A stretch of DNA of 64,000 bases from NCBI GenBank assembly GCA_963724065.1, contig CAVRTB010000006.1, forward strand, positions 133,105 to 197,104, in the 5' to 3' direction. The DNA comes from an uncultured Solirubrobacterales bacterium (GTDB lineage Bacteria; Actinomycetota; Thermoleophilia; Solirubrobacterales; JBBDJG01). Both the position numbers and the translations under genes were made by a program. Below are positions 1 through 64,000 of this stretch, piece by piece. The notes below the pieces were generated by a model that was not told where the DNA came from, made no database searches, and saw nothing but the letters and a program-made list of their open reading frames with translations. Within the stretch, counting starts at the first letter, position 1. Each line of letters starts with the position of its first letter.

Positions 1-2118
1 CTGGTTGGTGATCGTGGCGACGTTCTGGGGCGTGACGTTGATCGCGACGCTCGCGCTGGCGGTGTTCGCCAGGGTCCCGAGCGAGCACGTGACGGTGCCG
101 GACGCCTGCGAGCAGCTCCCCTGGGTCGGCGTCGCGGAGTTGAAGGTCACGCCCGCGGGCAGGGTGTCGGTGATCGTGATGCCGGTGGCGCTCGAGGGCC
201 CGGCGTTGCTGACGGAGACGTTGTAGGTGAGCTGGGAACCGACCGCGGCGGGATCGGGCGTGTCGGTCTTCGTGAGCGCCAGGTCCGCGGCCGGGTTGAC
301 GGTGGTCGACGCGCTCGCGCTGTTGTTGCCCGTGCTCGGGTCGTTCACATTGGACGCGACGGTCGCCGTGTTGCTGATCGAGCCGGTCGACTGCGGCCGG
401 CCCTTGATCTGGATCGTCGGAGTCGCCCCGTTGCCGACGGTGCCGAGCTGGCAGGTGACGGTGCCGCTCGTCTGCGAGCACATTCCCTGCGACGGGGTCG
501 CGGAGTCGAAGATCATCCCGGCGGGCAGCGTGTCGGTGACTACCGTCCCGGTCGCGGCGCGCGGCCCCGCATTGCCGACGGTGAGGTTGTAGGTGACCTG
601 CTGGCCGACCAGCACCGGGTCGGGCGAGTCGGCGTTCGTGATCGACAGGTTCGCGTTCTGTGCGGGCGCGTTGTAGGTGATCGGGTCGAACGTCCGTCCG
701 AGCTCGTCCGTCGGCGTCACGGTCACCGACGTACCGCTCACGCTGACGCTCAAGAAGTGGTGCACGCGATCCTTCGTTGCCGGAACCGGTCCGGCGCCGC
801 AGGCGCTGCCGACGTTCGACTGGTTCGACCAGCCGACCCCATATGCGTCGGTCGCACCGCATCCGCCGTTGGCCCCGACCGACTCCAGGTTCGCGCCGCC
901 GCCTCCGGTGATGTGGGTCGGGATGCCGCCCGACGGTGCGGTGTGGCGCTGGTAGTTGTGCGCATGGCCGTTGAAGCCGGCCGTCACGTCGTAGAGCTTC
1001 AGCAGCCCCTCGAGGGAGTTCGCTCCCTGGAGGTAGGTGTCCGGGCCGCTCTCACTCGAGTCCGACTTGAGCGGGTAGTGCCAGAAGGCGAACCGCAACG
1101 CGCGCGGGTTGTTGGCGAGGTCGTTCGCGAGCCACTGGTATTGCGGCGAGTTCGGCCCCCAGTGGTTGTCGAAGTCGTTCTTGAACGGCGTCGCCGTACC
1201 GGAGTTCGTGTCGTCCCATGCGGTGGTAAGTACGTAAAACCGCGCCAGCCCGGCATCGAAGGCGTACCAGCCGCTCGGGTAGTTCGCCGACGTCGTGCCG
1301 TTCTGGCAGCAATACGTGTCCGTCTGGTAGCGGCCGCTCGAGGTGGCGACCGCGGTGTCCTGTGGCCAGTTGGTCAGCAGGATCGAGTTGTTGTAGTCGT
1401 GGTTGCCGAGCGCGGGGAATAGCGGAAGCGACGCACCCGCGACCTTCCAGTAATTCGGCCCGAAGACGGCGCTCGTGTTGTCGCCCACCTGATAGAGGTC
1501 GCCGTAATCCTTCTGGCTGCCGCTCTCGTAGGCGTTGTCGCCGGTCGTGACCGCGAACCGCGCGCCGCTCTGCGCGATCTGCGAGATCACGTTCGCCTGG
1601 TTCGGGTTGCCGGCGGCGAGGGTCTTCCCCCAGTCGCCGAAGACGGCGAACTTGAACGGCGCGCTCGATCCCGCGGGCATCTGCGTCGTGAAGACCGGAG
1701 AGGCATCGGTGCCGAGCAGGTCGAGCTGGCCGCTGCCGAAGAAGAGGCGGTAGCAGTACTGCGTGTTGGCGGCGAGGCCCGCGATCTGGGCCTTCCACTG
1801 GTACTCGGAGATCCCGTTGACGAGGATGAAGGTGCGCGTAGCCGTGACCGCGCTGGTGTCGCAGGTGCCGCCTACCGGGCCGTACTTGACGGTCGCGCTC
1901 GTGGACGAGATGTCCGTGCCGAAGTTGACCATCACGGACGTGCCGACGAGGTCCGTGAGGTACGGGTAGCGCTTCAGCTTCGCGTCGAACGCCGCCGAGG
2001 AACCCGACGGCAACAGGCAGAGCGCGGCCACCGCCAAAAGCGTGACCACCCCCAACACCCTGCCTCGCATCATGCGCTGCCTCAATGGCTCTCCTTGCCC
2101 GACGGCACCCCGCGACAA
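1..2118 (-). CDS. secreted metallophosphoesterase (purple-acid-phosphatase-like) with C-terminal DUF11-type repeats; 3' end runs off the window
   Basis: Minus-strand frame open from the window edge to the stop at 2212-2214. It is absent from the ORF track because there is no stop in the window. My translation shows FGDWG, TTGDNAY, LGNHD and GHAHNYQR metallophosphoesterase motifs after a PAP-like N-domain. At least two DUF11-like repeats follow (DLxLTKTDxPDP..LTYN..V.N.GP..ATG..TDxLPAG). In-frame starts are only TTG 2118, TTG 2037 and GTG 2031. A better ATG plus signal peptide at 2072 is out of frame. Confidence 0.8.
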   Translation of the reverse strand, partial: MSRGAVGQGEPLRQRMMRGRVLGVVTLLAVAALCLLPSGSSAAFDAKLKRYPYLTDLVGTSVMVNFGTDISSTSATVKYGPVGGTCDTSAVTATRTFILVNGISEYQWKAQIAGLAANTQYCYRLFFGSGQLDLLGTDASPVFTTQMPAGSSAPFKFAVFGDWGKTLAAGNPNQANVISQIAQSGARFAVTTGDNAYESGSQKDYGDLYQVGDNTSAVFGPNYWKVAGASLPLFPALGNHDYNNSILLTNWPQDTAVATSSGRYQTDTYCCQNGTTSANYPSGWYAFDAGLARFYVLTTAWDDTNSGTATPFKNDFDNHWGPNSPQYQWLANDLANNPRALRFAFWHYPLKSDSSESGPDTYLQGANSLEGLLKLYDVTAGFNGHAHNYQRHTAPSGGIPTHITGGGGANLESVGANGGCGATDAYGVGWSNQSNVGSACGAGPVPATKDRVHHFLSVSVSGTSVTVTPTDELGRTFDPITYNAPAQNANLSITNADSPDPVLVGQQVTYNLTVGNAGPRAATGTVVTDTLPAGMIFDSATPSQGMCSQTSGTVTCQLGTVGNGATPTIQIKGRPQSTGSISNTATVASNVNDPSTGNNSASASTTVNPAADLALTKTDTPDPAAVGSQLTYNVSVSNAGPSSATGITITDTLPAGVTFNSATPTQGSCSQASGTVTCSLGTLANTASASVAINVTPQNVATITNQ

Positions 2119-2231
2119 CCGGTCGCAGACGTCCTCAGCCGCATACCCCCGCGGCTCGTGCGATCCTAACCGCCCCAGTTTGCGGGAATCAACCCCTGAC
2201 GAAAGACTTTTTCACGGGCTCGCCGGCGGCG

Positions 2232-3110
2232 TCAGCGGGCGGCCGGGGGCGTCTCGCCCCAGACGTCCTTCTGCGACCGGTATGCGCGCTTGTCGAGTGC
2301 CAGCGCCTTCGCGCGGATCGCATCGAGGTCCGGACCGCTCAGCTTGGGCACCTCGACGAGAACCAGGACCTCGCGCTCCTTGCCGCCCTTGCCGGGTGCG
2401 GCGCGGATGTTGCCGACCTCGGGCGCGTAGTACTTGAGCTGGTGGCCGTCGCCGGGCTCGGCCGGGTTTGTCTCGTCGGTGACGAGCACGTCCTCGTAGC
2501 ATCCGGTCGGGACGCAGTTGCGCTGACCGGTCCTGAACACCTTGGCGACGTCTTCGAAGCCGATCTTCGGCGCAAAGCCGTGGCGGTAGCTCGAGGTGCC
2601 GACCTGCGGATCCGCGCGCATGTGGACTCCTGCGCGCGCACCTTCGACGCCCGACAGCCAGGTGTCGGGTGCGGCCTCGAACTTGCCGTTCTCGTCGTAC
2701 TCCTCCGGGTACTCGCCCATGTTCCAGACGTTGCCGTCATCGTCCTGGGCGAACAGCGCGAGCTCGCCTTCGAGCAACTTGCCGTCGTTGATGTCCTGGT
2801 CGTACATGACCCGGCTGCGGACGCCGTTGATCTCCTTGGTGAGGTCGGTGACGGTGAAGATCACCCGATGCGGTTGGCGGCCGGCGCCGCGATTGGACTC
2901 TCCCTCGTAGATGAACTGCGTTCCGGGCACAAGCGGCGAGTACCTGTTGTCGATCGTGGTCGAGTCCGAGAAGTTCTCGCGATCGAAGCTTTTCTCCGTG
3001 GCGGGCTCCGCCTCGGTCTTGTCTTCGCCACACGCTGCGAGCGCAAGCGGCAGCGCAATCGCGACCACCGCCGCGACGATCGCGGCTGCCCGTCGTCGAA
3101 GGGCGCTCAT
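2232..3110 (-). CDS. lipoprotein of unknown function
   Basis: ORF 2232..3224 trimmed to the internal ATG, giving MSALRRRAAAIVAAVVAIALPLALAAC (signal peptide plus lipobox). ATGA overlap with the stop of the upstream gene (3107-3110) indicates an operon. Confidence 0.7.
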   Translation of the reverse strand: MSALRRRAAAIVAAVVAIALPLALAACGEDKTEAEPATEKSFDRENFSDSTTIDNRYSPLVPGTQFIYEGESNRGAGRQPHRVIFTVTDLTKEINGVRSRVMYDQDINDGKLLEGELALFAQDDDGNVWNMGEYPEEYDENGKFEAAPDTWLSGVEGARAGVHMRADPQVGTSSYRHGFAPKIGFEDVAKVFRTGQRNCVPTGCYEDVLVTDETNPAEPGDGHQLKYYAPEVGNIRAAPGKGGKEREVLVLVEVPKLSGPDLDAIRAKALALDKRAYRSQKDVWGETPPAAR

Positions 3111-4030
3111 GACTGCGTGGGCGGCTTGACCTGCTGGAGCAACTGCTGGTTCTCCTTGCGGAACTGCTCCTCGTACTGCGGCCGCACCTCTCGCTCGACC
3201 GGCTCGATCTCCTGCTTCTCGCACTCGAGGTCCGCGTTGGCGACCTTGACCTCCTCGGCCTGGAGCGATGCGAGTGCCGCACGGTCGTAGCTCGCGCCCT
3301 GCGGGATCGAGGACGTCCCGGCCCTCACGCCGCTGCCGACGATCGACTGGAAGCGCTCGGCGAGATCCTCATCGACCGCGTCTGGCTCCTCGTAGCGGTA
3401 GCCCTTCTCGAGCATGCAGGCCGACCACTTCTCGTTCGCCTTCACCATTCGCTGGTCCTGGATGATGCGCTCGTCGAGGCCGTCGAGCTTCTCGACCAGC
3501 GACGTCAGCACAGCGGCACCCCCGAAGGCGGCGTCGCTCGCCTCCTTCGTGCAACCGCCGAGCTCGCTGAAGTCGCCGTTGTCGACCGCCTCCTGGAACG
3601 TCACGCCGGGGTTGTCCCCTCCGAGCGCGCGGTCGTAGGCGGTCCGATCGGCCGACGCGAGGCCGCTCCTGATCCGCTCGTTCGGGTCGGACTGCTGGTT
3701 GCCCTTGCCGAACAGGGTGCTGATCCCGTAGCCGAATTGCTTGGTGAACTCCTCGTCGGTTATGCGCGCCTTTCCGGTCACCGCCTGCTGCGCCGCGAAG
3801 GGGTCGACGGGCACGTACTCGAAGCCTTGGGTCTTCATGCACTCGCCGATGCGGTTCTCGACGCGCGCCTGGATCTCCTTCGCGCTGTCGCCACCGAAGC
3901 CAAGTGTGTCCTCGAGCTCCTGCGGAGGCTCGTTCGACTTGTTGTCATCACCGCAACCGGTCGCCAAGAGGGCCGCGACCCCCATCAGGACGAGCAGCAA
4001 AAGCCTCCGACGCAGCACCTGCATAGACAT
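3107..4030 (-). CDS. lipoprotein of unknown function
   Basis: ORF 3107..4066. The signal peptide MSMQVLRRRLLLLVLMGVAALLATGC ends in a lipobox-like Cys. GAAAGGA precedes the ATG at 4024. The start is ambiguous (4066 TTG, 4045, 4030 or 4024). Confidence 0.65.
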   Translation of the reverse strand: MSMQVLRRRLLLLVLMGVAALLATGCGDDNKSNEPPQELEDTLGFGGDSAKEIQARVENRIGECMKTQGFEYVPVDPFAAQQAVTGKARITDEEFTKQFGYGISTLFGKGNQQSDPNERIRSGLASADRTAYDRALGGDNPGVTFQEAVDNGDFSELGGCTKEASDAAFGGAAVLTSLVEKLDGLDERIIQDQRMVKANEKWSACMLEKGYRYEEPDAVDEDLAERFQSIVGSGVRAGTSSIPQGASYDRAALASLQAEEVKVANADLECEKQEIEPVEREVRPQYEEQFRKENQQLLQQVKPPTQS

Positions 4031-4095
4031 TCCTTTCGTTCTCATCTTTCCCGCTGGGGGCGACAATAACTACAAGTTCTGGATCTGTCGCGTTT

Positions 4096-5373
4096 TTATG
4101 CGGTCCCGGCACGGAGCGCTTCAACGGGTTCCATGTTGGCCGCGCGCAACGACGGATAGGTCCCGGAGAGCAGGCCGATCAGCGCGCCCACGATCGGCGC
4201 CGCGAGCGGGATCATCGGGTCGAGCACCGGCGTCCAGGTGCGGCTCGCCGCGACGGCGACCACGACCAGGATCCCGAGGCTTGCGCCGATGATGCCGCCG
4301 AGCAGGCCCATCACCGTGCTCTCGATCAGGAACTGCGCGGCGATGTGGCGGCGCGCGGCACCGAGGGCGCGGCGCAGGCCGATCTCACCAACGCGCTCGA
4401 GCACCGACACGAGGGTCACGTTCGCGATTCCGAGCGCTCCGACGAGCAGCGAGACGCCGCCGAGCAGTAGGAAGAGGGCGTTCAGGTCGTTCTCCACATT
4501 GCCGCGCAGTTGCTCGGGGTCGGGCGGAGCGGCCACGCGCAGGAGAGCCGGGTCGCTCGGGTTGAGCGCCTCCGGAGCTTGCCGCACGATCAGGTCCACG
4601 GCGCCGATCTGGGTCTCGATCTGCACCGAGCTCGGGGCCGCCAAGCCGAACTCCCGGCGGGCCGTGCCGTTCGGCAACGTCAACGACCCGAGCAGCGAGA
4701 TCTGGCGCCCAACCTCGCCGACCAGCCCGATCACCTGGTAGAGGCGGTCGCCCAGGAAGATCGCCGGTTGCTGGTCGAGGTTCGTGATGCCGAGCCGTCG
4801 CGCCGCGTTCACGCCAAGCACCGCGACCCGGTCGCCGCGTTCGGAATGCGCGCGGTCCGGGAAGCGCCCGGCGATCAGCTTCGCGCGCACGGCACGCCAC
4901 AGGCCCGGCGACGCGGCGCGCACCGGCAGCTGCACCTCGGTGCGGCCGAGCGGGTCGTTGATCGGTACGGAGCGCACGAGCGTGCCGCGGACGTTCACCT
5001 CGGCGAGCGTCCCGGCCGCGGCTACTCCGTTGAGGCGCTTGATGCGCGCCTCGGAGTCCCAAGGGAGCACGTTCACGGCCGCGCCGCCGCTGCGCTGGGC
5101 CGCCGGCACGGGCGTCACGACCACGTCCGTCGCGGCGACCGCGTCGAACCGCCCGACGATCTGGTTGCCGGCCGTCTTCGACAAACCCATCGTGGCGACG
5201 AGGGCCGCGACCCCGATCACCGTCCCGAGCACGGTCAAGGCGACTCGCGCAGGGCGCGCCATGAGGCCGGCCGCCGCCTCGTTCACCAGGTCGCGCAACG
5301 CCATGCGCGGCTCCGCGAGCGCTCCAGCCGCGGCCTTCGGGCGGCGCGGAAGGCGCAGGGTCGGACGTCTCAT
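4096..5373 (-). CDS. ABC transporter permease, MacB/FtsX type
   Basis: 425 aa. N-terminal TM, large extracytoplasmic domain, C-terminal FtsX-like 3-TM bundle (LFLLLGGVSLLVGALGIANV...). Overlaps the ATPase stop by 4 nt. Confidence 0.85.
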   Translation of the reverse strand: MRRPTLRLPRRPKAAAGALAEPRMALRDLVNEAAAGLMARPARVALTVLGTVIGVAALVATMGLSKTAGNQIVGRFDAVAATDVVVTPVPAAQRSGGAAVNVLPWDSEARIKRLNGVAAAGTLAEVNVRGTLVRSVPINDPLGRTEVQLPVRAASPGLWRAVRAKLIAGRFPDRAHSERGDRVAVLGVNAARRLGITNLDQQPAIFLGDRLYQVIGLVGEVGRQISLLGSLTLPNGTARREFGLAAPSSVQIETQIGAVDLIVRQAPEALNPSDPALLRVAAPPDPEQLRGNVENDLNALFLLLGGVSLLVGALGIANVTLVSVLERVGEIGLRRALGAARRHIAAQFLIESTVMGLLGGIIGASLGILVVVAVAASRTWTPVLDPMIPLAAPIVGALIGLLSGTYPSLRAANMEPVEALRAGTA

Positions 5374-6140
5374 CGCGTCACCTCGGTCAGCTCTCCGTCG
5401 ACGATCCGCACGACGCGCCGCGCGTGGGCGGCGACATCCTCCTCGTGGGTGATCACGACGAGCGTGAGCCCGTCGCGCTCGAGCTCGTGAAAGAGCGCGA
5501 GCACCGACTCGGTATTGGTCGAGTCGAGATTCCCGGTCGGCTCGTCGCAGAGCAGCAGAGCGGGAGAGCCGAAGAGGGCGCGCGCGATCGCGACGCGCTG
5601 CTGCTCGCCGCCGGAGAGCTTCGTCGGCATGAAGTCGCGGCGGGGGCTCATCCCCACGCGCTCGAGCGCGGCTTCGGCGCGGGCGCGCCGGCCCTCGCGC
5701 TCCCCGCCTGCGTACACGTCCGCGAGCATCACGTTCTCGAGCGCTGTGCGGTGCCCGAGCAGGTGGAAGGTCTGGAACACGAAGCCGATCCGCCGCGCCC
5801 GCACCGAGGCGCGCTGCTCGTCGCTGAGGCCCGCGGCGTCGATGCCGTCGACCAGATACGTCCCCTCGGTCGGCCGGTCGAGGCAGCCGAGGATGTTCAG
5901 CAACGTGGACTTGCCGGACCCGGATGGCCCGATGATTGCGAGCCAGTCACCGCGGAAGACGGTCAAGTCGACGCTGCGCAGTGCCTGCACCGGGGGGTCG
6001 GTGCCGAAGGTGCGGCTGATCGAGCGCAGCTCGACGACCGGCTTCCTCTCGCTCGGCACGGGGGTCGCGTCGTCGGGCGGCGCCCACGAGGTGTCCGCCT
6101 GGGGGGTCAGCGTTCCGGTTTCGGGAGCGGGCTCGGCCAC
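5370..6140 (-). CDS. ABC transporter ATP-binding protein (MacB/LolD family)
   Basis: Walker A GPSGSGKST, signature LSGGEQQRVAIARAL, Walker B LLLCDEPTGNLD. Confidence 0.9.
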   Translation of the reverse strand: MAEPAPETGTLTPQADTSWAPPDDATPVPSERKPVVELRSISRTFGTDPPVQALRSVDLTVFRGDWLAIIGPSGSGKSTLLNILGCLDRPTEGTYLVDGIDAAGLSDEQRASVRARRIGFVFQTFHLLGHRTALENVMLADVYAGGEREGRRARAEAALERVGMSPRRDFMPTKLSGGEQQRVAIARALFGSPALLLCDEPTGNLDSTNTESVLALFHELERDGLTLVVITHEEDVAAHARRVVRIVDGELTEVTR

Positions 6141-6149
6141 GACGTGGCT

Positions 6150-8192
6150 TTAGGGGGTCGTGCCCCGGCCGGTGGCGCCCGAGCTCTGGGAGCCGCCCGT
6201 CGTCCCGCCCGTCGTTCCGCCCGTGGTCCCGCTGCCCGTGCTTCCTCTCGACCCCGTGCTGCCGGGCGCGGCGCCGGTCGCTCCGGTGCCACCCGCGGCT
6301 CCGGTGGAGCCGGTGCCGCCCGCGGTCGCGCCGGCCGGCGCGCTGCCCGCGCTGCCGTCGCGCTCACCGACGATCACGAGGTTGCCCGGGGAAAGCTCGC
6401 CTTGCAGCGCGCGGACCTCGACCAGCCCCTGTGCCGCGAGGCCGGGCTCGACCGTCACGTACTCGGTGCGGGTGCCCTGGCGCTGCACCTGCACGCGCGA
6501 CTTGCCGTCAGCCCCGACCGACAGGGCGGTGATCGGCACCGAGAGCACCGCCTCCTGCGTGCTCTTGACCGCGATCGTCAGCTTCACCGAGGCGCCCACC
6601 AGCTGGGCCGGCGCGGTCTTGGGCGTGATCGAGAGGTACACGCGGCCCTGCTCGACCTTGTGGGTGCCGGGCGAATCTGCGACTTGGGTGACGACGCCGG
6701 TGGTCTTGATGCCGAGGTCGGGCTCCTCGATGGCCACCGAGGCCCCGGGTCGCACAAGCTTTGCGTCGGCGATCGACAGCGACGAGTCGATCGCGAGGCG
6801 CGAGTTGCTCACGGTCATCACGCGACCGGTGACGGTGTCGCCGCGCCGCACGCGAACGGAGTCGACGCGCAGTGGAAGGGTGTTGAAGAAGAGCACCTCG
6901 TTCGCCGGCACCGAGACCCCGACCTTGCGCGCGAGCCGCCCGACGTCGCGCTGGGCGCTGCGCGCCTCGGCGCCCGCCGCCTGGATGACCAGCTGGTGCA
7001 GCGAATTGTTGCCGGGGGTGCGCAGCAGCTGCAGGCGCTGCGAGGCGAGCGTCACCTGGCGGCGCGCGTTCGGCAGCGACTTCTGGGCCTTGGTGCGGTC
7101 GGCGCGCGCACGCACGACCGAGTCGCGGCCGGCCTCCTGCGTGGCCCTGCTCGAGGAAATCGATGCGTTCAGGTCCGCCTGCGCGACCGTGACGTCGTCG
7201 CCGGCAGCCCGCACCGCGGATTGAAGCGCCGCGCGCTCCGACGGAGAGGTGTCTGGCGGAGCCTCGGCGAGATTGCGCTGAGCCTCGACGAGCGCGTCGG
7301 CCGCCTTGTTGGCGGCTGCGCGCTTCGTTGCCACCTCGGCAGCGGCGACAGCGTTGTCGCGGCGCTCGTTTGCAAGCGCGAGCGACACCGCGCGAGCCTG
7401 CGAGGCAAGCTCGTGCTCCGCGGTGACGATCGCGTCGCGCGCCGTCTGAAGGTCGATCCGCGCCTGTGCGACGTCAGCGGGCGCAGCGCCCTTGGAGGTC
7501 AGCTGCGCCTGGAGGAACGCGTCCCGCGCGGCTGCCGCCGCGGCGCGCGCCGCCCTCAGCTGGTCGAGCTGCGTGTCGGTTGCCCCGAAGGGCGCCCACC
7601 CCGAGCGCTCGTACCAGGACACGACTGCCGAGGCGGTCGCGGCGTCGTAGCGGCCGTCGACGCTCCCGGGCGAAAATCCCATGCGCGCGAGCGCGCTCTC
7701 GAGTTGCCGCACGTCCTGACCGCGGCTTCCCGGGCCGAGGTCACGGTGCGAGGGCTGTGCGCCCCGCAGCACGAAGACGGGCCGGCCGGAGACCGACATC
7801 GCGGTGCTGCCCTCACTGACGCGGGCGCCGCGCTTCGGCCTCGTGGTGACGATGTCGCTGATCGCCCCGCTGCTCGAGCTCGTCTTGATCTCGGAGGCGG
7901 CAAGCACGACCGGCTGCGGCGAGCCGTAGCGGACCGTGCCGCGCACGATCACCTCGCTCGACAGGACCCGGCGCTCGACGGGCACCGTGATCGCGGACGG
8001 GTCCGGCGCAGCCGTCTCGGCCGCCACCTGTGCCGGCGACTTGATCTGCGCGCCGGCGAACCAGGCGCCGCCTGTCAGGGCGACCGCGGACGCGAGACCG
8101 ACGGTCACGGTTCGACTGAGTCTTATCCCGATGCCCATGCCCCTACTACCCGGCCTCCTGTGGCCTCCCCGGCGTCGCTCCATGCGACGCAC
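6150..8192 (-). CDS. HlyD/MFP-type periplasmic adaptor with peptidoglycan-binding domain and Gly/Thr/Ser-rich tail
   Basis: N-terminal TM. PG_binding_1-like segment (GQDVRQLESALARMGFSPGSVDGRYDAATASAVVSWY). Long Ala-rich coiled coil. C-terminal beta-barrel typical of adaptors. The last ~70 aa are a low-complexity GT/GS run. The start could also be the internal ATG at 8138. Confidence 0.8.
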   Translation of the reverse strand: MRRMERRRGGHRRPGSRGMGIGIRLSRTVTVGLASAVALTGGAWFAGAQIKSPAQVAAETAAPDPSAITVPVERRVLSSEVIVRGTVRYGSPQPVVLAASEIKTSSSSGAISDIVTTRPKRGARVSEGSTAMSVSGRPVFVLRGAQPSHRDLGPGSRGQDVRQLESALARMGFSPGSVDGRYDAATASAVVSWYERSGWAPFGATDTQLDQLRAARAAAAAARDAFLQAQLTSKGAAPADVAQARIDLQTARDAIVTAEHELASQARAVSLALANERRDNAVAAAEVATKRAAANKAADALVEAQRNLAEAPPDTSPSERAALQSAVRAAGDDVTVAQADLNASISSSRATQEAGRDSVVRARADRTKAQKSLPNARRQVTLASQRLQLLRTPGNNSLHQLVIQAAGAEARSAQRDVGRLARKVGVSVPANEVLFFNTLPLRVDSVRVRRGDTVTGRVMTVSNSRLAIDSSLSIADAKLVRPGASVAIEEPDLGIKTTGVVTQVADSPGTHKVEQGRVYLSITPKTAPAQLVGASVKLTIAVKSTQEAVLSVPITALSVGADGKSRVQVQRQGTRTEYVTVEPGLAAQGLVEVRALQGELSPGNLVIVGERDGSAGSAPAGATAGGTGSTGAAGGTGATGAAPGSTGSRGSTGSGTTGGTTGGTTGGSQSSGATGRGTTP

Positions 8193-8382
8193 CTCATGGC
8201 AGCGTCCGAGCTGCCGGCCATCGGGATCGAGTCTAGCCGCGGGTGATTCGCCGCGCTACCCCGAGTCCAACCGATGGGCGCGGCGTTGTGCGAGCGCGTG
8301 GATGTCGAGCCTCGACCGACGACGATGGTTTTCACATATAGAGGCTGGACATGAGACGAAAATGGGTGCGCCCGCATTTCGC

Positions 8383-8412
8383 TTGACTTCGATGAGGTGC
8401 GCTGATTAGGGT
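8383..8412 (+). promoter_or_regulatory. candidate sigma70-type promoter for 8474..9649
   Basis: TTGACT (8383-8388), 18-nt spacer, TAGGGT (8407-8412), in a locally AT-richer intergenic region. GGGAGGA RBS upstream of the ATG at 8474. Confidence 0.45.
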
Positions 8413-8473
8413 CGCTGTTGAGTGCAGGGAGCCGGATTCGATCAACCCGGCGCGGCCTACAGGGAGGAAAGGC

Positions 8474-9649
8474 ATGGCAGTTGTCCGTTTGCTGGTCGGA
8501 TTCTCGATCGGCCTCATCACGCTGCTATCGGTCGCCGCGAGCGCGCTGGCGATCGACGAGTTCCCGGCCGCGGGCAACCCAGCCGGTATCACGGCGGGAC
8601 CGGACGGCGCGGTGTGGTTCACCGAGGAGACTGGGAACAAGATCGGTCGGATGACGACGTCTGGCGCCGTCACACATGAGTTGACAGTCCCGACCGCGGG
8701 AAGCCTGCCATCTGAGATCACCGTCGGCCCGGACGGGCTGATGTGGTTCACCGAGTTCAACGGCAACAAGGTCGGGCGGGTAAACGCCAACCTCACGATC
8801 AGCGAGTTTCCGCTCTCGGGCAACCCCGACGGCATCGTTGCCGGTCCCGATGGCGCGCTATGGGTCACGCGGTTCGGGTCCGATCAGGTCAGCCGCATCA
8901 CGGTTGCCGGCGACGTTACAAATTCCTACACCGTGGGGAACGAGCCCGGTGACATCACCGTCGGGCCGGACGGGCGACTGTGGTTCACCGAGGCGGCGGC
9001 GAACCGGATCGGAGCGCTCAGCACGGCAGGCGGCTTTATCGACTATCCGATCCCGACGCCAGGCAGCGATCCGTCGGGCATCACGGCTTCCGGCGGCGCG
9101 CTCTGGTTCACGGAGTTCGTCGGCAACAAGATCGGCCGGATCAGCACAACGGGTGCGGTCACCGAGTTCCCCGCCGGGAGCGGTGAGCCTTCCGGCATCG
9201 CGACTGGTTCCGATGGCGCCCTCTGGTACACGGAGACGACGCCCAACAAGGTCGGGCGGATCACGCCCGCGGGAGCGGTCACCAACGAGTTCGCCGTGCC
9301 CACTCCCGGGAGTCAGCCCGGTGGAATCACGAGCGGCCCGGACGGCGCGCTCTGGTTCGCCGGGTTCGCCGCCAACAAGATCGGCCGCATCGCCGTAGCG
9401 CCGCCGTTCGTCCCGCCGCCGCCTCCGCCTGCGCCGGTTGCGCCGCCCGTGACGTCCCAGAAGAAGTGCAAGGTGCCGAAGCTCAAGGGACTGACCATCA
9501 AGAAGGCCAGAAGTAGGCTCAAGAAAGCCGGTTGCAAGTACAAGGCGCGCGGCAAGGGACGGGTTCACTCCACGGTGCCGAAGGCCGGCCGGACCACGAC
9601 CAAGAGGGTGACCGTCAAGCTCAGGTCAAAGAAGCGGGCGCGCCGCTGA
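8474..9649 (+). CDS. secreted 7-bladed beta-propeller of the virginiamycin B lyase (Vgb) repeat type with Pro-rich linker and basic PASTA-like C-terminal domain
   Basis: Signal peptide. Seven repeats of the form GITxGPDGALWFTExxxNKIGRIT. PPPPPPAPVAPP linker. The tail CKVPKLKGLTIKKARSRLKKAGCKYK..VTVKL resembles a PASTA fold. Confidence 0.8.
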   Translation: MAVVRLLVGFSIGLITLLSVAASALAIDEFPAAGNPAGITAGPDGAVWFTEETGNKIGRMTTSGAVTHELTVPTAGSLPSEITVGPDGLMWFTEFNGNKVGRVNANLTISEFPLSGNPDGIVAGPDGALWVTRFGSDQVSRITVAGDVTNSYTVGNEPGDITVGPDGRLWFTEAAANRIGALSTAGGFIDYPIPTPGSDPSGITASGGALWFTEFVGNKIGRISTTGAVTEFPAGSGEPSGIATGSDGALWYTETTPNKVGRITPAGAVTNEFAVPTPGSQPGGITSGPDGALWFAGFAANKIGRIAVAPPFVPPPPPPAPVAPPVTSQKKCKVPKLKGLTIKKARSRLKKAGCKYKARGKGRVHSTVPKAGRTTTKRVTVKLRSKKRARR

Positions 9650-9722
9650 GGTAGCGCTCGCGGGACGGCCCCGCGACGCATCGGATCGACCGCGGCGGCT
9701 ACTGACGCCGGCTGGAGCTTCC

Positions 9723-9755
9723 GTCGATTGTGTACCTCCTGGGTACTCAAACGAC
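9723..9755. repeat. REP-like palindromic element, copy A
   Basis: GTCGATTGTGTACC-TCCTG-GGTACTCAAACGAC: 14-bp arms with 2 mismatches. Lies between convergent genes. 28 of 34 positions match the copy at 36623. Confidence 0.6.
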
Positions 9756-9773
9756 CGCGGCGGCCGGAGCTTT

Positions 9774-9808
9774 GGTCGATTGACCCCCTCTATGGGGGTG
9801 AATCGACC
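9774..9808. repeat. REP-like palindromic element, copy B (variant core)
   Basis: GGTCGATTGACCCCC-TCTAT-GGGGGTGAATCGACC: 15-bp arms with 1 mismatch. It has the same outer GTCGATT/AATCGAC arms and the same CGACCGCGG flank as copy A, and is arranged in tandem with it. Confidence 0.55.
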
Positions 9809-9847
9809 GCGGTGGGGGCGCGCATCGGCGCCGGGCGCGCCGAAAGC

Positions 9848-11228
9848 CTATTCGCGCCGAGTCGGGAGCGCCAGTGAGAAGGCGCTGCCCTTGCCTTCCT
9901 CGCTGTCGACCCAGACACGCCCGCCGTGGGCGTCCGCCACCTCGCGGCAGATCGAGAGACCCAGTCCGCTTCCGCTGCCCTCGCGTCCCCGCGCCGGATC
10001 GGCTCGGTAGAAGCGGTCGAAGACGTGGGCACGCGCCTCGTCCGGGATGCCGGGACCGGCGTCGCTGACCGTCACTCCGGCCTCGCCGTTGCGCCGCCAC
10101 GCGGTGACTGTCACCTCGCCGCCCGGCTCTGAGAACTTGATCGCATTGTCAATGAAGTTCGTGAGCGCCTGATGGAGGCGATGCGGGTCGGCAAGCACCT
10201 CGCAATGCTGTCCGTTGACCTCGAGCCTCAGCTTCTTCGCCTCCGCAAGTGCACGCAACGGCCCGGCTGCCGACACGATCGCCTCGCCCAGGTCCACCTC
10301 GGTCCTCAACAGCTCGAGCCGGCCCTCGTCGACCCGCGCGAGCGTCAGCAGGTTGTTCACGATGCGGCTCATCCGGTCGACCTCCTCGCGCGTGCTCACG
10401 AGCACCTCGCGGGAAGCGGGGGAGAGCTCCTCGTCCATCAGGCTGACGTCGAGCTCGGCCCGCATCGCCGCGAGCGGCGTGCGCAGCTCGTGCGAGGCGT
10501 CGGCGATCAGCCGGTGCTTCTCCTCGACCCCGCGCTCGAGGCGGTCGAGCATCGCGTTCAACGTGAGGGCGAGGTTCCCGATCTCGTCCCGGGCACGTGG
10601 GGGGCGCGATGCGCTCGTTCAGCCGGTCGATTCCGATCTCCTCGGCCTTCGAGGTCATCCGCTCCACGGGTCGCAACGCCTTGCGCGCAAGCCACCAGCC
10701 GCCGAGCGCCGTGGCGGCGAGCGCCGCCGGCAGCGCGAGCAGCAGGAGCACGAGCACCTTGTCGACCGACTCGTCGACGTGCCTGAGTGACTCCGCGACG
10801 ACCAACACCCGTTTCCGGCCACGGCGCTCGACCGGAAGGACCGCGGCCCGGAAACGGCGTGCTCCGAGCTTCACTGTGAGGATCTGTCGCTCGCCCGTGA
10901 GTGCACGTCCGACAGATCCCTTCGGGACGAGGAGGCGGCGCGCCAGGGGCTCTCCGAAGGATGCGAGGACCCTTCCCCCGGGCGCGACCACCTGGGCGGC
11001 AGAGCCCCCTTGCGAAAGTACCGTGCGGCTGACGTCGCGGAAGTCCTCCACCCCCTCCTTCTCGTAGCCCTGCGCGATCTGGACGGATCCGGCGCGCACC
11101 TCGCGCTCCACGGTGTCCTCGAGGTCGGCCCGTAACTGGAGCACCAGGAATGTGCTCAGGCCAGCCAGGATGAACGCCAGCAGAACCGCGTACCAGGCCG
11201 TCAGGCGGGCCCGGATCGGAAGCTTCAT
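9848..11228 (-). pseudogene. sensor histidine kinase (2 TM, HAMP, HisKA, HATPase_c) interrupted by a 1-nt frameshift
   Basis: The N-terminal half (MKLPIRARLTAWYAVLL.. to ..EEIGIDRLNERIAPP) lies in the frame of ORF 10149..11687. The C-terminal half (LNAMLDRLE..HELRTPL..G-box) is ORF 9848..10561. The frames meet at a G6 run, 10599-10604. Deleting one G gives ..RIAPPRARDEIGNLALTLNAMLDRLE. ATGA overlap with the regulator stop. Confidence 0.8.
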
Positions 11229-11899
11229 TTCGACTCCAGAACAAATCCGACGCCGCGCACTGTGCGGATCAGGCGGCGCCTGCGAAACGGCCGCTCGAGC
11301 TTCTTGCGCAAGTAACCGACGTAGACATCGACGACATTCGTGGACGCCTCGTCGGCTTCGTCCCAGACGTGCTCGAGCAGCTCGGCGCGAGGGACCACCT
11401 CTCCGGCCCGGCGCGCGAGGAACAGCAGCAACTCGAACTCGCGCGGCGTCAGCTCGACCTCGCGGCCGGCTCTGGTCACGAAGTGCGCGGCCGGGTCGAC
11501 GCACAGGTCCCCGACCTCGATCACGGCCGGGCGCTCCGATGGCCCGCGGCGGATCAGCGCCCGAAGGCGCGCCAGCAGCTCTCCGAAGTCGAAGGGCTTG
11601 ACGAGGTAGTCGTCTGCGCCGGCGTCGAGCCCGCGGATGCGATCCTTGACGTGGTCGCGTGCAGTGAGCATCAGGACCGGCATCCACCGCTCGTTGCGCC
11701 GCAGCTCGCGGCAGACGGTGAAGCCGTCGGTGCCGGGGAGCATCACGTCGAGGACCAGCGCGTCGTAGTCGTAGGACTGCGCCTGCGCGATCGCTTCGTC
11801 TCCCGTTCCGGCCAGGTCGACCGTATAGCCCTCACGCTGAAGCCCCCGCGACAGCGCCCTCACCAGCTTCACATCGTCTTCGACAAGCAGCAGTCGCAT
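11225..11899 (-). CDS. OmpR/PhoB-family response regulator
   Basis: MRLLLVEDD.., receiver Asp (LVLDVMLPG), LTARD, and a winged-helix C-terminal domain (LTPREFELLLFLARR..RTVRGVGFVL). The track ORF starts 5 codons upstream at GTG 11914. Confidence 0.9.
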   Translation of the reverse strand: MRLLLVEDDVKLVRALSRGLQREGYTVDLAGTGDEAIAQAQSYDYDALVLDVMLPGTDGFTVCRELRRNERWMPVLMLTARDHVKDRIRGLDAGADDYLVKPFDFGELLARLRALIRRGPSERPAVIEVGDLCVDPAAHFVTRAGREVELTPREFELLLFLARRAGEVVPRAELLEHVWDEADEASTNVVDVYVGYLRKKLERPFRRRRLIRTVRGVGFVLESK

Positions 11900-11960
11900 C
11901 GTTTCGATCCCCACATTAGTTGTCCGTCACGATCGTCTCGCGCTTTCCTGCAAATTGGGG

Positions 11961-11990
11961 TTGACAAATTAAAAGCCGTCAATGTAAGGT
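11961..11990 (+). promoter_or_regulatory. candidate promoter/operator of the RND operon
   Basis: TTGACA (11961-11966), 18-nt spacer, TAAGGT (11985-11990), in the only AT-rich patch of the divergent intergenic region. The spacer contains the inverted half-sites TTGAC-N12-GTCAA, which could be the response-regulator box. Confidence 0.5.
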
Positions 11991-12097
11991 CGTCGAAGTC
12001 TGAGAAAGCTCTGAGAGAACAGTAAGAAACTCTCAGGGGGGGATTTGGGATTTCCACGCAGCGTGCCCGGGACGGGCAGCTCGGGGGGAGGGCATAA

Positions 12098-15000
12098 ATG
12101 ATTCGTTCGATCGTCCGATCGAGCCTGCGGTTCCGACTGCTCGTGCTCGGTATTGCTGCCGGCATCATGATCCTCGGCGTCACGCAGTTGCGTGATGCGC
12201 CGACTGACGTGCTGCCCGAGTTCACGCCGCCCTACGTCGAGGTGCAGACCGAGGCGCTCGGCCTTTCCGCCGAAGAGGTGGAGCAGTTGATCACGGTTCC
12301 GCTCGAGGCGGACCTGCTGAACGGCGTGGAGGGGATCGACACCCTCCGCTCGTCGTCCGTTCCGGGCCTGTCGTCGATCGTGATGGTTTTCGAGCCGGGG
12401 ACGAGCATCTACAAGGCGCGCCAGCTCGTGCAGGAGCCGCTGACACAGGCGCATGCGCTGCCGCACGTCTCGAAGGCGCCGACGATGCTGCAACCCCTGT
12501 CTTCGTCGAGTCGCGTGATGATGATCTCGCTCTCGTCCGACAAGCTGACGCCGATCGAGAAGTCCGTGATCGCGCGCTGGACCATGCGTCCGCGGCTGAT
12601 GGGCGTGCCCGGTGTGGCGAACGTCTCGGTCTTCGGACAGCGCAACCAGCAGCTGCAGGTCCAGGTCGACCCGCGCACCCTGGCTGACAAGAACGTGACC
12701 CTAAAGCAGGTGGTCTCGACCACCGGTAACGCCCAGATCGCGTCGCCCGTGAGCTACCTCGAGGCATCGACTCCTGGTACCGGCGGCTTCATCGAGACGC
12801 CGCAGCAGCGGCTCCAGGTCCAGAACGTGTTCGACAACATCTCAACTCCGTCCGAGCTCGGCAAGGTGCCGGTCGAGGGCACCGGCGGACGGCTGCGCCT
12901 GACCGACGTGGCAAACGTCGTCGAGGACCACCAGCCGCTGATCGGTGATGCGGTCGTCAACGACAAGGCCGGCCTGATGCTCGTCGTCGAGAAGTTCCCG
13001 GACGCCAACACCGTCGAGGTGACGAAGGGCGTCGAAGGCGCACTCGAGAAGCTGAAGCCGGGCCTTGCCGGGCTGCAGACCGACACGTCTGTGTTCCGGC
13101 CGGCGACCTTCATCGAGGACGCCATCGACAACCTGACGCTCGCGATCGTGATCGCGGGCATCCTGCTCGCGCTGATCATGGCGGCCCTCCTGTTCCAGTG
13201 GCGGACCGTGCTGATCGCGCTTGTGACGATCCCGGTGTCACTCGTCGCCGCGGCACTCGTGCTGGACGCGATGGGCGAGACCTTCAACGCGATCTCGTTC
13301 GCGGGTCTTGCGATCGCGCTGGCGGTGGTGATCGACGACGCTGTCGTCGGCGCCGAGAATGTCGCCAGGCGGCTGCGCCAGAATCGGGAGTCAGGGAGCA
13401 GCACGTCGATCTCGCAAGTCATCGTCGACGCGTCGCATGAGGTGCGCAGCCCGATGGGCTACGCGACCCTGATCGTGCTCCTGGCAATCGTGCCGGTCGC
13501 GGTCATGGAGGGTCGCCCGGGCGCCTTCTTTGAGCCGATGGCGCTTGCCTACGCACTTGCGGCTGTCACCGCCATGGTGGCGGCGCTCACGCTTACCCCG
13601 GCGCTCAGCCTCATGCTCTTCTCACTGGGCACGCCTGGGGGTGCGGAGTCCCCCGTCGTGCGCCGGTTGCTGCCGCGGTACGACGGTGCGCTCTCGCGCT
13701 TCGTGCGCCGGCCGCGCACCGGCTTGATCGCCGCGGGAGCATGTCTGGTGGTCGCGCTGGTCGCCATACCGCTGATGGACACATCGGTGATCCCGTCGTT
13801 CAAGGACCGTGACGTGCTGGTTCGCCTCGACAGCGAGCCGGGCACATCGAATCCGCGCATGACGAAGCTCACCACGCAGCTCAGCAGTGAGCTGCGGAGC
13901 ATCCCCGGTGTCGACAACGTCGGTGCCCACGTCGGGCGCGCGATCGCCTCCGATCAGGTCGGGGATGTCAACTCGAGCGAGGTCTGGGTCAGCATCGACT
14001 CCGGCGCTGACTACGACGCGACGGTCGCCTCCATCGAGGACACCGTGAACCGCGTCCGCAGCGCCCGCCACGGCGTCGTCACCTACACGACACAGAAGAT
14101 CAAGGACGTCGGGGCGGTGCAGGACGGCGAGAACCCGGTCACGGGCGACGGCCTCGACGTGCTGACCGGCTCCGACAAGCCGATCGCCGTCCGCCTGTTC
14201 GGCCAGGACCAGGCTGTCCTCCGCCGTCAGGCGGCCAAGGTCGAGCAGCTGGTGTCCGGAGTTGACGGCGTCGAGAACTCGCGTGTCGAGCTGCCGGCCA
14301 CTCAGTCCAACCTGGAGATCGAGGTGGACCTGGCGAAGGCCCGTGCAGAGGGGATCAAGCCGGGCGACGTGCGTCGCGCGGAGGCCATCATGCTGCAGGG
14401 CATCGAGGTGGGCAGCGTGTTCGAGGACCAGAAGGTCTTCGAGGTGATCGTGAAGGGAACACCCGACACTCGCCGCAACGTCGCGAGCGTTCGCAATCTG
14501 GTGATCGACAAGCCTAGCGGCGGCCAAGTCCGCCTCGGCGACATCGCCGATGTGCGCGTCGCGCAGACGCCGGCCGTGATCAAGCGGGACGCCGTCTCGC
14601 GCTACCTCGACGTCGAAACAGACGTCAATGGTCGCAGTGTCGGCGATGTCGCGAACGACATCGAGAACCGGCTTGCGAGCCTGAGTCTGCCGCTCGAGTA
14701 CCACGCGGAGGTTCTCCAGCAGACCACGAGCAAAGAGATCAACTCCGGCCGCATGCTCGCCTTCGCGTTTGGCTGTGCGATTGCCATCTTCCTCCTGCTG
14801 CAGGCGGGCTTCGGCGGCTGGCGGCTGGCGGTGCTGGCGTTCGTCACCGTGCCGGTTGCCTTCGCGGGCGGGATGGTCGCGGCCCTGATCGCCGGCGCGG
14901 ACCTGTCGCTCGGGTCGCTGATCGGGTTCCTGGCACTGTTCGGGATCGCCACGCGCAGTGGCCTGCTGCTCATTCGCCACTTCCAGCACCTGCAGCGCGA

Positions 15001-15409
15001 GGAAGGGGAGAAGTTCGGCCCCGACCTGGTGCGGCGGGGAGCGCGCGAACGGTTTGCGCCGATCGCGACGACGGCCGCCGGTCTGGCACTGGTCGCGCTA
15101 CCGTTCGTGATCATGGGCTCTCGGCCGGGCCTCGAGGTGGTCCATCCGATGGCTGTCGTGATCCTGGGCGGACTCGTCACCACGACGTTTCTTTCCCTGT
15201 TCGTGCTGCCCGCGCTGTACCTGCGCTATGGGACGCCCGCGGAGCCCGGTCTGGCTCCCGAGGACGAGCTCATGCACAGGTGGGCCGGGGTCGAGCCCGA
15301 GGCTGCCGCCGCCCCCGCGGGTGCGGGTGCAGCGGCCAACAGCGACCCGGTGCCCGCGCAGGACGCGCAGCCGCAGGCCACCGACGTGGCGAAGGAGACG
15401 GCATTGTGA
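12098..15409 (+). CDS. RND-superfamily efflux permease (ACR_tran; CzcA/CusA-like N-terminus), paralog 1
   Basis: 1103 aa with a 12-TM RND layout. N-terminus MIRSIVRSSLRFRLLVL..DVLPEF. TM4 motif VVIDDAVVGAENV. GGGGGAGGG RBS. Confidence 0.9.
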   Translation: MIRSIVRSSLRFRLLVLGIAAGIMILGVTQLRDAPTDVLPEFTPPYVEVQTEALGLSAEEVEQLITVPLEADLLNGVEGIDTLRSSSVPGLSSIVMVFEPGTSIYKARQLVQEPLTQAHALPHVSKAPTMLQPLSSSSRVMMISLSSDKLTPIEKSVIARWTMRPRLMGVPGVANVSVFGQRNQQLQVQVDPRTLADKNVTLKQVVSTTGNAQIASPVSYLEASTPGTGGFIETPQQRLQVQNVFDNISTPSELGKVPVEGTGGRLRLTDVANVVEDHQPLIGDAVVNDKAGLMLVVEKFPDANTVEVTKGVEGALEKLKPGLAGLQTDTSVFRPATFIEDAIDNLTLAIVIAGILLALIMAALLFQWRTVLIALVTIPVSLVAAALVLDAMGETFNAISFAGLAIALAVVIDDAVVGAENVARRLRQNRESGSSTSISQVIVDASHEVRSPMGYATLIVLLAIVPVAVMEGRPGAFFEPMALAYALAAVTAMVAALTLTPALSLMLFSLGTPGGAESPVVRRLLPRYDGALSRFVRRPRTGLIAAGACLVVALVAIPLMDTSVIPSFKDRDVLVRLDSEPGTSNPRMTKLTTQLSSELRSIPGVDNVGAHVGRAIASDQVGDVNSSEVWVSIDSGADYDATVASIEDTVNRVRSARHGVVTYTTQKIKDVGAVQDGENPVTGDGLDVLTGSDKPIAVRLFGQDQAVLRRQAAKVEQLVSGVDGVENSRVELPATQSNLEIEVDLAKARAEGIKPGDVRRAEAIMLQGIEVGSVFEDQKVFEVIVKGTPDTRRNVASVRNLVIDKPSGGQVRLGDIADVRVAQTPAVIKRDAVSRYLDVETDVNGRSVGDVANDIENRLASLSLPLEYHAEVLQQTTSKEINSGRMLAFAFGCAIAIFLLLQAGFGGWRLAVLAFVTVPVAFAGGMVAALIAGADLSLGSLIGFLALFGIATRSGLLLIRHFQHLQREEGEKFGPDLVRRGARERFAPIATTAAGLALVALPFVIMGSRPGLEVVHPMAVVILGGLVTTTFLSLFVLPALYLRYGTPAEPGLAPEDELMHRWAGVEPEAAAAPAGAGAAANSDPVPAQDAQPQATDVAKETAL

Positions 15410-15864
15410 GAACGCTGCAAGGGAAGCGGCTGCGGGCCCTGGCGGCCGGCCTGATCGTGATCGGGGCCATGTCGCTGTCCGCCTGCAAGGAGGTCGAGGA
15501 AGAGGGCGCGGCCGGCTACGAGCCGACCAAGCTCGAGCCGATCAAGGGCAAGAGCGAGGACTTCCAGCGCGTGACGTTCACCAAGGAGGGTGCCGCACGC
15601 GTGGACCTCAAGACCGAGGCGGTCAGCCGTGGCGGGGGGCACAAGGTCGTTCCCTACGAGGCGCTGATCTACAACGATGAGGCCAAGACCTTCGTCTACA
15701 CGAGCTCGAAGCCGCTCTCGTACGAGCGGGTACCGATCACGGTGGACCGGATCGAGGACGATCGTGTGTTGCTGTCAAAGGGGCCGGCCGTCGGCACCAA
15801 GGTCGTGACTGTTGGTGCGACTGAGGTCTACGGCGCCGAGCTCGACATCGCAGGAAGCCACTGA
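15406..15864 (+). CDS. small lipoprotein resembling only the C-terminal beta-barrel of a membrane-fusion (adaptor) protein
   Basis: GTG 15406 overlaps the RND1 stop (GTGA). VRTLQGKRLRALAAGLIVIGAMSLSAC provides a lipobox. The segment VVPYEALIYNDEAKTFVYT..YERVPITVDRIEDDRVLLSKGPAVGTKVVTVGATEVYG matches the adaptor beta-barrel pattern seen in gene 6150..8192. Confidence 0.7.
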   Translation: MRTLQGKRLRALAAGLIVIGAMSLSACKEVEEEGAAGYEPTKLEPIKGKSEDFQRVTFTKEGAARVDLKTEAVSRGGGHKVVPYEALIYNDEAKTFVYTSSKPLSYERVPITVDRIEDDRVLLSKGPAVGTKVVTVGATEVYGAELDIAGSH

Positions 15865-15882
15865 GGGCTAGGGGGTAGCAGG

Positions 15883-18800
15883 ATGCGTTGGATCGTTTCG
15901 AGAAGCCTCCGGTTCAGGTGGCTCGTGCTGTTCGCCGCTACGGCGATAATGGTGTTGGGCGTCTCTCAGATCCCGAACGCGAAGGTCGACGTGTTCCCGG
16001 AGTTCGCTCCGCCGCAGGTCGAGATCCAGACCATCGCGCTCGGTAACTCCTCGACCGAGGTAGAGGAGCTGATCACCGTCCCGATCGAGGAGCAGCTCCA
16101 GGGGATCGAAGGCGTCGACGAACTGCGCTCGAAGTCGGTCTCGCAGCTCTCGGCGATCCGGATCATCTTCAAGCGCGGCACCGACGAGTTGCGCGCACGT
16201 CAGCTGGTGACCGAGCGCGTCGCGCAGGTCACCCCGACGCTGCCGACCTGGGCGGCCCCACCGTGGATCATGCCGCCGCTCTCGGCGACCAGCCGGATCA
16301 TGAAGATCGGCCTGACGTCGAACGACCTAAACCTGATCGAGATGTCGACGCTCGCCTACTGGAAGGTGCGGCAGCGGATCCTGCGGGTGCCGGGCGTCGC
16401 GCAGGTCAACATCTTCGGCGAGCGTCTCAACCAGCGCCACGTGCAGGTCGACCCGGCGAAGCTGGCCAAGAACGGCGTTTCGCTCGACAACGTGATGAAG
16501 ACGACCTCCGAGGCGCTCGACGCCGGCGTGCTCCAGTACGCGGACAGCTTCGTGGTGGGCACCGGCGGCTTCGTGGAGGAGAACGGACAGCGCCTCAGCA
16601 TCCGAAACGTGCAGCCGATCCGGAGCGCGCAGGACCTGGGCAAGGTGCCCGTGGTGCGCAGGGACGGCAAGGTGGTGCGCCTGTCCGATCTGGGCACGGT
16701 CAAGACAGACCACCAGCCGATCTGGGGCGAGGGCGTCATCAATGACGAGCCTGGCCTGATGCTGATCGTCCAGAAGTTCCGCGGCGCCAACACGATGGAG
16801 GTCACGGAGGGCATCGAGGACGCCATGAAGGAGATGCAGCCCGGTCTCCCGAGCGTCGAGGTCGACACGACGATCTTCCGGCCGGCGACCTTCATCGAGC
16901 AGTCGATCGACAACCTCACGCGGGCACTGCTGATCGGGATCCTGCTCGTGATCCTGATCATCATCGCCTTCCTGTTCGAGTGGCGCACGGCCTTCATCAG
17001 CCTGATCGCGATTCCGCTGTCGCTGCTCGCAGCGATCCTCGTGCTCGACCTGCGCGACGCGACCATCAACGTGATGGTCCTCGCGGGACTGGTCGTCGCG
17101 ATCGGGGTGGTGGTCGACGATGCGATCATCGATGTGGAAAACGTGGTCAGACGCCTGCGCCAGGCGCGGGCCGAGGGGACGGACATATCGACCTTTCGCA
17201 TCGTGCTCGACGCCTCGGTGGAGGTGCGAACGGCGATCACGTACGCGACCGTCATCAACATCGTCGCGATCGTGCCGGTGTTCTTCCTCGAGAACCTGTC
17301 GGGTGCTTTCTTCAAGCCGCTGGTGGTGTCATACGGCCTGGCGGTGCTGGTCTCGATGCTGGTCGCCCTGACCGTCACGCCCGCGCTGTGCCTGCTGATG
17401 CTGTCGAGGGGCAAGCTGCGGACGACGGATTCCCCGCTGCTGCGGGTGCTGAAGCGCGGCTACGGAGCGATCCTGACACGGGTCATCCGCCGGCCGAGCC
17501 CGGCGATTCTGACGGCCGCCGTGTGCCTGCTTGCGGGCTTGCTGATCTACCCCACCCTCGGGAATCAGCTGTTGCCGAACTTCAAGGAGCGCGACTTCCT
17601 GATGCACTGGCTGACAGAACCCGGGACGTCCGCGCCCGAGGAGACGCGCATCTCGGTGCGGGCATGCAAGGACCTGCGCGAGATCCCCGGTGTCCGCAAC
17701 TGTGGCTCGCACATCGGTCAGGCGATGATGGGCGACGAGGTGTACGGCGTCGACTTCGGCGAGAACTGGATCAGCGTCGACAAGGACGTGGACTACGACG
17801 ACACGCTGGCGTCGGTTCATAGGACCGTGGAGGGGTATCCGGGCCTTTACCGCGACGTGCAGACCTATCTGCGTGAGCGGATCAAGGAGGTTCTCACGGG
17901 GACGAGCGAGTCGATCGTCGTGCGCGTCTTCGGGCCGGATCTCGAGGTGCTGCGCGACACGTCCGAGGAGATCGCTGAGAAGATCGGCAAGGTCGACGGC
18001 GTGATCGACGCGCATCCCAGCTTCTCGGAGGACCTGCCCAGCGTCGAGGTCGAGCTGGACCTGGCGGCCGCTCGGCGGTACGGCCTGAAGCCGGGTGACG
18101 TCCGCCGACAGTCCTCGGCCTTGCTCGCGAGCGAGGAGGTCAGCGACATCTTCTACGGCGGCAAGGCCTACGACGTGCACGTCTGGAGCATCCCGTCGGC
18201 GCGCAACAGCGTGACCGATGTGGAAGAGCTTCCCATCGACACGCCGACCGGCGATCGGGTCACGCTCGAGCAGGTGGCCGACGTTCGTCTCGCGCCGACC
18301 CCGAACAAGATCGAGCGGACCCAGCAGTCGCGACGGATCGACGTGGGCGCGAACGTCGAAGGTCGTGACCTCGAGTCCGTCGTCGACGATGTCGAGAAGC
18401 TGCTGGAGGGCGTAAAGCTCCCTGCCGGTGTCCACACTGAGGCATTGGGCGAGTCCACGGAGCTGAACGCTGCCCAGGACCGGCTGAACATGTTCGGCCT
18501 GGCCGCCGCGGTCGTCATCTTCCTCTTGCTCCAGGCCGCCTTCGGCAGCCTGCGGCTCGCGGCGCTGACGTTCCTGCTGCTGCCCATGGCCCTGGTGGGT
18601 GGCGTGCTCGCCGTGAAGTTGGGCGACGGAGTGCTCTCACTCGGCTCGCTGGTCGGTTTCCTGACCGTGTTCGGGATCGCAGCGCGCAACGGGATCCTGA
18701 TGGTCAGCCACTTCCAGCATCTCGAGCAGAAGGAGGGCGTGCCCTTCGGGCCGGCCCTGGTGCTGCGGGGGGCCAAGGAGCGGCTCGCGCCGATCCTGAT

Positions 18801-19020
18801 GACGGCCTGTGCGACCGGCCTCGCACTGGTCCCGCTGGCGGTCGCGGGCAGCCTGCCCGGCCACGAGATCGAGCACCCGATGGCGATCGTCATCCTCGGA
18901 GGCCTCGCCACCGCGACACTGCTGAACCTGTTCGTACTGCCGTCGCTCTACCTGCGCTTCGCGAAGAGCAGGAAGGACCGGCGGGCGGCGGCTATGGCGA
19001 CGGCGCCACAGTCGACCTAA
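15883..19020 (+). CDS. RND-superfamily efflux permease, paralog 2
   Basis: 1045 aa, collinear with paralog 1 (MRWIVSRSLRFRWLVL.., VVVDDAIIDVENV). Confidence 0.9.
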   Translation: MRWIVSRSLRFRWLVLFAATAIMVLGVSQIPNAKVDVFPEFAPPQVEIQTIALGNSSTEVEELITVPIEEQLQGIEGVDELRSKSVSQLSAIRIIFKRGTDELRARQLVTERVAQVTPTLPTWAAPPWIMPPLSATSRIMKIGLTSNDLNLIEMSTLAYWKVRQRILRVPGVAQVNIFGERLNQRHVQVDPAKLAKNGVSLDNVMKTTSEALDAGVLQYADSFVVGTGGFVEENGQRLSIRNVQPIRSAQDLGKVPVVRRDGKVVRLSDLGTVKTDHQPIWGEGVINDEPGLMLIVQKFRGANTMEVTEGIEDAMKEMQPGLPSVEVDTTIFRPATFIEQSIDNLTRALLIGILLVILIIIAFLFEWRTAFISLIAIPLSLLAAILVLDLRDATINVMVLAGLVVAIGVVVDDAIIDVENVVRRLRQARAEGTDISTFRIVLDASVEVRTAITYATVINIVAIVPVFFLENLSGAFFKPLVVSYGLAVLVSMLVALTVTPALCLLMLSRGKLRTTDSPLLRVLKRGYGAILTRVIRRPSPAILTAAVCLLAGLLIYPTLGNQLLPNFKERDFLMHWLTEPGTSAPEETRISVRACKDLREIPGVRNCGSHIGQAMMGDEVYGVDFGENWISVDKDVDYDDTLASVHRTVEGYPGLYRDVQTYLRERIKEVLTGTSESIVVRVFGPDLEVLRDTSEEIAEKIGKVDGVIDAHPSFSEDLPSVEVELDLAAARRYGLKPGDVRRQSSALLASEEVSDIFYGGKAYDVHVWSIPSARNSVTDVEELPIDTPTGDRVTLEQVADVRLAPTPNKIERTQQSRRIDVGANVEGRDLESVVDDVEKLLEGVKLPAGVHTEALGESTELNAAQDRLNMFGLAAAVVIFLLLQAAFGSLRLAALTFLLLPMALVGGVLAVKLGDGVLSLGSLVGFLTVFGIAARNGILMVSHFQHLEQKEGVPFGPALVLRGAKERLAPILMTACATGLALVPLAVAGSLPGHEIEHPMAIVILGGLATATLLNLFVLPSLYLRFAKSRKDRRAAAMATAPQST

Positions 19021-19077
19021 GGAGGGGTCAAGGCAATCCGCCGCGCTGGGCGGCTGCGCAATCGGAGCGCGGCCGCC

Positions 19078-19272
19078 TCAGCGACTGCGCTCGTGCAGCA
19101 GGATGCGATCCGCGAGCGTCGCGGACAGATCCTCGAGCGCGTCTGGGTCAACGCCGGTGCGCTGCCACACGCTCACGACGGCGTCGAGGATGTCCTTCTC
19201 GTCGAGGCCGAACTCGATCGCGGTCTCGAGGGTGGCGCGGGCCTGATCCACCGGCTTTAGATACTGGCTCAT
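19078..19272 (-). CDS. small acidic hypothetical protein (64 aa)
   Basis: MSQYLKPVDQARATLETAIEFGLDEKDILDAVVSVWQRTGVDPDALEDLSATLADRILLHERSR. GGAGG lies 8 nt upstream of the ATG at 19272. This is the only natural-looking part of the 3' third of track ORF 19078..20976. Confidence 0.5.
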   Translation of the reverse strand: MSQYLKPVDQARATLETAIEFGLDEKDILDAVVSVWQRTGVDPDALEDLSATLADRILLHERSR

Positions 19273-19355
19273 TCGGGTCGCCTCCATCATCGAAATCGTC
19301 GACCATGTTGTGCCCGCTGCGCCTGAGATGGGCATGAGAACCGGTAGGCGGCCTT

Positions 19356-20871
19356 TCAACAACCTCCGATTCCGCCGGGGTCCGGGTTCGCCAGGATCCG
19401 CTTGCCGTCGCGGATCGACCAGCCCGAGCAGTAGTAGAAACTGAGCCGGCTCGCGCGGTCGAGCGCGACCGCCTCCCAGTCGCCGATCGCCACCGGCTCG
19501 AGGTAGCGCCACGAGGTCGCGAGCAGGGGCTGGACGCTGCGGTGCTTCAGGTAGCGGTCGAGCCAGGCCTGCACGTAGATGCTCGAGAGCGCCTGGCCCT
19601 GGCGGCTCGCGGGCAGGACGTACGGGATGTCGGTGTACTCGAGGTGGGTCGAGGCGCGCGGCACGACGAGCATCGAGTCGACCCCGGCGGCGCGCCAGGC
19701 GTCGAAGCCCGTCTTCTGCTCGCGGCGCGGGTCGGGCCCGTCGGCGGGCGACCCGGGCTGCGGCGTCAGGGAGGAGCCGTTGTTGTTCCAGTAGGGCTGC
19801 GACCGTGAACCCGTACTCCGACTGGATCGCGAGCGCAGGGACGACCGGCGTGACGTCGGACCCGCCGAACGTGCTGTCGCCGCCGGCGAGCTTGTCGAGC
19901 GCGACGACCGCCTGCACGCGCTCGTCCACGCCCTGCACGTGCGACACCGCGGAGGCGCCGAGGGAGTGGCCGACGATCGCGACGCGCGTCGTGCGCCCGG
20001 GTGTGGCGGTCTTCTTGTCGGGACTACGGTCGAAGAGCTTCCAGAGCGGATTGTGGTCGTTGACCTGCACGTCACTGCTCGCGGGGTTCGCGTAGGGATC
20101 ATCCGGCGTCGAGAGGAAGAAGCTGAGCGCATCCTGGGTGCCGTACACGAAGTTCGAGTCCTGTTGGGCGGGGACGCCTGGGCAGCCGAACATCTCCAGC
20201 TCTCCGGGCGGTGCGAACGGGTTGCAGAAGGGCAGCGCGTCGACCTGGTCGCCCTGGTGCGGGAGTGTCTCGCTCGTGCCCTGCCCCTGCACGTCGTAGG
20301 TGAGCACGACGTACCCTCGCTCCGCGAGATCCTGGGCGAGCCACCAGTACATGTGCTCGGAGCCCTGCACGGACCCGGTGGTGATCACGACGCCGGGGTA
20401 GGGAGCCTGGAGCTCGGCGCCCGTGTACGGATCGCGCGCGCCGGGCAGCGGCGCGAACACGTTGCCCCGGATCAGCGCGCCGTAGCGGTTGGTGTAGGTG
20501 ACGGGGATCCGCTGCCCGCGCGTGCCCGTCCAGCCGCGCCGCAGGGGATTGCCCGCGTTCCACCCCGGGAAGACGTTGCCCGGCGTGATCGCGAGCCGGT
20601 TCGGGGCCGCGGCCTGGTCGATCAGCTGGTCGACGCCGTTGTCGGCGGTCTCGAGCACGAGCGCCGAGTGGTAGTTGGGGTTCGTCAGCTGGCCGTTCGG
20701 CCCGTGCTGGCGCCCGTAGGCGTCGACGATGTTCTGGGTGTCGCGCACCATGTATGGGGCGCTGCCCGGCCCGGATGTGGGCACCTGCGCGGCAGCCGCC
20801 GTGGTGCCGAGGGCTGACGTGGCGATCAACGCGGCGAGGATCGTCGCGGTTCGCGGGTGACCGAGCTTCAA
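19356..20871 (-). pseudogene. secreted alpha/beta hydrolase (esterase/lipase-like), frameshifted
   Basis: TTG 20871 gives MKLGHPRTATILAALIATSALGTTAAAAQ (signal peptide). Nucleophile elbow VGHSLGA. Plausible sequence switches from the frame of ORF 19078..20976 (..ALAIQSEYGFTV) to the frame of ORF 19356..20132 (QPYWNNNG..THLEYTDIPYV..) at 19797-19803. Confidence 0.75.
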
Positions 20872-21032
20872 GCTTCCTCCCCTTCGAGCTTGTGCCGACG
20901 ACGCTTTTCGAGTTCCGCGCGGACGCGGAGGTGAACCGCTTATTCCCGCGAGGGGCGACGCGTTAAACCCCGGCATCGGCGGTCGCTAGGCTCCGGTCGC
21001 CTATTGCTTTCGCGAACGAAGGGACACGGCCG

Positions 21033-21968
21033 ATGAAGCTCGAGGGAATCCACCACGTCACCTGCATCACCGCCGACGCGCCGCGCAACGTCGACTTCTA
21101 CGCGCGCCTGATGGGACTGCGGCTCGTGAAGAAGACCGTCAACCAGGACGATCCGAGCGTCTACCACCTCTTCTACGCGGACGAGCAGGGGAGTCCCGGC
21201 GCGGACCTCACGTTCTTCGAGTTCCCGGGAGTCGCCGTGGGCCGCGCCGGCGACGGGATGGTCCACAGGATCGTGTGGCGCGTCGCCTCCGCGGCCGCGC
21301 TCGACTTCTGGGCCGAGCGGCTCGGCGGCGAGGGGCACGCTACGGAGCGCCTGGGCGACAGGCTGCGCTTCCGCGACTTCGAGAACCTCGAGCACGAGCT
21401 TGCCGTGACCGACTCGCCTGACCCGCCGCTGATCGCCGACCACCCGGAGGTGCCGCGCGATGTCGCGCTCCAGGGGTTCGACGGGGTGCGCGCATACGGG
21501 TCCCAGCCCGAGCGCAGCCGCCAGGTGCTCGAGCAGGCACTCGCGTTCGAGGCGGGCGGGGACGGGTGGGAGGCGCGCGGCGAGCGCCGCGGCGGCCTCT
21601 ATGCCTACGACGCGCCCCCCTCCCAGGGCGGCCTTCAGGGAGCGGGCACCGTGCACCACGTCGCCTGGGCGTCGCACGACGACGAGCACGAGGCATGGCG
21701 CGAGCGCGTGCTCGAGGCCGCGGCGCGCCCGACGCCGGTGATCGACCGCTTCTGGTTCAGGTCGATCTACTTCAGGGAGCCGAGCGGCGTGCTGTTCGAG
21801 CTTGCGACGTTCAGCCCGGGCTTCGCAGCGGACGAGGATCCTGAGCACCTCGGCGAGAGCCTCGTGCTGCCGCCGTTCCTCGAGGCGCGCCGCGCGGAGA
21901 TCGAGGAGCGCCTCACGCCGATCGTGAACCCGCGCACGGCCGGCGCCGCGGGACGGCGCGACGCGTGA
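21033..21968 (+). CDS. ring-cleaving dioxygenase / VOC (glyoxalase) family, two-domain
   Basis: MKLEGIHHVTCITADAPRNVDFYARLMGLRLVKKTVNQDDPSVYHLFYAD.. and a second VOC module (GTVHHVAW..SIYFREPSGVLFE). Confidence 0.85.
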   Translation: MKLEGIHHVTCITADAPRNVDFYARLMGLRLVKKTVNQDDPSVYHLFYADEQGSPGADLTFFEFPGVAVGRAGDGMVHRIVWRVASAAALDFWAERLGGEGHATERLGDRLRFRDFENLEHELAVTDSPDPPLIADHPEVPRDVALQGFDGVRAYGSQPERSRQVLEQALAFEAGGDGWEARGERRGGLYAYDAPPSQGGLQGAGTVHHVAWASHDDEHEAWRERVLEAAARPTPVIDRFWFRSIYFREPSGVLFELATFSPGFAADEDPEHLGESLVLPPFLEARRAEIEERLTPIVNPRTAGAAGRRDA

Positions 21969-22198
21969 CCGGGACCGGCTCGGAGCCGGAGGAGTACGGG
22001 CTCTGTCTGCGCGAGGCCCACAGGTTCCTGGACCTCGGGTGTGAGTCGCTGCGCGGCGGGTGGCCCGACATCGAAGGGCTCGCGGCCGACGCAGGGCTCG
22101 CCGTACGCCGGCTCGAGTGGCCGCACCCACGCCAGACGTGGTTCGCGGCGGCGCTCGACGACGCCACGGCAGACCGTGCCGTGGCAAGTCTTGACTAG
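21965..22198 (+). CDS. hypothetical protein (77 aa)
   Basis: GTGA overlap with the previous stop. GC-rich third codon positions. No recognisable domain. Its TAG stop is at the MITE boundary. Confidence 0.4.
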   Translation: MTGTGSEPEEYGLCLREAHRFLDLGCESLRGGWPDIEGLAADAGLAVRRLEWPHPRQTWFAAALDDATADRAVASLD

Positions 22199-22526
22199 TT
22201 GTAGTTCCCACGCACGTTGTTCCTGTTGCGGGCGTGGCGCTGGTGGCGGGTTCGAAAACCGGGGTGGGTAAGGGCAGGACCCGGGACGAGCAAGGACTCG
22301 CGCGACGCGTCGTTGCGACGCAAAGCGCACGCGTCGGTCGTGAAAGAGCCGTCTGCGCGTGATTCGTATGAGGTGCGTCGATCGGCAGGCGCCGGTCGAC
22401 GAACTTTCCCTCCTGGCGTCCACTTTCACGCATGGCGGGAGGGAAAGTTCGGCGGCCGATGCGCGACCCCGAGGGCTTTCGCCCGTGACCGCGGCCCTTT
22501 CGCTGAAGTCTCGTGGGAACTACAGC
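22198..22526 (+). mobile_element. MITE-like non-autonomous element, short copy (329 bp)
   Basis: Termini GTTGTAGTTCCCACG ... CGTGGGAACTACAGC, flanked by TA on each side (target reads C-TA-G). About 95% or better identical to the reverse complement of 42540..42994, with several 1-2-nt indels. Internal perfect 14-bp stem at 22400-22413 / 22438-22451. Confidence 0.8.
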
Positions 22527-22542
22527 TAGGCGTCAGTGCCGG

Positions 22543-24147
22543 TCAGCCGCCGAGCGTGAGGACCAGCTCGGGCCGGCGGGTCGCATCGCTGTACTCGCGC
22601 GACCTGAAGTCGATGCCGTCGCTCGACGTGGTGGCAAGCACGAAGCCGTAGGTGCCGTCTCCGGAGAGCGCCGGCGTGACGTCGTACTCGACCCATGCCG
22701 AGCTTGCGATGCGCGCCTTGTCGTCCATCGCCGCGCTCGTGCGCGCCGGGCGGTTTTGCCACGTGAGGGCGGTCTCGGCCCCCGTCCAGCTCGTGGCGTA
22801 GGCGGCGGGCCCGTTCGCGGTGTCGCTTGCCGTGCGCAACCGCAGCCGCGCGCTCGTGACCGGCCGTGTGATGCCCTGCACCTCGAAGCGCAGGTAGCTC
22901 TCGACGTCCGGGTCGCCGGCGCCGTCCGTGCGCAGTGTCGCGGAGGTCCCGTGGTTGGTGCTCGCGTTGGCCTCCTCGACGCGCGCGTCGGCCTGGGGGC
23001 GGAAGGTCAGCGTGACCGGCGGCGCGGGCATCGTGACCGTCACGTTCTCGCTCGGCGGCGACTCGTTCCCGCCGCCGTCGACGGCGCGCACCTGGTAGTC
23101 GTGCGTCGTGCCCGCACGCGCGGTCATGTCGGGGTACCCGGTCGCAGGCCCGACCGTGCCGACCATGAAGCCGTCCCTGTAGATCCGGTAGCCCGTGACC
23201 GCGGTGTCGTCCGTCGCGGCGGCCCAGGCGAGGTTCACCTGGGTGGCGCCGGTCGCGACCGCGGTCAGGCCGGTCGGAGCGCCCGGCGGGGTGGTGTCCG
23301 CGCTCGTGCCCGTCGTGTTCCACGGCTCGGGCCCGACCCCGGCGCAAGCGGAGCCGTTGTAGCGCGTGACGCTCGCGCCGGCGCTCGAGAGCCTGATGCG
23401 AACGGATGCCCAGTTGTTGCCCTCGGCCGTGCCGGCGCCGTTGCCCTCGCGGATCCTGTTGCCCGGGTCGGCGACCGAGATCAGGCAGTAGTCGCCGTCG
23501 CCGACGTACTTCCCGTTCGGGTTGAGCACCAGCCACTGGTCGGCGAGCGTGTAGGGGTACTCGTCGCTCCAGCCGACCGAGATGCCCTGGCGCGGGCCGT
23601 TGCAGTCGCGGTAGTAGGCGCTCGCCGGCGATGCCGGGAGCGCGGAGAAGAACCACTTGCTGTCGATGATGCAGAAGGTGACCTTGAAGCTCGACGCGAC
23701 CACCGCGCCGTCCGACAGGCGCGCCAGCGCGTAGTTCGCGAAGTCCTGGAAGTGAAGGTGGTCGTGCGCCGGGTGGTAGGCGATGCAACCGGTCTGCACC
23801 TCGGAGTAGGCCGTGTCCGTGCCGCGCCGGAAGGCACCGTCCGCGTCGGCGTCTTCGTAGACGCGCTGGTAGGCCGGCTTCTCGGCGGTCTCGACGACAC
23901 CGTCGCCGTCGCAGTCCGATGCGCCGTTCCCGACCAGCTCGAGTGGCCCGGTGCTCGCGTTGCCGACCTCGTTGTCGAAGCGCAGGCGCCGCTCGCCGTT
24001 GCTCGTGGCGATCGAGAGCCGCTCCGGCTCCTTGGTGCGCAGGTCCGGAAGCAGGGGGTGGTCCGCGAGCGCCGGTGCGGCGGCCGCGAGCAGCCAGATG
24101 CACGCGGCAAGCAGCAGCAGGCCCAGGTCATCCGTGACGCGACGCAT
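22543..24147 (-). CDS. secreted lysyl-oxidase-like protein with FN3 and DNRLRE-type C-terminal domains
   Basis: Signal peptide. YHPAHDHLHFQDF aligns to the LOX copper site WHSCHQHYHSMDEF. FKVTFCIIDS aligns to HKASFCLED (LTQ Lys). WSDEY aligns to CYDTY (LTQ Tyr). FN3 segment (PPGAPTGLTAVATGATQVNLAWAAATDDTAVTGYRIY). DNRLRE-like segment (ADARVEEANASTNHG..ESYLRFEV). Confidence 0.8.
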   Translation of the reverse strand: MRRVTDDLGLLLLAACIWLLAAAAPALADHPLLPDLRTKEPERLSIATSNGERRLRFDNEVGNASTGPLELVGNGASDCDGDGVVETAEKPAYQRVYEDADADGAFRRGTDTAYSEVQTGCIAYHPAHDHLHFQDFANYALARLSDGAVVASSFKVTFCIIDSKWFFSALPASPASAYYRDCNGPRQGISVGWSDEYPYTLADQWLVLNPNGKYVGDGDYCLISVADPGNRIREGNGAGTAEGNNWASVRIRLSSAGASVTRYNGSACAGVGPEPWNTTGTSADTTPPGAPTGLTAVATGATQVNLAWAAATDDTAVTGYRIYRDGFMVGTVGPATGYPDMTARAGTTHDYQVRAVDGGGNESPPSENVTVTMPAPPVTLTFRPQADARVEEANASTNHGTSATLRTDGAGDPDVESYLRFEVQGITRPVTSARLRLRTASDTANGPAAYATSWTGAETALTWQNRPARTSAAMDDKARIASSAWVEYDVTPALSGDGTYGFVLATTSSDGIDFRSREYSDATRRPELVLTLGG

Positions 24148-24205
24148 CCCAGGACCACACTAGGGTGGCCCCGGGACCCGCGCAAACGAACTTTCTGGTC
24201 TAGAT

Positions 24206-26008
24206 CTAGCGGCCCTTGGCCGTGAAGCGACCGCGCGTGGAGGTCGCCGGCCCCGCGACGGGCGTCTGCTTGACCTTTGCGCTGAACCGGCGGGTGCGCC
24301 CCCGGTCGAGCAGGTTCCGCGAGCGCTTGCTGACGCGCACCGCGCCCTTCGCGAGGGTGAGGGTGAAGTCGTCCTCACCGGCGGCCGGCAGTCCGTAGAC
24401 CCTCAGGGTGCGGCTGTTCACGACCTCGAAGGAGGCGTTACCCGAGCCGCTCACGCCGTTCTCGACCTTGCTCTCGACGAGCGAGAGGTTGGTGGCGAGC
24501 GATACGACCAGCTCCTTGAAGTTCGGCGCGTCCGGGTGCTTCTTCACCGAGACCTTCACGCGGGGCCGGTTGCCGGTGGCGCCGGTGATCTTCCCGGTCA
24601 CGCCGGGGCCGCAACCGTTCACCTTGGCGTCGATCTTGACGTCGGTCGTGTTCGCGCCGTTGTGACCGTAGAACTTCACGAGGCCGCCGACGTCGTTGAA
24701 CCTCGACGACGAGCTGCCCCTGAAGCAGAGGTCCTGGCGGTTCAGGAACACGCCCGTGTTGCGGCCGCCGTCGAGGGCGACGCGCAGCTCCGAAACGGGG
24801 AGCTGCGGGGCGTTCAGGACCAGCGACTGGATCGCGCGGTTGTTGATCAGGGTGGTCTTGGTCTGGATCTTCACGTGCACGCGGCCCTTGAGGTCGAGCA
24901 GCAGGCCCGGCAGCGACGTGTTGGTCTGCTGGATCAGGTACACGGGTCCCTTCAGCTCTTCCGCGAGGTACGGGCTCTTCGCCACGACTCCGCCGAACTG
25001 CGAGTTGGCGGGACAGTTGTCCGCGTCCGCCTGCGCCTGGGTGCAGGTCTTGTAGGCGGTGTTGTTGGTGTTCAGCTCGACCGGCAGCGTGATCTTGTTG
25101 CCGAGCTGGTCGGCGTCGCCGGTCGGCTGGGTGATCTTGATGACGACCGGCGGGAACTTGTTGAAGTCGGTCGACCCGCGGTCGCCCATCTCGATCGAGA
25201 TCGCCGGGCGGAAGGGGATCGTCTGGCAGCCGATCGTGTTGAACCCGTAGGCCGGGCCCTCGACTGGCGTGGTGCTCACGTAGCCGGACGCATCGCCGGT
25301 CGAGAGGTGGGTGCCGCAGGAGGTCGGGTTACGCACGTAGCTGTTGGTCGATCCGTTGAGCACGAACGACAAAGACCTCACCTGGAGGTCGGTGCCGAAG
25401 GCCGCGGCAGGCAGTCTGTTGACGTCGCTGAGGATGCCCGTCAGGCCATAGTCGCCGCCGCCGCGCGGGGTGATGTAGAACGGGATCGAAGAGACCAGGC
25501 GCGTCGACGGGCCGGTCGGGGTCACGACACTCAGGCGGCCGGGCTCGTTGCCGAGCAGTTCCGCGTTGTAGACCGTGCCGGTGAGGCTGGCGGCGATCGT
25601 GGTCGTACCGGACACGACCGCGTCGAGGCGCGACGAGCCGATCGCGCTGCCGGCGGGACAGGCGGTGCCACCCGCCTGAAGGGCTGCCTCCGGGCACTTC
25701 GGGACGGACTCGGGGTTGCCGAGGAGTCCTGCTGCAAAGTTCGTGCGCGCGATCTGGAGGTCCTCCGTCGCGTCCGGGTAAGTGAATCGCGACCAGGAGC
25801 CCGCGTCCGGGAATGCACCTGCCTGGGGCGTCGAAGGGCTGTCGGCCGCCACGGCACCGGCGCTCGGCACGGAGGGGGAAATCTTGTAGGCATCGATCGT
25901 CACCTGCGCCGCGGCGCCGGCGGGCGCGGCGAGCGCGATCAATGCGATTGCTGCGCCTGCGATCCAGCTGCGGGCGCGGTGGCCTCCGGGGTTGCTCTCC
26001 TCCGTCAC
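24206..26008 (-). CDS. secreted hypothetical protein (600 aa), no domain recognised
   Basis: GTG start preceded by AGGAGG. Signal peptide (WIAGAAIALIALAAPAGAAAQ). Coding-like composition. Several conserved-looking Cys pairs. Confidence 0.7.
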   Translation of the reverse strand: MTEESNPGGHRARSWIAGAAIALIALAAPAGAAAQVTIDAYKISPSVPSAGAVAADSPSTPQAGAFPDAGSWSRFTYPDATEDLQIARTNFAAGLLGNPESVPKCPEAALQAGGTACPAGSAIGSSRLDAVVSGTTTIAASLTGTVYNAELLGNEPGRLSVVTPTGPSTRLVSSIPFYITPRGGGDYGLTGILSDVNRLPAAAFGTDLQVRSLSFVLNGSTNSYVRNPTSCGTHLSTGDASGYVSTTPVEGPAYGFNTIGCQTIPFRPAISIEMGDRGSTDFNKFPPVVIKITQPTGDADQLGNKITLPVELNTNNTAYKTCTQAQADADNCPANSQFGGVVAKSPYLAEELKGPVYLIQQTNTSLPGLLLDLKGRVHVKIQTKTTLINNRAIQSLVLNAPQLPVSELRVALDGGRNTGVFLNRQDLCFRGSSSSRFNDVGGLVKFYGHNGANTTDVKIDAKVNGCGPGVTGKITGATGNRPRVKVSVKKHPDAPNFKELVVSLATNLSLVESKVENGVSGSGNASFEVVNSRTLRVYGLPAAGEDDFTLTLAKGAVRVSKRSRNLLDRGRTRRFSAKVKQTPVAGPATSTRGRFTAKGR

Positions 26009-26092
26009 GTCACTACCTCCTGCTCGATTATGTCCTCTTATCGGTAGGTCGGCTCTCGACTGTTAGTAGCACGTAAGTCTGCAAACGGACGT

Positions 26093-26118
26093 CCGGATGC
26101 GTTCCCCGGATGCGTTCC
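26093..26118. promoter_or_regulatory. perfect 13-bp tandem direct repeat in a divergent intergenic region
   Basis: CCGGATGCGTTCC occurs twice back to back, between divergently transcribed secreted-protein genes. Possible regulator binding site. Confidence 0.35.
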
Positions 26119-26227
26119 TGGACGACCGCCTAATAAACGGCGGTTCAAGATCGGCGGGAGCGGGTATTCCCGTGCTGTCCTGGTAGCAGCGTCGGAAAGC
26201 CGGCTCGTACTCGTGCAAGGGGGGAAG

Positions 26228-27748
26228 ATGACCAGCAGTTCTCTGCGTTGGGTTGTTTCGGTGATCGTCGCGGCCGCGTGCGCCGCGCTCTTCGCGCCGG
26301 CGGCGAGCGCCCGCGACGACGCTGTGACCTCGTTCGACGGTACGCGGATCGTGCTCTCGTTCTTCCCCGCCGAGGGGCTCCAGGCCGCACAGAAGGCACC
26401 GACGATCCTGATCGGCCCGGGCTGGTCGAGCGGCCGCGACACCAACCAGGACAGCGCTTCGAGCGCCGGTACCGGCACGACCGGCGTCGGGCCCTTCCGC
26501 CGCGCCGGCTACAACGTCCTGACCTGGGACCCGCGCGGCTTCGGCCAGTCGGGCGGCACGGTGCAGGTGGACTCGCCCGCCTACGAGGGGCGCGACGTGC
26601 AGGCGCTGATCGACTTCGTCGCACGCCAGCCCGAGGCCCAGCTCGACCGCGCCGGTGACCCCCGGCTCGGCATGTCGGGCGGCAGCTACGGCGGCGGGAT
26701 ACAGCTCGTCACGGCAGCGATCGACTCCCGCGTCGACGTGATCGCCCCGGACATCGCGTGGCACTCGCTCGTCACGAGCCTCTACAAGTCCCAGTCGCCG
26801 AAGTCCGGCTGGGGTTCGGCGCTGTTCGCGCTGGGCGCCGAAGGATCGACGATCCCGGGCGTGCCGGCGGGCGAGACGGGCAACCTCGACCCGCACATCA
26901 CGAGCGCGTACACGTCCGGCCTCGCCTATGGGAGCTTCTCCGACGAGGACGTCGCATGGTTCGCCGCGCGTGGGCCGGGCGCCTTGGTCGAGCGCATCCG
27001 GATTCCGACGCTGCTGATCCAGGGAACGGTCGACACGCTCTTCACGCTCGACGAGGCGACGACCAACTACCGGATCCTGAGGGCCAACAAGGTCCCCTCC
27101 AAGATGATCTGGTTCTGCGGCGGCCACGGCGCATGCCTCACGGCCGGCGGGCCTGCAAACTGGGTCGAGACCCAGACACTGCAGTGGTTCGCGCGCTACC
27201 TGAAGGGGCAGAAGTCCGTCGCGACGGGCCCGCGCTTCGAGTGGATCGCCGACGACGGCCAGGTGCGCAGCGCGGCCGACTACCCGCCGCCGGCGCCGCG
27301 CGTGACGGCGGCCTCCGGGTCCGGGATCCTCGCGGTGAACCCGGATGCGGTCTCGTCCGGCACGCTGATCGCGGCGACGCCGAGCCCGCTCGGCCTGCAC
27401 CTCCCGATCACGACTCCCGCCGTCGGGAGCCAGATCGTGGGAGCGCCGAAGCTGACCCTCTCCTATAGCGGGCTCGGCACGAGCTCCTCGGTGCCCGTCT
27501 ACGCGCAGATCGTCGACAAGGCCCGCAACATCGTCGTCGGCAACGTCGCCACGCCGGTGCGGCTGACGCTCGACGGCCTGCCGCGCACCGCGACATTCAC
27601 GCTCGAGGAGGTCGCCGCGAGCGTCGGCGCAGGGTCGTCGTACGAGCTCCAGGTCGTGCCGGCATCGTCGCTGTACGCGCCGCAGCGCGTGACCGGGCTC
27701 GTCGACGTGACGAGCGCGGCGCTCTCGCTCCCGGTCGCGGGGGGCTGA
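26228..27748 (+). CDS. secreted CocE/NonD-family (S15 X-Pro dipeptidyl-peptidase-like) alpha/beta hydrolase
   Basis: MTSSSLRWVVSVIVAAACAALFAPAASA signal peptide. WDPRGFGQSGG and GMSGGSYGG (GxSxG). C-terminal beta-sandwich region. The track ORF starts at GTG 26213. Confidence 0.8.
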   Translation: MTSSSLRWVVSVIVAAACAALFAPAASARDDAVTSFDGTRIVLSFFPAEGLQAAQKAPTILIGPGWSSGRDTNQDSASSAGTGTTGVGPFRRAGYNVLTWDPRGFGQSGGTVQVDSPAYEGRDVQALIDFVARQPEAQLDRAGDPRLGMSGGSYGGGIQLVTAAIDSRVDVIAPDIAWHSLVTSLYKSQSPKSGWGSALFALGAEGSTIPGVPAGETGNLDPHITSAYTSGLAYGSFSDEDVAWFAARGPGALVERIRIPTLLIQGTVDTLFTLDEATTNYRILRANKVPSKMIWFCGGHGACLTAGGPANWVETQTLQWFARYLKGQKSVATGPRFEWIADDGQVRSAADYPPPAPRVTAASGSGILAVNPDAVSSGTLIAATPSPLGLHLPITTPAVGSQIVGAPKLTLSYSGLGTSSSVPVYAQIVDKARNIVVGNVATPVRLTLDGLPRTATFTLEEVAASVGAGSSYELQVVPASSLYAPQRVTGLVDVTSAALSLPVAGG

Positions 27749-27766
27749 CCGCTGGGCGACGACGCC

Positions 27767-28372
<606 letters not shown>

Positions 28373-28408
28373 CCACACCGCTCAAACCCGGCGCGGAGCC
28401 TAGGACCG

Positions 28409-28456
28409 CGCCGTGCCGTTCACGCTCAGGAACCTCAAGGAGGACCTGGAGGACGT
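28409..28456 (+). repeat. 48-bp direct repeat, copy 2
   Basis: CGCCGTGCCGTTCACGCTCAGGAACCTCAAGGAGGACCTGGAGGACGT. Covers the start of the cupin gene. Confidence 0.85.
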
Positions 28457-28814
28457 CGGGTCCAGGTTTGACGGCGCGCCGGATTTGGAGTTCCGCTTGG
28501 CGACCGAGGCGCTCGAGCTCGAGGAATCCGGCCTGAGCTACCAGCGCGTCCCGCCCGGCTATCGCTTCCCGTACGGCCACACGCACAGGAAGCAGGAGGA
28601 GGTGTACGTGGTCCTGCGCGGGAGCGGGCGGATGAAGCTTGACGACGAGATCGTCGAGCTCAAGGAATGGGACGCGGTGCGCGTCCCGCCCGCTACGTGG
28701 CGAGGCTACGAGGCCGGGCCGGAGGGCCTCGAGCTGCTCGTCATCGGCGCGCCCAGTCTCGGCGAGGCTCGGCGCGAAGACGTCGATGGCGAGCGCGACT
28801 GGTGGGCTGACTAG
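28413..28814 (+). CDS. cupin-domain protein
   Basis: 133 aa. GYRFPYGHTHRKQEEVYVVLRGSG..VRVPP resembles cupin_2 motifs. Confidence 0.75.
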   Translation: MPFTLRNLKEDLEDVGSRFDGAPDLEFRLATEALELEESGLSYQRVPPGYRFPYGHTHRKQEEVYVVLRGSGRMKLDDEIVELKEWDAVRVPPATWRGYEAGPEGLELLVIGAPSLGEARREDVDGERDWWAD

Positions 28815-28935
28815 CGCCAGGTATCCGGCTCTGCCGGCGCAGGGGCAGCCCAGCTCGTACGGGGGGCCGCAGCCGCCGGGGGGTGATCGTGGTCGCACGG
28901 CACCAGGCAGCGGCGGCGGTTGCCCTGCGCCTGGC

Positions 28936-29691
28936 TCAGGAGCTCGCCGAGGTGAAACGCAGAATCTCGGAGGCCACCAGCTCCGGGTCGTCGAACATCG
29001 CGGTGTGGCCGCAGCCGGGCAGCTCGCGCAACTCCGCTTTCGGCAGCTCGGCGAGGAATCGCTCGGCATGATCGCGCGACAGGACCCGATCGCCGGACGG
29101 ACGAAGGATGAGTACGGGACAGCTCACCTGCTCGAGCCCTTCGATCCGAGCGACCGTCCCGTCCGCGCGCGTGTTCGCGGCGAGCTGTGCGGAAACGTCG
29201 CAGTAGGCGAACTCGGCCAGCAGGCGCTCCGCCTCGACAGGCGGGATCCGGGTCGGGTCGACGCAGGCGTCGGCCATCAGCACGCGTCTTCCCCGACGCG
29301 TGCGAACCAGCCGCCGTGCGAGCGGCAAGAGCATCCGGACCGTGCGGTGGTCGCGGCGAAACTTCTTCGCGAAGGCACGCCCTTCGTCGGGCGTGAATAA
29401 CCCGGCGGGGGCCACCCCGACGACGGTTCGCGCCCGCCCGCGCTTGGCGAGCTCGAGCGCCAGCCAGCCGCCGAGTGAGTTGCCGGCGATGTCGGGGCGC
29501 TCGAATCCCGCGGCATCCAGCTCCGCTTCGACGGCGTCCGCCCAGGTCTCGACCGTGGGTGCGGCCCCGGCGTCGAGCGGCGGCGACCCGAGGTGGTCGG
29601 GGAGCGTCGGCGCGAGCACCTCGCGTTCAGCAGCGAGTCGGTCGAGCACGGGCGACCAGCTGTGCCAGCTCTCCCAGATCCCGTGAAGCAA
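28936..29691 (-). CDS. alpha/beta hydrolase, apparently lacking a canonical N-terminus
   Basis: LLLLHGIWESW.. (HG oxyanion motif), GNSLGG nucleophile elbow, C-terminal GCGHTAMFDDP. Homology-like sequence (RVPWDTPRLKLDCYRAGSGAP) continues upstream of the TTG start with no ATG/GTG/TTG before an in-frame TAA. Confidence 0.7.
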   Translation of the reverse strand: MLHGIWESWHSWSPVLDRLAAEREVLAPTLPDHLGSPPLDAGAAPTVETWADAVEAELDAAGFERPDIAGNSLGGWLALELAKRGRARTVVGVAPAGLFTPDEGRAFAKKFRRDHRTVRMLLPLARRLVRTRRGRRVLMADACVDPTRIPPVEAERLLAEFAYCDVSAQLAANTRADGTVARIEGLEQVSCPVLILRPSGDRVLSRDHAERFLAELPKAELRELPGCGHTAMFDDPELVASEILRFTSASS

Positions 29692-29769
29692 GAGGAGCGG
29701 CGCGCCGCTCCCGGCGCGGTAACAGTCAAGTTTCAGGCGCGGAGTATCCCAAGGAACGCGGCGACAGGC

Positions 29770-30228
29770 TTACCGCCAGCGTGGCTTGTGCCCGCCCCGG
29801 TGTGGGAGGGAGCGCGTCGGGGGAGCGTCCTGCTCCGACAGTCCCACGGCTTCGAGGGCCTCTCGCTTGTCTTGTGTCTCCTGGACGCGCACTACGAGTC
29901 CGTCGCGCAGCTTGAAGATGAAGGCCAAGTCCATGCCAGCCGAAGCACCGCTCAGTCCGCCACGCGACTCGCTGCGCGTCCAAGCCACGGCCTGATCGTC
30001 GCTGGCCTCGAAAATCTCTCGCACCTCAACATTGACGCCCATCATCTCGGCCCAGGTCAGGCCGTACCGCTTCACCGCTTCCGGCCCACGATGAACGGTC
30101 GTATCAGGGTCTTCAGGATCGACGTGCCACTCCACGTCGGGGGCCATCATCTCGACCCATGCGTCGATCTCACGACGGTTGTACAGCTTCAAGAACCGCT
30201 CGATCAACTCCGCGTTCTCCTGCGACAT
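29770..30228 (-). CDS. SnoaL-like / NTF2-fold protein
   Basis: MSQENAELIERFLKLYNRREIDAWVEMMAPDVEWH..., typical of the ketosteroid-isomerase-like family. Confidence 0.7.
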   Translation of the reverse strand: MSQENAELIERFLKLYNRREIDAWVEMMAPDVEWHVDPEDPDTTVHRGPEAVKRYGLTWAEMMGVNVEVREIFEASDDQAVAWTRSESRGGLSGASAGMDLAFIFKLRDGLVVRVQETQDKREALEAVGLSEQDAPPTRSLPHRGGHKPRWR

Positions 30229-30278
30229 CGTCTGCTCCTATGTCAAGGCCGCCACCTGAAGTGGCTCCTTGATCTTGG

Positions 30279-30640
30279 TCAAATGTTCATTGCCACGGGA
30301 TCCGTTCTATCCGATGAGGCCGGCGGGTGCAGCAACCGCGAGACGGTTCGCACGAGCTGGCGCTCGAGACACCGCAGCGCCTCCCGCTTGGTCTTGCCCT
30401 CGGCCTCTTGCGGGCCAGGTAGTGCTGCGCCGGGGCGTGCATGCGCTTTCGGCTCACTGCGATCCGGTGCAGCGCGCAGTTGAGCTGGCGATCGCCGCCG
30501 TGGTCGAGCCGGTGACGGTCGTTGCGCCCCGAGGAGACGGGGACCCGCGCGACGCCCGCAAGCCGTGCGAAGTGAGCCTCGGCGGGGAAGCGCTCGCCCA
30601 CGTCGGCGGGCCGCCGGCGGCCTACGGCTGGCGGCTCCCG
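30279..30640 (-). pseudogene. IS110-family transposase, C-terminal relic with internal frameshift
   Basis: GERFPAEAHFARLAGVARVPVSSGRNDRHRLDHGGDRQLNCALHRIAVSR (ORF 30287..30601) continues in another frame as EGKTKREALRCLERQLVRTVSRLL (end of ORF 30279..30854). This is the conserved IS110 Transposase_20 C-terminus. No N-terminal DEDD domain is present. Confidence 0.75.
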
Positions 30641-30702
30641 GGTATGACGTCCATCTGCCGCTCACTGACCGGCGGTTCAAGTGGGCCACACCCATTCGGG
30701 TT

Positions 30703-32994
30703 ATGGTTGCCCACGAGGTGGGGTTCAGCGGGGCATGGGGGAGCGGTCGGGCGGCGCTGGTCGTCGCGCTCGCCGTGCTCGCGTGCATCGCGCCGGCCCA
30801 GGCCTCGGCATCGCTACCGCTCGTGCAGTCCGGCCCGCGGCCGGGACCCGACATCCTCTACGCGCCGAAGCCGCGCGCGCCCCAGCTCGAGAACACGGGA
30901 GTTTGGAAGGCGCCGCCGATCCTCGTATCCGGCGCGAGCGCCTACCGCAAGGGCGAGTTCCTCTACCAGGACTTCCTCTACGACGATCACGGCCCAAGGG
31001 GCCAGCGCGATCCGGGCGATCCCCGCCGCGCGAGCTCCGAGGAGGCCTCGGCCCCGTACGGGTCCTACACCTACCCGACCGACGACGTCTACGCCGGTAA
31101 CGCCGCCGACCTCGTCGAGCTGCGCGTCAAGGCGCTGACCAAGTCCACCGCCTTTCGCGTCACGCTCAACACGCTGCACGATCCCGCGCGCGTCGCGTTC
31201 ACGATCGCGATCGGCGGCGATCCGGCCACGCCGCGACCGCTGCCCCACGGCGCGGGGGCGAGCGCGCCCGCCGACCTGTTCCTGACCGTCCACGGCGACG
31301 ACGCCGAGCTGATCGACGCCGCCACGGGCGCCGCGGCGGGCACGCCCTCCGTCAAGGTCGACCTGCGGCGCCGTCAGTTCACCGTGCGGATCGCTCACGA
31401 CGACTGGGACCCGGGCCTCGCAACGGTGCGCCTCGCCGCGGGCGTCGGCCTGTGGGACTCGGCGAACGACCGCTACCTGGTGCCCGGCGCGGCGGCCACC
31501 GAGTCGCTCCCCGGAGGCGCCGCCGGCCTGGCCTCGCCGACCGCGATCTTCAACGCGGCCTTCCGCTACACGGAGCCGATCCAGGGGCCCGACTTCTCGA
31601 TCTTCTCGGGCGCGGCCTGGTGGCGCGACCGGCTCCAGGGGATCCTGCTGCGGCAGGGCAGCCTCACCCAGTTCAGCGCGCAGGTCGACTTCGCCAAGCT
31701 CGCCGGCGGCGTGAGCGACGACATGCCGGGGCAGGTCGGCGGCGTGCCGCAGGAGGGGTCGATCAACCGCATCCTCGCGAGTCGCTTCGAGACCGCGCAG
31801 GGCACCGACTACTCGCCCGTCTGCCTGGGCACGAGCGGGTCGCTGCCCGGCGAATGCAAGGGCGAGCTGCGCGGGCGGCTCCAGCCCTACAACGTCTACG
31901 TCCCGCGCAAGCCGGTGCCGGCGGCGGGATACGGGCTGACGCTCCTGCTGCATTCCTTCGGCGGCAACTACAACCAGTACGCGAACTCGCGCAACATCAC
32001 CCAGTTCGGCGAGCGCGGGGCGGGCTCGATCGTCGTCACGCCCGAGGGCCGCGGCCCGGACGGGTTCTACCTCGACCATGCGGGCGCGGACGTGTTCGAG
32101 GTCTGGGCCGACGTCGCGCGCAACTACCGGCTCGATCCCGACTGGACGGCGATCGCCGGCTACTCGATGGGCGGTTACGGCGCGTACAAGCTCGCGGTCC
32201 AGTTCCCGGACCTGTTCGCGCGCGTGCAGACGACGGTGGGCGTCCCGGGACTGAGCTTCGGGGACACCAAGCCGCTGCTCGAGTCGCTGCGCAACATCCC
32301 GATCCTGATCTGGGTCGGAGGATCGGACGAGTCGGTGCCGCCCGCCACGACGAGGCCGGTCGCCGACCGCCTCGAGGCGCTCGGCTATCGCTATGAGTAC
32401 GACGAGTTCCTGTCCGCGATCCATCTGCTGCTCGCCTTCAACGACCAGTACCAGCCGGCCGCCGACTTCCTCGGCGAGGCCCGCGTCGATCGCGACCCGG
32501 CGCACGTGTCCTACGCCTACAACCCCGCGCTCGACTACCCGGGCGCCGGGACTGCCGCCGGGCACGCCTACTGGGTCTCCGGCGTGACGGTGCGCGACGC
32601 CGCCGCGCAGGACGGCGTCGGGAAGGTCGACGTTCGCTCGGAGGGCTTCGGCGTGGGGGACCCCGTGCCCAACGCAACGACGACCGGACTGCGCCAGCTC
32701 ACGGGGGGCGTGCTCGCCACGCTCTTCTCCAACTTCCGCGCGAAGACCTGGGGCGACACGCCGGCTGCACCGGTCGCGGACCGCCTCGTCGTCGATGCAC
32801 GCAACGTCTCCGCGATCAGCGTGGACCCGCGGCGCGCGCGCGTCACGTGTGACGCGCAGATCGTGCTGACCGGGGAGCCGGTCGAGGTGACGCTCGCCGG
32901 GTGTGAGCCACCGTGCCGCAAGTCGGTCCCGGCCCACGGCCGCGACGGCCGCCCGCCGGGGCTGTGCAAGCCCGGCCGGGCCGCGAAGCCGTAG
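30703..32994 (+). CDS. secreted protein with C-terminal esterase/PHB-depolymerase-type alpha/beta-hydrolase domain
   Basis: ATG 30703 gives MVAHEVGFSGAWGSGRAALVVALAVLACIAPAQASA. LLLHSFGGNYNQY. GYSMGGYGAYKLAVQFPDLFA (GxSxG). IWVGGSDESVP. The N-terminal ~400 aa are unrecognised. Confidence 0.75.
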   Translation: MVAHEVGFSGAWGSGRAALVVALAVLACIAPAQASASLPLVQSGPRPGPDILYAPKPRAPQLENTGVWKAPPILVSGASAYRKGEFLYQDFLYDDHGPRGQRDPGDPRRASSEEASAPYGSYTYPTDDVYAGNAADLVELRVKALTKSTAFRVTLNTLHDPARVAFTIAIGGDPATPRPLPHGAGASAPADLFLTVHGDDAELIDAATGAAAGTPSVKVDLRRRQFTVRIAHDDWDPGLATVRLAAGVGLWDSANDRYLVPGAAATESLPGGAAGLASPTAIFNAAFRYTEPIQGPDFSIFSGAAWWRDRLQGILLRQGSLTQFSAQVDFAKLAGGVSDDMPGQVGGVPQEGSINRILASRFETAQGTDYSPVCLGTSGSLPGECKGELRGRLQPYNVYVPRKPVPAAGYGLTLLLHSFGGNYNQYANSRNITQFGERGAGSIVVTPEGRGPDGFYLDHAGADVFEVWADVARNYRLDPDWTAIAGYSMGGYGAYKLAVQFPDLFARVQTTVGVPGLSFGDTKPLLESLRNIPILIWVGGSDESVPPATTRPVADRLEALGYRYEYDEFLSAIHLLLAFNDQYQPAADFLGEARVDRDPAHVSYAYNPALDYPGAGTAAGHAYWVSGVTVRDAAAQDGVGKVDVRSEGFGVGDPVPNATTTGLRQLTGGVLATLFSNFRAKTWGDTPAAPVADRLVVDARNVSAISVDPRRARVTCDAQIVLTGEPVEVTLAGCEPPCRKSVPAHGRDGRPPGLCKPGRAAKP

Positions 32995-33053
32995 ACCAAG
33001 CCCGGCGACTGGAATACTGCGCGCGTCCCCTGGATCGAGCGAGAGGAGAGGCG

Positions 33054-33989
33054 ATGGCGGAGTCGAGGGAGCTTGCGTCCGGGCTGAGGTTCCCGGAGGG
33101 CCCGGTTGCGATGCGCGACGGAAGCGTGATCGTGGTCGAGATCGCGGGAAAGGCGATCACCCGCGTTTCCCCGGACGGGTCCAAGGAGGAGATCGCGCGG
33201 CCGGGCGGCGGCCCGAATGGCGCTGCGATCGGGCCTGACGGCAACCTCTACGTCTGCAACAACGGCGCCGCCTTCGACTACCTCGAGCTACCCGGGATGG
33301 AGGGCATCCTGGTGCCGCGCCAGCCGCCCAGCAATCACGAAGGCGGGCGCATCGAGCGCGTGGACCTCGGGTCAGGCGCGGTCGAGGTTCTCTACGACGC
33401 CTGCGATGGCCGCCCGCTGCGCGCGCCGAACGATCTCGTCTTCGACGCTCACGGAGGCTTCTACTTCACCGACCACGGCATCCGCGAGCACCGCACGGCG
33501 GACCGCACGGGCGTGTTCTACGCGAAGCCGGACGGGTCCGGGATCAGCGAGGTGATTCCGCCGCTCGACGCGCCGAACGGGGTCGGGCTCTCGCCGGACG
33601 GCTCGCGCATCTACGTGGCGGAGACGTACAGCGCGTGTGTGTGGTGGTGGAACGTCGCCGGTCCCGGGGAGGTGTCGATCCCGGAGGGCCTGCTCCCGCA
33701 CGGCGGCGAGCTGCTCACGCGCTTGCCCGGGTTCCAGTTCCTCGACTCGCTCGCCGTCGACGGCGAGGGGAACGTCTGCGTCGCGACGCTCGGCTCCGGT
33801 GGGATCACGTCGGTGAGTCCCGAGGACGGATCGGTCGTCGACTTCGTGGAGGGCGGCGATCTGTTCGTCACCAACATCTGCTTTGGCGGCGAGGACCTGC
33901 GAACGGCCTACATCACCGCGTCCGGCGCCGGAAAGCTGCTCGAGGTCAGCTGGCCGCGGCCCGGTCTGGCGCTGGCCCACTCGGCCTGA
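33054..33989 (+). CDS. SMP-30/gluconolactonase/LRE-family beta-propeller
   Basis: GAGAGGAGAGG RBS. LRFPEGPVAMRDGSVIVVE.., GPNGAAIGPDGNLYVCNNG, PNDLVFDAHGGFYFTD, PNGVGLSPDGSRIYVAET. Confidence 0.85.
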   Translation: MAESRELASGLRFPEGPVAMRDGSVIVVEIAGKAITRVSPDGSKEEIARPGGGPNGAAIGPDGNLYVCNNGAAFDYLELPGMEGILVPRQPPSNHEGGRIERVDLGSGAVEVLYDACDGRPLRAPNDLVFDAHGGFYFTDHGIREHRTADRTGVFYAKPDGSGISEVIPPLDAPNGVGLSPDGSRIYVAETYSACVWWWNVAGPGEVSIPEGLLPHGGELLTRLPGFQFLDSLAVDGEGNVCVATLGSGGITSVSPEDGSVVDFVEGGDLFVTNICFGGEDLRTAYITASGAGKLLEVSWPRPGLALAHSA

Positions 33990-34740
33990 CCGCGAGTCGC
34001 GCGGTCAGCTCAGCGAAGGAGCCGGCGAACCGGCTGCGCGCGCGCCAGCGGCCCGACGCCGCGTAGACCTGGAGGCGGATGAACATGGAGTCGACCAGCC
34101 GGTCGTCCGCGCTCACCTCCTTGACGATCCTCCGGTGCGGCTGCTCGCGGTAGGCGAAGGCGAGCGCCGCATCGAGCTCATGCCAGACCGTGAACGTCAT
34201 CGCGCCCCGGTAGAGATGCTCGGGGCCGGCCGTGCCCGCGACCAGCCCGGGCGAAGCGAGCAGCCGCCGCGTCGCGCCGACGATGTTGCTCCAGAAGTAC
34301 CAGAGGTGGCGCGGCGCGATGTTGGCGAACGTCATCATCGCGACCGGGCCTTCCTGCGCGCGACCGGGCGGCAGGTCCGCGAGCGGTCGCCTGCCGCGAT
34401 AGCTGCCGTGGGCCCGAAACGGGACCATCCTGATCTCGCAGTACTCGTCCGTGGCGTCCTGCCAGCGCCGGCCGATCGGCGACTCGGACAGGAAGCGCTC
34501 GAGCGCGCGCTCGTCCTCCCACACGCACATCGCGATCTGGCGACGCGGGTCGACGATCCCGATGTTGAAGCCCTCGGTGCGCGCCGACCCGGCGAACACG
34601 ACCGTGTGGAAGAGCAGGCCCGGCGTGCGCGCGAGCGCGCGGCGCTCGCGGAACAGGCTGCGCACGGCATCGCGCAGCGACCGGAAGTGGAACACGTGGG
34701 TCGAGCCCACACACGCCGGGTGCTGTCCGTTCGCCGCCAT
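33946..34740 (-). CDS. hypothetical protein, spheroidene-monooxygenase (CrtA)-like / dimeric alpha-beta-barrel type
   Basis: 264 aa. ALARTPGLLFHTVVFAGSARTEGF..MCVWEDERALERFL and a second similar half (..MTFTVWHELDAALAFAY) resemble CrtA-like proteins from memory. The function call is weak. The 3' end overlaps the convergent gene by 44 nt. Confidence 0.5.
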   Translation of the reverse strand: MAANGQHPACVGSTHVFHFRSLRDAVRSLFRERRALARTPGLLFHTVVFAGSARTEGFNIGIVDPRRQIAMCVWEDERALERFLSESPIGRRWQDATDEYCEIRMVPFRAHGSYRGRRPLADLPPGRAQEGPVAMMTFANIAPRHLWYFWSNIVGATRRLLASPGLVAGTAGPEHLYRGAMTFTVWHELDAALAFAYREQPHRRIVKEVSADDRLVDSMFIRLQVYAASGRWRARSRFAGSFAELTARLAVRPSGPAPDRAAAS

Positions 34741-34771
34741 CGGGTGCGGACCCTAATGGCTGAAGGATTCG

Positions 34772-36404
34772 CTACTTGGTCCAGCTGGTCGACCAGCGGC
34801 TGCGGCTCCAGCGGCTGCGGCTCCAGCGCGAGCGAGCCGGGTCGACCGATTCGTCGGCCGTCGGGGAGCAGTCGCAGGTGTAGACGCCGCTCCAGCGCGA
34901 GCGGCTCCACCGCGACCGGCTCCAGCGTGAGCGCGTGTAGTCGATCGCGCCGGTCTGCGGGTCGACGAGCGAGCTGGGCTCGATCCCCACGTTCGCGCCG
35001 AGCGCGTTCGAGTTCGAGAGGCCCAGGGCCTGCACGAGCTGGACCTCGCGACCGCCGTTCTGGGTCCTGCGCTGGGTACGGACGAGCGCGTCCTTGACCT
35101 CGTCGGGAGTCAGCCCGGGGTTTCGCTCGAGCATGTTCGCGACCGCGCCCGCGACCATCGGCGCGGACATCGAGGTGCCGCCGGCACGGATGTACTCACC
35201 GGACACGATGCAGGACTCGCACATGTCGGCGAAGTCGCTCCCGGGAGAGAGCAGGGAGACGATCTTCGACCCGGGTGCGGTCACCTCGGGCTTGCGGAAG
35301 CCGTCCTGCGTGACGCCGCGGCTCGACCACTCGGTGAGCGTGTCGTCGCGGACCTTGTCGGTTCCCTGGTCGGTGACCGCGCCGACCGAGATCACGAAGG
35401 GATCGTTGCCGGGCGCGTAGGACACGGCACCTGGGCCGGCGCCCCGGTTGCCGGCTGCGGCGACCACCACGATCCCGCTGAACCAGGCTGCCTCGGCCGC
35501 GGCGTCGAGTGGGTCGGTCCGGTACGACTCGGCCTGTGTCGACTCCAGCGACAGGTTGATCACGCGGATGTTGAAGGCGTCCTTGTGGTCGATCGCGAAC
35601 TGGATGCCGTAGATCACGTCGAGCACCGTGGTCGCGCCCTCGTCGTCGTCGACCTTGACCGAGATCAGGTTTGCGTCCGGCGCGACGCCCACGTACTCGC
35701 CGCGCCGGGCGTCGCCGCTGTCACGGTTGCCGCCGTTGCCGGCGATGATGCCGGCGACATGCGTGCCGTGGCCGTAGGTGTCGCGCGGCGTGTTCGCCTC
35801 GGGGTTGGTGACGGCCGTCGCGATCACACGCGAGCCGTGGTCCGTCGAGGACACGCGGAAGTCGGGGAGCGCAGATGCGATGCCGGTGTCGATCACCGCG
35901 ACGCCGACGCCCTTGCCGGTTGCCGGGCGGCCCCACACCTCATCCGCGCGGATCGACTGGTTGTAGGAGGTCTCGAGCTTGCTGGCGTCGACGGACTGAG
36001 CCTTCGTCTGCGCGTTCAGCGACACGGCGTGCACGCCGTCACGAGAGGCGAGGCGCTCGGCCTGGGTTGCGCTGATCGACACGGCAAGCCCGTTGATCAC
36101 GTGCAGGTCACCGGTCACCCGGCCGCCGGACTCGCGCACCAGGGCGCGTGCCTGCGCCGGCTCGACGCCGGGCCGGAACTGCGACGATCGCCTCGACCGC
36201 GCGGCCGGGGCGCTGGGCGGCGAGCTCTGTGAGCGCGGGGCTTGCACCGCCGGGAGTCGTGGCCGTGCCGCTCGTCGAGCCGGTCGTGGCGCCGAGGCCC
36301 GCGAGTGCGATCGAGAGGGAAACAGATGCTGCAAGCAGGGCCGCGGGCCATGTGGCTCGCCGGCTCCAGCAGATGCCCAGCGTGGAAGCGTGATGGAAGT
36401 TCAC
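34772..36404 (-). pseudogene. subtilisin-like S8 protease P1 (signal peptide, I9 propeptide, D/H/S triad, (RSRWS)n tail), frameshifted near the 5' end
   Basis: Catalytic body in ORF 34772..36334 (VAVIDTGI, HGTHVAGI, GTSMSAP). The signal peptide and propeptide start (..WPAALLAASVSLSIALAGLG..AVEAIV) lie in the frame of ORF 36108..36917. An extra C at about 36182 relative to paralog P2 (CTGCGAC vs CTGGAC). The start is GTG 36404 or ATG 36422. Confidence 0.8.
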
Positions 36405-36622
36405 GGGGGGACCAACCTCCATGTCGATCGGAAAAACCCATGGCCCGTGTCCGACCCGAAAGCGGGGAGTTCCGCTGTCTGCCGGGGGCCAACATCCACT
36501 GTGCGCGCCCGTCCCGTCGCCGGCAACCGAACCTGGCCGAACCGGACGCATGTATGAGTTGGGGGAGCGCGCGGCCGGTGACGTGCGCGCCCCTTGTCGG
36601 CACGCCTCGACCCGACGCTGGC

Positions 36623-36655
36623 GTCGATTTACTACCTCCTGGGTTGTCAATCGAC
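36623..36655. repeat. REP-like palindromic element, copy C
   Basis: GTCGATTTACTACC-TCCTG-GGTTGTCAATCGAC, the same family as 9723..9755 (shared CGTCGATT....ACCTCCTGGGT....AA.CGAC). Confidence 0.6.
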
Positions 36656-36676
36656 ACCGGCGGCGCTCCAGAACGA

Positions 36677-36704
36677 CCTCGGCCCGCCGGTGGGCGGGCC
36701 GAGG
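36677..36704 (-). terminator. stem-loop downstream of protease P2
   Basis: Perfect 12-bp GC stem CCTCGGCCCGCC / GGCGGGCCGAGG with a 4-nt loop, 29 nt after the P2 stop. No clear U-tract. Confidence 0.5.
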
Positions 36705-36732
36705 CCTTGGGGGGGGAGGGGGCTTTCGCGGG

Positions 36733-38358
36733 CTACTTGGTCCAGCTGGTCGACCACCGGCTGCGGCTCCAGCGGGAGCGGGCCGGGTCGATGCTGCCGC
36801 TCGTGGTCTTCGAGCAGTCGCAGCTCCAACGCGAGCGGGCCCAGGTGGCGCCCATCGTGCTCGGAGCGGTGCTCCAGCGGGAGCGGCTCCAGCGCGAGCG
36901 GGTGTAGTCGATCGCACCCGTCGCCGGGTCGACCACGGTGTTCGGCGCGATGCCGGCGTTGGGGTTGCTGCCGGCGGTCGCGTTCACGGCCGGGATTGCG
37001 AACGCCTCCCTGCCGGCGCCGACGTTGCGCGCCGTGTCGATCAGGATGCCCTTCACCTGGTCGGGGGTCAGGCCGGGACGCTCCTCGAGCATGTTCGCGA
37101 CGAGGCCCGCGACCATCGGCGCCGACATCGAGGTGCCGCCCGCGCGGATGTACTGGCCGCTGACGATGCAGCTCGGGCACATCGAGGCGAAGGAGCTCTT
37201 GGGCGAGAGCGCCGAGACGATGTGCGCGCCCGGTGCGACGATCTCCGGCTTGGAGAAGCCGTCCTGCGTGCTGCCCCGGCTCGACCAGTCGGCGAGCAGG
37301 TCGTCGTCCGGCGACTTCGTGGCGCGGTCGTCGACCGCCCCGACCGAGATCACGAACGGGTCGTTGCCGGGCGCGTAACTGACCGCGTCGGAGTCGCTCC
37401 CGCGGTTGCCCGCGGCGGCTACCACGACGATGCCGCTGAACCATGCCGCCTCGACCGCGGCGTCGAGCGGGTCCGTCTTGTAGGACTCGGCGACGCTCGA
37501 CTCGAGCGACAGGTTGACGACGCGGATGTTGTAGTCGGACTTGAAGTCGATCGCGAACTGGAGGCCGTAGATCGCGTCCAGGATCGTCGCCTCACCCTTC
37601 TCGTCCGAGGCCTTGATCGAGATCAGGTTCGCGTCGGGCGCGACGCCGATGTAGTCGCCTCGCAGCGAGTCCGAGGACGAGCGGTTGTTGCCGTTGCCGG
37701 CGATGATGCCCGCCACGTGCGTGCCGTGGCCATAGGTGTCATTCGCGGTCGTCGCGTACGGGTTGGTGACCGCGGACGCGATCACGCGGGAGGCGGTACC
37801 CGACTGCGAGACCTTGAAGTCGGCCAGGTTGCCGGCGATGCCGGTGTCGATCACCGCGACGCCGACGCCCTTGCCGGTTGCCGGGTCGTCCCACACCTTG
37901 TCGGACCTGAGCGACGCGTTGTACGAGGTCACGAGCTGGCTCGCGTCGATCGACTGTGGCTTGGCTGACGCGTTCATGGAAACCGCGTGGACGCCCTCGA
38001 GGCCTGCGAGTCGCTCCGCCTCGGCGGCCGTCATGCTCGCGGCGAGGCCGTTGATCACGTGCAGATCACCGGTCACCCGTCCGCCGGACTGGCGCACGAG
38101 CGCGCGAGCCGCGGACGGCTCGATCCCGTTGTCGAACTGGACGATCGCCTCGACCGATGCGCCGGGGCGCTTCGCGGCGAGTTCGATGAGCGCGGGGCTT
38201 GCCCCACCCGGCGTCGCGGCGGTGCCGCTCTGCGAGACGGCGGGAGAGCCGATGCTCGCAAGCGCGAGGGACAGGGACACTGCGGCGGTGAGCAGGGCGG
38301 CCGAGCACATGGCCCAGAAGCCCCAGCGGATGCGCAGCGGGGGGGCAGAGTAGGTCAC
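36733..38358 (-). CDS. subtilisin-like S8 protease P2 (signal peptide, I9 propeptide, catalytic domain, (RSRWS)n tail)
   Basis: ORF 36733..38463. The likely start is GTG 38358 (GGAGG 11 nt upstream, the same arrangement as in P1), giving VTYSAPPLRIRWGFWAMCSAALLTAAVSLSLALA. VAVIDTGI, HGTHVAGI, GTSMSAP. Confidence 0.85.
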   Translation of the reverse strand: MTYSAPPLRIRWGFWAMCSAALLTAAVSLSLALASIGSPAVSQSGTAATPGGASPALIELAAKRPGASVEAIVQFDNGIEPSAARALVRQSGGRVTGDLHVINGLAASMTAAEAERLAGLEGVHAVSMNASAKPQSIDASQLVTSYNASLRSDKVWDDPATGKGVGVAVIDTGIAGNLADFKVSQSGTASRVIASAVTNPYATTANDTYGHGTHVAGIIAGNGNNRSSSDSLRGDYIGVAPDANLISIKASDEKGEATILDAIYGLQFAIDFKSDYNIRVVNLSLESSVAESYKTDPLDAAVEAAWFSGIVVVAAAGNRGSDSDAVSYAPGNDPFVISVGAVDDRATKSPDDDLLADWSSRGSTQDGFSKPEIVAPGAHIVSALSPKSSFASMCPSCIVSGQYIRAGGTSMSAPMVAGLVANMLEERPGLTPDQVKGILIDTARNVGAGREAFAIPAVNATAGSNPNAGIAPNTVVDPATGAIDYTRSRWSRSRWSTAPSTMGATWARSRWSCDCSKTTSGSIDPARSRWSRSRWSTSWTK

Positions 38359-38593
38359 GACGGGATCAACCTCCGTGTCGATCTCGGGGGGCGGGGGGCG
38401 GAAAGCAGATGGCCCGTCCTGACCTGGCAGCGTCCTTGCTGCGTCGTCGGCGGGGGGCCGCAATCCAACATCGGGGAAGCGCGCGGCCCCGGCAACTCTT
38501 TGTGGCGCTTTTGGACCTTTGTACTAAGGTCGCGGCCCCAATCGACGCGCTTGCGCGTTTAGTCCCGCCGCGAGGCGGGCATCACGGCGTCCC

Positions 38594-41209
38594 TCAGTGA
38601 GGCGACGCGACGTGGAACAGCCTGCGCGCCTTCGGCGCCTCGTCGCGCGCGAGCGGCTCCGCGAGGTAGAAGCCCTGCCCGAGCTCGCAGTCGAGGTCGC
38701 GCAGGGCCTCCAGCTCCTCCGCGGACTCGATTCCCTCCGCGACGACGTGCAGGTCGAGGGCGCGCGCGAGGTCGATGATCATGCGCGCGAAGGAGGTTTC
38801 CTGGCTCCCGCGCGTCATGCCCTCCACGAACGGCTTGGCGATCTTCAAGATGTCGAGCGGGAGCAAGCGCAGGTAGCTGAGCGACGAGTACCCCGTGCCG
38901 AAGTCGTCGAGCGCGAGGCCTATGCCCAGCGCCCGTAGCGCGGTGAGCGCGGTCAGGCTGGAGTCGGCGTCCTGCACGACGCTCTCGGTGATCTCCAGCA
39001 CCAGCAGCTCGGCGTCGAGCCCGGTCCGCTCGAGCGCCATCGCGACGGTGTCGGGGAGGGTCGGATCGCGCAACTCGACCGCGGAGAGGTTGACGTGCAC
39101 GCTGATGCCCCGGCCCGTTCGCGACACACCCTGCCAGAGCTGGGCGCTGCGGCAGGCCTCCTCGAGGACGAACTGGCCGAGCGCGATGATCATTCCGGTC
39201 TCCTCCGCGAGCGGCACGAACTCGGACGGCAGGAGGCGTCCGCGGCCGGGGTGGTTCCAGCGGACGAGGGCCTCGGCCGCGGTCACCTCGCCGCTGTGCA
39301 ACGACACGATCGGCTGGTACTCGACGATCAGCTGGCCACGCTCGACGGCGCGCTGGAGCTCCTCCTTCAGGCCGTGGCGCTTGAGCACCGCGTCCCGCAT
39401 GCCGGGGTCGAACATGGCATGACGACCCTTGCCGGACCCCTTGGCGCGGTACATCGCGAGGTCGGCGTTGCGGATCAGCTCATCCGCGTCGTGGCTGTCG
39501 TGCGTGGTCGCGATCCCGATCGACAGGTGCACGAAGATGATCTCGCCGGCGGCGCTGACGGGGTGCTCGAACGTCTTCATGATGCGCTCTGCGAGCATCG
39601 TGGCGCTCTCGTCGACCGAGCGCTCGCGCGCGACCATCACGGCAAACTCGTCCCCGCCGAGGCGCGCGATCGCGTCGTCCGGGCGCACCGAGTCGCGCAG
39701 TCGCTGCGCTACCGCGGACAGCAGCTCGTCACCCGCGCCGTGCCCGAACGAGTCGTTGAAGGTCTTGAAGTCGTCGAGGTCGACGAACAGCACCGCGACC
39801 TCCTGGCCGCCCTTGTCGAGCGCTCCCTTCACCTGCTTGATGAACAGGCTCCGGTTCCCGAGCTCCGTGAGCGGGTCGTGGAAGGCCTGGTGATGCAGTT
39901 GCTCCTGGAGCTCGCGGAGCTGGTGCACGGCCTGCTCCAGCCGGTCGTATTGGAGCGCGACGCTCGCATTGTTGGCGAGCGTCTCGAATAGCTTCAGGTC
40001 CTCGTTGGTGAACGACCGGATCACGCCGTAGCGGTTGGCCAGCATGATCGTCCCGATCACGCGGTCCTCGCCCGGCAGCATCGCGACCATCGCGTCGGTC
40101 ACCAGGCGGCCGTCGAGGTAGCGCCGCAGCCGCTCGGAGCCGAACGGCCGCGCGATGTGCAGCGCCGGGGCGCCGGCGCTCACGAGCGCGCGCAGCTCGG
40201 CGGCGACGCCCTCGTCCATCGGCTCCATCACCTCCTTGTACTCGCCGGGACCGAGCGTCGTGCGCAACGGCGGGTTGCCGTCGGAGCCGAACAGGACGAT
40301 CTCGGCCATCTCGGCCCGGAACGACTCGAGCGAGCGCTCCAGCAGGCCCTCGAGGGCGAGCACCATCTCGGGCGAGCGCGACAGCGTCCGCGTCGCCTCG
40401 TAGAGGAACTCGAGGCGCTCGTGGCGCTGGCGCTCCATGAGATATGCGCGGTAGGCGAGGAACACTACGAGTGCCGGGACCACGAGCAGCGGCGTGGCCC
40501 GCGCGTCGCTCGAGACGACGATCGCCCCGGACAGGGCGAGGCACGTGTTGGTGGCCGTCACGACGAAGTCCATTGTCAGCATCTGGGCGATCGTCCCGAG
40601 CTTCAGGCCCCCCTCGGAGAGGGTGATCGCGAGTCCGATCAGCAGGACCGTGATCACGGCGCTCGCCTGGGTGGCGAGCAGGACGGCCGCCCAGGTGGCC
40701 GGCTCGAGCCCGGCCGCCGCCGGCGCGACGATGTGCACGACCAACGTCGCGAGCGACGCGGCGAACGCGAACTGCGAGAGGTTGAATGCGAGCTTCACGG
40801 GCGCGAGGCGCCGCTCGATCACGAGCGTCGCGGCGCTGCCGATCAGCGCGCCCGCCACGACGTCGCCCCCGGTGGCGAACAGCAGGCCGAACACGAGCGG
40901 GACGTCCCCGAGCGTGAACGAGTGCGCGCTGCGCCGGAACTGCAGGTGGACGACGCAGCTCTCCGCGACGAGGAAGGCGAGCGCGAGGCCCCACCACGGG
41001 AGATGGGGGTCGAGTAGCGCCGGCAGATCGCGCACGATCGTGACGTACAGCGTCGCGGCGGCCGCGGCGACGGCGAGGTTGAGCGCCCACACCGGGCTCA
41101 CGCGCGCGAGGCCGCGGCCTCGCGGCGGCGCGACCGGGTCTGCGGGGGAGTCGGCGGGCGCGTCGGGCGGCGGCCCGGGACCGCCGCGAAATGAGAGCGC
41201 TGGCGACAT
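38594..41209 (-). CDS. membrane-bound GAF-GGDEF-EAL cyclic-di-GMP turnover protein
   Basis: An N-terminal domain with ~8 TM helices. GAF-like region. GGDEF (RLGGDEFAVMV). EAL (EALVRWNHPGRG..DDFGTGYSSL). Confidence 0.9.
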   Translation of the reverse strand: MSPALSFRGGPGPPPDAPADSPADPVAPPRGRGLARVSPVWALNLAVAAAAATLYVTIVRDLPALLDPHLPWWGLALAFLVAESCVVHLQFRRSAHSFTLGDVPLVFGLLFATGGDVVAGALIGSAATLVIERRLAPVKLAFNLSQFAFAASLATLVVHIVAPAAAGLEPATWAAVLLATQASAVITVLLIGLAITLSEGGLKLGTIAQMLTMDFVVTATNTCLALSGAIVVSSDARATPLLVVPALVVFLAYRAYLMERQRHERLEFLYEATRTLSRSPEMVLALEGLLERSLESFRAEMAEIVLFGSDGNPPLRTTLGPGEYKEVMEPMDEGVAAELRALVSAGAPALHIARPFGSERLRRYLDGRLVTDAMVAMLPGEDRVIGTIMLANRYGVIRSFTNEDLKLFETLANNASVALQYDRLEQAVHQLRELQEQLHHQAFHDPLTELGNRSLFIKQVKGALDKGGQEVAVLFVDLDDFKTFNDSFGHGAGDELLSAVAQRLRDSVRPDDAIARLGGDEFAVMVARERSVDESATMLAERIMKTFEHPVSAAGEIIFVHLSIGIATTHDSHDADELIRNADLAMYRAKGSGKGRHAMFDPGMRDAVLKRHGLKEELQRAVERGQLIVEYQPIVSLHSGEVTAAEALVRWNHPGRGRLLPSEFVPLAEETGMIIALGQFVLEEACRSAQLWQGVSRTGRGISVHVNLSAVELRDPTLPDTVAMALERTGLDAELLVLEITESVVQDADSSLTALTALRALGIGLALDDFGTGYSSLSYLRLLPLDILKIAKPFVEGMTRGSQETSFARMIIDLARALDLHVVAEGIESAEELEALRDLDCELGQGFYLAEPLARDEAPKARRLFHVASPH

Positions 41210-41317
41210 GAGTTTGGAGGTGGATCGGCCGCGGGGCGCCGACCCTTGACCGATCGCGCCCCATGCACGTCACATAGCATTGGCGCGGCGACGCAAACTC
41301 ACGGACAAGGAGTCGAG

Positions 41318-41518
41318 ATGGCGAGCGTGATCAAGTTCCTCGGCGACAGCGATCTGATGCTGCGCGTGCGGGAGGACGTCGGCGCCGTGCGCGATGCCCA
41401 TGCCTCGAGCGGCGGGGCGGCGCCCTTTCAGCTCACCTTCGAGGCGAACGGCGCCCCCGTCTATGTGAACCCCGCCGCGGTCGCCTACTGGTTCTCGGTC
41501 GGCTCGCACGAGGAGTGA
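41318..41518 (+). CDS. small hypothetical protein (66 aa)
   Basis: AAGGAG RBS 6 nt upstream of the ATG at 41318. The stop overlaps the start of the next gene (GTGA). Confidence 0.5.
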   Translation: MASVIKFLGDSDLMLRVREDVGAVRDAHASSGGAAPFQLTFEANGAPVYVNPAAVAYWFSVGSHEE

Positions 41519-42540
41519 CGGCGATGCAAGCCCTCACCTGGACGGGCGACGGCCTCGAGCGGCGGGCGGTCGAGGCCGCCTCGGTCGAGGGTGACGGTGA
41601 GGCGCTGGTCCGCCCGGTCGCCGTTGCAACGTGCGACCTCGACGCGTTGATCGTCGCGGGGGACACGCCCTTCCCCGCGCCGATCGCGCTCGGTCACGAA
41701 TGCGTGGCGGAGGTGGTCGAGGCTGGGGATGCCGTCCGGTCGGTCGAGCCGGGGACGCTCGTTTCGGTTCCCTTCCAGGTCTCGTGCGGCAAGTGCGACC
41801 GCTGCCGCGCCGAGCGCACCGCCAACTGCAGTGCGGTCCCGCCCTTCTCGATGTACGGGTTCGGGCAGACGGGGTCCGACTGGGGCGGCTTCCTGTCCGA
41901 CTCGGTGCGCGTCCCGTTCGCAGACCACATGCTCGTGCCGCTCCCGGCCGGCGTCGACCCGCTTGCAGTCGCGAGCGCTTCGGACAACATCCCGGACGGG
42001 TGGCGCGCGGTCGGCCCGCAACTCGAGCGCGACCCCGGCTCCGCGGTGCTCGTGGTGGGCGGCGCGGGCCCAGGATCGATCGGGCTCTACGCGGCGGCGA
42101 TCGCAGTCGCCCTCGGGTCCGAGCGCGTCGTGTACGTCGATGCGGACGAAGGCAGGCGCACGACCGCCGAGGCCTTCGGCGCGCAGGCGCGCGACCGCGA
42201 CGGCGAGCGGCCGGGGCGGTTCCTCGTGACGGTCGACGCGAGCGGGGATCCCGAAGGGCTCGCGCTCGCGCTCTCGTGCACCGACTTCGACGGGACCTGC
42301 ACGAGCACCGCGATGTATTTCGGGGAGCAGCCACCGATGCCGCTCCTCGAGATGTACATGCGCAACACGACGTTCGTGACCGGCCGCGTGCACGCCCGTG
42401 CGGCGATCCCGAAGGTGCTCGGACTCGCCGCGCGCGGGCGTTTCCACCCCGAGCAGGTCACGAGCAAGGTTGTCCCGTGGGACGACGCCGCGGACGCCCT
42501 GCTCGAGCGCGACTGGGTGAAGCTCGTGTTCGAGCGGTAG
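41515..42540 (+). CDS. zinc-dependent alcohol dehydrogenase (MDR) family oxidoreductase
   Basis: GHECVAEVVEAG. Structural zinc cluster CGKCDRCRAERTANC. GGAGPGSIGL Rossmann motif. The TAG stop abuts the MITE copy. Confidence 0.85.
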   Translation: MTAMQALTWTGDGLERRAVEAASVEGDGEALVRPVAVATCDLDALIVAGDTPFPAPIALGHECVAEVVEAGDAVRSVEPGTLVSVPFQVSCGKCDRCRAERTANCSAVPPFSMYGFGQTGSDWGGFLSDSVRVPFADHMLVPLPAGVDPLAVASASDNIPDGWRAVGPQLERDPGSAVLVVGGAGPGSIGLYAAAIAVALGSERVVYVDADEGRRTTAEAFGAQARDRDGERPGRFLVTVDASGDPEGLALALSCTDFDGTCTSTAMYFGEQPPMPLLEMYMRNTTFVTGRVHARAAIPKVLGLAARGRFHPEQVTSKVVPWDDAADALLERDWVKLVFER

Positions 42541-42994
42541 CTGTAGCTCCCAACCACATCGGTCAGGCCGCGGAATGCGCCTCGCGGGCGCAAGCTCGGG
42601 CGTGGAAAACCGGGTGGGTAAGGGAAGACGGATCGTCGGCGTCTGCGACCGCGCTGAGCGGCGCAGTGTCACGAGACTTCAGCGAAAGGTCGCGGTCACG
42701 GGCGAAAGCCCTCCGGGTCGCGCATCGGCCGCCGAACTTTCCCTCCCGCCATGCGTGAAAGTGGACGCCAGGAGGGAAAGTTCGTCGACCGGCGCCTGCC
42801 GATCGACGCACCTCATGCGAATCACGCGCAGACGGCTCTTTCACGAGCGACGCGTGCGCTTTGCGTCGCAAACGACGCGTCGCGCGAGTCCTTGCTCGTC
42901 CCGGGTCCTGCCCTTCTACCCAACCCGGTTTTCGAACCCGCCGCCAGCGCCACGCCCGCAACAGGAACAACGTGGCGTGGGAACTACGGCTGTC
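42540..42994 (-). mobile_element. MITE-like non-autonomous element, long copy (455 bp), inverted relative to 22198..22526
   Basis: TA-flanked. Both arms carry GTAG(T/C)TCCCA..CCAC at the tip and GAAAACCGGGTGGGTAAGGG about 60 nt in, forming an imperfect ~80-bp terminal inverted repeat. The internal core is near-identical to the short copy. Confidence 0.8.
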
Positions 42995-43233
42995 TAGTCC
43001 AGCTTGTTGCGCGTCTTGCGACCGGCGGAGCCGCTCTTGCGGACCGCCTTGCGCGAAGTGCCGAAGGGCTTCTGGAACCAGCGGCCGAGTGGTCCGGGTG
43101 CCTTGCCGGCGGCGCGCTGGCCGACTCCCAGTGGTGCGTCGCCGCCGCGTTCGAGATGCCTCGAGAGGCGCGGGGCGAGGATCGCCACAAGGAAGAGCAA
43201 TACGCAGAAGACAATGATTCCGGCAATCAGCAT
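42994..43233 (-). CDS. small membrane protein (79 aa) with basic tail
   Basis: MLIAGIIVFCVLLFLVAILAP is a TM helix, followed by a Lys/Arg/Gly-rich tail. The TAG stop abuts the MITE end. Confidence 0.5.
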   Translation of the reverse strand: MLIAGIIVFCVLLFLVAILAPRLSRHLERGGDAPLGVGQRAAGKAPGPLGRWFQKPFGTSRKAVRKSGSAGRKTRNKLD

Positions 43234-43272
43234 CGTGCCGGTTCCCTACCCGCGGACCTTGCCGCCAAACCC

Positions 43273-43983
43273 TCAGGCGTCAGGCTCGAGCGCCACGATG
43301 CTCAGCGTGTAGCGCTCGCGGGCCGGCACCGTGCCGACCACGGACCGCGCGCGCGTCTCGCTGTCGAACGTGCGACGCAGCAACAGGCCGTCCTTGCGTC
43401 GCAGCCACGAGTCGAGCACGTAGGCACCCTGCACGCGGCCGCTCAAGGCGGTGCGCACACGTAGGTGCACGGCCTCGACGGTCGTGCCGGCCGCCCTCAC
43501 CGGGCCGACGGACACGACCTCCCCACGAGCGACCGCGGCCGTCGCGCGGGCGCGGCAGCGGTCCGTCCACCGGAAGCCCTCGGCGATCCGGGCCGGGCGC
43601 GGCACCCGGCGGCCCGAGCAGCGATACGAGTACTCCTCCGCGCGCCCGAAGAACTCGTGGTGGTCGGTCACCGAGCGCAACTGCCATTGATCGCCTTCGA
43701 TGCAATACAGCCACTCCGTCCAGCGCTCGGGTGTGCCGTCCCAGCGCTCGTTCAGCTCGCACCCGCTGAGGTCGACCGCGATCGTGCTGCGCGGCCCGTA
43801 GCGATGGCGCCCCGGCAGCGGGCCCCCGATCTGCTCGAATCCCGTGGTCGCATAGGAGTAGGTGCCCGGCGGCTGCGTGCCGGAGGGTGCCGCCGGGGCC
43901 TCGTCGGATCCCGATCCGCCGCCGCACCCGGCAAGGGCAAGGGCAAGCGCGGTCGCGACCAGGATCAGGCGGGGCAGCGGCAT
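43273..43983 (-). CDS. lipoprotein of unknown function
   Basis: MPLPRLILVATALALALAGCGGGSGS (lipobox LAGC). Confidence 0.7.
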   Translation of the reverse strand: MPLPRLILVATALALALAGCGGGSGSDEAPAAPSGTQPPGTYSYATTGFEQIGGPLPGRHRYGPRSTIAVDLSGCELNERWDGTPERWTEWLYCIEGDQWQLRSVTDHHEFFGRAEEYSYRCSGRRVPRPARIAEGFRWTDRCRARATAAVARGEVVSVGPVRAAGTTVEAVHLRVRTALSGRVQGAYVLDSWLRRKDGLLLRRTFDSETRARSVVGTVPARERYTLSIVALEPDA

Positions 43984-44039
43984 GGGCGCGTCATTCTCCT
44001 GGTTCCGTCGGGTGTCAGAGCTACCTTGCTGTGTTCGAC

Positions 44040-45374
44040 ATGGAAGCTGTGAGAACTCTTCAACCAGTACGGAACGGGGACACGCTCGGCGCCGGTCCTG
44101 ACCGCGTCACCATCCACGGCGACGAGGTCCTGATCGAAAGCCTCTCGATCGAGGACGGCACCCTCGTGGAGCTGATCGAGCACCGGCGCGACCGCGAGAT
44201 CTCTCCCGAGGAGACGGTCTCGCATGCGCTGGAGATCGGCGCGCGCGTGCTCGACCGGGAGGCGACCGGCGCCGAGGTCGACGCGATCCGGCGCGAGCTG
44301 GAGCGGGCCTCGACCGAGGCCGAGCACGCTTTCACGGAGCGCGCGCGGTTGATCGGCGAGGGCCTCGAGAAGCAGTTCGAGCGCTTCGTCGGCGAGGACG
44401 GGGGCGTGATGTCCAAGGTGCTCGACGCACACGGCGACGAGCTCGCCGAGCTGATCGCGCGCCACTTCGGCGGAGACCGCAACACGGCGGTGCAGCACCA
44501 GGTGAAGGAGATCGTCGCCAAGTCCCTCCAGGAGTCGCGTCACGACCTCCTGCGTCAGTTCTCCGCCCAGGACGGGCACAACCCGCTCGCCGACTTCAAG
44601 GACTCGATCGTGCGCGAGGTCAAACGCTCGGGTGACTCGCACGAGAAGCTGATCGAGAAGATCGCGCAGCTCGAGGGCGAGGTGAAGCTCCTTCACGGCG
44701 CGGCAGATGCCGAGGCCGAGCTGGCCGCCGAGCGCGACCGCGGCACCGGCAAGGGCCGCACGTTCGAGCAGCAGGCGTTCGAGCTGCTCGAGGAGATGGC
44801 CGCCGCGCGCGGCGACATTGCGCACCACGTCGGCGACGAGCGCTCTGCCAGCGGCGGCAAGAAGGGCGACATCGTGATCGAGCTGGACGCCGGGTCGGGG
44901 CCGCCGAAGGGCCGGATCGCGATCGACGCGAAGGACGAGAAGCTCTCCAAGAACCGCGCGTGGGAGACGCTCAACGCCGCACTCGGCGAGCGCGACGCGG
45001 GGTTCGCGATCCTGCTCGTCGCCTCCGACGAGAAGGTGCCTGCGGGTCGCCAGCAGCTCCAGGAGTACGAGGGCAACAAGATGATCGTGACCCTCGACAA
45101 GGAGACGCTCGACGCCCGTGCGCTCGAGCTCGCCTACCGCTATGCGCGGTGCCGCTGCCTGATGGCGGCCGAGCGCGACCTCGCGCTCGACGCCGTCGGC
45201 GTGCGGGACGCGGCCGACGAGGCGCTCTCGGCGTTGAAGGAGGCGCAGAAGATCCGCAACTGCCTGACGGGCGCGAGCAAGGGCGTCACGTCCGCGCGCG
45301 AGACGCTCGACCTGATGGTCGGCCGCGTCGAGACCCAGCTCGCGCGCGTCGAGACGCTGATCGACGCTGCCTGA
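44040..45374 (+). CDS. coiled-coil protein with C-terminal PD-(D/E)xK nuclease-like core (RmuC/DUF2130-like)
   Basis: ATG 44040 within track ORF 43887..45374. Long Glu/Arg/Leu-rich helical N-half. GKGRTFEQQAFELLEEMA..GDIVIELD..GRIAIDAKDEKLS resembles the RmuC-type nuclease motif. Confidence 0.6.
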   Translation: MEAVRTLQPVRNGDTLGAGPDRVTIHGDEVLIESLSIEDGTLVELIEHRRDREISPEETVSHALEIGARVLDREATGAEVDAIRRELERASTEAEHAFTERARLIGEGLEKQFERFVGEDGGVMSKVLDAHGDELAELIARHFGGDRNTAVQHQVKEIVAKSLQESRHDLLRQFSAQDGHNPLADFKDSIVREVKRSGDSHEKLIEKIAQLEGEVKLLHGAADAEAELAAERDRGTGKGRTFEQQAFELLEEMAAARGDIAHHVGDERSASGGKKGDIVIELDAGSGPPKGRIAIDAKDEKLSKNRAWETLNAALGERDAGFAILLVASDEKVPAGRQQLQEYEGNKMIVTLDKETLDARALELAYRYARCRCLMAAERDLALDAVGVRDAADEALSALKEAQKIRNCLTGASKGVTSARETLDLMVGRVETQLARVETLIDAA

Positions 45375-45457
45375 CGCGCCCTCGGCGCTCGCTCGCAGGG
45401 GGCGCGGGTGCTCGCTAGAGTAGGCGGGCTCTTGACCCTCGGAGGGAGGACCCGCAG

Positions 45458-46906
45458 ATGGCCGTCTCGCACCTGGACCGGCTGAGCGCATCAGACGCCA
45501 GCTTCCTGACCCAGGAGAACGACCGCGCGCACATGCACATCGGTGCGGTGCTCGTGTTCGAGGGCCCGCCACCCGGGTACGTCGAGTTCGCCGAGCACGT
45601 CGAGGCGCGGCTCCATCTCGTGCCGCGCTTCCGCCAGAAGCTCGCCTTCCCGCCGCTCCAGTCAGGGCGGCCGGTCTGGGTCGACGACCCGCGGCTGAAC
45701 GTGGAGTACCACGTGCGCCACTCCTCGCTCCCCGCGCCGGGTGACGACCGGCAGCTCCAGCAACTCACGGGCAGGGTGTTCTCCCAACAGCTCGACCGCT
45801 CCAAGCCGCTCTGGGAGATGTGGCTCGTGCAGGGGCTCGAGGACAACCGCTTCGCGATCATCAGCAAGACGCACCACGCGCTCGTCGACGGCGTCTCGGG
45901 AGTCGACCTCGCGACCGTGCTGTTCGACGCCAACCCGGTCCCGGGCGGCCTCACGCCGCCGGTGCGCCCGTGGGAGCCGCAGCCCGAGCCGAGCGACGTG
46001 CACCTGCTCGCGCGCGGCGCCGAGAACGTCGCAAGGTTCCCGCTGCGGGTCGGGCGGCGCCTGCTGAAGACCGCTCAACACCCGCGGCAGACCGCCGCGC
46101 GAGCGGTAGAAGTCGCCGAGGGCCTCGGCGAGGTCGGTTGGGAGCTACTGAACCCCGCTCCCGACGTGCCGCTCAACACCGAGATCGGACCGCATCGCCA
46201 CTACCGCTGGGTGCACTCACACCTGGATGACTTCAGGCTCGTCAAGGACACTTTCGGGGGCACGATCAACGACGTGGTGCTGGCGGTCGTCGCCGGCGCG
46301 CTGCGCAGCTGGCTCGGCTCGCGCGGAAAGCGCACGGGCGGCCTCGAGCTGCGCGCGCTCGTCCCGGTCAGCATGCGCACCGAGGAGGAGCGCGGCACGC
46401 TCGGCAACCGGCTCGCCGTGTTCCGGGCGCCGCTGCCCGTGTACGCGGAGGACCCGATCGAGCGCCTGCGCATCGTGCGCGAGGAGATGGCCAAGATCAA
46501 GCAGTCCAAGCAGGTGATGGGCGCCGAGGCGCTGGTCGCGCTGAACGACTTTGCCCCTCCGACCGTCCTCGCGCAGGCCTCGCGCCTGAACTTCTCCACC
46601 CGTCTGTTCAACCTGATCGTGACGAACGTGCCCGGCCCGCAGTTTCCCCTGTACGTGCTGGGGCGCGAGCTCGAGACAGTCGTCCCGGTCGCGTTCCTGC
46701 CCGAGAAGCACGCGCTCGCGATCGCGATCTTCTCCTACAACAGGAAGGTCAGCTTCGGCCTGCTCGGGGACTTCGATGCGATGGACGACATCGACGTCGT
46801 CGAGTCGGGCCTCGAGGCGTCCCTGCGCGAGCTCGTCGCGGCCGCGGCCGCCCGGCGGCCTCCCAAGCGGGCTCGCCGTGAGCCCGCGCCGGCTCCCACC
46901 GAATAG
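45458..46906 (+). CDS. wax ester synthase/diacylglycerol acyltransferase (WS/DGAT), paralog 1
   Basis: HHALVDGVSG active-site motif. Typical N-terminus LSASDASFL..MHIGAVLVFEG. GGAGGGAGG RBS. Confidence 0.9.
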   Translation: MAVSHLDRLSASDASFLTQENDRAHMHIGAVLVFEGPPPGYVEFAEHVEARLHLVPRFRQKLAFPPLQSGRPVWVDDPRLNVEYHVRHSSLPAPGDDRQLQQLTGRVFSQQLDRSKPLWEMWLVQGLEDNRFAIISKTHHALVDGVSGVDLATVLFDANPVPGGLTPPVRPWEPQPEPSDVHLLARGAENVARFPLRVGRRLLKTAQHPRQTAARAVEVAEGLGEVGWELLNPAPDVPLNTEIGPHRHYRWVHSHLDDFRLVKDTFGGTINDVVLAVVAGALRSWLGSRGKRTGGLELRALVPVSMRTEEERGTLGNRLAVFRAPLPVYAEDPIERLRIVREEMAKIKQSKQVMGAEALVALNDFAPPTVLAQASRLNFSTRLFNLIVTNVPGPQFPLYVLGRELETVVPVAFLPEKHALAIAIFSYNRKVSFGLLGDFDAMDDIDVVESGLEASLRELVAAAAARRPPKRARREPAPAPTE

Positions 46907-46951
46907 GTGACCGGTGGATCCGGGCGGGCCGCCCTGGAATAATCGGAGCCG

Positions 46952-47353
46952 ATGGACCCCCGCCGCAAGCGCAAGATCCGCCTGGTGATCGCCCTCAGCG
47001 TGGCGCTCGTCTTGGGCGGCGCGCTCGTCTACACGTCGTTCAGCGGCGCGACCGAGACCCGCGAGCCATCGCAGCTGCTCGCCGGCACGACGCCAGGGAA
47101 GTCCTACGAGCTGACCGGCAAGGTGGCCGACGGGTCCGTCCGCCGCGGCGACGACCGGCTGCTGTTCCGTGTGCGCGACCGCAACGGGACGGCCTCGGTG
47201 CCCGTGCGCTACTCGGGCGCCGTCCCCGACCCGTTCCGCGAGGGCCGCGAGGTGATCGTGACCGGCAAGATGGACAACGGCAGGTTCCTCGCCGACCCCG
47301 ACAGCCTGATCACCAAGTGCCCTTCGAAGTTCTCGAAGAAGGAGCAGAGCTAG
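46952..47353 (+). CDS. ccmE: CcmE-family haem chaperone homologue, Cys variant
   Basis: N-terminal TM anchor plus an OB fold collinear with E. coli CcmE (..PDPFREGREVIVTGKM vs ..PDLFREGQGVVVQGEL). The haem-binding LAKHDENY is replaced by ITKCPSKF. Confidence 0.75.
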   Translation: MDPRRKRKIRLVIALSVALVLGGALVYTSFSGATETREPSQLLAGTTPGKSYELTGKVADGSVRRGDDRLLFRVRDRNGTASVPVRYSGAVPDPFREGREVIVTGKMDNGRFLADPDSLITKCPSKFSKKEQS

Positions 47354-47399
47354 GGGGGCCTTCCGTGCTTCGCCATGGCTCACGGCCCGGCGGCCGGCA

Positions 47400-47445
47400 G
47401 GCCTCATGGGAGGCCTGAAAACCGTCTTTAGCCTCCCATGAGGCC
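47400..47445 (+). terminator. perfect 15-bp stem-loop downstream of ccmE
   Basis: GGCCTCATGGGAGGC, a 16-nt loop, then GCCTCCCATGAGGCC. No U-tract. Confidence 0.4.
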
Positions 47446-47497
47446 CCCCGGACGGGCGCCGCAACGCGGACCCGGATGAAGCACAGAACCCCCACGG

Positions 47498-48952
47498 CTA
47501 CAATCCCCGGCCGTGTACACGTTCCTCTCGGTGGTCCAGGTCATCATCAGCTTCGTCCTGATCTTCCTCGTGCTGCTGCACTCGGGCAAGGACAGCGGGC
47601 TCTCCGGCGCCTTCGGCATCGGCGGCGCCGGCGCGGGCCCGTTCGGTGGGGGCTCCCTCGTGGAGCGCAACCTGAACCGCTGGACGATCGCCTTCGCGAT
47701 CGCGCTCGCGGTCAACACGATCGTCCTGCTGAAGATCTGAGCGCCCGCGGCGCACGCCGCCGAGCGCGATCCCAGCCGCCACGGCCACGAACTGCACGCC
47801 GGCCGCGAGCCTGAGGGTCCCGGACGGTCCGAGCGTGGTGACGGCCGGGCCCGCGCACGCGGCGCCGACCGCGAACGCTCCGACCTTGAGCGACGCGGCG
47901 GTCGTGAAGATCTGACCCAGCAGCTCAGGTGGTGTCCAGCGCTGACGCGCGGTGAACGTCGCCGCGAGGCCGGGGCCGTCCGCGAGCCCCGCCAGCGCGA
48001 TCAGCACGAGCGCGACCGGTAGCGAGGGCGCCAGGGGCCACAGCAGCATCACGCAGCCGACGAGCGTGATCGCTCCGATCACCACCCGCTCCGGTGCCCA
48101 CCGCGTCTGGAGCCGGACGAGCGTCAGGGCGCCGACCGCCGAGCCGGTGGCGAATGCCGCCCACATGTAGCCCGCGGTGCTGCGGTGCGCGCCAAGCTCC
48201 TCGAGCGCGAAGAACGGGAAGGCGACGGTCAGCAGTCCGAGCCCGCCGAGATTGAGCGCTCCGGCCGCCGTCACCGAGCGCAGGGCTGGGGTGGAGGCGA
48301 GCAGCCCCAGCCCGTCGCGCACGATCCTGCGCAGCGGACGGCTCGGATCGACGTCGCGCGCGCGTGCGTCCATCTCGGGAATGCGCCCGATCAGGCCGAT
48401 CGCGCCGATCGTCAGCACCGCCTCCACGATCAGCGACACGTCGGGGCCGGCGACAGCGGAGATCGTCCCCGCGAGAGCGGGGCCCGCGATCACCGCGAGG
48501 TTGAAGCTCGTCGCCTCGAGCGCGTTCGCCTGCGCGAGCAGGTGGTCGGGGACGATCACCGGGATCAGGCTGGTGAACCCGCCGAACGAGAGGGGCCAGG
48601 TGACCCCCGCGACCAGCGCGACCAGCGGAACCGTCCAGTCGGGGGCGTTGCCGGCGAGCACCACGATCCCGACGATGCTCGAGGCGGCGAGCACCTGGTC
48701 GAGCATCATCGCCTGGCGGCGATGCCCACTGCGATCGAGCCAGGCGCCGAGCAACGGTCCCGTCACGAGGCTCGGCAGCGTCACGGCCGCGACCGTCGCG
48801 CCGGCGAGCGCCGCGCTCCCGGTGCGCTCCAGCACGAGCAGCACCACGCCGACCGAGAACATCTCGTCGGCGAAGCGCGTGAGCGTCGCCGTCACATAGA
48901 AGAGCGGGTAGCCGCGGTGTCGGCGCAGGCGCCCCATGTCCCCGGTGGACAT
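47498..48952 (-). CDS. MFS transporter (12 TM)
   Basis: Typical MFS TM pattern up to ..VQFVAVAAGIALGG. The last ~75 codons run antisense across all of secG and look non-native (RSDLQQDDRVDRERDREGDR..), so the true C-terminus is uncertain. Confidence 0.75.
   Translation of the reverse strand: MSTGDMGRLRRHRGYPLFYVTATLTRFADEMFSVGVVLLVLERTGSAALAGATVAAVTLPSLVTGPLLGAWLDRSGHRRQAMMLDQVLAASSIVGIVVLAGNAPDWTVPLVALVAGVTWPLSFGGFTSLIPVIVPDHLLAQANALEATSFNLAVIAGPALAGTISAVAGPDVSLIVEAVLTIGAIGLIGRIPEMDARARDVDPSRPLRRIVRDGLGLLASTPALRSVTAAGALNLGGLGLLTVAFPFFALEELGAHRSTAGYMWAAFATGSAVGALTLVRLQTRWAPERVVIGAITLVGCVMLLWPLAPSLPVALVLIALAGLADGPGLAATFTARQRWTPPELLGQIFTTAASLKVGAFAVGAACAGPAVTTLGPSGTLRLAAGVQFVAVAAGIALGGVRRGRSDLQQDDRVDRERDREGDRPAVQVALHEGAPTERARAGAADAEGAGEPAVLARVQQHEEDQDEADDDLDHREERVHGRGL
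47499..47504 (+). promoter_or_regulatory. candidate -10 box (TACAAT) for secG, implying a leaderless or near-leaderless mRNA
   Basis: TACAAT ends 8 nt before the GTG start at 47513. There is no SD sequence in between. Confidence 0.4.
47513..47740 (+). CDS. secG: preprotein translocase subunit SecG
   Basis: 75 aa, two TM helices. LLHSGKDSGLSGAFG is the SecG signature region. Confidence 0.85.
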   Translation: MYTFLSVVQVIISFVLIFLVLLHSGKDSGLSGAFGIGGAGAGPFGGGSLVERNLNRWTIAFAIALAVNTIVLLKI

Positions 48953-49060
48953 CCGATGATCGTCTCACAGGCCGCGCGGGCTTCCGTGCTGCAGCGCACT
49001 CAGGAGCGCTGAGGTGACGCCGCGGCGATAAGCTGCGCCCCCCGAGAGGAGGCAGCGGCC

Positions 49061-50287
49061 ATGGATTTCGAGTACAGCCCGAAGACCCAGGAGCTCAGCG
49101 AGAACCTGCTGGACTTCATGGACACCCATGTCTATCCGGCGGAGCAGGTCTGGCACGACCAGGTCACCGAGTCCGGCAACCCGTACTTCCATCCGCCCGT
49201 GATGGAGGAGCTGAAGGCGGAGGCGCGCGGCCGCGGGCTGTGGAACCTGTTCCTCCCGGACAAGCGGTTCGGGGCGGGGCTCACGAACCTCGAGTACGCG
49301 CCGCTCGCCGAGATCACCGGCCGCAGCCACATCGCCCCCGAGGCGCTCAACTGCGCCGCGCCCGACACCGGGAACATGGAGGTCCTCACGGAGTTCGGGT
49401 CGCCGCGCCAGCAGGAGGACTGGCTCGAGCCGCTGCTCGAGGGTGAGATCCGCTCGTGCTTCGCGATGACCGAGCCCGAAGTCGCGAGCTCCGACGCCAC
49501 GAACATCCAGAGCCGCATCGAGCGCGACGGCGACGAGTACGTGATCAACGGCCACAAGTGGTGGACGAGCGGCGCGGCGAGCGACCGCTGCAAGATCTCG
49601 ATCTTCATGGGGGTCAGCGACCCCGAGGCCGACCCGCACCGCCGCCACAGCATGATTCTCGTGCCGCTCGACACGCCGGGGATCGAGATCGTGCGCACGC
49701 TGCCGGTGTTCGGCTACGACCAGGGCCACGGCGGCCATTGCGAGGTCATCTTCGACGACGTACGCGTCCCCGCGGACAACATGATCGGCGAGGAGGGCGC
49801 CGGCTTCGCGATCGCGCAGGCGCGCCTCGGCCCCGGCCGCATCCACCACTGCATGCGCGCGATCGGCATGGCGGAGCGCGCCTTCGACCTGATGTGCAAG
49901 CGCGCCCATGCCCGCACGACGTTCGGCAAGCCGCTTGCGCGGCAGGGAGTGATCCGCGAGTGGATCGCCGAGTCGCGGATCGAGATCGAGCAGGCCCGCC
50001 TGCTCGTGCTCAAGACCGCTTGGCTGATGGACAAGGCGGGCAACAAGGGCGCCCGGATCGAGATCTCCGCGATCAAGGTCGCGGCGCCCAACGTCGCGCT
50101 ACGGGTGATCGATCGCGCGATCCAGGTGCACGGCGGGGGCGGGGTCAGCAACGACTTCCCGCTCGCCGCGATGTACGCGGGCGCGCGCACGCTGCGCATC
50201 GCGGACGGCCCCGACGAGGTGCACAAGCTCTCGATCGCGCGGCGCGAGCTGCGCCGCTACGAGCCGCAACTCGAGCCTGTCGCGTAG
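49061..50287 (+). CDS. acyl-CoA dehydrogenase
   Basis: 408 aa. [24 protein letters not shown], a C-terminal helical domain, and GPDEVH. Confidence 0.9.
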
Positions 50288-50299
50288 ATAGATGCTCTA

Positions 50300-51106
50300 G
50301 TGCCGGAGGTCCTCGTCGAGAAGCGCGATCGCATCGCGTACATAACGCTGAACCGGCCGGAGGCGATGAACGCCGTCGACCCCGCGATGCACGCGCTCCT
50401 ATGGAGCACCTGGGAGGACTTCCGCGACGACGACTCCCTCGACGTCGCGATCCTCACGGGCGCGGGCGAGGCCTTCTGCGCCGGCGCGGATCTGAAGACC
50501 TACATACCGCCGGTGATCCAGGCGGCGACGCCGCGGTGGGTGCGCGAGAACGTCGCGCACGGCCTCGGCGGCCTGACGCGCGGACTGCACCGGATCTACA
50601 AGCCGGTGATCGCTGCGGTCAACGGCTGGGCGCTCGCAGGTGGTCTCGAGACCGCGCTCGCGTGCGACATCAGGATCGCGTCGGAGCGGGCGATGTTCGG
50701 CTCCTTCGAGGCGCGGCGCGGGTACCACCACGGCGACGGTGGGATCGTGCGTCTCGTCAATACCTGCGGGTCGGGCGTCGCGCTCGAGATGCTGCTCACA
50801 GCGGAGCCGATCGACGCGCAGCGCGCGCTCCAGTGCAACCTCGTCTCCCGGGTCGTGCCGCACGCGCAGCTCATGGACGAGGCGGAGAGGGTCGCCCGCC
50901 AGATCCTCCGCAACAGCCAGACCGCGGTGCGCTCGGCGAAAGAGACGATCCTCGACGTGGTCGGCCGCCCGCTCGACGAGCAGTTGCGGATCGAGGCCCT
51001 GAACGGGTACGCGTGCGCGGACACCGAAGAGACGATGGCCCTGCTGCGGCGCTTCTACGACAAGACCGACGCGGGCCGGGCCGGGACGCACCAGACCGAG
51101 CTGTGA
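50300..51106 (+). CDS. enoyl-CoA hydratase/isomerase (crotonase) family
   Basis: ITLNRPEAMNAVD, GAGEAFCAGADLK, AAVNGWALAGGLE. Confidence 0.9.
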   Translation: MPEVLVEKRDRIAYITLNRPEAMNAVDPAMHALLWSTWEDFRDDDSLDVAILTGAGEAFCAGADLKTYIPPVIQAATPRWVRENVAHGLGGLTRGLHRIYKPVIAAVNGWALAGGLETALACDIRIASERAMFGSFEARRGYHHGDGGIVRLVNTCGSGVALEMLLTAEPIDAQRALQCNLVSRVVPHAQLMDEAERVARQILRNSQTAVRSAKETILDVVGRPLDEQLRIEALNGYACADTEETMALLRRFYDKTDAGRAGTHQTEL

Positions 51107-51777
51107 GCCGGGCCGTTGTGACGGGCGCCGCCCGTGGGATCGGCGCCGCGATCGCCGAGGCACTGCGCGCAGCGGGGATGGAGGTGGTGACCGTCGATGT
51201 GGCCGAGGGCTGCGACGTCCGGCTCGACGTCGCGCGCGATTCGTTTCCCGACCTCGGCGCCGTTGGCGTGTGCGTGCCGAACGCCGCAATCACGACGACC
51301 GTCGCGCCGGCCCATCGCATGACGGCGGAGCAGTGGCAGCGCGACATCGACGTGAACCTGACCGGGGCGTTCCGCACGATCCAGGCCTGCCTCGGCGGGA
51401 TGCGCGAGCGTGGCTACGGGCGGATCGTCGCGATCTCGAGCGGCGCGGCCGAGTCGGGCCTGCCGGGACAGGTCGCGTACTCGGCGTCGAAGGCCGGGAT
51501 CATCGGGATGGTCCGCACGATCGCCGCCGAGAACGTCGCGCGCGGCATCACCGCGAACGCCGTGCTGCCGGGGTTCGTCGAGACCGAGAACGTGCGCGCG
51601 ATGCCGGCCGGCGTGCTCGAGCGCGTGACGGCCGCGCTGCCGGCGGGGCGCATGGCGGCGCCGTCCGAGGTCGCCGGGCTGGTCGCGTACCTGGCGTCGC
51701 CGCAGGCCGGCTATGTGACGGGCCAGGCGATCGGGATCGACGGCGGCCTGCGGTTGAACACGCGCTCGATCACGTAG
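51103..51777 (+). CDS. short-chain dehydrogenase/reductase (FabG-like)
   Basis: GTG 51103 overlaps the crotonase stop (GTGA). VVTGAARGIGAAIA, the YSASK catalytic motif, and IGIDGG. This is the 3' part of track ORF 49456..51777. Confidence 0.85.
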   Translation: MSRAVVTGAARGIGAAIAEALRAAGMEVVTVDVAEGCDVRLDVARDSFPDLGAVGVCVPNAAITTTVAPAHRMTAEQWQRDIDVNLTGAFRTIQACLGGMRERGYGRIVAISSGAAESGLPGQVAYSASKAGIIGMVRTIAAENVARGITANAVLPGFVETENVRAMPAGVLERVTAALPAGRMAAPSEVAGLVAYLASPQAGYVTGQAIGIDGGLRLNTRSIT

Positions 51778-51807
51778 CGCCCGCAGCGGAATCATCACCA
51801 GCCCGGA

Positions 51808-52506
51808 TCACTTCTCCAACCCATACCGCTCCCAATGCTCCGCCGGGATGTCGGCGGGGTCCTTGTACCAGTACCAGACGCACGGATCGTGGTCGAAGTC
51901 AGCGGGCGGCTTGCTCGGATACACGGGTAGGCCCGTCCAGCGGATCGGCAGCAGCTCGTTCATGAACGTGCAGTGGGTGCAGTAGAGCGGGAAGCCGGCG
52001 CGCCCGTAACTCCAGTCGTGCGCCTCGGCGGTGACGCCGAATCCGTTCGGCCCCTCGTATGCGCCGTTTCGCCACAAGCGCTGGCCGGAGCCACACGGGT
52101 TCATCGCGAAGGTGAACTTCTCGTCATCCTCGGTGACCGTGAAGGCGCCCGGGCTCGGGCCGGTTCCGCTGGTCGAGTGCGCGCGCCAGTTGGCGGCGAG
52201 CGCGTGCACCATCCAGCGCCGGTCCTGCTTCTGGATCGCCTCGGCGTGTGACTTCCAGCCACGCTCGAGGCTGTACTCCCAGGCCTCCTCGACGCCGTCG
52301 TCGCCGAGGCGCGCCTGCACGAAGCTGATCAGGCCCGCCATGCCGCCGGCCATCAGGTCGTGCAGCAGGCGCCACTCGTGCTTCATCTCCTCGCACAGCG
52401 CCTTCGCGGCCGCGAGGTCGCCGCGGTCGATCGCCTCGATCGCGCGGTCCATCGTCGGCCGTGACATCTCGTCCAGCTCGTCCTGCGTGAACCACCGCTC
52501 CGCCAT
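51808..52506 (-). CDS. hypothetical protein with Cys-rich C-terminal half
   Basis: ATG 52506 (MAERWFTQDELDEM..). NPCGSGQ and YCTHCTF motifs. Trp-rich C-terminus. Confidence 0.6.
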   Translation of the reverse strand: MAERWFTQDELDEMSRPTMDRAIEAIDRGDLAAAKALCEEMKHEWRLLHDLMAGGMAGLISFVQARLGDDGVEEAWEYSLERGWKSHAEAIQKQDRRWMVHALAANWRAHSTSGTGPSPGAFTVTEDDEKFTFAMNPCGSGQRLWRNGAYEGPNGFGVTAEAHDWSYGRAGFPLYCTHCTFMNELLPIRWTGLPVYPSKPPADFDHDPCVWYWYKDPADIPAEHWERYGLEK

Positions 52507-52567
52507 CTTTCCCTCCTCCGAATCCGGTCGACCGGCCCGCGCGACTCTATAAGGAAAGATTTCGGGG

Positions 52568-54181
52568 ATGGACGCACTCCTCCACGTCGCCGCGATCGAG
52601 GCCGGCACTACCGAGATGGTCGTGCTCGGGATCCTCGTTGCCTCGGCCGCCCTGGTCATCGCGGGCCAGTACGTGCACGTCCCTTATCCCGTCGCGCTGG
52701 TGCTCGGGGGCCTCGCGCTGGGGTTCATGCCGGGCGTGCCGACGGTCTCGCTCGACCCCGACCTGGTGCTGCTGATCGCGCTGCCCCCGCTGCTCTACGC
52801 GGCGGCGTTCTTCTCCTCGCTGCGTGACCTGCGCGAGCACGTCCGGTCGATCGCGCTGCTGTCGGTCGGGCTCGTGATCTTCACGACCCTCGGCGTTGCC
52901 TGGATCGCCCACAGCTTCATCGACGGCCTCTCCTGGGAAGCGGCATTCGTGCTCGGCGCCGTGGTCTCGCCGACCGATCCGGTCGCGGCGACCTCGATCG
53001 CGGGGCGCCTCGGCGCCCCGCGGCGGGTCGTGACGATCGTGGAGGGGGAGAGCCTGATCAACGACGCGACCGCGCTGGTCCTCTACAAGTTCGCTGTCGC
53101 CGCGGTCCTCACCGGGAGCTTCTCGCTGCTCGACGCGTCGTTCGACTTCTTCCTGAACGTCGCCGGCGGGCTCGGTGTCGGGCTGGTCATCGGGTGGATC
53201 GTGACGTGGGTGCGTCGCCGGCTCGATGATCCTCCGACCGAGATCACGATCTCGCTGATGACGGCGTACTTCGCGTACCTGCCCGCCGTTGCGCTCGACG
53301 TCTCGGGCGTGGTCGCCGCGGTCACGGTCGGCATCTACCTCGGGTGGCACGCGCCCGAGTTGGTGTCGCCCGCGACGCGGCTTCAGACGTTCGCGGTCTG
53401 GGAGACCCTCGTCTTCGTGCTCAACGCGCTCCTGTTCACGCTGCTCGGCCTCCAGTTCGAAGGCATCCTCGACGCCCTCGAGGGCGATGCGGCGAGCACG
53501 CTGATCGGGTACGGGCTGCTGATCAGCGTGGCCGTGATCGCGATCCGCCTGATGTGGGTGTTTCCGCTCACATACGTTCCGCGGTTCCTGCTCCAGCACG
53601 TGCGCGGCATGCACGACCACACCCCCTGGCAGCACCCATTGCTCGTCGGCTGGTCGGGCATGCGGGGCGCGGTCTCGCTCGCGGCGGCGCTCGCGATCCC
53701 GCTCGAGACCGAGGCGGGTGCGCCCTTCCCCGAGCGTGACCTGATCATCTTCATCACCTTCTGCGTGATCCTCGCGACGCTCGTCGTACAGGGACTGACG
53801 CTTCCCTGGCTGGTGCGACGCCTGGACGTGCGTGAGGACGAGCGCGAGCACGAGGAGAACGAGGCGCGGCTGTATGCGACCAAGGCGGCGCTCGAGCGGC
53901 TCGACGAGCTCGAGCGTGAGGCCTGGGTGCGCGACGACGTCGCCGAGCGGATGCGCGCGATGCTCGGCTATCGCAAGCGGCGCTTCGCTGCGCGCTTCGA
54001 CGGCGAGGACGACGGGGGCTTCGAGAAGCGCTCGCTCAACTACCAGCGGCTGGCGCGCGAGATGCTCGAGGCGCAGCGCGGGGCCGTCGCGGACCTACGC
54101 CGCCAGGGCGTGATCGACGACGAGGTGATGAGGAGGGTGCAGCGGGACCTCGACCTCGAGGATCAGCGGTTGGAGATCTGA
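52568..54181 (+). CDS. Na+/H+ antiporter (CPA1, NhaP type) with cytoplasmic C-terminal domain
   Basis: 537 aa with ~12 TM helices. VSPTDPVAA, ESLINDATALVLY, and GMRGAVSLAAALAIP. Confidence 0.9.
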   Translation: MDALLHVAAIEAGTTEMVVLGILVASAALVIAGQYVHVPYPVALVLGGLALGFMPGVPTVSLDPDLVLLIALPPLLYAAAFFSSLRDLREHVRSIALLSVGLVIFTTLGVAWIAHSFIDGLSWEAAFVLGAVVSPTDPVAATSIAGRLGAPRRVVTIVEGESLINDATALVLYKFAVAAVLTGSFSLLDASFDFFLNVAGGLGVGLVIGWIVTWVRRRLDDPPTEITISLMTAYFAYLPAVALDVSGVVAAVTVGIYLGWHAPELVSPATRLQTFAVWETLVFVLNALLFTLLGLQFEGILDALEGDAASTLIGYGLLISVAVIAIRLMWVFPLTYVPRFLLQHVRGMHDHTPWQHPLLVGWSGMRGAVSLAAALAIPLETEAGAPFPERDLIIFITFCVILATLVVQGLTLPWLVRRLDVREDEREHEENEARLYATKAALERLDELEREAWVRDDVAERMRAMLGYRKRRFAARFDGEDDGGFEKRSLNYQRLAREMLEAQRGAVADLRRQGVIDDEVMRRVQRDLDLEDQRLEI

Positions 54182-54183
54182 AA

Positions 54184-54236
54184 CTCGCAGTTCGCAGTTC
54201 GCAGATTCTGCCGACTGCGTACTGCCGACCTGCGAG
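54184..54236. terminator. imperfect long hairpin between convergent genes (bidirectional terminator candidate)
   Basis: CTCGCAG..CTGCGAG outer stem. Three overlapping copies of TTCGCAG on the left arm pair partially with ACTGCG/ACTGCC on the right arm. Followed by CTTTT. Confidence 0.45.
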
Positions 54237-54240
54237 CTTT

Positions 54241-55686
54241 TCAGCTGACGGCGGCGAGGTGCCGCACGCGCGGCTTCGTCCGCGCGAAGCGACGACGGCG
54301 CAGTCCGTGGGGGCGGTGCCCGTGCAACTCCCACAAGGCGCGCTCGAGCGCGCCGGGCAGCCGGCGTACCTCGGGCAGCGCCTCGGGGTCGGCGTAGAGC
54401 CCGAAGTGCATCCAGTCGCGATAGCTGAACATCCCGATCGACAGGATGTGCCCCTCAGCGAGCGGCACCACGGGATATGCCTCGCGCAGCTTCGCCCCGG
54501 CCATGTAGACCGGGAAGCGCGGACCGGGGATGTTCGAGACGGTGAGGTTGTAGACCCGCTTGCTGCCGACGAGCCGCGCGGCCGGCGTCTTGAGCGGGCT
54601 GGGCAGGTACCCGAGTGCGTTCATCAGGCCCTCGAACGCGGCCGGCCGGTTGGCCGACTTGAAGGCGGCGGTCTGCTCGTGGACCCGCTGGAGGCGCGCC
54701 TCCGCGCGGCCCAGCTCGAGCGGCAAGTCGATGAACGCGAACGAGATCCGGTTGCCGAGCGCGGTGCGCTCGTCGTCGGAGCGCACGCTCACGGGAACCA
54801 TCGCCCTGAGCGGGCGCACCGGCTCGCCACAGCTCAGCGTCAGCGCGCGCAGGGCGCCGGTCACCGCGGCGAGGCACACGTCGTTGACGGTCACCGCGTG
54901 GGCCCGCTTGATGCGGATCAGCTCCTCGATGCGGGCGCGGTGACAGATGAGCGTGCGCCGCGGCCCGAGCGACGTGTTGAGGAACGAGGCGGGCGCCATC
55001 CGCAGGAGGTCGCGGTCGACGGTGCCTGCGGCACGTCGCACGGTGCCCGGCAGGCTGTCGCGCCCCGGGCGCGCGAGGCGGGTCAGGCGCAGTGCGGCCG
55101 ACACCGTCTCCGACGCGCCGCCACGCAGCGATGCAAGCGTGAGGCCGAGCGGGCCGGGCGGCCGCCCTCTCGGCTTCCACTCCTCGGGACTCATGGCCTG
55201 CGCGTCCGGATCGGCGTCGAACAGCAGCAGGCCCAGCTCGACCGCCGACTTCCCGTCGACGAGGGCGTGGTGCATCTTGAACACGATCCCGAGCCTGTCG
55301 TCCTCGAGCCGGGGCAGGAAGTACAGGTGCCACAGCGGGCGGTCGCGCAGCAGCGGCTCCGACAGCGCCGCGCCGGCCATGCTCATGAACTGATCGAGCG
55401 AGACCGCCTGCCTCTCGGGTGCGAGGCGCGTCACGTGCGCGCGCACGTGGAAGCGCGGGTCGTCGACCCAGTACGGCTCGCCGAGGCCGGGCGGCGGGAA
55501 TGCCAAGCGCTGACGGAACCGGGGCGCGAACCCGAGGCGCGCGTCGACGCCGTCCGCGACCTGCTCGAGCGTGGGGCGGGCACGCTCGGGATGGGCGCTG
55601 AAGAGCCCGCACCATGCGACATGCATGTGCGCATTGGAGGTCTCCACCCTCAGAAAAGACCCATCAAGCGGTGTAAGCCGCCTCAC
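54241..55686 (-). CDS. wax ester synthase/diacylglycerol acyltransferase (WS/DGAT), paralog 2
   Basis: HHALVDGKSA motif, N-terminal LDGSFLRVE..MHVAW. Confidence 0.9.
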   Translation of the reverse strand: MRRLTPLDGSFLRVETSNAHMHVAWCGLFSAHPERARPTLEQVADGVDARLGFAPRFRQRLAFPPPGLGEPYWVDDPRFHVRAHVTRLAPERQAVSLDQFMSMAGAALSEPLLRDRPLWHLYFLPRLEDDRLGIVFKMHHALVDGKSAVELGLLLFDADPDAQAMSPEEWKPRGRPPGPLGLTLASLRGGASETVSAALRLTRLARPGRDSLPGTVRRAAGTVDRDLLRMAPASFLNTSLGPRRTLICHRARIEELIRIKRAHAVTVNDVCLAAVTGALRALTLSCGEPVRPLRAMVPVSVRSDDERTALGNRISFAFIDLPLELGRAEARLQRVHEQTAAFKSANRPAAFEGLMNALGYLPSPLKTPAARLVGSKRVYNLTVSNIPGPRFPVYMAGAKLREAYPVVPLAEGHILSIGMFSYRDWMHFGLYADPEALPEVRRLPGALERALWELHGHRPHGLRRRRFARTKPRVRHLAAVS

Positions 55687-55811
55687 ACCGTGAAGGGTCC
55701 TTTAATCGGCGGACGGACCGCGCTCTACCAACTTGAGAACGGGCCGACCCGCGAATTGGCCCGCTGTCCAAAGACCCGCGCGGCCCCGCCGCCTACGGTG
55801 ATGCAGGAGCT

Positions 55812-57011
55812 ATGCGCCCCGAGCTATCTACAGGAGCCGCCGACGGAGTGGCGACGGGTCTCTCGTTACTGCGCGAGGTCCACCAGGAGATGGTCGAAGC
55901 GGTGCTGCACGGCGAGGGCATGGAACGCGTCGCCGTGCTGGCATCCGAGCGCGTAGGGCGCCCGGTCGCGATCGTGGTCCCCTCCGCCGCGGTCGCGGCC
56001 GTCGTGCCGCGCTCGGAGGTCCGCGGGCTCGCAGCGGTGCGGCGCCACGTGGCCACGCGCGGCCGGGTCGGCGCCACGCCACTGCCGCCGGAGGTCGAGC
56101 TGGCCGCGCCCGTCAACTCGGGAGGCGAGCCGGTCGGCGTGGTCGCGATGCTGGCCGGGCCCGCGCAGCCCCCGCCCGAAGCGGCCGAGGTGCTGCACCT
56201 GGCGGCACTTGCCGCGATGACCGGCGTCGCGCTCGATGAGGCGCGCGAACAGGAGGCGGCCCGCCTGCGCGGCGGTCTGCTCGAGGAGCTGCGCGAGCGG
56301 GAGGTGCCCGCCGACGACGTCCTGCGCAGAGGCGCGCGTCTCGGGACCGATCTCTCCGGCGGTGCGATCGTCGTGGTCACAGAGGTCCGATCGACGCGCC
56401 CTCGCCAGCTGACCGCGCTCGTGTCCGATGACTACCCGGGCGCGATCGCCGAGCTGCTCGACGGCCGGATCTACGCGCTGCTTCCCGCGGGCGGCGGCTC
56501 CGCATCGGAGGCCACCGACGCGGCCCGCGGCCTCGCCGAGCGGCTCAGAAAGCACGGCCCGACGGCGATCTCGTCGCTCTACGGCGATGCGGCGGACCTG
56601 CACCGCGCAGTCGAGGAGGCCGAGCTGGTGCTCGACGTCGTCTCCCGCGACGAGCGCATGGCGGAGACGATGTCGGAGGCGGGCTCGGGCGTCTACAGGC
56701 TGCTGTTCCGCGTGCTCGCCTCCCACCCGGACGAGATGCGCAGCTTCTTCGAGGACACGATCGGGGCGGTCGTGCGCTATGACGACCGCTACCACAGTGA
56801 CCTGCTCGCCACGCTCGAGGCCTACCTCGCCCAGGAGTGCAACATGAACGCGACCGCGCGCGCGATCTACGCGCACCGGCACACGGTCGCATATCGCCTC
56901 GAGCGGATCCAGCAACTGACGGGCCTCGACCCGACCGCGAGCGAGGATCGAGAGCGGCTCAGCCTGGGCCTCAAGGCGTACCGGATCGTCGCTCCGAACC
57001 TCCCGCGTTAG
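55812..57011 (+). CDS. PucR/CdaR-family transcriptional regulator
   Basis: C-terminal PucR HTH (NATARAIYAHRHTVAYRLERIQQLTGLD). AGGAG RBS. Confidence 0.85.
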   Translation: MRPELSTGAADGVATGLSLLREVHQEMVEAVLHGEGMERVAVLASERVGRPVAIVVPSAAVAAVVPRSEVRGLAAVRRHVATRGRVGATPLPPEVELAAPVNSGGEPVGVVAMLAGPAQPPPEAAEVLHLAALAAMTGVALDEAREQEAARLRGGLLEELREREVPADDVLRRGARLGTDLSGGAIVVVTEVRSTRPRQLTALVSDDYPGAIAELLDGRIYALLPAGGGSASEATDAARGLAERLRKHGPTAISSLYGDAADLHRAVEEAELVLDVVSRDERMAETMSEAGSGVYRLLFRVLASHPDEMRSFFEDTIGAVVRYDDRYHSDLLATLEAYLAQECNMNATARAIYAHRHTVAYRLERIQQLTGLDPTASEDRERLSLGLKAYRIVAPNLPR

Positions 57012-57020
57012 GCTGCGCCG

Positions 57021-57875
57021 GTGACTTCACCCCGCGGCGCGGTCGTGATCACCGGCGCCTCGACCGGCATCGGCCACGCGAGCGCGCTGCACCTCGCAAC
57101 GCTCGGCTTCACGGTCTTCGCGGGAGTCCGCCGCGACGAGGACGCTGAGCGGCTGCGCGCCGCCGGCAACGGCAGCATCGAGCCGCTGCGCATCGACGTC
57201 ACGGACCAGGCCTCGATCGACGCGGCCGCGCAACGGGTCGGTGAGGCGGTCGGCGCCGGCCGGCTCGCAGGCCTCGTCAACAACGCGGGCATCGCGGTGC
57301 CCGGCCCGATCGAGTTCATCCCGGTTGAGGAGTTCCGCCGCCAGATCGAGGTCAATCTCGTCGGCCAGATGGCCGTCACGCAGGCATTTCTGCCGTTACT
57401 GCGCCGCGCGCGCGGCCGGATCGTCAACATCGGCTCGATGGGTGGGCGCGTGGCCCTGCCGCTGCTCGGGCCCTACGCCGCGTCGAAGCACGCGATGGAG
57501 GGGCTCAGCGACTCGCTGCGCCGCGAGCTGCGCCCGGCGGGCATCGAGGTGTCCTTGATCCGGCCGGGACCGATCGCGACCGAGATCTGGGAGCGCGGCA
57601 ACAACACGGCGGACGAGCTGCTCGAGCGCATGCCCGGCGTCGAGACGCACTACGGCCCGGCGATCGCCGCGGCACGCGCATGGGCCGCCGACCGGGCGGG
57701 CGAGGCGATCGCGCCCTCCGTCGTCGCGGCCGTGGTGGCCGAGGCGCTCACGGCCGGCAAACCGCGGACCCGCTACCTGGTCGGCTCCCGGGCGAAGCTG
57801 ATGGTGCGGTTGCGGGAGATCCTCCCGGACCGCTGGTTCGACGCGCTCATCGAGCGCCTTGCGAAGAGGGGTTGA
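57021..57875 (+). CDS. short-chain dehydrogenase/reductase
   Basis: VVITGASTGIGHA, NNAG, YAASKHA. Confidence 0.9.
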   Translation: MTSPRGAVVITGASTGIGHASALHLATLGFTVFAGVRRDEDAERLRAAGNGSIEPLRIDVTDQASIDAAAQRVGEAVGAGRLAGLVNNAGIAVPGPIEFIPVEEFRRQIEVNLVGQMAVTQAFLPLLRRARGRIVNIGSMGGRVALPLLGPYAASKHAMEGLSDSLRRELRPAGIEVSLIRPGPIATEIWERGNNTADELLERMPGVETHYGPAIAAARAWAADRAGEAIAPSVVAAVVAEALTAGKPRTRYLVGSRAKLMVRLREILPDRWFDALIERLAKRG

Positions 57876-58177
57876 TGATGGCGGAAATCTGCGGGCACCT
57901 GGACACGATCGAGGCGGTCACGCCAAGCAGCACCAAGGGATGCAGCCAGTGCATCGCCGAGGGCGCGCGCTGGATGCACCTGCGCCTGTGCCTCACCTGC
58001 GGGGAGGTGGGGTGCTGCGACTCGTCGCCGAACCGCCACGCGAGCAGGCACGCGGCCGAGCAGGATCACTCGGTCGTGCTCTCCTTCGAGCCCGGCGAGG
58101 ACTGGTGCTGGTGCTACGTGGACGAGGTGGCGTTCGCGGTGGACGGGCTGCCGGTGGAGGTGCAGCAGCACGAGTAG
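57875..58177 (+). CDS. UBP-type zinc-finger protein
   Basis: CSQCIAEG..WMHLRLCLTCGEVGCCDSSPNRHASRH. The start overlaps the SDR stop (TGATG). Confidence 0.75.
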   Translation: MMAEICGHLDTIEAVTPSSTKGCSQCIAEGARWMHLRLCLTCGEVGCCDSSPNRHASRHAAEQDHSVVLSFEPGEDWCWCYVDEVAFAVDGLPVEVQQHE

Positions 58178-58324
58178 CCGGCGGCCACCGGATCCGTGTG
58201 GCCGGACTCGAAGCGCCACCGGCTGAACCTTGGCGCTTTGCACCCGGGGGGTGGGTGCGGATTGCAGAAGTTCCGCCCCGCCGTCCGCGACCCGCCGGCG
58301 CAGCCGCCCCGCGCCCCTCCGACG

Positions 58325-59479
58325 CTAGAGCTGCTCCGTCTCGGTCGGCAAGCCGAGCAGCACGCGGCCCGTCAACTCCCACGTCGAAGGGCCGACGAGC
58401 ATGTGCTGTGTGGCGGCGTGGACGTCGCGGAAGCGCCGCTGGAGGGGACTCGTCTCGTAGATCGACGACCCGCCGCCGAGCTCGTAGGCGGTGTCGACGA
58501 CCCCGGCCGAGGCGCTCGTCGCATGTGTCGCCGCGAGCCGCAGTGCAGCGCGCTGCGCGACATCGACCTGCCCCTCGAGCCGGGCCTGCGCCCAGCCGCG
58601 CTCGATCTCCGCGTAGAGCAGCTCACGCGCGGCGCGGAGCGCTGCCTCGGCGCGCGCGACGCCACCCTGCGTCGCGGAGCGCTCGGCGAGCCGCCGCGAG
58701 CTGAGCGTGGGCGTCTTCGCGCCCGCCAGATCGCCGATGTCGTCGAGGGCCGCGCGCGCGATCCCGAGCGCCACCCCGGCGATCGCCAGCGCAAGCAGCC
58801 CGAACACCGGGAAGGCATAGAGCGGGCCGCGCTCGAGCGGCTCATCGGTCAGCAGGGAAGCCGTGCGCGCCGCTGGAACGCGCACATCGTGGACCTCCAT
58901 GTCGTGGCTGCCGGTGCCGCGCAGCCCGGAGACGTTCCAGGTGTCGAGCACCTCGGCGTCGCTTGCCGGGAACAGGGCCAGGCGGATGTCGGGCCGCCCC
59001 TCCGTGACCATCGCGGGGGCCCCGTTCTCGAGCACGAAGCAGCCGCCCATCAACCAGTCGCAGTGGTCGATGCCGCTCGCGAAGGCCCAGCGCCCGCTCA
59101 CCGAGTAGCCGTCTCCCGTGCTCTGGGCCCGCCCGCGCGGGGCGAACACGCCGCCCGATACGGAGCGCGGGTCGCCGAACACCTCCCGCGCGGCGGCCTC
59201 GTCCAGGTAGGCCGCCACCATCCCGCTCGTCGCACACGCGGCGATGCACCATCCTGCGGCCGCGTCGGCGCGCGAAAGCTCCTCGACCGTCGCGACGAAC
59301 GTCGCCGGGTCGCTCTCTCCGCCGCCGAGCGACGCCGGGACGAGCATGCGAAAGAATCCTCCCGCCGCGAGCGCATCGGCGATCTCGGCGGGAAGCTTGC
59401 GGTTGCGTTCGCCGTCCTCGGAGTGCGCGCGCAACAGCGGCGCAAGGGCGCGAGCGGCCTCCACCTGTGCGAGCCCCAT
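58325..59479 (-). CDS. acyl-CoA dehydrogenase-family flavoprotein (possible monooxygenase type)
   Basis: 384 aa with an ACAD three-domain layout (..GYSVSGRWAFASG.., C-terminal helical domain). Confidence 0.8.
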   Translation of the reverse strand: MGLAQVEAARALAPLLRAHSEDGERNRKLPAEIADALAAGGFFRMLVPASLGGGESDPATFVATVEELSRADAAAGWCIAACATSGMVAAYLDEAAAREVFGDPRSVSGGVFAPRGRAQSTGDGYSVSGRWAFASGIDHCDWLMGGCFVLENGAPAMVTEGRPDIRLALFPASDAEVLDTWNVSGLRGTGSHDMEVHDVRVPAARTASLLTDEPLERGPLYAFPVFGLLALAIAGVALGIARAALDDIGDLAGAKTPTLSSRRLAERSATQGGVARAEAALRAARELLYAEIERGWAQARLEGQVDVAQRAALRLAATHATSASAGVVDTAYELGGGSSIYETSPLQRRFRDVHAATQHMLVGPSTWELTGRVLLGLPTETEQL

Positions 59480-59537
59480 CGGCTCGGGTAGCGTAGCCGA
59501 CCATACGCGCGGACCAGGAAGACAACGAGGAGAGCGA

Positions 59538-60554
59538 GTGAATCAGCGATTGAACCGTCAGTGGGTGCTGGCCTCCCGGCCACAAGGCATGGTCGAGCCG
59601 GCGCACTTCGAGTTGCGCGAGGGCGACGTGCCGGAGGCCGGGGAGGGAGAGTTCCTCGTGCGGAACCTGTTCCTGTCCCTCGACCCCGCGATGCGCACCT
59701 GGATGACAGATCGCCCGAGCTACGTGCCCCCAGTCGGCCTGGGAGAGGTGATGCGCGGCATGTGCACCGCCCAGGTCGTCGAGAGCCGCACCCCGGACTT
59801 CAGCGAGGGCGACACGCTCGTCGGCATGTTCGGATGGCAGGACTACGCGGTCGGCAAGAATGACTGGTCGACCAGCAAGATCCCCGCGGACACACCGCCG
59901 ACGTGGCCGCTGAGCGTGCTCGGCATCACCACGCTCACCGCCTATTTCGGGCTCAAGGAGATCGCGAAGCCGCAGGCAGGGGAGACCGTCGTGGTGTCGG
60001 GCGCCGCCGGCGCGACCGGCTCGGTGGCCGCACAACTCGCGAAGACCTGGGGCTGCCGGACGATCGGCATCGCGGGCGGGTCGGAGAAATGCGCGTGGCT
60101 GACAGGCGAGTTGGGACTCGACGGCGCCGTCGACTACAAGTCCGAGGACGTGCGCGCCCGGTTGAAAGAGCTCTGCCCGGACGGCGCCGACGTCTTCTGG
60201 GACAACGTCGGCGGCAAGACCCTCGAGGCCGGCCTCTCGAACCTCGCGATGCACGCGCGCGTCGTCCTGTGCGGCGCGATCTCCAACTACAACTCCGACC
60301 GGATCCCGCCCGGCCCGCGCAACTACATGAACCTCCTCGTCAAGCGTGCCCGCATGGAAGGCTTCGTGGTGTTCGACTACATGGACCGTGCGGACGAGGC
60401 GTTCGCGGAGCTCACGCCGATGATCCGCGACGGTCGCCTGCACCATCGCGAGGATGTGCGCGGCGGGCTCGAGAACGCACCGGAGGCACTCGTCGACCTC
60501 TACACCGGAGCGAACACCGGCAAGCTGCTCGTGAAGATCGCGGATGCCCAATGA
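59538..60554 (+). CDS. NADP-dependent oxidoreductase (MDR, PTGR1/YncB-like)
   Basis: GTG 59538 after a GAGGAGAG RBS. VVVSGAAGATGSVAAQLAK. This is the 3' part of track ORF 59244..60554. Confidence 0.85.
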   Translation: MNQRLNRQWVLASRPQGMVEPAHFELREGDVPEAGEGEFLVRNLFLSLDPAMRTWMTDRPSYVPPVGLGEVMRGMCTAQVVESRTPDFSEGDTLVGMFGWQDYAVGKNDWSTSKIPADTPPTWPLSVLGITTLTAYFGLKEIAKPQAGETVVVSGAAGATGSVAAQLAKTWGCRTIGIAGGSEKCAWLTGELGLDGAVDYKSEDVRARLKELCPDGADVFWDNVGGKTLEAGLSNLAMHARVVLCGAISNYNSDRIPPGPRNYMNLLVKRARMEGFVVFDYMDRADEAFAELTPMIRDGRLHHREDVRGGLENAPEALVDLYTGANTGKLLVKIADAQ

Positions 60555-62281
60555 GCAAGGGCATCGTGAGCCCAGGGGTGGCGCTGGGACTGTCGGCCGG
60601 CCTACGGGAGGAGGTCGAGGAACTGGTCGACGACTGGGGGGCCACGGGAAAGGTGGCGCGCCTCTGGGAGGGCGACGCCAGCCTCTGGACCGGGGCTGAC
60701 GAGAAAGACTGGCTCGGCTGGCTGGACGTCGCCGCGGAGCAGATCCGCGAGGCCGACACCCTTCGCCGGCTCGCCGATGACGTGCAGGGCGCCGGGTTCA
60801 CGCATGTCCTGCTGCTCGGGATGGGCGGCTCGAGCCTCGCTCCGGAGGTTCTCGCGAAAACGTTCGGCGCGACCGGCGCGAGCCCCCGGCTACACGTGCT
60901 CGACTCGACCGATCCCGCCCAGGTGCGCGCGGCCGAGGCGGAAGTCGATCTGACGCAGACGCTGTTCTTCGTTTCCAGCAAGTCCGGCTCGACTCTCGAG
61001 CCCGACGTGCTCAAGCGGTATTTCCTCGAGCGCGTGCGCGAGACGGTGGGGGAGGCCGCTGCGGGCCGGCGGTTCGTCGCGATCACGGACCCGGGCTCGG
61101 CGCTCGAGCGTGAGGCGCGGGAGGAGGGCTTTCGCGCCGTGTTGCACGGCCGCCCCTCGATCGGCGGCCGCTACTCGGCGCTGTCGAGCTTCGGGATGGC
61201 TCCGGGCGCCGTCGCCGGGGTGGACGTGATCGCGATGCTCGAGCGCGCGCAGCGGGCCGCCGAGGCCTGCGGGCCCGGAGTGGCGGCGCGCGACAACCCC
61301 GGGCTGGTGCTCGGTGCGGCGCTCGGCGTGTCCGCGCTCGGCGGCCGGGACAAGGTGACGCTCGTCGCCACGCCGGGGATCGCCGGCCTCGGCGCATGGA
61401 TCGAGCAGTTGCTCGCGGAGTCGACCGGCAAGGACGGCAGGGGCCTGATCCCGGTCGCCGCGGAGCCTCTGGGCGAGCCCGAGGTCTACGGCCGCGACCG
61501 CCTGTTCGCCTATCTGCGCCTCGCGAGCGATCGTCAGTCGGATCAGGACGAGGCCGTCGAGGCGCTCGAGCGGGCCGGGTTTGCGACCGTCCGAATCGAC
61601 GTGCCCGACCGGCCCGCGCTCGGGGCACAATTCTTCATCTGGGAGTTCGCGACGGCGGTCGCGGGCGCCGTGATCGGCGTCAACCCGTTCGATCAGCCGG
61701 ACGTCGAGGCCTCCAAGGCGAGGACGAGGGAGCTGACCGAGGAGTACGAGCGCACGGGTGCGCTGCCTTCGGACGAGCCGATTCTCGAGGAGGCCGGCCT
61801 GTCGGTGTTCGCGGATCAGCGCAATGCGGACGCGCTCGGGAGCCACACGTCGCTCGACGCGATCCTCTCGGCGCACCTCGGGCGCGTGCGGAAGGGCGAC
61901 TACGTCGCCTTGCTGCCGTACATCGAGCGCTCTGCGGAGCACGAGCGCGCGCTCGCGGACATTCGCCGCGCGGTGCGCGACCACACCCGCGCGGCGACCT
62001 GCGTCGGGTTCGGCCCCCGCTTTCTGCACTCGACGGGCCAGGCCTACAAGGGCGGCCCGAACACGGGGGTGTTCCTCCAGATCACGTGTGACGACGCGGA
62101 GGACCTGGCGATCCCCGGCAGCGGGTATTCCTTCGGCATCGTGAAGGCGGCCCAGGCGCTCGGCGACCTCGACGTGCTGGCCGGCCGCGGCCGGCGCGCC
62201 CTGCGGCTGCACATGGGCGCGGACGTCGATGCCGGGCTACGCGCCGTCGGGGACGCGATCACACGGGCGCTCTCCACATGA
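60551..62281 (+). CDS. pgi: glucose-6-phosphate isomerase (long actinobacterial PGI type)
   Basis: ATGA overlap with the previous stop. LLLGMGGSSLAPEV, FFVSSKSGSTLEP, GGRYSALS. This is the 3' part of track ORF 59903..62281. Confidence 0.85.
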   Translation: MSKGIVSPGVALGLSAGLREEVEELVDDWGATGKVARLWEGDASLWTGADEKDWLGWLDVAAEQIREADTLRRLADDVQGAGFTHVLLLGMGGSSLAPEVLAKTFGATGASPRLHVLDSTDPAQVRAAEAEVDLTQTLFFVSSKSGSTLEPDVLKRYFLERVRETVGEAAAGRRFVAITDPGSALEREAREEGFRAVLHGRPSIGGRYSALSSFGMAPGAVAGVDVIAMLERAQRAAEACGPGVAARDNPGLVLGAALGVSALGGRDKVTLVATPGIAGLGAWIEQLLAESTGKDGRGLIPVAAEPLGEPEVYGRDRLFAYLRLASDRQSDQDEAVEALERAGFATVRIDVPDRPALGAQFFIWEFATAVAGAVIGVNPFDQPDVEASKARTRELTEEYERTGALPSDEPILEEAGLSVFADQRNADALGSHTSLDAILSAHLGRVRKGDYVALLPYIERSAEHERALADIRRAVRDHTRAATCVGFGPRFLHSTGQAYKGGPNTGVFLQITCDDAEDLAIPGSGYSFGIVKAAQALGDLDVLAGRGRRALRLHMGADVDAGLRAVGDAITRALST

Positions 62282-63240
62282 GCAAGGTGAGCGGCGGCAT
62301 CGACGTCGGTGGCACCAAGATGCAGGCCGCCGTCGTGTCGGAGGACGGGAAGGTCGTCGGGCAGGCGCGACGCCCGACGCGCACGAACGCCGGCCCGGAC
62401 GAGGTGGTCGCGGAGCTGGCCGCGGCGGTCGGCGCCGCGCTCGAGGACGCGAGCGTCGACGCAGACACGCTGGCCTCGGTCGGGATCGGCTGGCCGGGGT
62501 CCGTAGACACCGCGGCCGGGATCGTCACGAAGGCGGTCCACCTCCCCGAGCTGAAGGGGTTCCCGCTCGCAGCGTCCCTGGCCGGCGCCGTCGGCGCGCC
62601 GGTGCGGCTCGGCAACGACGTGCAGGTCGCGACCGACGCGGAGTTCTCACTCGGGGCCGGGCGCCCGTACCGCTCGATCGTCGGGGTCTTCTGGGGCACC
62701 GGGGTCGGTGGTGGCATCGTGCTCGACGGACGGCCCTGGACGGGTCGCGGCGCCGCCGGAGAGATCGGTCACATCGTCGTCCGCGAGCGTGGCCGCTGGT
62801 GTCCGTGTGGGCGCCGTGGCTGCTTGGAGGCGTATGCCGGCCGCGCCGCGATGGAGCGCCGCGCGCGCCGCGCGGCGGAACGCGGGGAGTCCACGGTCCT
62901 GTTCGAGATCATGGAGGAGCGGGGGCGCGATCGCCTCACGAGTGGGGTGTGGGAGCGCGCGCTGCGCCACGGTGACCCGCTCGCGACGCGCCTGATGGAC
63001 CGCGCCCTCGCGGCGCTCGGGACGGGCATCGCATCGGCGCTGAACGTCCTCGACGTCGAGGCCGTGGTGATCGGAGGCGGGCTCGGGGTGCGGCTCGGCG
63101 AGCGCTACCTCGGGCGCATCGAGGAGGAGGTCATGCCCCACCTGTTCGCCGACGACCGCCCGCCGGCGATCCTCGTCGCCGAGCTCGGCGATCTGGGGGG
63201 TGCGATGGGCGCCGCGATGCTCGGCCGTGCGGCTCTCTAG
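62278..63240 (+). CDS. ROK-family sugar kinase (probable glucokinase)
   Basis: GIDVGGTK, GNDVQVA. ROK Zn motif GEIGHIVV..GRWCPCGRRGCLE. ATGA overlap with pgi. Confidence 0.85.
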   Translation: MSKVSGGIDVGGTKMQAAVVSEDGKVVGQARRPTRTNAGPDEVVAELAAAVGAALEDASVDADTLASVGIGWPGSVDTAAGIVTKAVHLPELKGFPLAASLAGAVGAPVRLGNDVQVATDAEFSLGAGRPYRSIVGVFWGTGVGGGIVLDGRPWTGRGAAGEIGHIVVRERGRWCPCGRRGCLEAYAGRAAMERRARRAAERGESTVLFEIMEERGRDRLTSGVWERALRHGDPLATRLMDRALAALGTGIASALNVLDVEAVVIGGGLGVRLGERYLGRIEEEVMPHLFADDRPPAILVAELGDLGGAMGAAMLGRAAL

Positions 63241-63310
63241 AGCCGAAAACCTGCAGGCCAATACTTTCCGCACGACCGTTCGTTCATATGCTATGTTTGC
63301 GCCGCGAGCG

Positions 63311-64000
63311 ATGGAGACGGCCGCCAGACAACGGGACCAGCGCACCGACGGGCGCCGCGCCAAGGGCGAGCGGACGCGTCGCACGATCCTCGATCACGCC
63401 GTCCAGATCGCGTCGACCGAGGGCCTCGAGGGCCTTTCCATCGGGCGGCTCGCGGATGAGCTCGGAGTCAGCAAGAGCGGGCTGTTCGCGCACTTCGGCT
63501 CCAAGCAGGAGCTTCAGGTCGCGACGGTGCGCGCCGCGCGCGAGCTGTTCCTCGACGAGGTCGTGGCCAGTGCTCGCGTCGGTGGCGGGATCGACGAGAT
63601 CCACTCGCTCACGGACTCCTGGCTCGACCACATGGAGCGCGAGGTCTTTCGCGGCGGATGCTTCTTCTCTGCCGCCTCGCTCGAGTTCGACGGGCGACCC
63701 GGGCCCGTGCGCGACGAGGTTGCGAGCATGGTCAGTGAATGGCTGATGGCGCTCGAGGCCTCGGTCCAGGACGCCCAGGAGGCCGGGCACGTGTCACGTG
63801 ACGTCGACCCGCCCCAGCTCGCCTTCGAGTTGCACGCGCTCGGCATGGGCGCGAACTGGGCCTTCCAGCTCTACCAGGACCGCGAGGCGTTCACGCGGGC
63901 GCGGTCCGCAATCGGCCAGCGCCTGCAGGCGGCTGCGCCGCTGGCGCCCTTCGAGGTCGAGGTCGACGAGGGTCCCGCACGTAGAACCCTCCGCACCCAG
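63311..64000 (+). CDS. TetR-family transcriptional regulator (3' end beyond window)
   Basis: My translation: METAARQRD..RTRRTILDHAVQIASTEGLEGLSIGRLADELGVSKSGLFAHFGSKQELQ (TetR HTH). The frame stays open to the window edge, so it is absent from the ORF track. Confidence 0.8.
   Translation, partial: METAARQRDQRTDGRRAKGERTRRTILDHAVQIASTEGLEGLSIGRLADELGVSKSGLFAHFGSKQELQVATVRAARELFLDEVVASARVGGGIDEIHSLTDSWLDHMEREVFRGGCFFSAASLEFDGRPGPVRDEVASMVSEWLMALEASVQDAQEAGHVSRDVDPPQLAFELHALGMGANWAFQLYQDREAFTRARSAIGQRLQAAAPLAPFEVEVDEGPARRTLRTQ

Follow-up and report, generated by a model that had tools for sequence, protein, structure and literature searches.

Comparison with described systems

The non-covalent surface-retention repeats of Gram-positive bacteria, such as choline-binding repeats (CW_binding_1), GW modules and WxL domains, are C-terminal, repeated, aromatic-rich and variable in repeat number, and they occur on secreted enzymes without a transmembrane (TM) helix or sortase motif. 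The same holds for the tails of two neighbouring subtilases, P1 and P2, in the window, i.e., the whole 64,000-nt stretch of DNA analysed here. Avidity binding of anionic wall or membrane polymers would be the presumed shared logic. However, the known units span about 20-80 residues, whereas the tail unit has 5 residues and no sequence relationship to them. The tail is also much more basic and Ser-rich, contains a CxC loop and always ends in the same pentapeptide. None of the wall-binding repeats CW_binding_1, GW, WxL, LysM and SLH was among the Pfam matches at E <= 10.

The thrombospondin type-1 repeat (TSR) and the WSXWS motif of cytokine receptors, both Trp-Arg ladders, share regular Trp and Arg, 'WS' dipeptides and an extracellular, probably disulfide-containing nature with the tail. 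A TSR-like layered cation-pi stack is conceivable, in which a turn at unit 3 would pair W24 with W45 and W29 with W40 across strands. However, TSRs have a Trp spacing of 3 and six Cys, whereas the bacterial tail has a spacing of 5 (W-x4-W), only two Cys, and Arg and Trp on the same strand; a relationship by sequence was rejected, with no Pfam TSP_1 match. The pentapeptide repeat (PF00805), a right-handed quadrilateral beta-helix, shares the strict period of five and a small residue two positions before the central hydrophobic or aromatic one (S-x-W versus A-x-L/F). In contrast, the tail has Trp instead of Leu/Phe and only 5+2 loop-interrupted units, fewer than two helical coils. This family was also rejected: PF00805 matched neither window tail at E <= 10 and gave 12.3 bits for an expanded relative (cut-off, 20.2).

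Non-catalytic extensions after the S8 core are known from the beta-jelly-roll of Tk-SP (PDB 3afg), PPC and P-domains, but these are globular, about 100 residues long and non-repeat, whereas the tail consists of repeats. LPXTG/sortase, PEP-CTERM and GlyGly-CTERM signals and the mycosin TM anchor likewise lie at the extreme C-terminus of secreted proteins and are lineage-restricted; unlike them, the tail has no hydrophobic helix, signature motif or nearby cognate sorting enzyme.

The persistent pairing of a secreted protease with a membrane-bound c-di-GMP protein recalls LapD-LapG of Pseudomonas and the c-di-GMP-regulated PPEP-1 of C. difficile. However, LapG is a Cys protease and PPEP-1 a metalloprotease, whereas P1 and P2 belong to S8; the partner here has intact GGDEF and EAL motifs and no periplasmic output domain, and there is no riboswitch. 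A LapD/LapG-type system, defined by a LapG-family Cys protease and by a receptor with a periplasmic domain, HAMP and degenerate GGDEF-EAL, was rejected on the S8 class of the protease and on the partner, with its 7-8 TM helices, short loops, GAF domain and intact GGDEF and EAL motifs.

The two subtilase genes

The first-pass annotation of two neighbouring S8 proteases with an intact D/H/S triad was borne out. P1 and P2 scored 182.5 and 175.5 bits against PF00082 (gathering cut-off, 21.8), which places both in Peptidase S8, and the DTG, HGTH and GTSMSAP motifs, read from sequence, are unbroken in both (Table 1). D171, H211, S410 and N318 are invariant among 104 homologues. Among solved structures, Tk-SP comes nearest to the catalytic part (E 6.5e-46); the alignment ends at residue 481, ahead of the repeats. 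The nearest named relatives are the membrane-anchored mycosins; the P1 and P2 tails contain neither a TM helix nor a sortase motif. Assignment as type VII secretion mycosins (TIGR03921) was rejected: the scores of 143.8 and 143.4 bits fall short of the equivalog threshold of 278.75, and the tail, unlike a C-terminal TM anchor, has no hydrophobic stretch.

The I9 propeptide claimed for both proteins was only partly upheld. PF05922 scored 17.3 and 15.2 bits, both below the cut-off of 21.2, but the beta-alpha-beta-beta-alpha-beta unit predicted by AlphaFold at residues 68-128 and the alignment to Pro-Tk-SP, which begins at residue 86, favour an I9-like propeptide. A signal peptide and a propeptide are present in the tail-bearing subtilases. 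The probable start of P2 is the GTG at 38358, which gives the 541-aa product P0012.

Relative to an intact orthologue (L121), P1 as assembled carries a 1-nt insertion at about 36182: GTC-CAG in the orthologue is GTCGCAG in the window, with one additional G in the coding sense. Because of this insertion, the signal peptide of P1 lies in another frame (MEVGPPVNFHH...AALLAASVSLSIALAGLG...AVEAIV), which matches the N-terminus of P2. NCBI calls only a 455-aa P1 product (P0004).

Table 1. Features of the P1-P2 locus in the window
Feature	Position (nt)	Strand	Details
P1 subtilase ORF as assembled (propeptide, S8 domain, tail, stop)	34772..36334	-	520 aa
P1 signal peptide and propeptide start, out of frame	36183..36422	-	1-nt insertion; ATG ~36422 to ~36183
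P1 Peptidase_S8 match	35057-35917 (residues 140-426)	-	Pfam, E 1.5e-53
P1 module lead, NVGIEPSSLVDPQTGAIDYT	34934..34993	-	family-conserved N-x-G-[LIV]-x-P-[NS]...TG-x-ID-Y-T
P1 proximal block, 3 x RSRWS	34889..34933	-	Tandem Repeats Finder and pattern search
P1 Cys loop, GVYTCDCSPTADESVDPA	34835..34888	-	CxC and (I/V)DP(T/A) nearly invariant in family
P1 distal block, 3 x RSRWS, then TSWTK	34775..34834	-	stop codon 34772-34774
P2 subtilase ORF (signal peptide, I9-like propeptide, S8 domain, tail)	36733..38463	-	576-aa ORF
P2 Peptidase_S8 match	37015-37875 (residues 197-483)	-	Pfam, E 1.9e-51
P2 module lead, NAGIAPNTVVDPATGAIDYT	36901..36960	-	family alignment
P2 proximal block: 2 x RSRWS, degenerate units TAPSTM-GATWA, 1 x RSRWS	36823..36900	-	
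P2 Cys loop, CDCSKTTSGSIDPA	36781..36822	-	family alignment
P2 distal block, 2 x RSRWS, then TSWTK	36736..36780	-	stop codon 36733-36735
Membrane GAF-GGDEF-EAL protein	38594..41209	-	871 aa; EAL 9.8e-72, GGDEF 1.2e-43

Anatomy of the tail

On re-reading, both tails ran exactly as first quoted, encoded by 15-nt repeats, and the bipartite period-5 Arg/Trp repeat proved to be real and conserved in homologues. Tandem Repeats Finder detected period-15 arrays at 34793-34828 (100% matches; consensus, the reverse complement of CGCTGGAGCCGCAGC), 34889-34933 and 36863-36902. A degenerate two-unit pattern had six matches in the window, all within the two tails, whereas shuffles expect 0.00. The composition is 37.5% S, 14% R and 13% W, and the sequence has no hydrophobic run, in line with the hydrophobic helix reported as missing. 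The statement that P1 differs from P2 by exactly one extra unit holds for the distal block; the proximal blocks differ as well, with three units plus GVYT in P1 and two units, an 11-aa spacer and one unit in P2.

No named domain had been recognised in the tail, and the searches agree. No Pfam or NCBIfam model matched either window tail at E <= 10, a 26-sequence tail profile had 0 matches to PDB sequences at E <= 10, and no paper describing the module was found in the searched literature. Full-length and tail-only AlphaFold2 runs gave no confident tail fold (pLDDT 23-46 in the repeats), and the tail models were too poor for a fold search. The earlier analogies to TSR/WSXWS and to pentapeptide beta-helices drew no profile match, and the predicted structures are too uncertain to show a three-stranded layered Trp/Arg stack.

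Conservation of the module and its copy number

Of the best 120 homologues (53-100% identity), nearly all carry the same module. Its order is an NxGLxPN..TGxIDYT lead, 2-5 [RK]SxWS units, a CxC..SGSIDP(T/A) loop, 2-4 further units and TSWTK at the stop, and the distal block stops exactly 5 residues short of the stop codon at every locus that reaches it. Module length has its mode at 74-75 residues: among 113 homologues, 52 have a module of 74 aa and 17 one of 75 aa. Seven Trp positions (columns 24, 29, 40, 45, 64, 69 and 73) are nearly invariant, and in the whole family only the Trp of the third unit, at column 34, varies. The plan of the module is two [RK]-S-x-W-S units, a variable loop-like third unit, two units, a Cys-x-Cys loop, two to three units and TSWTK; it comprises about 75 residues with the lead, or about 55 for the repeats and loop. 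Its halves, ..VDP..TGxIDYT-repeats and ..SGSIDPT-repeats, resemble the products of an internal duplication. The two Cys make up a CxC or CxxC motif, or are widely separated where the module is expanded, and they fit an extracytoplasmic disulfide. Some divergent relatives replace Arg (ASSWS, LSSWS and RISWS units) or exchange Trp for Phe (RASFR); because of the Arg replacements, the charge of the tail is not kept universally.

A functionless low-complexity expansion by slippage, or an assembly artefact of the GC-rich repeat, might be suspected from the perfect 15-nt repeats in the P1 distal block, from the different copy numbers of lineages (2-11 proximal, 2-4 distal units) and from metagenomic gene calls, which often frameshift within the repeat to give ELEPRELEP frames. 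This explanation can practically be dismissed. Orthologue repeats differ by 9+2 (= 11) synonymous and 0 non-synonymous codons, and the different, synonymous codons of individual units are kept position by position between orthologues. Module length and Trp register are conserved. Seven P1-type sequences have 3+3 units; among six of the P2 type, five have 2+1+2 and P0015 has 2+1+3. Copy number varies only between deeper lineages. Since it is stable within each orthologous lineage, and since the units differ by conserved synonymous codons, the readiness to change by slippage that had been proposed is not supported. Orthologues do carry the tail, so it is no expansion peculiar to one strain, and the agreement of independent assemblies on the repeat numbers speaks against misassembly. 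We read the tail as a genuine extracellular C-terminal module, kept by selection in one clade of secreted subtilases.

Occurrence beyond plain S8 proteases

Confirmed genome loci are all from Solirubrobacterales or other Actinomycetota MAGs. The module is carried by S8 proteases, by S8-DUF3494 fusions and by one stand-alone DUF3494 protein. The module travels as a unit. In two loci (L135 and L136), the S8 core is followed by an inserted DUF3494/Ice_binding domain, and the module still lies at the extreme C-terminus; the stand-alone protein, P0259, combines the module with a DUF3494 domain and a signal peptide of its own. Evidence for service to unrelated passenger domains is slim: most 'DUF3494+tail' ORFs are S8 fusions split by a frameshift, and P0259 is the one clean stand-alone case.

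Other close DUF3494 homologues, which lack the module, end in LPXTG plus TM or in TM plus basic anchors. Together with the invariant extreme C-terminal position, the conserved TSWTK end and the restriction to one lineage, this might mark the tail as a recognition tag, read by an enzyme dedicated to sorting, secretion or modification, either as a new C-terminal signal or as a site of Trp/Ser modification or cross-linking. We consider such a tag very unlikely, because the tail has no hydrophobic segment and no sortase, rhombosortase or radical-SAM gene recurs nearby, the sole conserved neighbour being the GGDEF-EAL gene. Moreover, no NCBIfam sorting-signal model matched, and the absence of an LPXTG, PEP-CTERM or GlyGly-CTERM signal noted at the outset was thereby confirmed (no tail match at E <= 10; no signature motif or helix).

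The neighbouring GAF-GGDEF-EAL gene

The c-di-GMP enzyme reported directly upstream is real, with matched GAF, GGDEF and EAL domains. A GGDEF-EAL gene adjoins the tail-bearing S8 gene in 15 of 18 evaluable loci, in three arrangements (upstream in the same orientation, in divergent orientation in L122, or downstream in L135 and L136), and the pairing persists at only 54-85% identity. Any other neighbour gene is common to at most 5 of 11 clustered loci. This conserved neighbour could mean that the tail has a specific protein partner instead of an envelope target: the tail would contact, or be sensed by, the membrane GAF-GGDEF-EAL protein, with extracellular proteolysis and c-di-GMP turnover coupled in the manner of LapD/LapG. 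The intact GGDEF and EAL motifs also suit such docking. However, the membrane domain, with about 7-8 N-terminal TM helices and short loops, has no LapD-like extracytoplasmic domain, a c-di-GMP riboswitch was looked for and none was present, and three loci (L133, L137 and L123) have a tail-bearing S8 gene without this neighbour. Moreover, adjacency speaks for coupling of the genes, not of the tail specifically. Docking to this partner seems unlikely.

Envelope retention as the preferred reading

Among 107 homologues, the catalytic part has a median charge of -16 (pI 4.5) and the tail +8 (pI 11.9). We favour, at a probability of roughly 0.4, the reading that the tail is a non-catalytic module holding the acidic enzyme at the cell surface or envelope by retention or binding. 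Arg/Trp-rich peptides bind anionic membranes and polymers, and from this general behaviour we infer the retention logic; the binding target and a beta-meander fold are putative. The N-terminal signal sequence would export the protein, and autoprocessing of the I9-like propeptide would cut the catalytic domain loose from its N-terminal tether. The mature enzyme (about -16), then free, would diffuse off the anionic envelope unless held, and the strongly basic (about +8), Trp-studded tail may bind polyanionic material of the envelope, i.e., anionic lipids or wall polymers, and so keep the enzyme at the cell surface. Arg would provide electrostatics and Trp interfacial or cation-pi contacts, possibly within a small disulfide-stapled beta-meander. 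The protease and the c-di-GMP enzyme encoded next to it probably form one circuit, which might serve surface or biofilm remodelling. Against retention count the low pLDDT of the repeats in both AlphaFold2 runs, the divergent relatives in which the charge is not kept, the slim evidence for other passenger domains, and the conserved GGDEF-EAL neighbour as a possible protein partner.

The same charge complementarity would also suit a pro-segment, in which the basic tail folds onto the acidic core in auto-inhibition, or aids folding or export, and is cleaved on activation. Other subtilases, such as aqualysin, have removable C-terminal extensions, Tk-SP has a separate C-terminal domain, and the tail offers regularly spaced Arg and a conserved Asp-Pro bond (IDP). 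However, the tail is undocked from the core in the AlphaFold model, seven exact Trp positions and the last five residues are conserved beyond the needs of a disposable spacer, and the module also stands behind a DUF3494 domain and on a non-protease. We regard a pro-segment as improbable.

A more specific form of envelope retention, to which we give little credence, would make [RK]SxWS a new sortase-independent surface-retention class of monoderm Actinomycetota, a disulfide-stapled Trp/Arg 'zipper' that binds the envelope and couples the subtilase, physically or functionally, to the GGDEF-EAL enzyme.

Implications

At minimum, an unannotated domain family is defined that would otherwise likely be taken for low-complexity sequence. 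The source order, Solirubrobacterales, is abundant in soil and barely cultured. The pairing of an S8 protease with a membrane c-di-GMP enzyme is a testable entry to c-di-GMP-linked extracellular proteolysis in Actinomycetota, and if the zipper and coupling reading were true, c-di-GMP-gated surface proteolysis would have a counterpart in Gram-positive bacteria. If the tail is a retention or partner-docking device, a new non-covalent anchor would be added to the short Gram-positive list, and protein display could be tried with it as a compact, cationic Trp-repeat tag of about 55 aa.

The tandem subtilases P1 and P2

P1 and P2, the two tandem proteases, are both S8 subtilases (Pfam Peptidase_S8, E 1.5e-53 and 1.9e-51, respectively) with an intact catalytic triad, as the first-pass annotation had proposed, the DTG, HGTH and GTSMSAP motifs all being present. 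The I9 propeptide scored in Pfam below threshold only; its assignment fits a predicted beta-alpha-beta-beta-alpha-beta unit and is in keeping with the Pro-Tk-SP (PDB 3afg) alignment. Tk-SP is also the nearest solved relative of the catalytic part, and the alignment stops before the repeats. T7SS mycosin, antiphage IteS and the other named S8 subfamilies in NCBIfam were rejected with scores far under the cut-offs. The tandem duplication was seen in the window and in one homologous locus (L121) only.

Compared with the intact L121 orthologue, P1 carries one extra base at window position ~36182 on the minus strand (GTCGCAG versus GTC-CAG in the alignment), and its signal peptide and first propeptide residues (MEVGPPVNFHH...AALLAASVSLSIALAGLG...AVEAIV; 36183-36422) are not read in the frame of the remaining propeptide, the catalytic domain and the tail. 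As a result of this frameshift, the public gene call on the contig is a shortened product of 455 aa (P0004). The reading frame is intact in the orthologues of 546-555 aa, and the extra base reflects either a sequencing error or recent pseudogenisation.

Two further motifs of the family lie outside the tail. A CxxC motif in the S8 core (MCPSC, residues 394-397 of P0012, the database product of P2), 13 residues before the catalytic Ser, is invariant in all 104 aligned homologues; since it is kept even where the tail is without its CxC pair, the two Cys pairs appear independent. Additionally, a near-invariant R-x-R-W-G stands at the family N-terminus, just ahead of the signal/anchor helix (LRIRWG, P2 residues ~44-48; consensus of alignment A1). 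It resembles one tail unit (R-S-R-W-S), and protein P0259 has WRWSG at the same place; this likeness may be due to chance or to a membrane-interface preference.

Coordinates of the subtilase genes, the adjoining c-di-GMP gene and the fusion genes at two homologous loci
Feature	Position	Strand	Remark
P1 subtilase	34772..36334	(-)	520-aa ORF
P2 subtilase	36733..38463	(-)	576-aa ORF
Membrane GAF-GGDEF-EAL gene	38594-41209	(-)	directly upstream of P2
S8-DUF3494-module fusion	L135, 8535-10924		DUF3494/Ice_binding beta-solenoid between S8 core and repeats
S8-DUF3494-module fusion	L136, 9283-11212		DUF3494/Ice_binding beta-solenoid between S8 core and repeats

Architecture of the C-terminal module

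The C-terminal sequences of P1 and P2 were identical to those quoted in the first-pass annotation, and its central claim, an unrecognised bipartite Arg/Trp pentapeptide tail, was borne out. Tandem Repeats Finder reported period-15 arrays at 34793-34828 (100% matches), 34889-34933 and 36863-36902. A two-unit degenerate pattern matched six times in the 64-kb window, always within the P1 and P2 tails, against 0.00 matches expected from shuffles.

A search with full-length P1 retrieved 4650 proteins at E <= 1e-20, and the architecture was read from the best 120 of these (53-100% identity), essentially all of which have the same C-terminal arrangement; the tail is therefore conserved and did not arise as a local expansion. 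The module begins with a lead, N-x-G-[LIV]-x-P-N...T-G-x-I-D-Y-T, followed by a proximal [RK]-S-x-W-S block, commonly of five units or of two units, a spacer and one or two more. Next come C-x-C and S-x-T-x-S-G-S-I-D-P-(T/A), then a distal block of two to four units, and finally T-S-W-T-K and the stop codon. Of 113 homologues, 52 have a module of 74 aa and 17 one of 75 aa, counted from the lead. A 75-column alignment (A2) shows seven invariant Trp columns (24, 29, 40, 45, 64, 69 and 73), which in a larger set are near-invariant (68-69 of 69). The sole variable Trp is that of the third unit, at column 34, where the unit is swapped for TAPSTM, SAADML, GTGLN and similar sequences. Read in order, the pattern is a pair of units, a loop, a second pair, a Cys loop and two to three final units. 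The '..VDP..TGxIDYT + repeats' and '..SGSIDPT + repeats' halves look like an internal duplication; in P0011, a natural deletion variant, the two VDP..T sites are joined.

Copy number and selection

The 30 repeat codons of P1 differ from those of the L121 orthologue at nine synonymous and no non-synonymous positions, and the repeat codons of P2 and its orthologue show two synonymous and no non-synonymous differences. Codons differ among the units of one gene, and the last unit always shows an AGC...TCG/TCC serine pattern across different genomes. Exactly five residues separate the end of the distal block from the stop codon at all loci that extend this far. Copy number is fixed at 3+3 in seven P1-type sequences and at 2+1+2 in five of six P2-type sequences (P0015 is 2+1+3). 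Shifts appear only between deeper lineages, with two to 11 proximal and two to four distal units, and 14 units in expanded forms (for example P0141 and P0148). Slippage, proposed in the first-pass annotation, has clearly occurred in the course of evolution, but the locus is not hypervariable.

Independent assemblies agree on the repeat region, indicating that it is not a misassembly. This agreement, the synonymous-only differences between orthologues, and the constrained module length and Trp positions all contradict the idea that the tail is meaningless low complexity, which we regard as very improbable. What the data show is a lineage-restricted, extracytoplasmic module at the C-terminus, constrained in length, maintained by selection and described in no current library.

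Novelty and distribution

Against Pfam, neither the isolated tails nor the full proteins gave a match other than S8/I9. The only other Pfam scores were marginal and insignificant (P2 tail, 11.6 bits to VID; an expanded relative, 12.3 bits to Pentapeptide, cut-off 20.2). No model of NCBIfam release 20, including those for sorting signals, matched the tails or full proteins, and a tail profile found no match among PDB sequences. Full-text literature searches on the motif strings and related topics returned nothing relevant to the tail. That the tail is a tag for a sorting or modifying enzyme appears quite unlikely.

A tail-only word-index protein search yielded eight candidates and three fragment matches, probably owing to poor performance of the word index on the repeat, and was replaced by the full-length search and a profile scan. 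Degenerate DNA patterns were discarded as a measure of distribution, the CGN version having matched viral contigs with generic 15-nt repeats in other frames (GGTGGTGG-type). The tail profile matched just 139 of 1.84 billion representative proteins at E <= 1e-3, of which 88 reached E <= 1e-10; they are mostly S8 proteases or short fragments, many of them overlapping the S8 C-terminus. The units are spelled, among others, RSSWS, RSRWS, RSTWS, KSRWS, RASWS, RSSWG, RASFR, RISWS, ASSWS and RARWG. Many 'internal' profile matches are tails read via a frameshift into the ELEPRELEP frame. Wrong-frame metagenomic gene calls through the repeat (ELEPRELEP..., VDQLDQV) include P0136, P0147, P0202, P0227 and P0252; with so many of them, indel errors seem common in the GC-rich repeat and the count of 'internal' occurrences is inflated. 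In a species-level genome collection, at least nine loci were confirmed, all from Solirubrobacterales or Actinomycetota MAGs, a figure that is a lower bound for the taxonomic breadth of the module.

The module outside the proteases

At least one non-protease carries the module. P0259 (371 aa) has its own signal peptide and an Ice_binding (DUF3494) domain; behind this come the lead shared with the proteases, six RSSWT units and a CxxC loop, and the distal units are degenerate. Roughly ten of the 120 best homologues of P0259 also bear the module, with RATWS, RAQWT, KSTWG or KGTWS units. At least two of these homologues, P0269 and P0330, are in fact S8-DUF3494-module fusions split by frameshifts (inspected at L135 and L136), so that gene callers list a separate tail-bearing 'ice-binding' protein. 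Proteins combining DUF3494 and the tail were accordingly rejected as independent carriers, most being such split fusions and P0259 alone being clean. In the fusions, the module and lead keep the extreme C-terminus despite a 200-aa domain inserted after the S8 core.

Other close DUF3494 homologues end in LPXTG, a TM helix and a basic tail, or in a TM helix and a basic tail, indicating that C-terminal surface anchors are common in the family. Most of the DUF3494 homologues P0270-P0381, from Solirubrobacteraceae MAGs, finish with an Ig-like domain of ~100 aa and then ...PPRxPxGFTG or GLTG, an ending that resembles LPXTG, sits at the extreme C-terminus and has no TM helix behind it.

Gene neighbourhood

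The c-di-GMP enzyme noted upstream of P2 is real: it is an 871-aa membrane protein that combines a GAF domain with GGDEF and EAL domains whose motifs are both intact. Its N-terminal multi-TM domain (~220 aa), with about seven to eight TM helices and short loops, had no Pfam match. Counting the window, the tail-bearing subtilase has this gene or a homologue of it (54-85% identity) as its direct neighbour in 15 of 18 evaluable loci (the window, L121, L122, L124-L126, L128-L130, L132, L135, L136 and L138-L140). It lies upstream on the same strand, divergently (L122) or downstream (L135 and L136); the exceptions are L123, L133 (a subfamily beside relA/recJ/secDF) and L137. Any other neighbour gene was common to at most five of 11 clustered loci. 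As the sole constant neighbour, kept in three arrangements, the GAF-GGDEF-EAL gene suggests a functional pair. Docking of the tail itself to this conserved partner is, in our estimate, unlikely.

Rfam models on the window, together with a permissive scan of 34000-41500, detected no riboswitch or other family, and a promoter/terminator scan found nothing. A 264-aa ORF directly downstream of P1 (33946-34740, minus strand), conserved in L121 and L125, had no Pfam match; it was dismissed as a conserved partner, since L130 has an unrelated gene downstream of the protease. Further predicted hydrolases beside the proteases (26048-33989) comprise an S15-like protein, an alpha/beta hydrolase, an SGL lactonase and an S9/esterase-like protein of 809 aa that weakly matches Glucodextran_C. 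This cluster is partly syntenic in L121, L125, L132 and L138.

Physical character and putative role

Across 107 homologues, the median net charge is -16 for the catalytic part (pI 4.5) and +8 for the repeat part (pI 11.9). The last 55 residues contain 37.5% Ser, 14% Arg and 13% Trp, and, as described in the first-pass annotation, a hydrophobic helix is absent. With a 104-sequence alignment, AlphaFold2 modelled the S8 core and lead of the full-length protein confidently (lead pLDDT 84-91) and the repeats at 23-46; for the tail alone (26 sequences), mean pLDDT was 43.5 and the repeats had no confident fold. A turn at unit 3 would make W24/W45 and W29/W40 cross-strand pairs, which is a matter of geometry and not evidence.

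We infer, with a probability of roughly 0.4, that the tail serves as a non-catalytic retention or binding module. Propeptide autoprocessing would cost the acidic enzyme its sole N-terminal tether, and the basic, Trp-rich tail would be the one element able to hold it on an anionic envelope; relatives without the tail use TM or LPXTG anchors. A removable auto-inhibitory or pro-segment is an improbable alternative to retention or binding. The tail constitutes a new putative domain with a conserved link to a c-di-GMP enzyme and belongs, in kind, with the accessory or anchoring repeats found at the C-termini of secreted hydrolases.

Follow-up and report, generated by a model that had tools for sequence, protein, structure and literature searches.

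A TA-flanked family of miniature transposable elements with a folded core in uncultured Solirubrobacterales, probably mobilised by an IS630/Tc1-mariner-type transposase

Genomic context of the repeat

Solirubrobacterales is an abundant, almost uncultured soil clade of the Actinomycetota (class Thermoleophilia). The window analysed here, a stretch of 64,000 nucleotides of contig CAVRTB010000006.1 from an uncultured member of this order, carries two copies of a non-coding repeat, designated copies A and B, which lie in opposite orientations and have the dinucleotide TA on either side (Table 1). The two copies were 96.6% identical across the 319 nt of core that they have in common and were set apart by four indels of 1–2 nt, in agreement with the first-pass annotation, which had described two TA-flanked copies with a core identity of about 95% or better and several such indels. 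Copy A is located between the convergent genes of a Zn-dependent alcohol dehydrogenase-like (ADH) protein and a DUF6411 protein. Both genes are intact through their C-termini despite the insertion, and the stop codons of both are preserved. At copy B, one of the flanking TA dinucleotides (22527–22528) lies 15 nt downstream of the TGA stop of a CBM96/lysyl-oxidase-like gene (22543–24147, minus strand).

Three of the four element ends coincided with TAG stops of open reading frames, as had been noticed before; two of these frames are real genes, and the third, a 77-aa ORF at 21965–22198, had no family support. The stop codon of the ADH gene consists of the duplicated TA (42538–42539) and the first G of the element, and that of the DUF6411 gene, read on the minus strand, consists of the TA at 42995–42996 and the complement of the last C of the element (42994). 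The ends coincide with stop codons because of the terminal bases of the element: its initial G after TA and its final C before TA each restore a TAG, one on either strand. The same arrangement was observed at other loci: the ankyrin gene of L006 (9727–9966) stops on the left TA+G, and rpmA of L008 has its TAG stop at the right end of the element.

Table 1. Features of the two element copies and of the adjoining genes (positions in the window)
Feature	Position	Strand	Details
Copy B, TA at the right end in element orientation	22196..22197	.	Forms the TAG of ORF 21965-22198 with the complement of the last base
Copy B, deletion derivative, 329 bp	22198..22526	-	About 13 nt of the left arm kept
Copy B, TA at the left end in element orientation	22527..22528	.	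Terminal TA flank
Zn-dependent alcohol dehydrogenase-like gene (ADH_N/ADH_zinc_N)	41524..42540	+	P0007, 100% identity, 338 aa; Pfam
Copy A, left copy of the duplicated TA	42538..42539	.	One TA at the L012/L013 empty site
Copy A, full-length element (455 bp), G...C between TAs	42540..42994	+	Boundaries of the homology with seven other copies
Left outer terminal inverted repeat, GCTGTAGCTCCCAACCACATCGGTCAGG	42540..42567	+	Kept in 7 copies; pairs with 42964-42994
Left-arm segment missing from copy B	42553..42671	+	Length about 119 nt; junction with CA microhomology; present in L005, L006, L007, L008 and L010
Left inner inverted-repeat block, GGAAAACCGGGTGGGTAAGGG	42604..42624	+	Arm comparison
Central hairpin	42733..42784	.	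14-bp stem (42733-42746 / 42771-42784), 24-nt loop
Second hairpin, CGTCGA.CGGC...GCCG.TCGACG	42783..42808	.	Shares its first two nucleotides with the lower end of the central stem
Most conserved block, CGAATCNCGCGCAGANGGCTCTTT	42818..42841	.	Invariant in 9/9 copies, the 71% copy included
Palindrome CGACGCGT...ACGCGTCG around a TTTGC/GCAAA mini-hairpin	42848..42882	.	42848-42855 / 42875-42882
Right inner inverted-repeat block, CCCTTCTACCCAACCCGGTTTTCG	42911..42934	+	Arm comparison
Right outer terminal inverted repeat, GGAACAACGTGGCGTGGGAACTACGGCTGTC	42964..42994	+	4 nt more than the family consensus CTACAGC
DUF6411 gene, 79 aa	42994..43233	-	Matched to the profile end; C-terminus ...KLD* vs ...KID* in relatives
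Copy A, right copy of the duplicated TA	42995..42996	.	Empty-site comparison

Architecture and coding potential of the element

The full-length form of about 455 bp was the norm among the copies. It consists of two arms of about 85–130 nt each, which are imperfect inverted repeats of one another, and between them lies a core of about 240 nt that is non-coding. Each arm combines an inner block, GAAAACCGGGTGGGTAAGGG, with a tip that is well conserved, G[C/G/T]TGTAGYTCCCAACCACGTTGTTC; the tip (about 27 nt) and the inner 21-nt block are found in both arms, and the resulting profile matched the opposite strand of the full-length copies. The 30-nt tip sequence is TAGCTGTAGYTCCCAACCACGTTGTTCAGG. The termini (GTTGTAGTTCCCACG / CGTGGGAACTACAGC in copy B) and the inverted repeat of the long copy, whose arms share the tip and an inner GAAAACCGGG(G)TGGGTAAGGG block, were present as the first reading of the sequence had claimed. 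That reading had also taken the short copy for the product of an internal deletion of about 125 bp that spared the terminal 13 nt of one arm. The deletion proved to be about 119 nt long, and copy B can be regarded as a deletion derivative because six further copies have the long left arm.

Gene callers in public assemblies predict ORFs over the element (P0001–P0006), which would fit a duplicated small protein gene encoding either the MFLLRAWRW... or the MRESGRQEGKF... product. However, the calls lie on either strand and in different frames and have no Pfam hits, the 1–2-nt indels between copies A and B break the reading frame, and the variable columns of the core are distributed over the three codon positions as 40/36/43, that is, with no 3-nt periodicity. 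Several of the source assemblies are error-prone long-read contigs, and some of the 1-nt indels may be artefacts. The MRESG... ORF, which starts within the loop of a hairpin, was rejected as a gene on the grounds of the frame shifts and the lack of periodicity. A protein-coding origin of the repeat is therefore extremely improbable, and the annotation was right to treat the MFLLRAWRW... ORFs as spurious.

Distribution of the copies

A total of nine copies were identified in seven assemblies, seven of them beyond the window in six other assemblies; one of the additional copies belongs to a MAG of an uncultured Solirubrobacterales bacterium, and L006–L010 stem from a set of long-read soil MAGs. 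Six of the seven were found with the spurious element-spanning ORFs as protein queries, and the last, L010, by a pattern of the invariant block CGAATCNCGCGCAGANGGCTCTTT. Identity to copy A was 97, 93, 91, 87, 86, 86, 76, and 71%, in a set in which six of the nine copies are closely related; copies A and B were each other's closest relatives. In every case the flanks were unrelated between copies, since tblastx of the flanks returned low-complexity or compositional noise only, and homology among the copies ended precisely at the TA on both sides. A search for further copies had been proposed as a check on the first interpretation, and the seven new ones, at unrelated loci, bear it out. Orthology of the L010 locus with copy A, suggested by left flanks that both end in ...FER..., was rejected on the basis of the same tblastx comparison. 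Vertical inheritance of all copies as orthologous loci was contradicted by the unrelated flanks and by the empty site described below.

In L005, the copy has inserted at a TA within a diverged solo left arm of a related element. Together with the close relationship of copies A and B, this nesting speaks for repeated activity of the family. The interior next to the solo arm is different, which hints at relatives.

An exact 23-mer and an exact 20-mer of the central stem had no match in the genome collection and three chance matches without extended homology in the metagenome collection. No similar DNA was obtained in a distant blastn search of the whole element against the plasmid collection, and the invariant block had no match among viral contigs. 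None of the 37 proteins encoded in the window has a transposase domain, which agrees with the earlier statement that no transposase with matching ends is present there. Likewise, about 118 kb of fetched loci yielded neither an autonomous element nor a transposase with such ends, no DDE transposase with a paired HTH was found near any copy, and the L005 contig (1,059 bp) had no plausible transposase ORF beside the second, diverged arm.

Target site and duplication of TA

TA was present at all 14 intact element ends. The base 5' of the left TA was C in six of seven copies, and the base 3' of the right TA was G in four and A in three of seven, so that a purine followed in 7/7 cases; the target preference can be written as C-TA-R. 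A direct view of the insertion was provided by loci L011, L012, and L013, where the gene order is that of the window: GGDEF/EAL, small ORF, ADH, DUF6411, and a gene of 236–238 aa (DUF6411 is called in L011 and is truncated and uncalled in L012 and L013). The empty site in L012 and L013 reads GAGCGC-TA-GTCGATC, with a single TA, and the filled site at copy A reads GAGCGG-TA-[G...C]-TA-GTCCAGC. After removal of the element and one TA, the window aligned without gaps across the junction (84% identity over 223 nt). The single TA at the empty site against TA-element-TA in the window shows that TA was duplicated upon insertion, which is the outcome that the first-pass annotation had wished to see confirmed. 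The target that it had reconstructed for copy A, C-TA-G, corresponds to the empty site of the relatives, whereas the target of the copy itself was G-TA-G. In the relatives, the convergent ADH and DUF6411 genes share this site, their TAG stops overlapping within a single CTAG.

The genome has a G+C content of 70%, TA occurred at 0.42 of its expected frequency, and CTAG was depleted about 10-fold (17 occurrences against about 177 expected). Approximately 11 of the 29 remaining CTAG/CTAA/TTAG sites fell on stops of coding-like ORFs. Because of the depletion of TA and of CTAG, a large share of the usable targets are TAG or TAA stops; the earlier suggestion that stop codons are among the few targets available in a TA-poor genome thus holds.

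Conservation and folding of the core

Two palindromic structures had been predicted in the core, a perfect 14-bp stem with a 24-nt loop and a second palindrome, and both were present, at 42733–42784 and 42848–42882. The loop of the central hairpin, GCCATGCGTGAAA, was invariant in 9/9 copies. In its stem, 92% of the cells were paired, six of the 14 pairs had changed on both sides, and the covariation score was reached by none of 500 shuffles. The adjoining second hairpin (42783–42808) closed in eight of nine copies with differing sequences (CGCCGATC/GGTCGGCG, CGCCG/CGGCG, CGCTG/CAGCG). The central 14-bp hairpin and the second hairpin have thus been maintained by compensatory substitutions. For the palindrome at 42848–42882 covariation is uninformative, because nearly all of its pairs are invariant. 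In the two most diverged copies the core was more conserved than the left arm. The covarying hairpins together with the invariant loop and linker indicate a constraint beyond that on transposase-binding ends in a proliferating lineage. A GGGC-GAAA-GCCC tetraloop-like hairpin was also observed on the plus strand.

According to the annotation, affiliation of the core with a known ncRNA or riboswitch family would speak against a mobile element. No Rfam family matched at its gathering score in the window or in the seven loci, and a permissive scan of copy A returned only sub-threshold hits (11–24 bits against gathering scores of 37–168).

Comparison with known elements

IS630-family elements duplicate TA (PMC2170065), and IS630 prefers TA inside 5'-CTAG-3' according to Tenzen and Ohtsubo (1991) as cited in the same source (PMC2170065). 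Like IS630, ISY100, and the MITEs that such elements mobilise, for example RUP of Streptococcus pneumoniae with IS630-Spn1, the present family has terminal inverted repeats and a 2-bp TA duplication (PMC2170065; PMC2229807); it is also non-coding and dispersed at unrelated loci, as IS630-mobilised MITEs are. At about 455 bp, however, it is two to four times longer than RUP (107 bp) and than bacterial MITEs usually are (<200 bp), and it differs from IS630-type MITEs in arms of about 85–130 nt with two separate conserved blocks and in a large conserved core. In addition, no cognate transposase or full-length IS was found here.

The Correia (NEMIS) elements of Neisseria resemble the family in their TA termini, inverted repeats, intergenic location beside genes, and deletion variants (107 vs 155 bp in their case), and their transcripts fold into long stem-loops affecting neighbouring mRNAs (PMC2229807). 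In contrast to Correia elements, which are 100–155 bp long and form a single hairpin from their ends, the family described here has a multi-hairpin core with compensatory substitutions. There is no sequence similarity between the two, and the IHF site and RNase III processing are not known for the present family.

Stowaway MITEs of plants, which derive from Tc1/mariner elements, are characterised by TA duplication, terminal inverted repeats, strong folding, a preference for genic 3' regions, and an origin by internal deletion. All these features match the family, but Stowaway elements are eukaryotic and unrelated to it in sequence. No described MITEs of Thermoleophilia or Solirubrobacterales were found in the literature. 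The family is new, the kind of element is well known, and the folded core is unusually large and conserved.

Interpretation

The repeat has the attributes by which MITEs are recognised: its copies occupy unrelated sites, bear terminal inverted repeats, show the target duplication in the comparison of filled and empty sites, and are small and non-coding. The mobility of the family, its TA duplication, its target preference, and its non-coding nature follow directly from these comparisons. We consider it probable, at roughly 80%, that the repeat represents a family of non-autonomous cut-and-paste DNA transposons of uncultured Solirubrobacterales that is probably mobilised by an IS630/Tc1-mariner element. 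Since no autonomous partner or transposase was found, the assignment to the IS630 family draws on target and end architecture: the C-TA-R target fits the type named in the first-pass annotation, and IS630/Tc1-mariner is most probably the transposase family.

A MITE of an IS5-like family (IS5, IS701, PIF/Harbinger) would instead duplicate 4 bp of the type CTAG or YTAR, and the element proper would then read CTGTAG...CTACNN. The empty site of the relatives is CTAG and suits both schemes; 2-bp TA and 4-bp CTAG duplications cannot be told apart there, because TA is palindromic and the target is CTAG. CTAG stands on both sides of copy B and of the L005 copy, and MITEPsy1 of Pseudomonas syringae, a bacterial MITE of the IS5 type, was reported at CTAG or YTAA, the same tetranucleotides that flank the present family, with 4 nt duplicated (PMC3189936). 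However, MITEPsy1 is an element of 100 bp with IS5-like ends (GGAAGGT...), and identical 4-bp direct repeats, as expected of an IS5-type MITE, were seen here only in copy B and L005. In the other three of the five two-ended copies the 4-mers are unequal (GTAG/CTAG in copy A, CTAG/CTAA in L006 and L010), which argues for a 2-bp TA duplication. The odd base is always the element-distal one, and CTAA occurs at three of seven right ends and at no left end, whereas the proximal bases are fixed, as G at 7/7 left ends and C at 7/7 right ends. Fixed G...C ends with a variable distal base are the pattern predicted by duplication of TA, and an IS5-type origin is accordingly judged improbable.

Another question concerns what maintains the core. 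A functional RNA, transcribed within the 3' UTRs of neighbouring genes or from its own promoter and serving to stabilise mRNA 3' ends, to provide a processing site, or to insulate convergent genes in both directions, would be compatible with the MITE explanation and would add to it. It would account for the two hairpins kept by compensatory changes, for the loop and linker invariant even in the 71% copy, for a core that is more conserved than the left arm in the two copies that have diverged most, and for the location of the copies at gene 3' ends, mostly between convergent genes; the tetraloop-like hairpin on the plus strand would also fit, and regulation of adjacent mRNAs by stem-loops is known from the transcripts of other bacterial MITEs (PMC2229807). 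Nevertheless, folding was equally strong on the two strands (z = -6.35 and -6.95), and C.A is about as frequent as G.U among the imperfect pairs of the central stem. Because neither pair counts nor folding energies gave a consistent strand preference, a role at the RNA level is unproven. A scan for sigma-70-like promoters and canonical terminators found none, Rfam gave no match, and most of the predicted helices never vary and so carry no covariation signal. We regard an RNA function as a tentative possibility. The equal complementarity of the strands and the mismatches of both kinds, C.A and G.U, would be natural if the hairpins were kept at the DNA level with no RNA function, either by template switching in quasi-palindromes or for end-pairing by the transposase. 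Folding of both strands shows the whole element as one long imperfect palindrome, and its arms have changed in concert, with the variant CGGCTGG in both inner blocks of L007 and L009 and GGTGTAG / CTACACC at the tips of L010. Maintenance of this kind leaves unexplained, however, why a 24-nt loop and a 24-nt linker are invariant beside varying stems. We know of no requirement for a folded core in IS630-family transposition. ISY100 in vitro requires only its transposase and the terminal repeats (PMC2170065), and a purely DNA-level explanation appears rather doubtful.

Under the MITE reading, the element would depend on a transposase acting in trans, most probably one of IS630/Tc1-mariner type, which would bind the arms, excise the element, and insert it at a TA, preferentially within C-TA-R, with duplication of the TA. 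The usable targets are in large part TAG or TAA stops, including CTAG sites where two convergent stops overlap. There the G...C ends restore TA+G at the left junction and C+TA at the right one, so that a gene entering from either side still ends in TAG at the same codon and the insertion does no harm to the two neighbouring proteins, as was shown for copy A. The constraint on the core may act on RNA, if the element folds within the 3' UTRs of neighbouring transcripts, or on a hairpin at the DNA level.

A bolder proposal, which we consider speculative and fairly unlikely, is that the MITE has become adapted to land harmlessly on stop codons and that its core is a functional RNA or DNA module delivered to gene ends. 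If this were true, the module could, for example, insulate 3' ends in both directions, stabilise mRNA, or act as a processing site, and its delivery would explain why the interior is more conserved than one of the arms. In any case, the compensatory hairpins and invariant loops raise the question of which features of a MITE other than its ends are under selection. The element illustrates clearly how both neighbouring reading frames can stay intact through the combination of target preference, genome composition, and end sequence. In addition, the results document a mobile-element family in Solirubrobacterales and account for a group of hypothetical proteins that are listed spuriously in public gene catalogues.

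Copies of the element and their distribution

Direct sequence inspection bore out two TA-bracketed copies of a MITE-like element, A and B (see table). Their identity, which the first-pass annotation had put at about 95% or better with several 1-2-nt indels, was 96.6% over 319 nt, with four indels of 1-2 nt each. All of the termini described were found, as were both blocks (tip and inner) of the imperfect inverted repeat, the perfect 14-bp stem around a 24-nt loop (42733-46 / 42771-84), and the second palindrome (CGACGCGT / ACGCGTCG). At its right tip (window 42984-42994), copy A reads CTACGGCTGTC and exceeds the family consensus CTACAGC by 4 nt, through a small terminal insertion or duplication that might make this end harder for a transposase to recognise.

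Searches for an exact word taken from the central stem gave no useful match. Because the element is G+C-rich, spurious ORFs have been called across it, and these were used as protein queries and as a three-sequence profile. The proteins retrieved in this way (P0001-P0006) each come from a contig with one element copy. One more copy was obtained from the species-representative genome collection with the invariant block CGAATCNCGCGCAGANGGCTCTTT as query, in a MAG titled "uncultured Solirubrobacterales bacterium." An element profile search of 182 kb, comprising the window and the relatives' loci, recovered exactly nine copies with mutually unrelated flanks; the check for more copies thus yielded seven beyond the window (L004-L010, one in each of these loci from other assemblies). 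The long left arm is present in six copies, and the 455-bp form is therefore ancestral. Copy B lacks ~119 nt, deleted between short CA repeats, in agreement with the earlier view of it as an internal deletion derivative. The L008 copy is truncated on the right, the left tip of the L009 copy has decayed, and that of the L004 copy lies beyond the end of its contig. In the long-read assemblies of L006-L009, many genes are split into adjacent fragments of one Pfam family (MreB/RodA/Obg in L008; HXXSHH in L006), which points to frameshift errors; 1-nt indels in their copies of the element therefore call for caution.

Element copies, related sequence, and insertion-site junctions
Feature	Location	Orientation	Length, flanks or sequence	Identity to copy A
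Copy A	42540-42994	+	455 bp, TA on both sides	
Copy B	22198-22526	inverted	329 bp, TA on both sides	97%
Copy in L006				93%
Copy in L008				91%
Copy in L005				87%
Copy in L007				86%
Copy in L010				86%
Copy in L004				76%
Copy in L009				71%
Diverged solo left arm	L005 855-971	minus	tip TAGCCGTAGGTCCTAACCACGTTGTT, same family	
Junction in window			...TTCGAGCGG-TA-[G...C]-TA-GTCCAGCTT...	
Junction in L012 and L013 (independent assemblies)			...TTCGAGCGC-TA-GTCGATCTT...	
Junction in L011			TGA-GGG-TCA, no TA	

The view that the ORFs across the element are not real coding sequence was upheld. Variable columns of the core fell on the three codon positions as 40/36/43, i.e., with no 3-nt periodicity, 1- and 2-nt indels separate the copies, and ORFs are called on both strands, which together rule out a coding role. 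With Rfam at gathering thresholds, no known RNA family matched the window or the seven loci, copy A giving sub-threshold noise only.

Target site and stop codons

In every copy, homology starts at TA-G[C/G/T]TGTAG and ends at CTACNNC-TA. The left TA is preceded by C in 6/7 copies and the right TA is followed by G in 4/7 and by A in 3/7; the target is therefore C-TA-R. A homologue search with the Zn-dependent alcohol dehydrogenase-like (ADH) gene abutting copy A revealed orthologues at 85-87% identity, the named homologues being from Solirubrobacteraceae, which puts the window in the order of the Solirubrobacterales MAG above. Their loci (L011, L012, and L013, all lacking the element) have the gene order of the window: GGDEF/EAL, a small ORF, ADH, DUF6411, and a 236-238-aa gene, with DUF6411 called in L011 only and truncated in L012 and L013. 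When the element and one TA were removed, the window aligned with L012 without gaps across the junction (84% over 223 nt). This empty-site alignment, with a single TA in L012 and L013 and TA-element-TA in the window, shows that the element inserted at the copy A site and that TA was duplicated there. At L012 3770-3830, the truncated DUF6411 gene gives way ~20 codons from its stop to unrelated sequence richer in A+T, and another rearrangement has thus occurred at that locus.

The CTAG of the empty site consists of two overlapping stops: the top-strand TAG ends ADH, and CTA, the bottom-strand TAG, ends DUF6411. Since the first base of the element is G and the last is C, the junctions read TA+G on the left and C+TA on the right, so that both genes keep TAG at the same codon. 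ADH ends with ...LVFER* next to copy A, and DUF6411 with ...NKLD* in the window versus ...AKID* in a relative, its Pfam profile being matched to the end. Of the three element ends previously placed on TAG stops, those at ADH and DUF6411 adjoin real genes; the third ORF, 21965-22198, was without family support. The annotated end of an ankyrin gene in L006 is the left TA+G, the stop of rpmA in L008 likewise coincides with an element end, and the ...LLFERTA* ORF in L010 probably does so too.

The suggestion that stops are among the few targets available in a TA-poor genome agrees with the composition of the window, where TA occurs at 0.42 of expectation and CTAG 17 times versus ~177 expected, three of the 17 being created by element ends. 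About 11 of the 29 other CTAG/CTAA/TTAG sites coincide with the stop of a long ORF of high GC3, and two of these ~11 are overlapping convergent stops. At TTAG 6150 and 57008, such an ORF ends on each strand; the convergent stops appear to overlap, and with the same geometry as the copy A empty site, they look like potential landing sites. Over the whole window, CTAG is ~10-fold under-represented and GATC 3.5-fold over-represented (620 vs. ~177), which suggests strong tetranucleotide selection, e.g., by restriction-modification or methylation.

Transposon family

TA is both the insertion site and the duplicated target of IS630-family elements, IS630 itself preferring TA in 5'-CTAG-3' (PMC2170065). 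A real rival is an IS5-type MITE such as MITEPsy1, which targets CTAG or YTAA with duplication of all four bases (PMC3189936). With a CTAG target and G...C as the ends of the element, the empty site fits the 2-bp and the 4-bp models equally. However, the flanking 4-mers are unequal in copy A (GTAG left, CTAG right) and in L006 and L010 (CTAG left, CTAA right), and the element-proximal G and C are invariant across copies. This pattern is predicted by a 2-bp duplication with fixed ends; we therefore favour the IS630/Tc1-mariner type, although it is not proven. The target of copy A itself, proposed initially as C-TA-G, was G-TA-G, C-TA-G being the empty site in the relatives.

In line with the earlier statement that the window holds no transposase with matching ends, no transposase domain was found in 37 window proteins, nor was a transposase present in the gene lists of the element-carrying relatives' loci, and no DNA related to the element was found in the plasmid collection. 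In L005, a diverged solo left arm of ~115 nt is interrupted at a TA by the element copy. The sequence beyond this arm is unrelated to the family core, and the arm may derive from a relative with a different interior.

Conserved core

The consensus fold contains 98 pairs, the majority of which never vary. In the central 14-bp stem, 6/14 pairs are changed on both sides (in L004, L005, L009, and L010), 92% of cells are paired versus 32-60% with the 3' partner slid, and the covariation score was reached by 0/500 shuffles. A second hairpin directly 3' of this stem closes in 8/9 copies with differing sequences, and the two arms of the element change in concert. Even at 71% overall identity, neither the 24-nt loop (GCCATGCGTGAAA...) nor the linker that served as query varies. 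Given the stem covariation and the invariant loop and linker, the interior is under some constraint. This constraint could act on DNA or, as in Correia elements with RNA hairpins that influence the mRNAs next to them (PMC2229807), on a transcript. Against the transcript, neither strand is favoured: folding z is ~-6.4 and ~-7.0 on the two strands, C.A is about as frequent as G.U among imperfect central-stem pairs, and for the second hairpin, stability does not consistently point to one strand; a scan of the element for canonical promoters and terminators found none.

The window also carries three copies of a ~48-nt hairpin repeat (9717-9764, 9769-9816, and 36617-36664), with a conserved lower stem (GTCGATTG...CAATCGAC), compensatory differences in the upper stem (GTACC/GGTAC, CCCCC/GGGGG, CTACC/GGTTG), and folding z of -2.2 to -4.3. 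All are 3' intergenic, after a Vgb-lyase/NHL gene and between two subtilase genes, and may be a REP-like repeat or a shared terminator. The tandem paralogous ORFs 34772-36400 and 36733-38523 (minus strand) share ~77-79% DNA identity, the former matching Peptidase_S8 (subtilase).

Comparison with known MITEs

The element displays every testable defining feature of a MITE and works like the TA-duplicating RUP and Correia elements of bacteria and the plant Stowaway elements. Unlike the described bacterial families, which are under 200 bp (PMC2229807), it reaches 455 bp, has long two-block arms and a large covarying core, and occurs in a different host clade. The parts of the element worth pursuing are its conserved core and the geometry that preserves stop codons.
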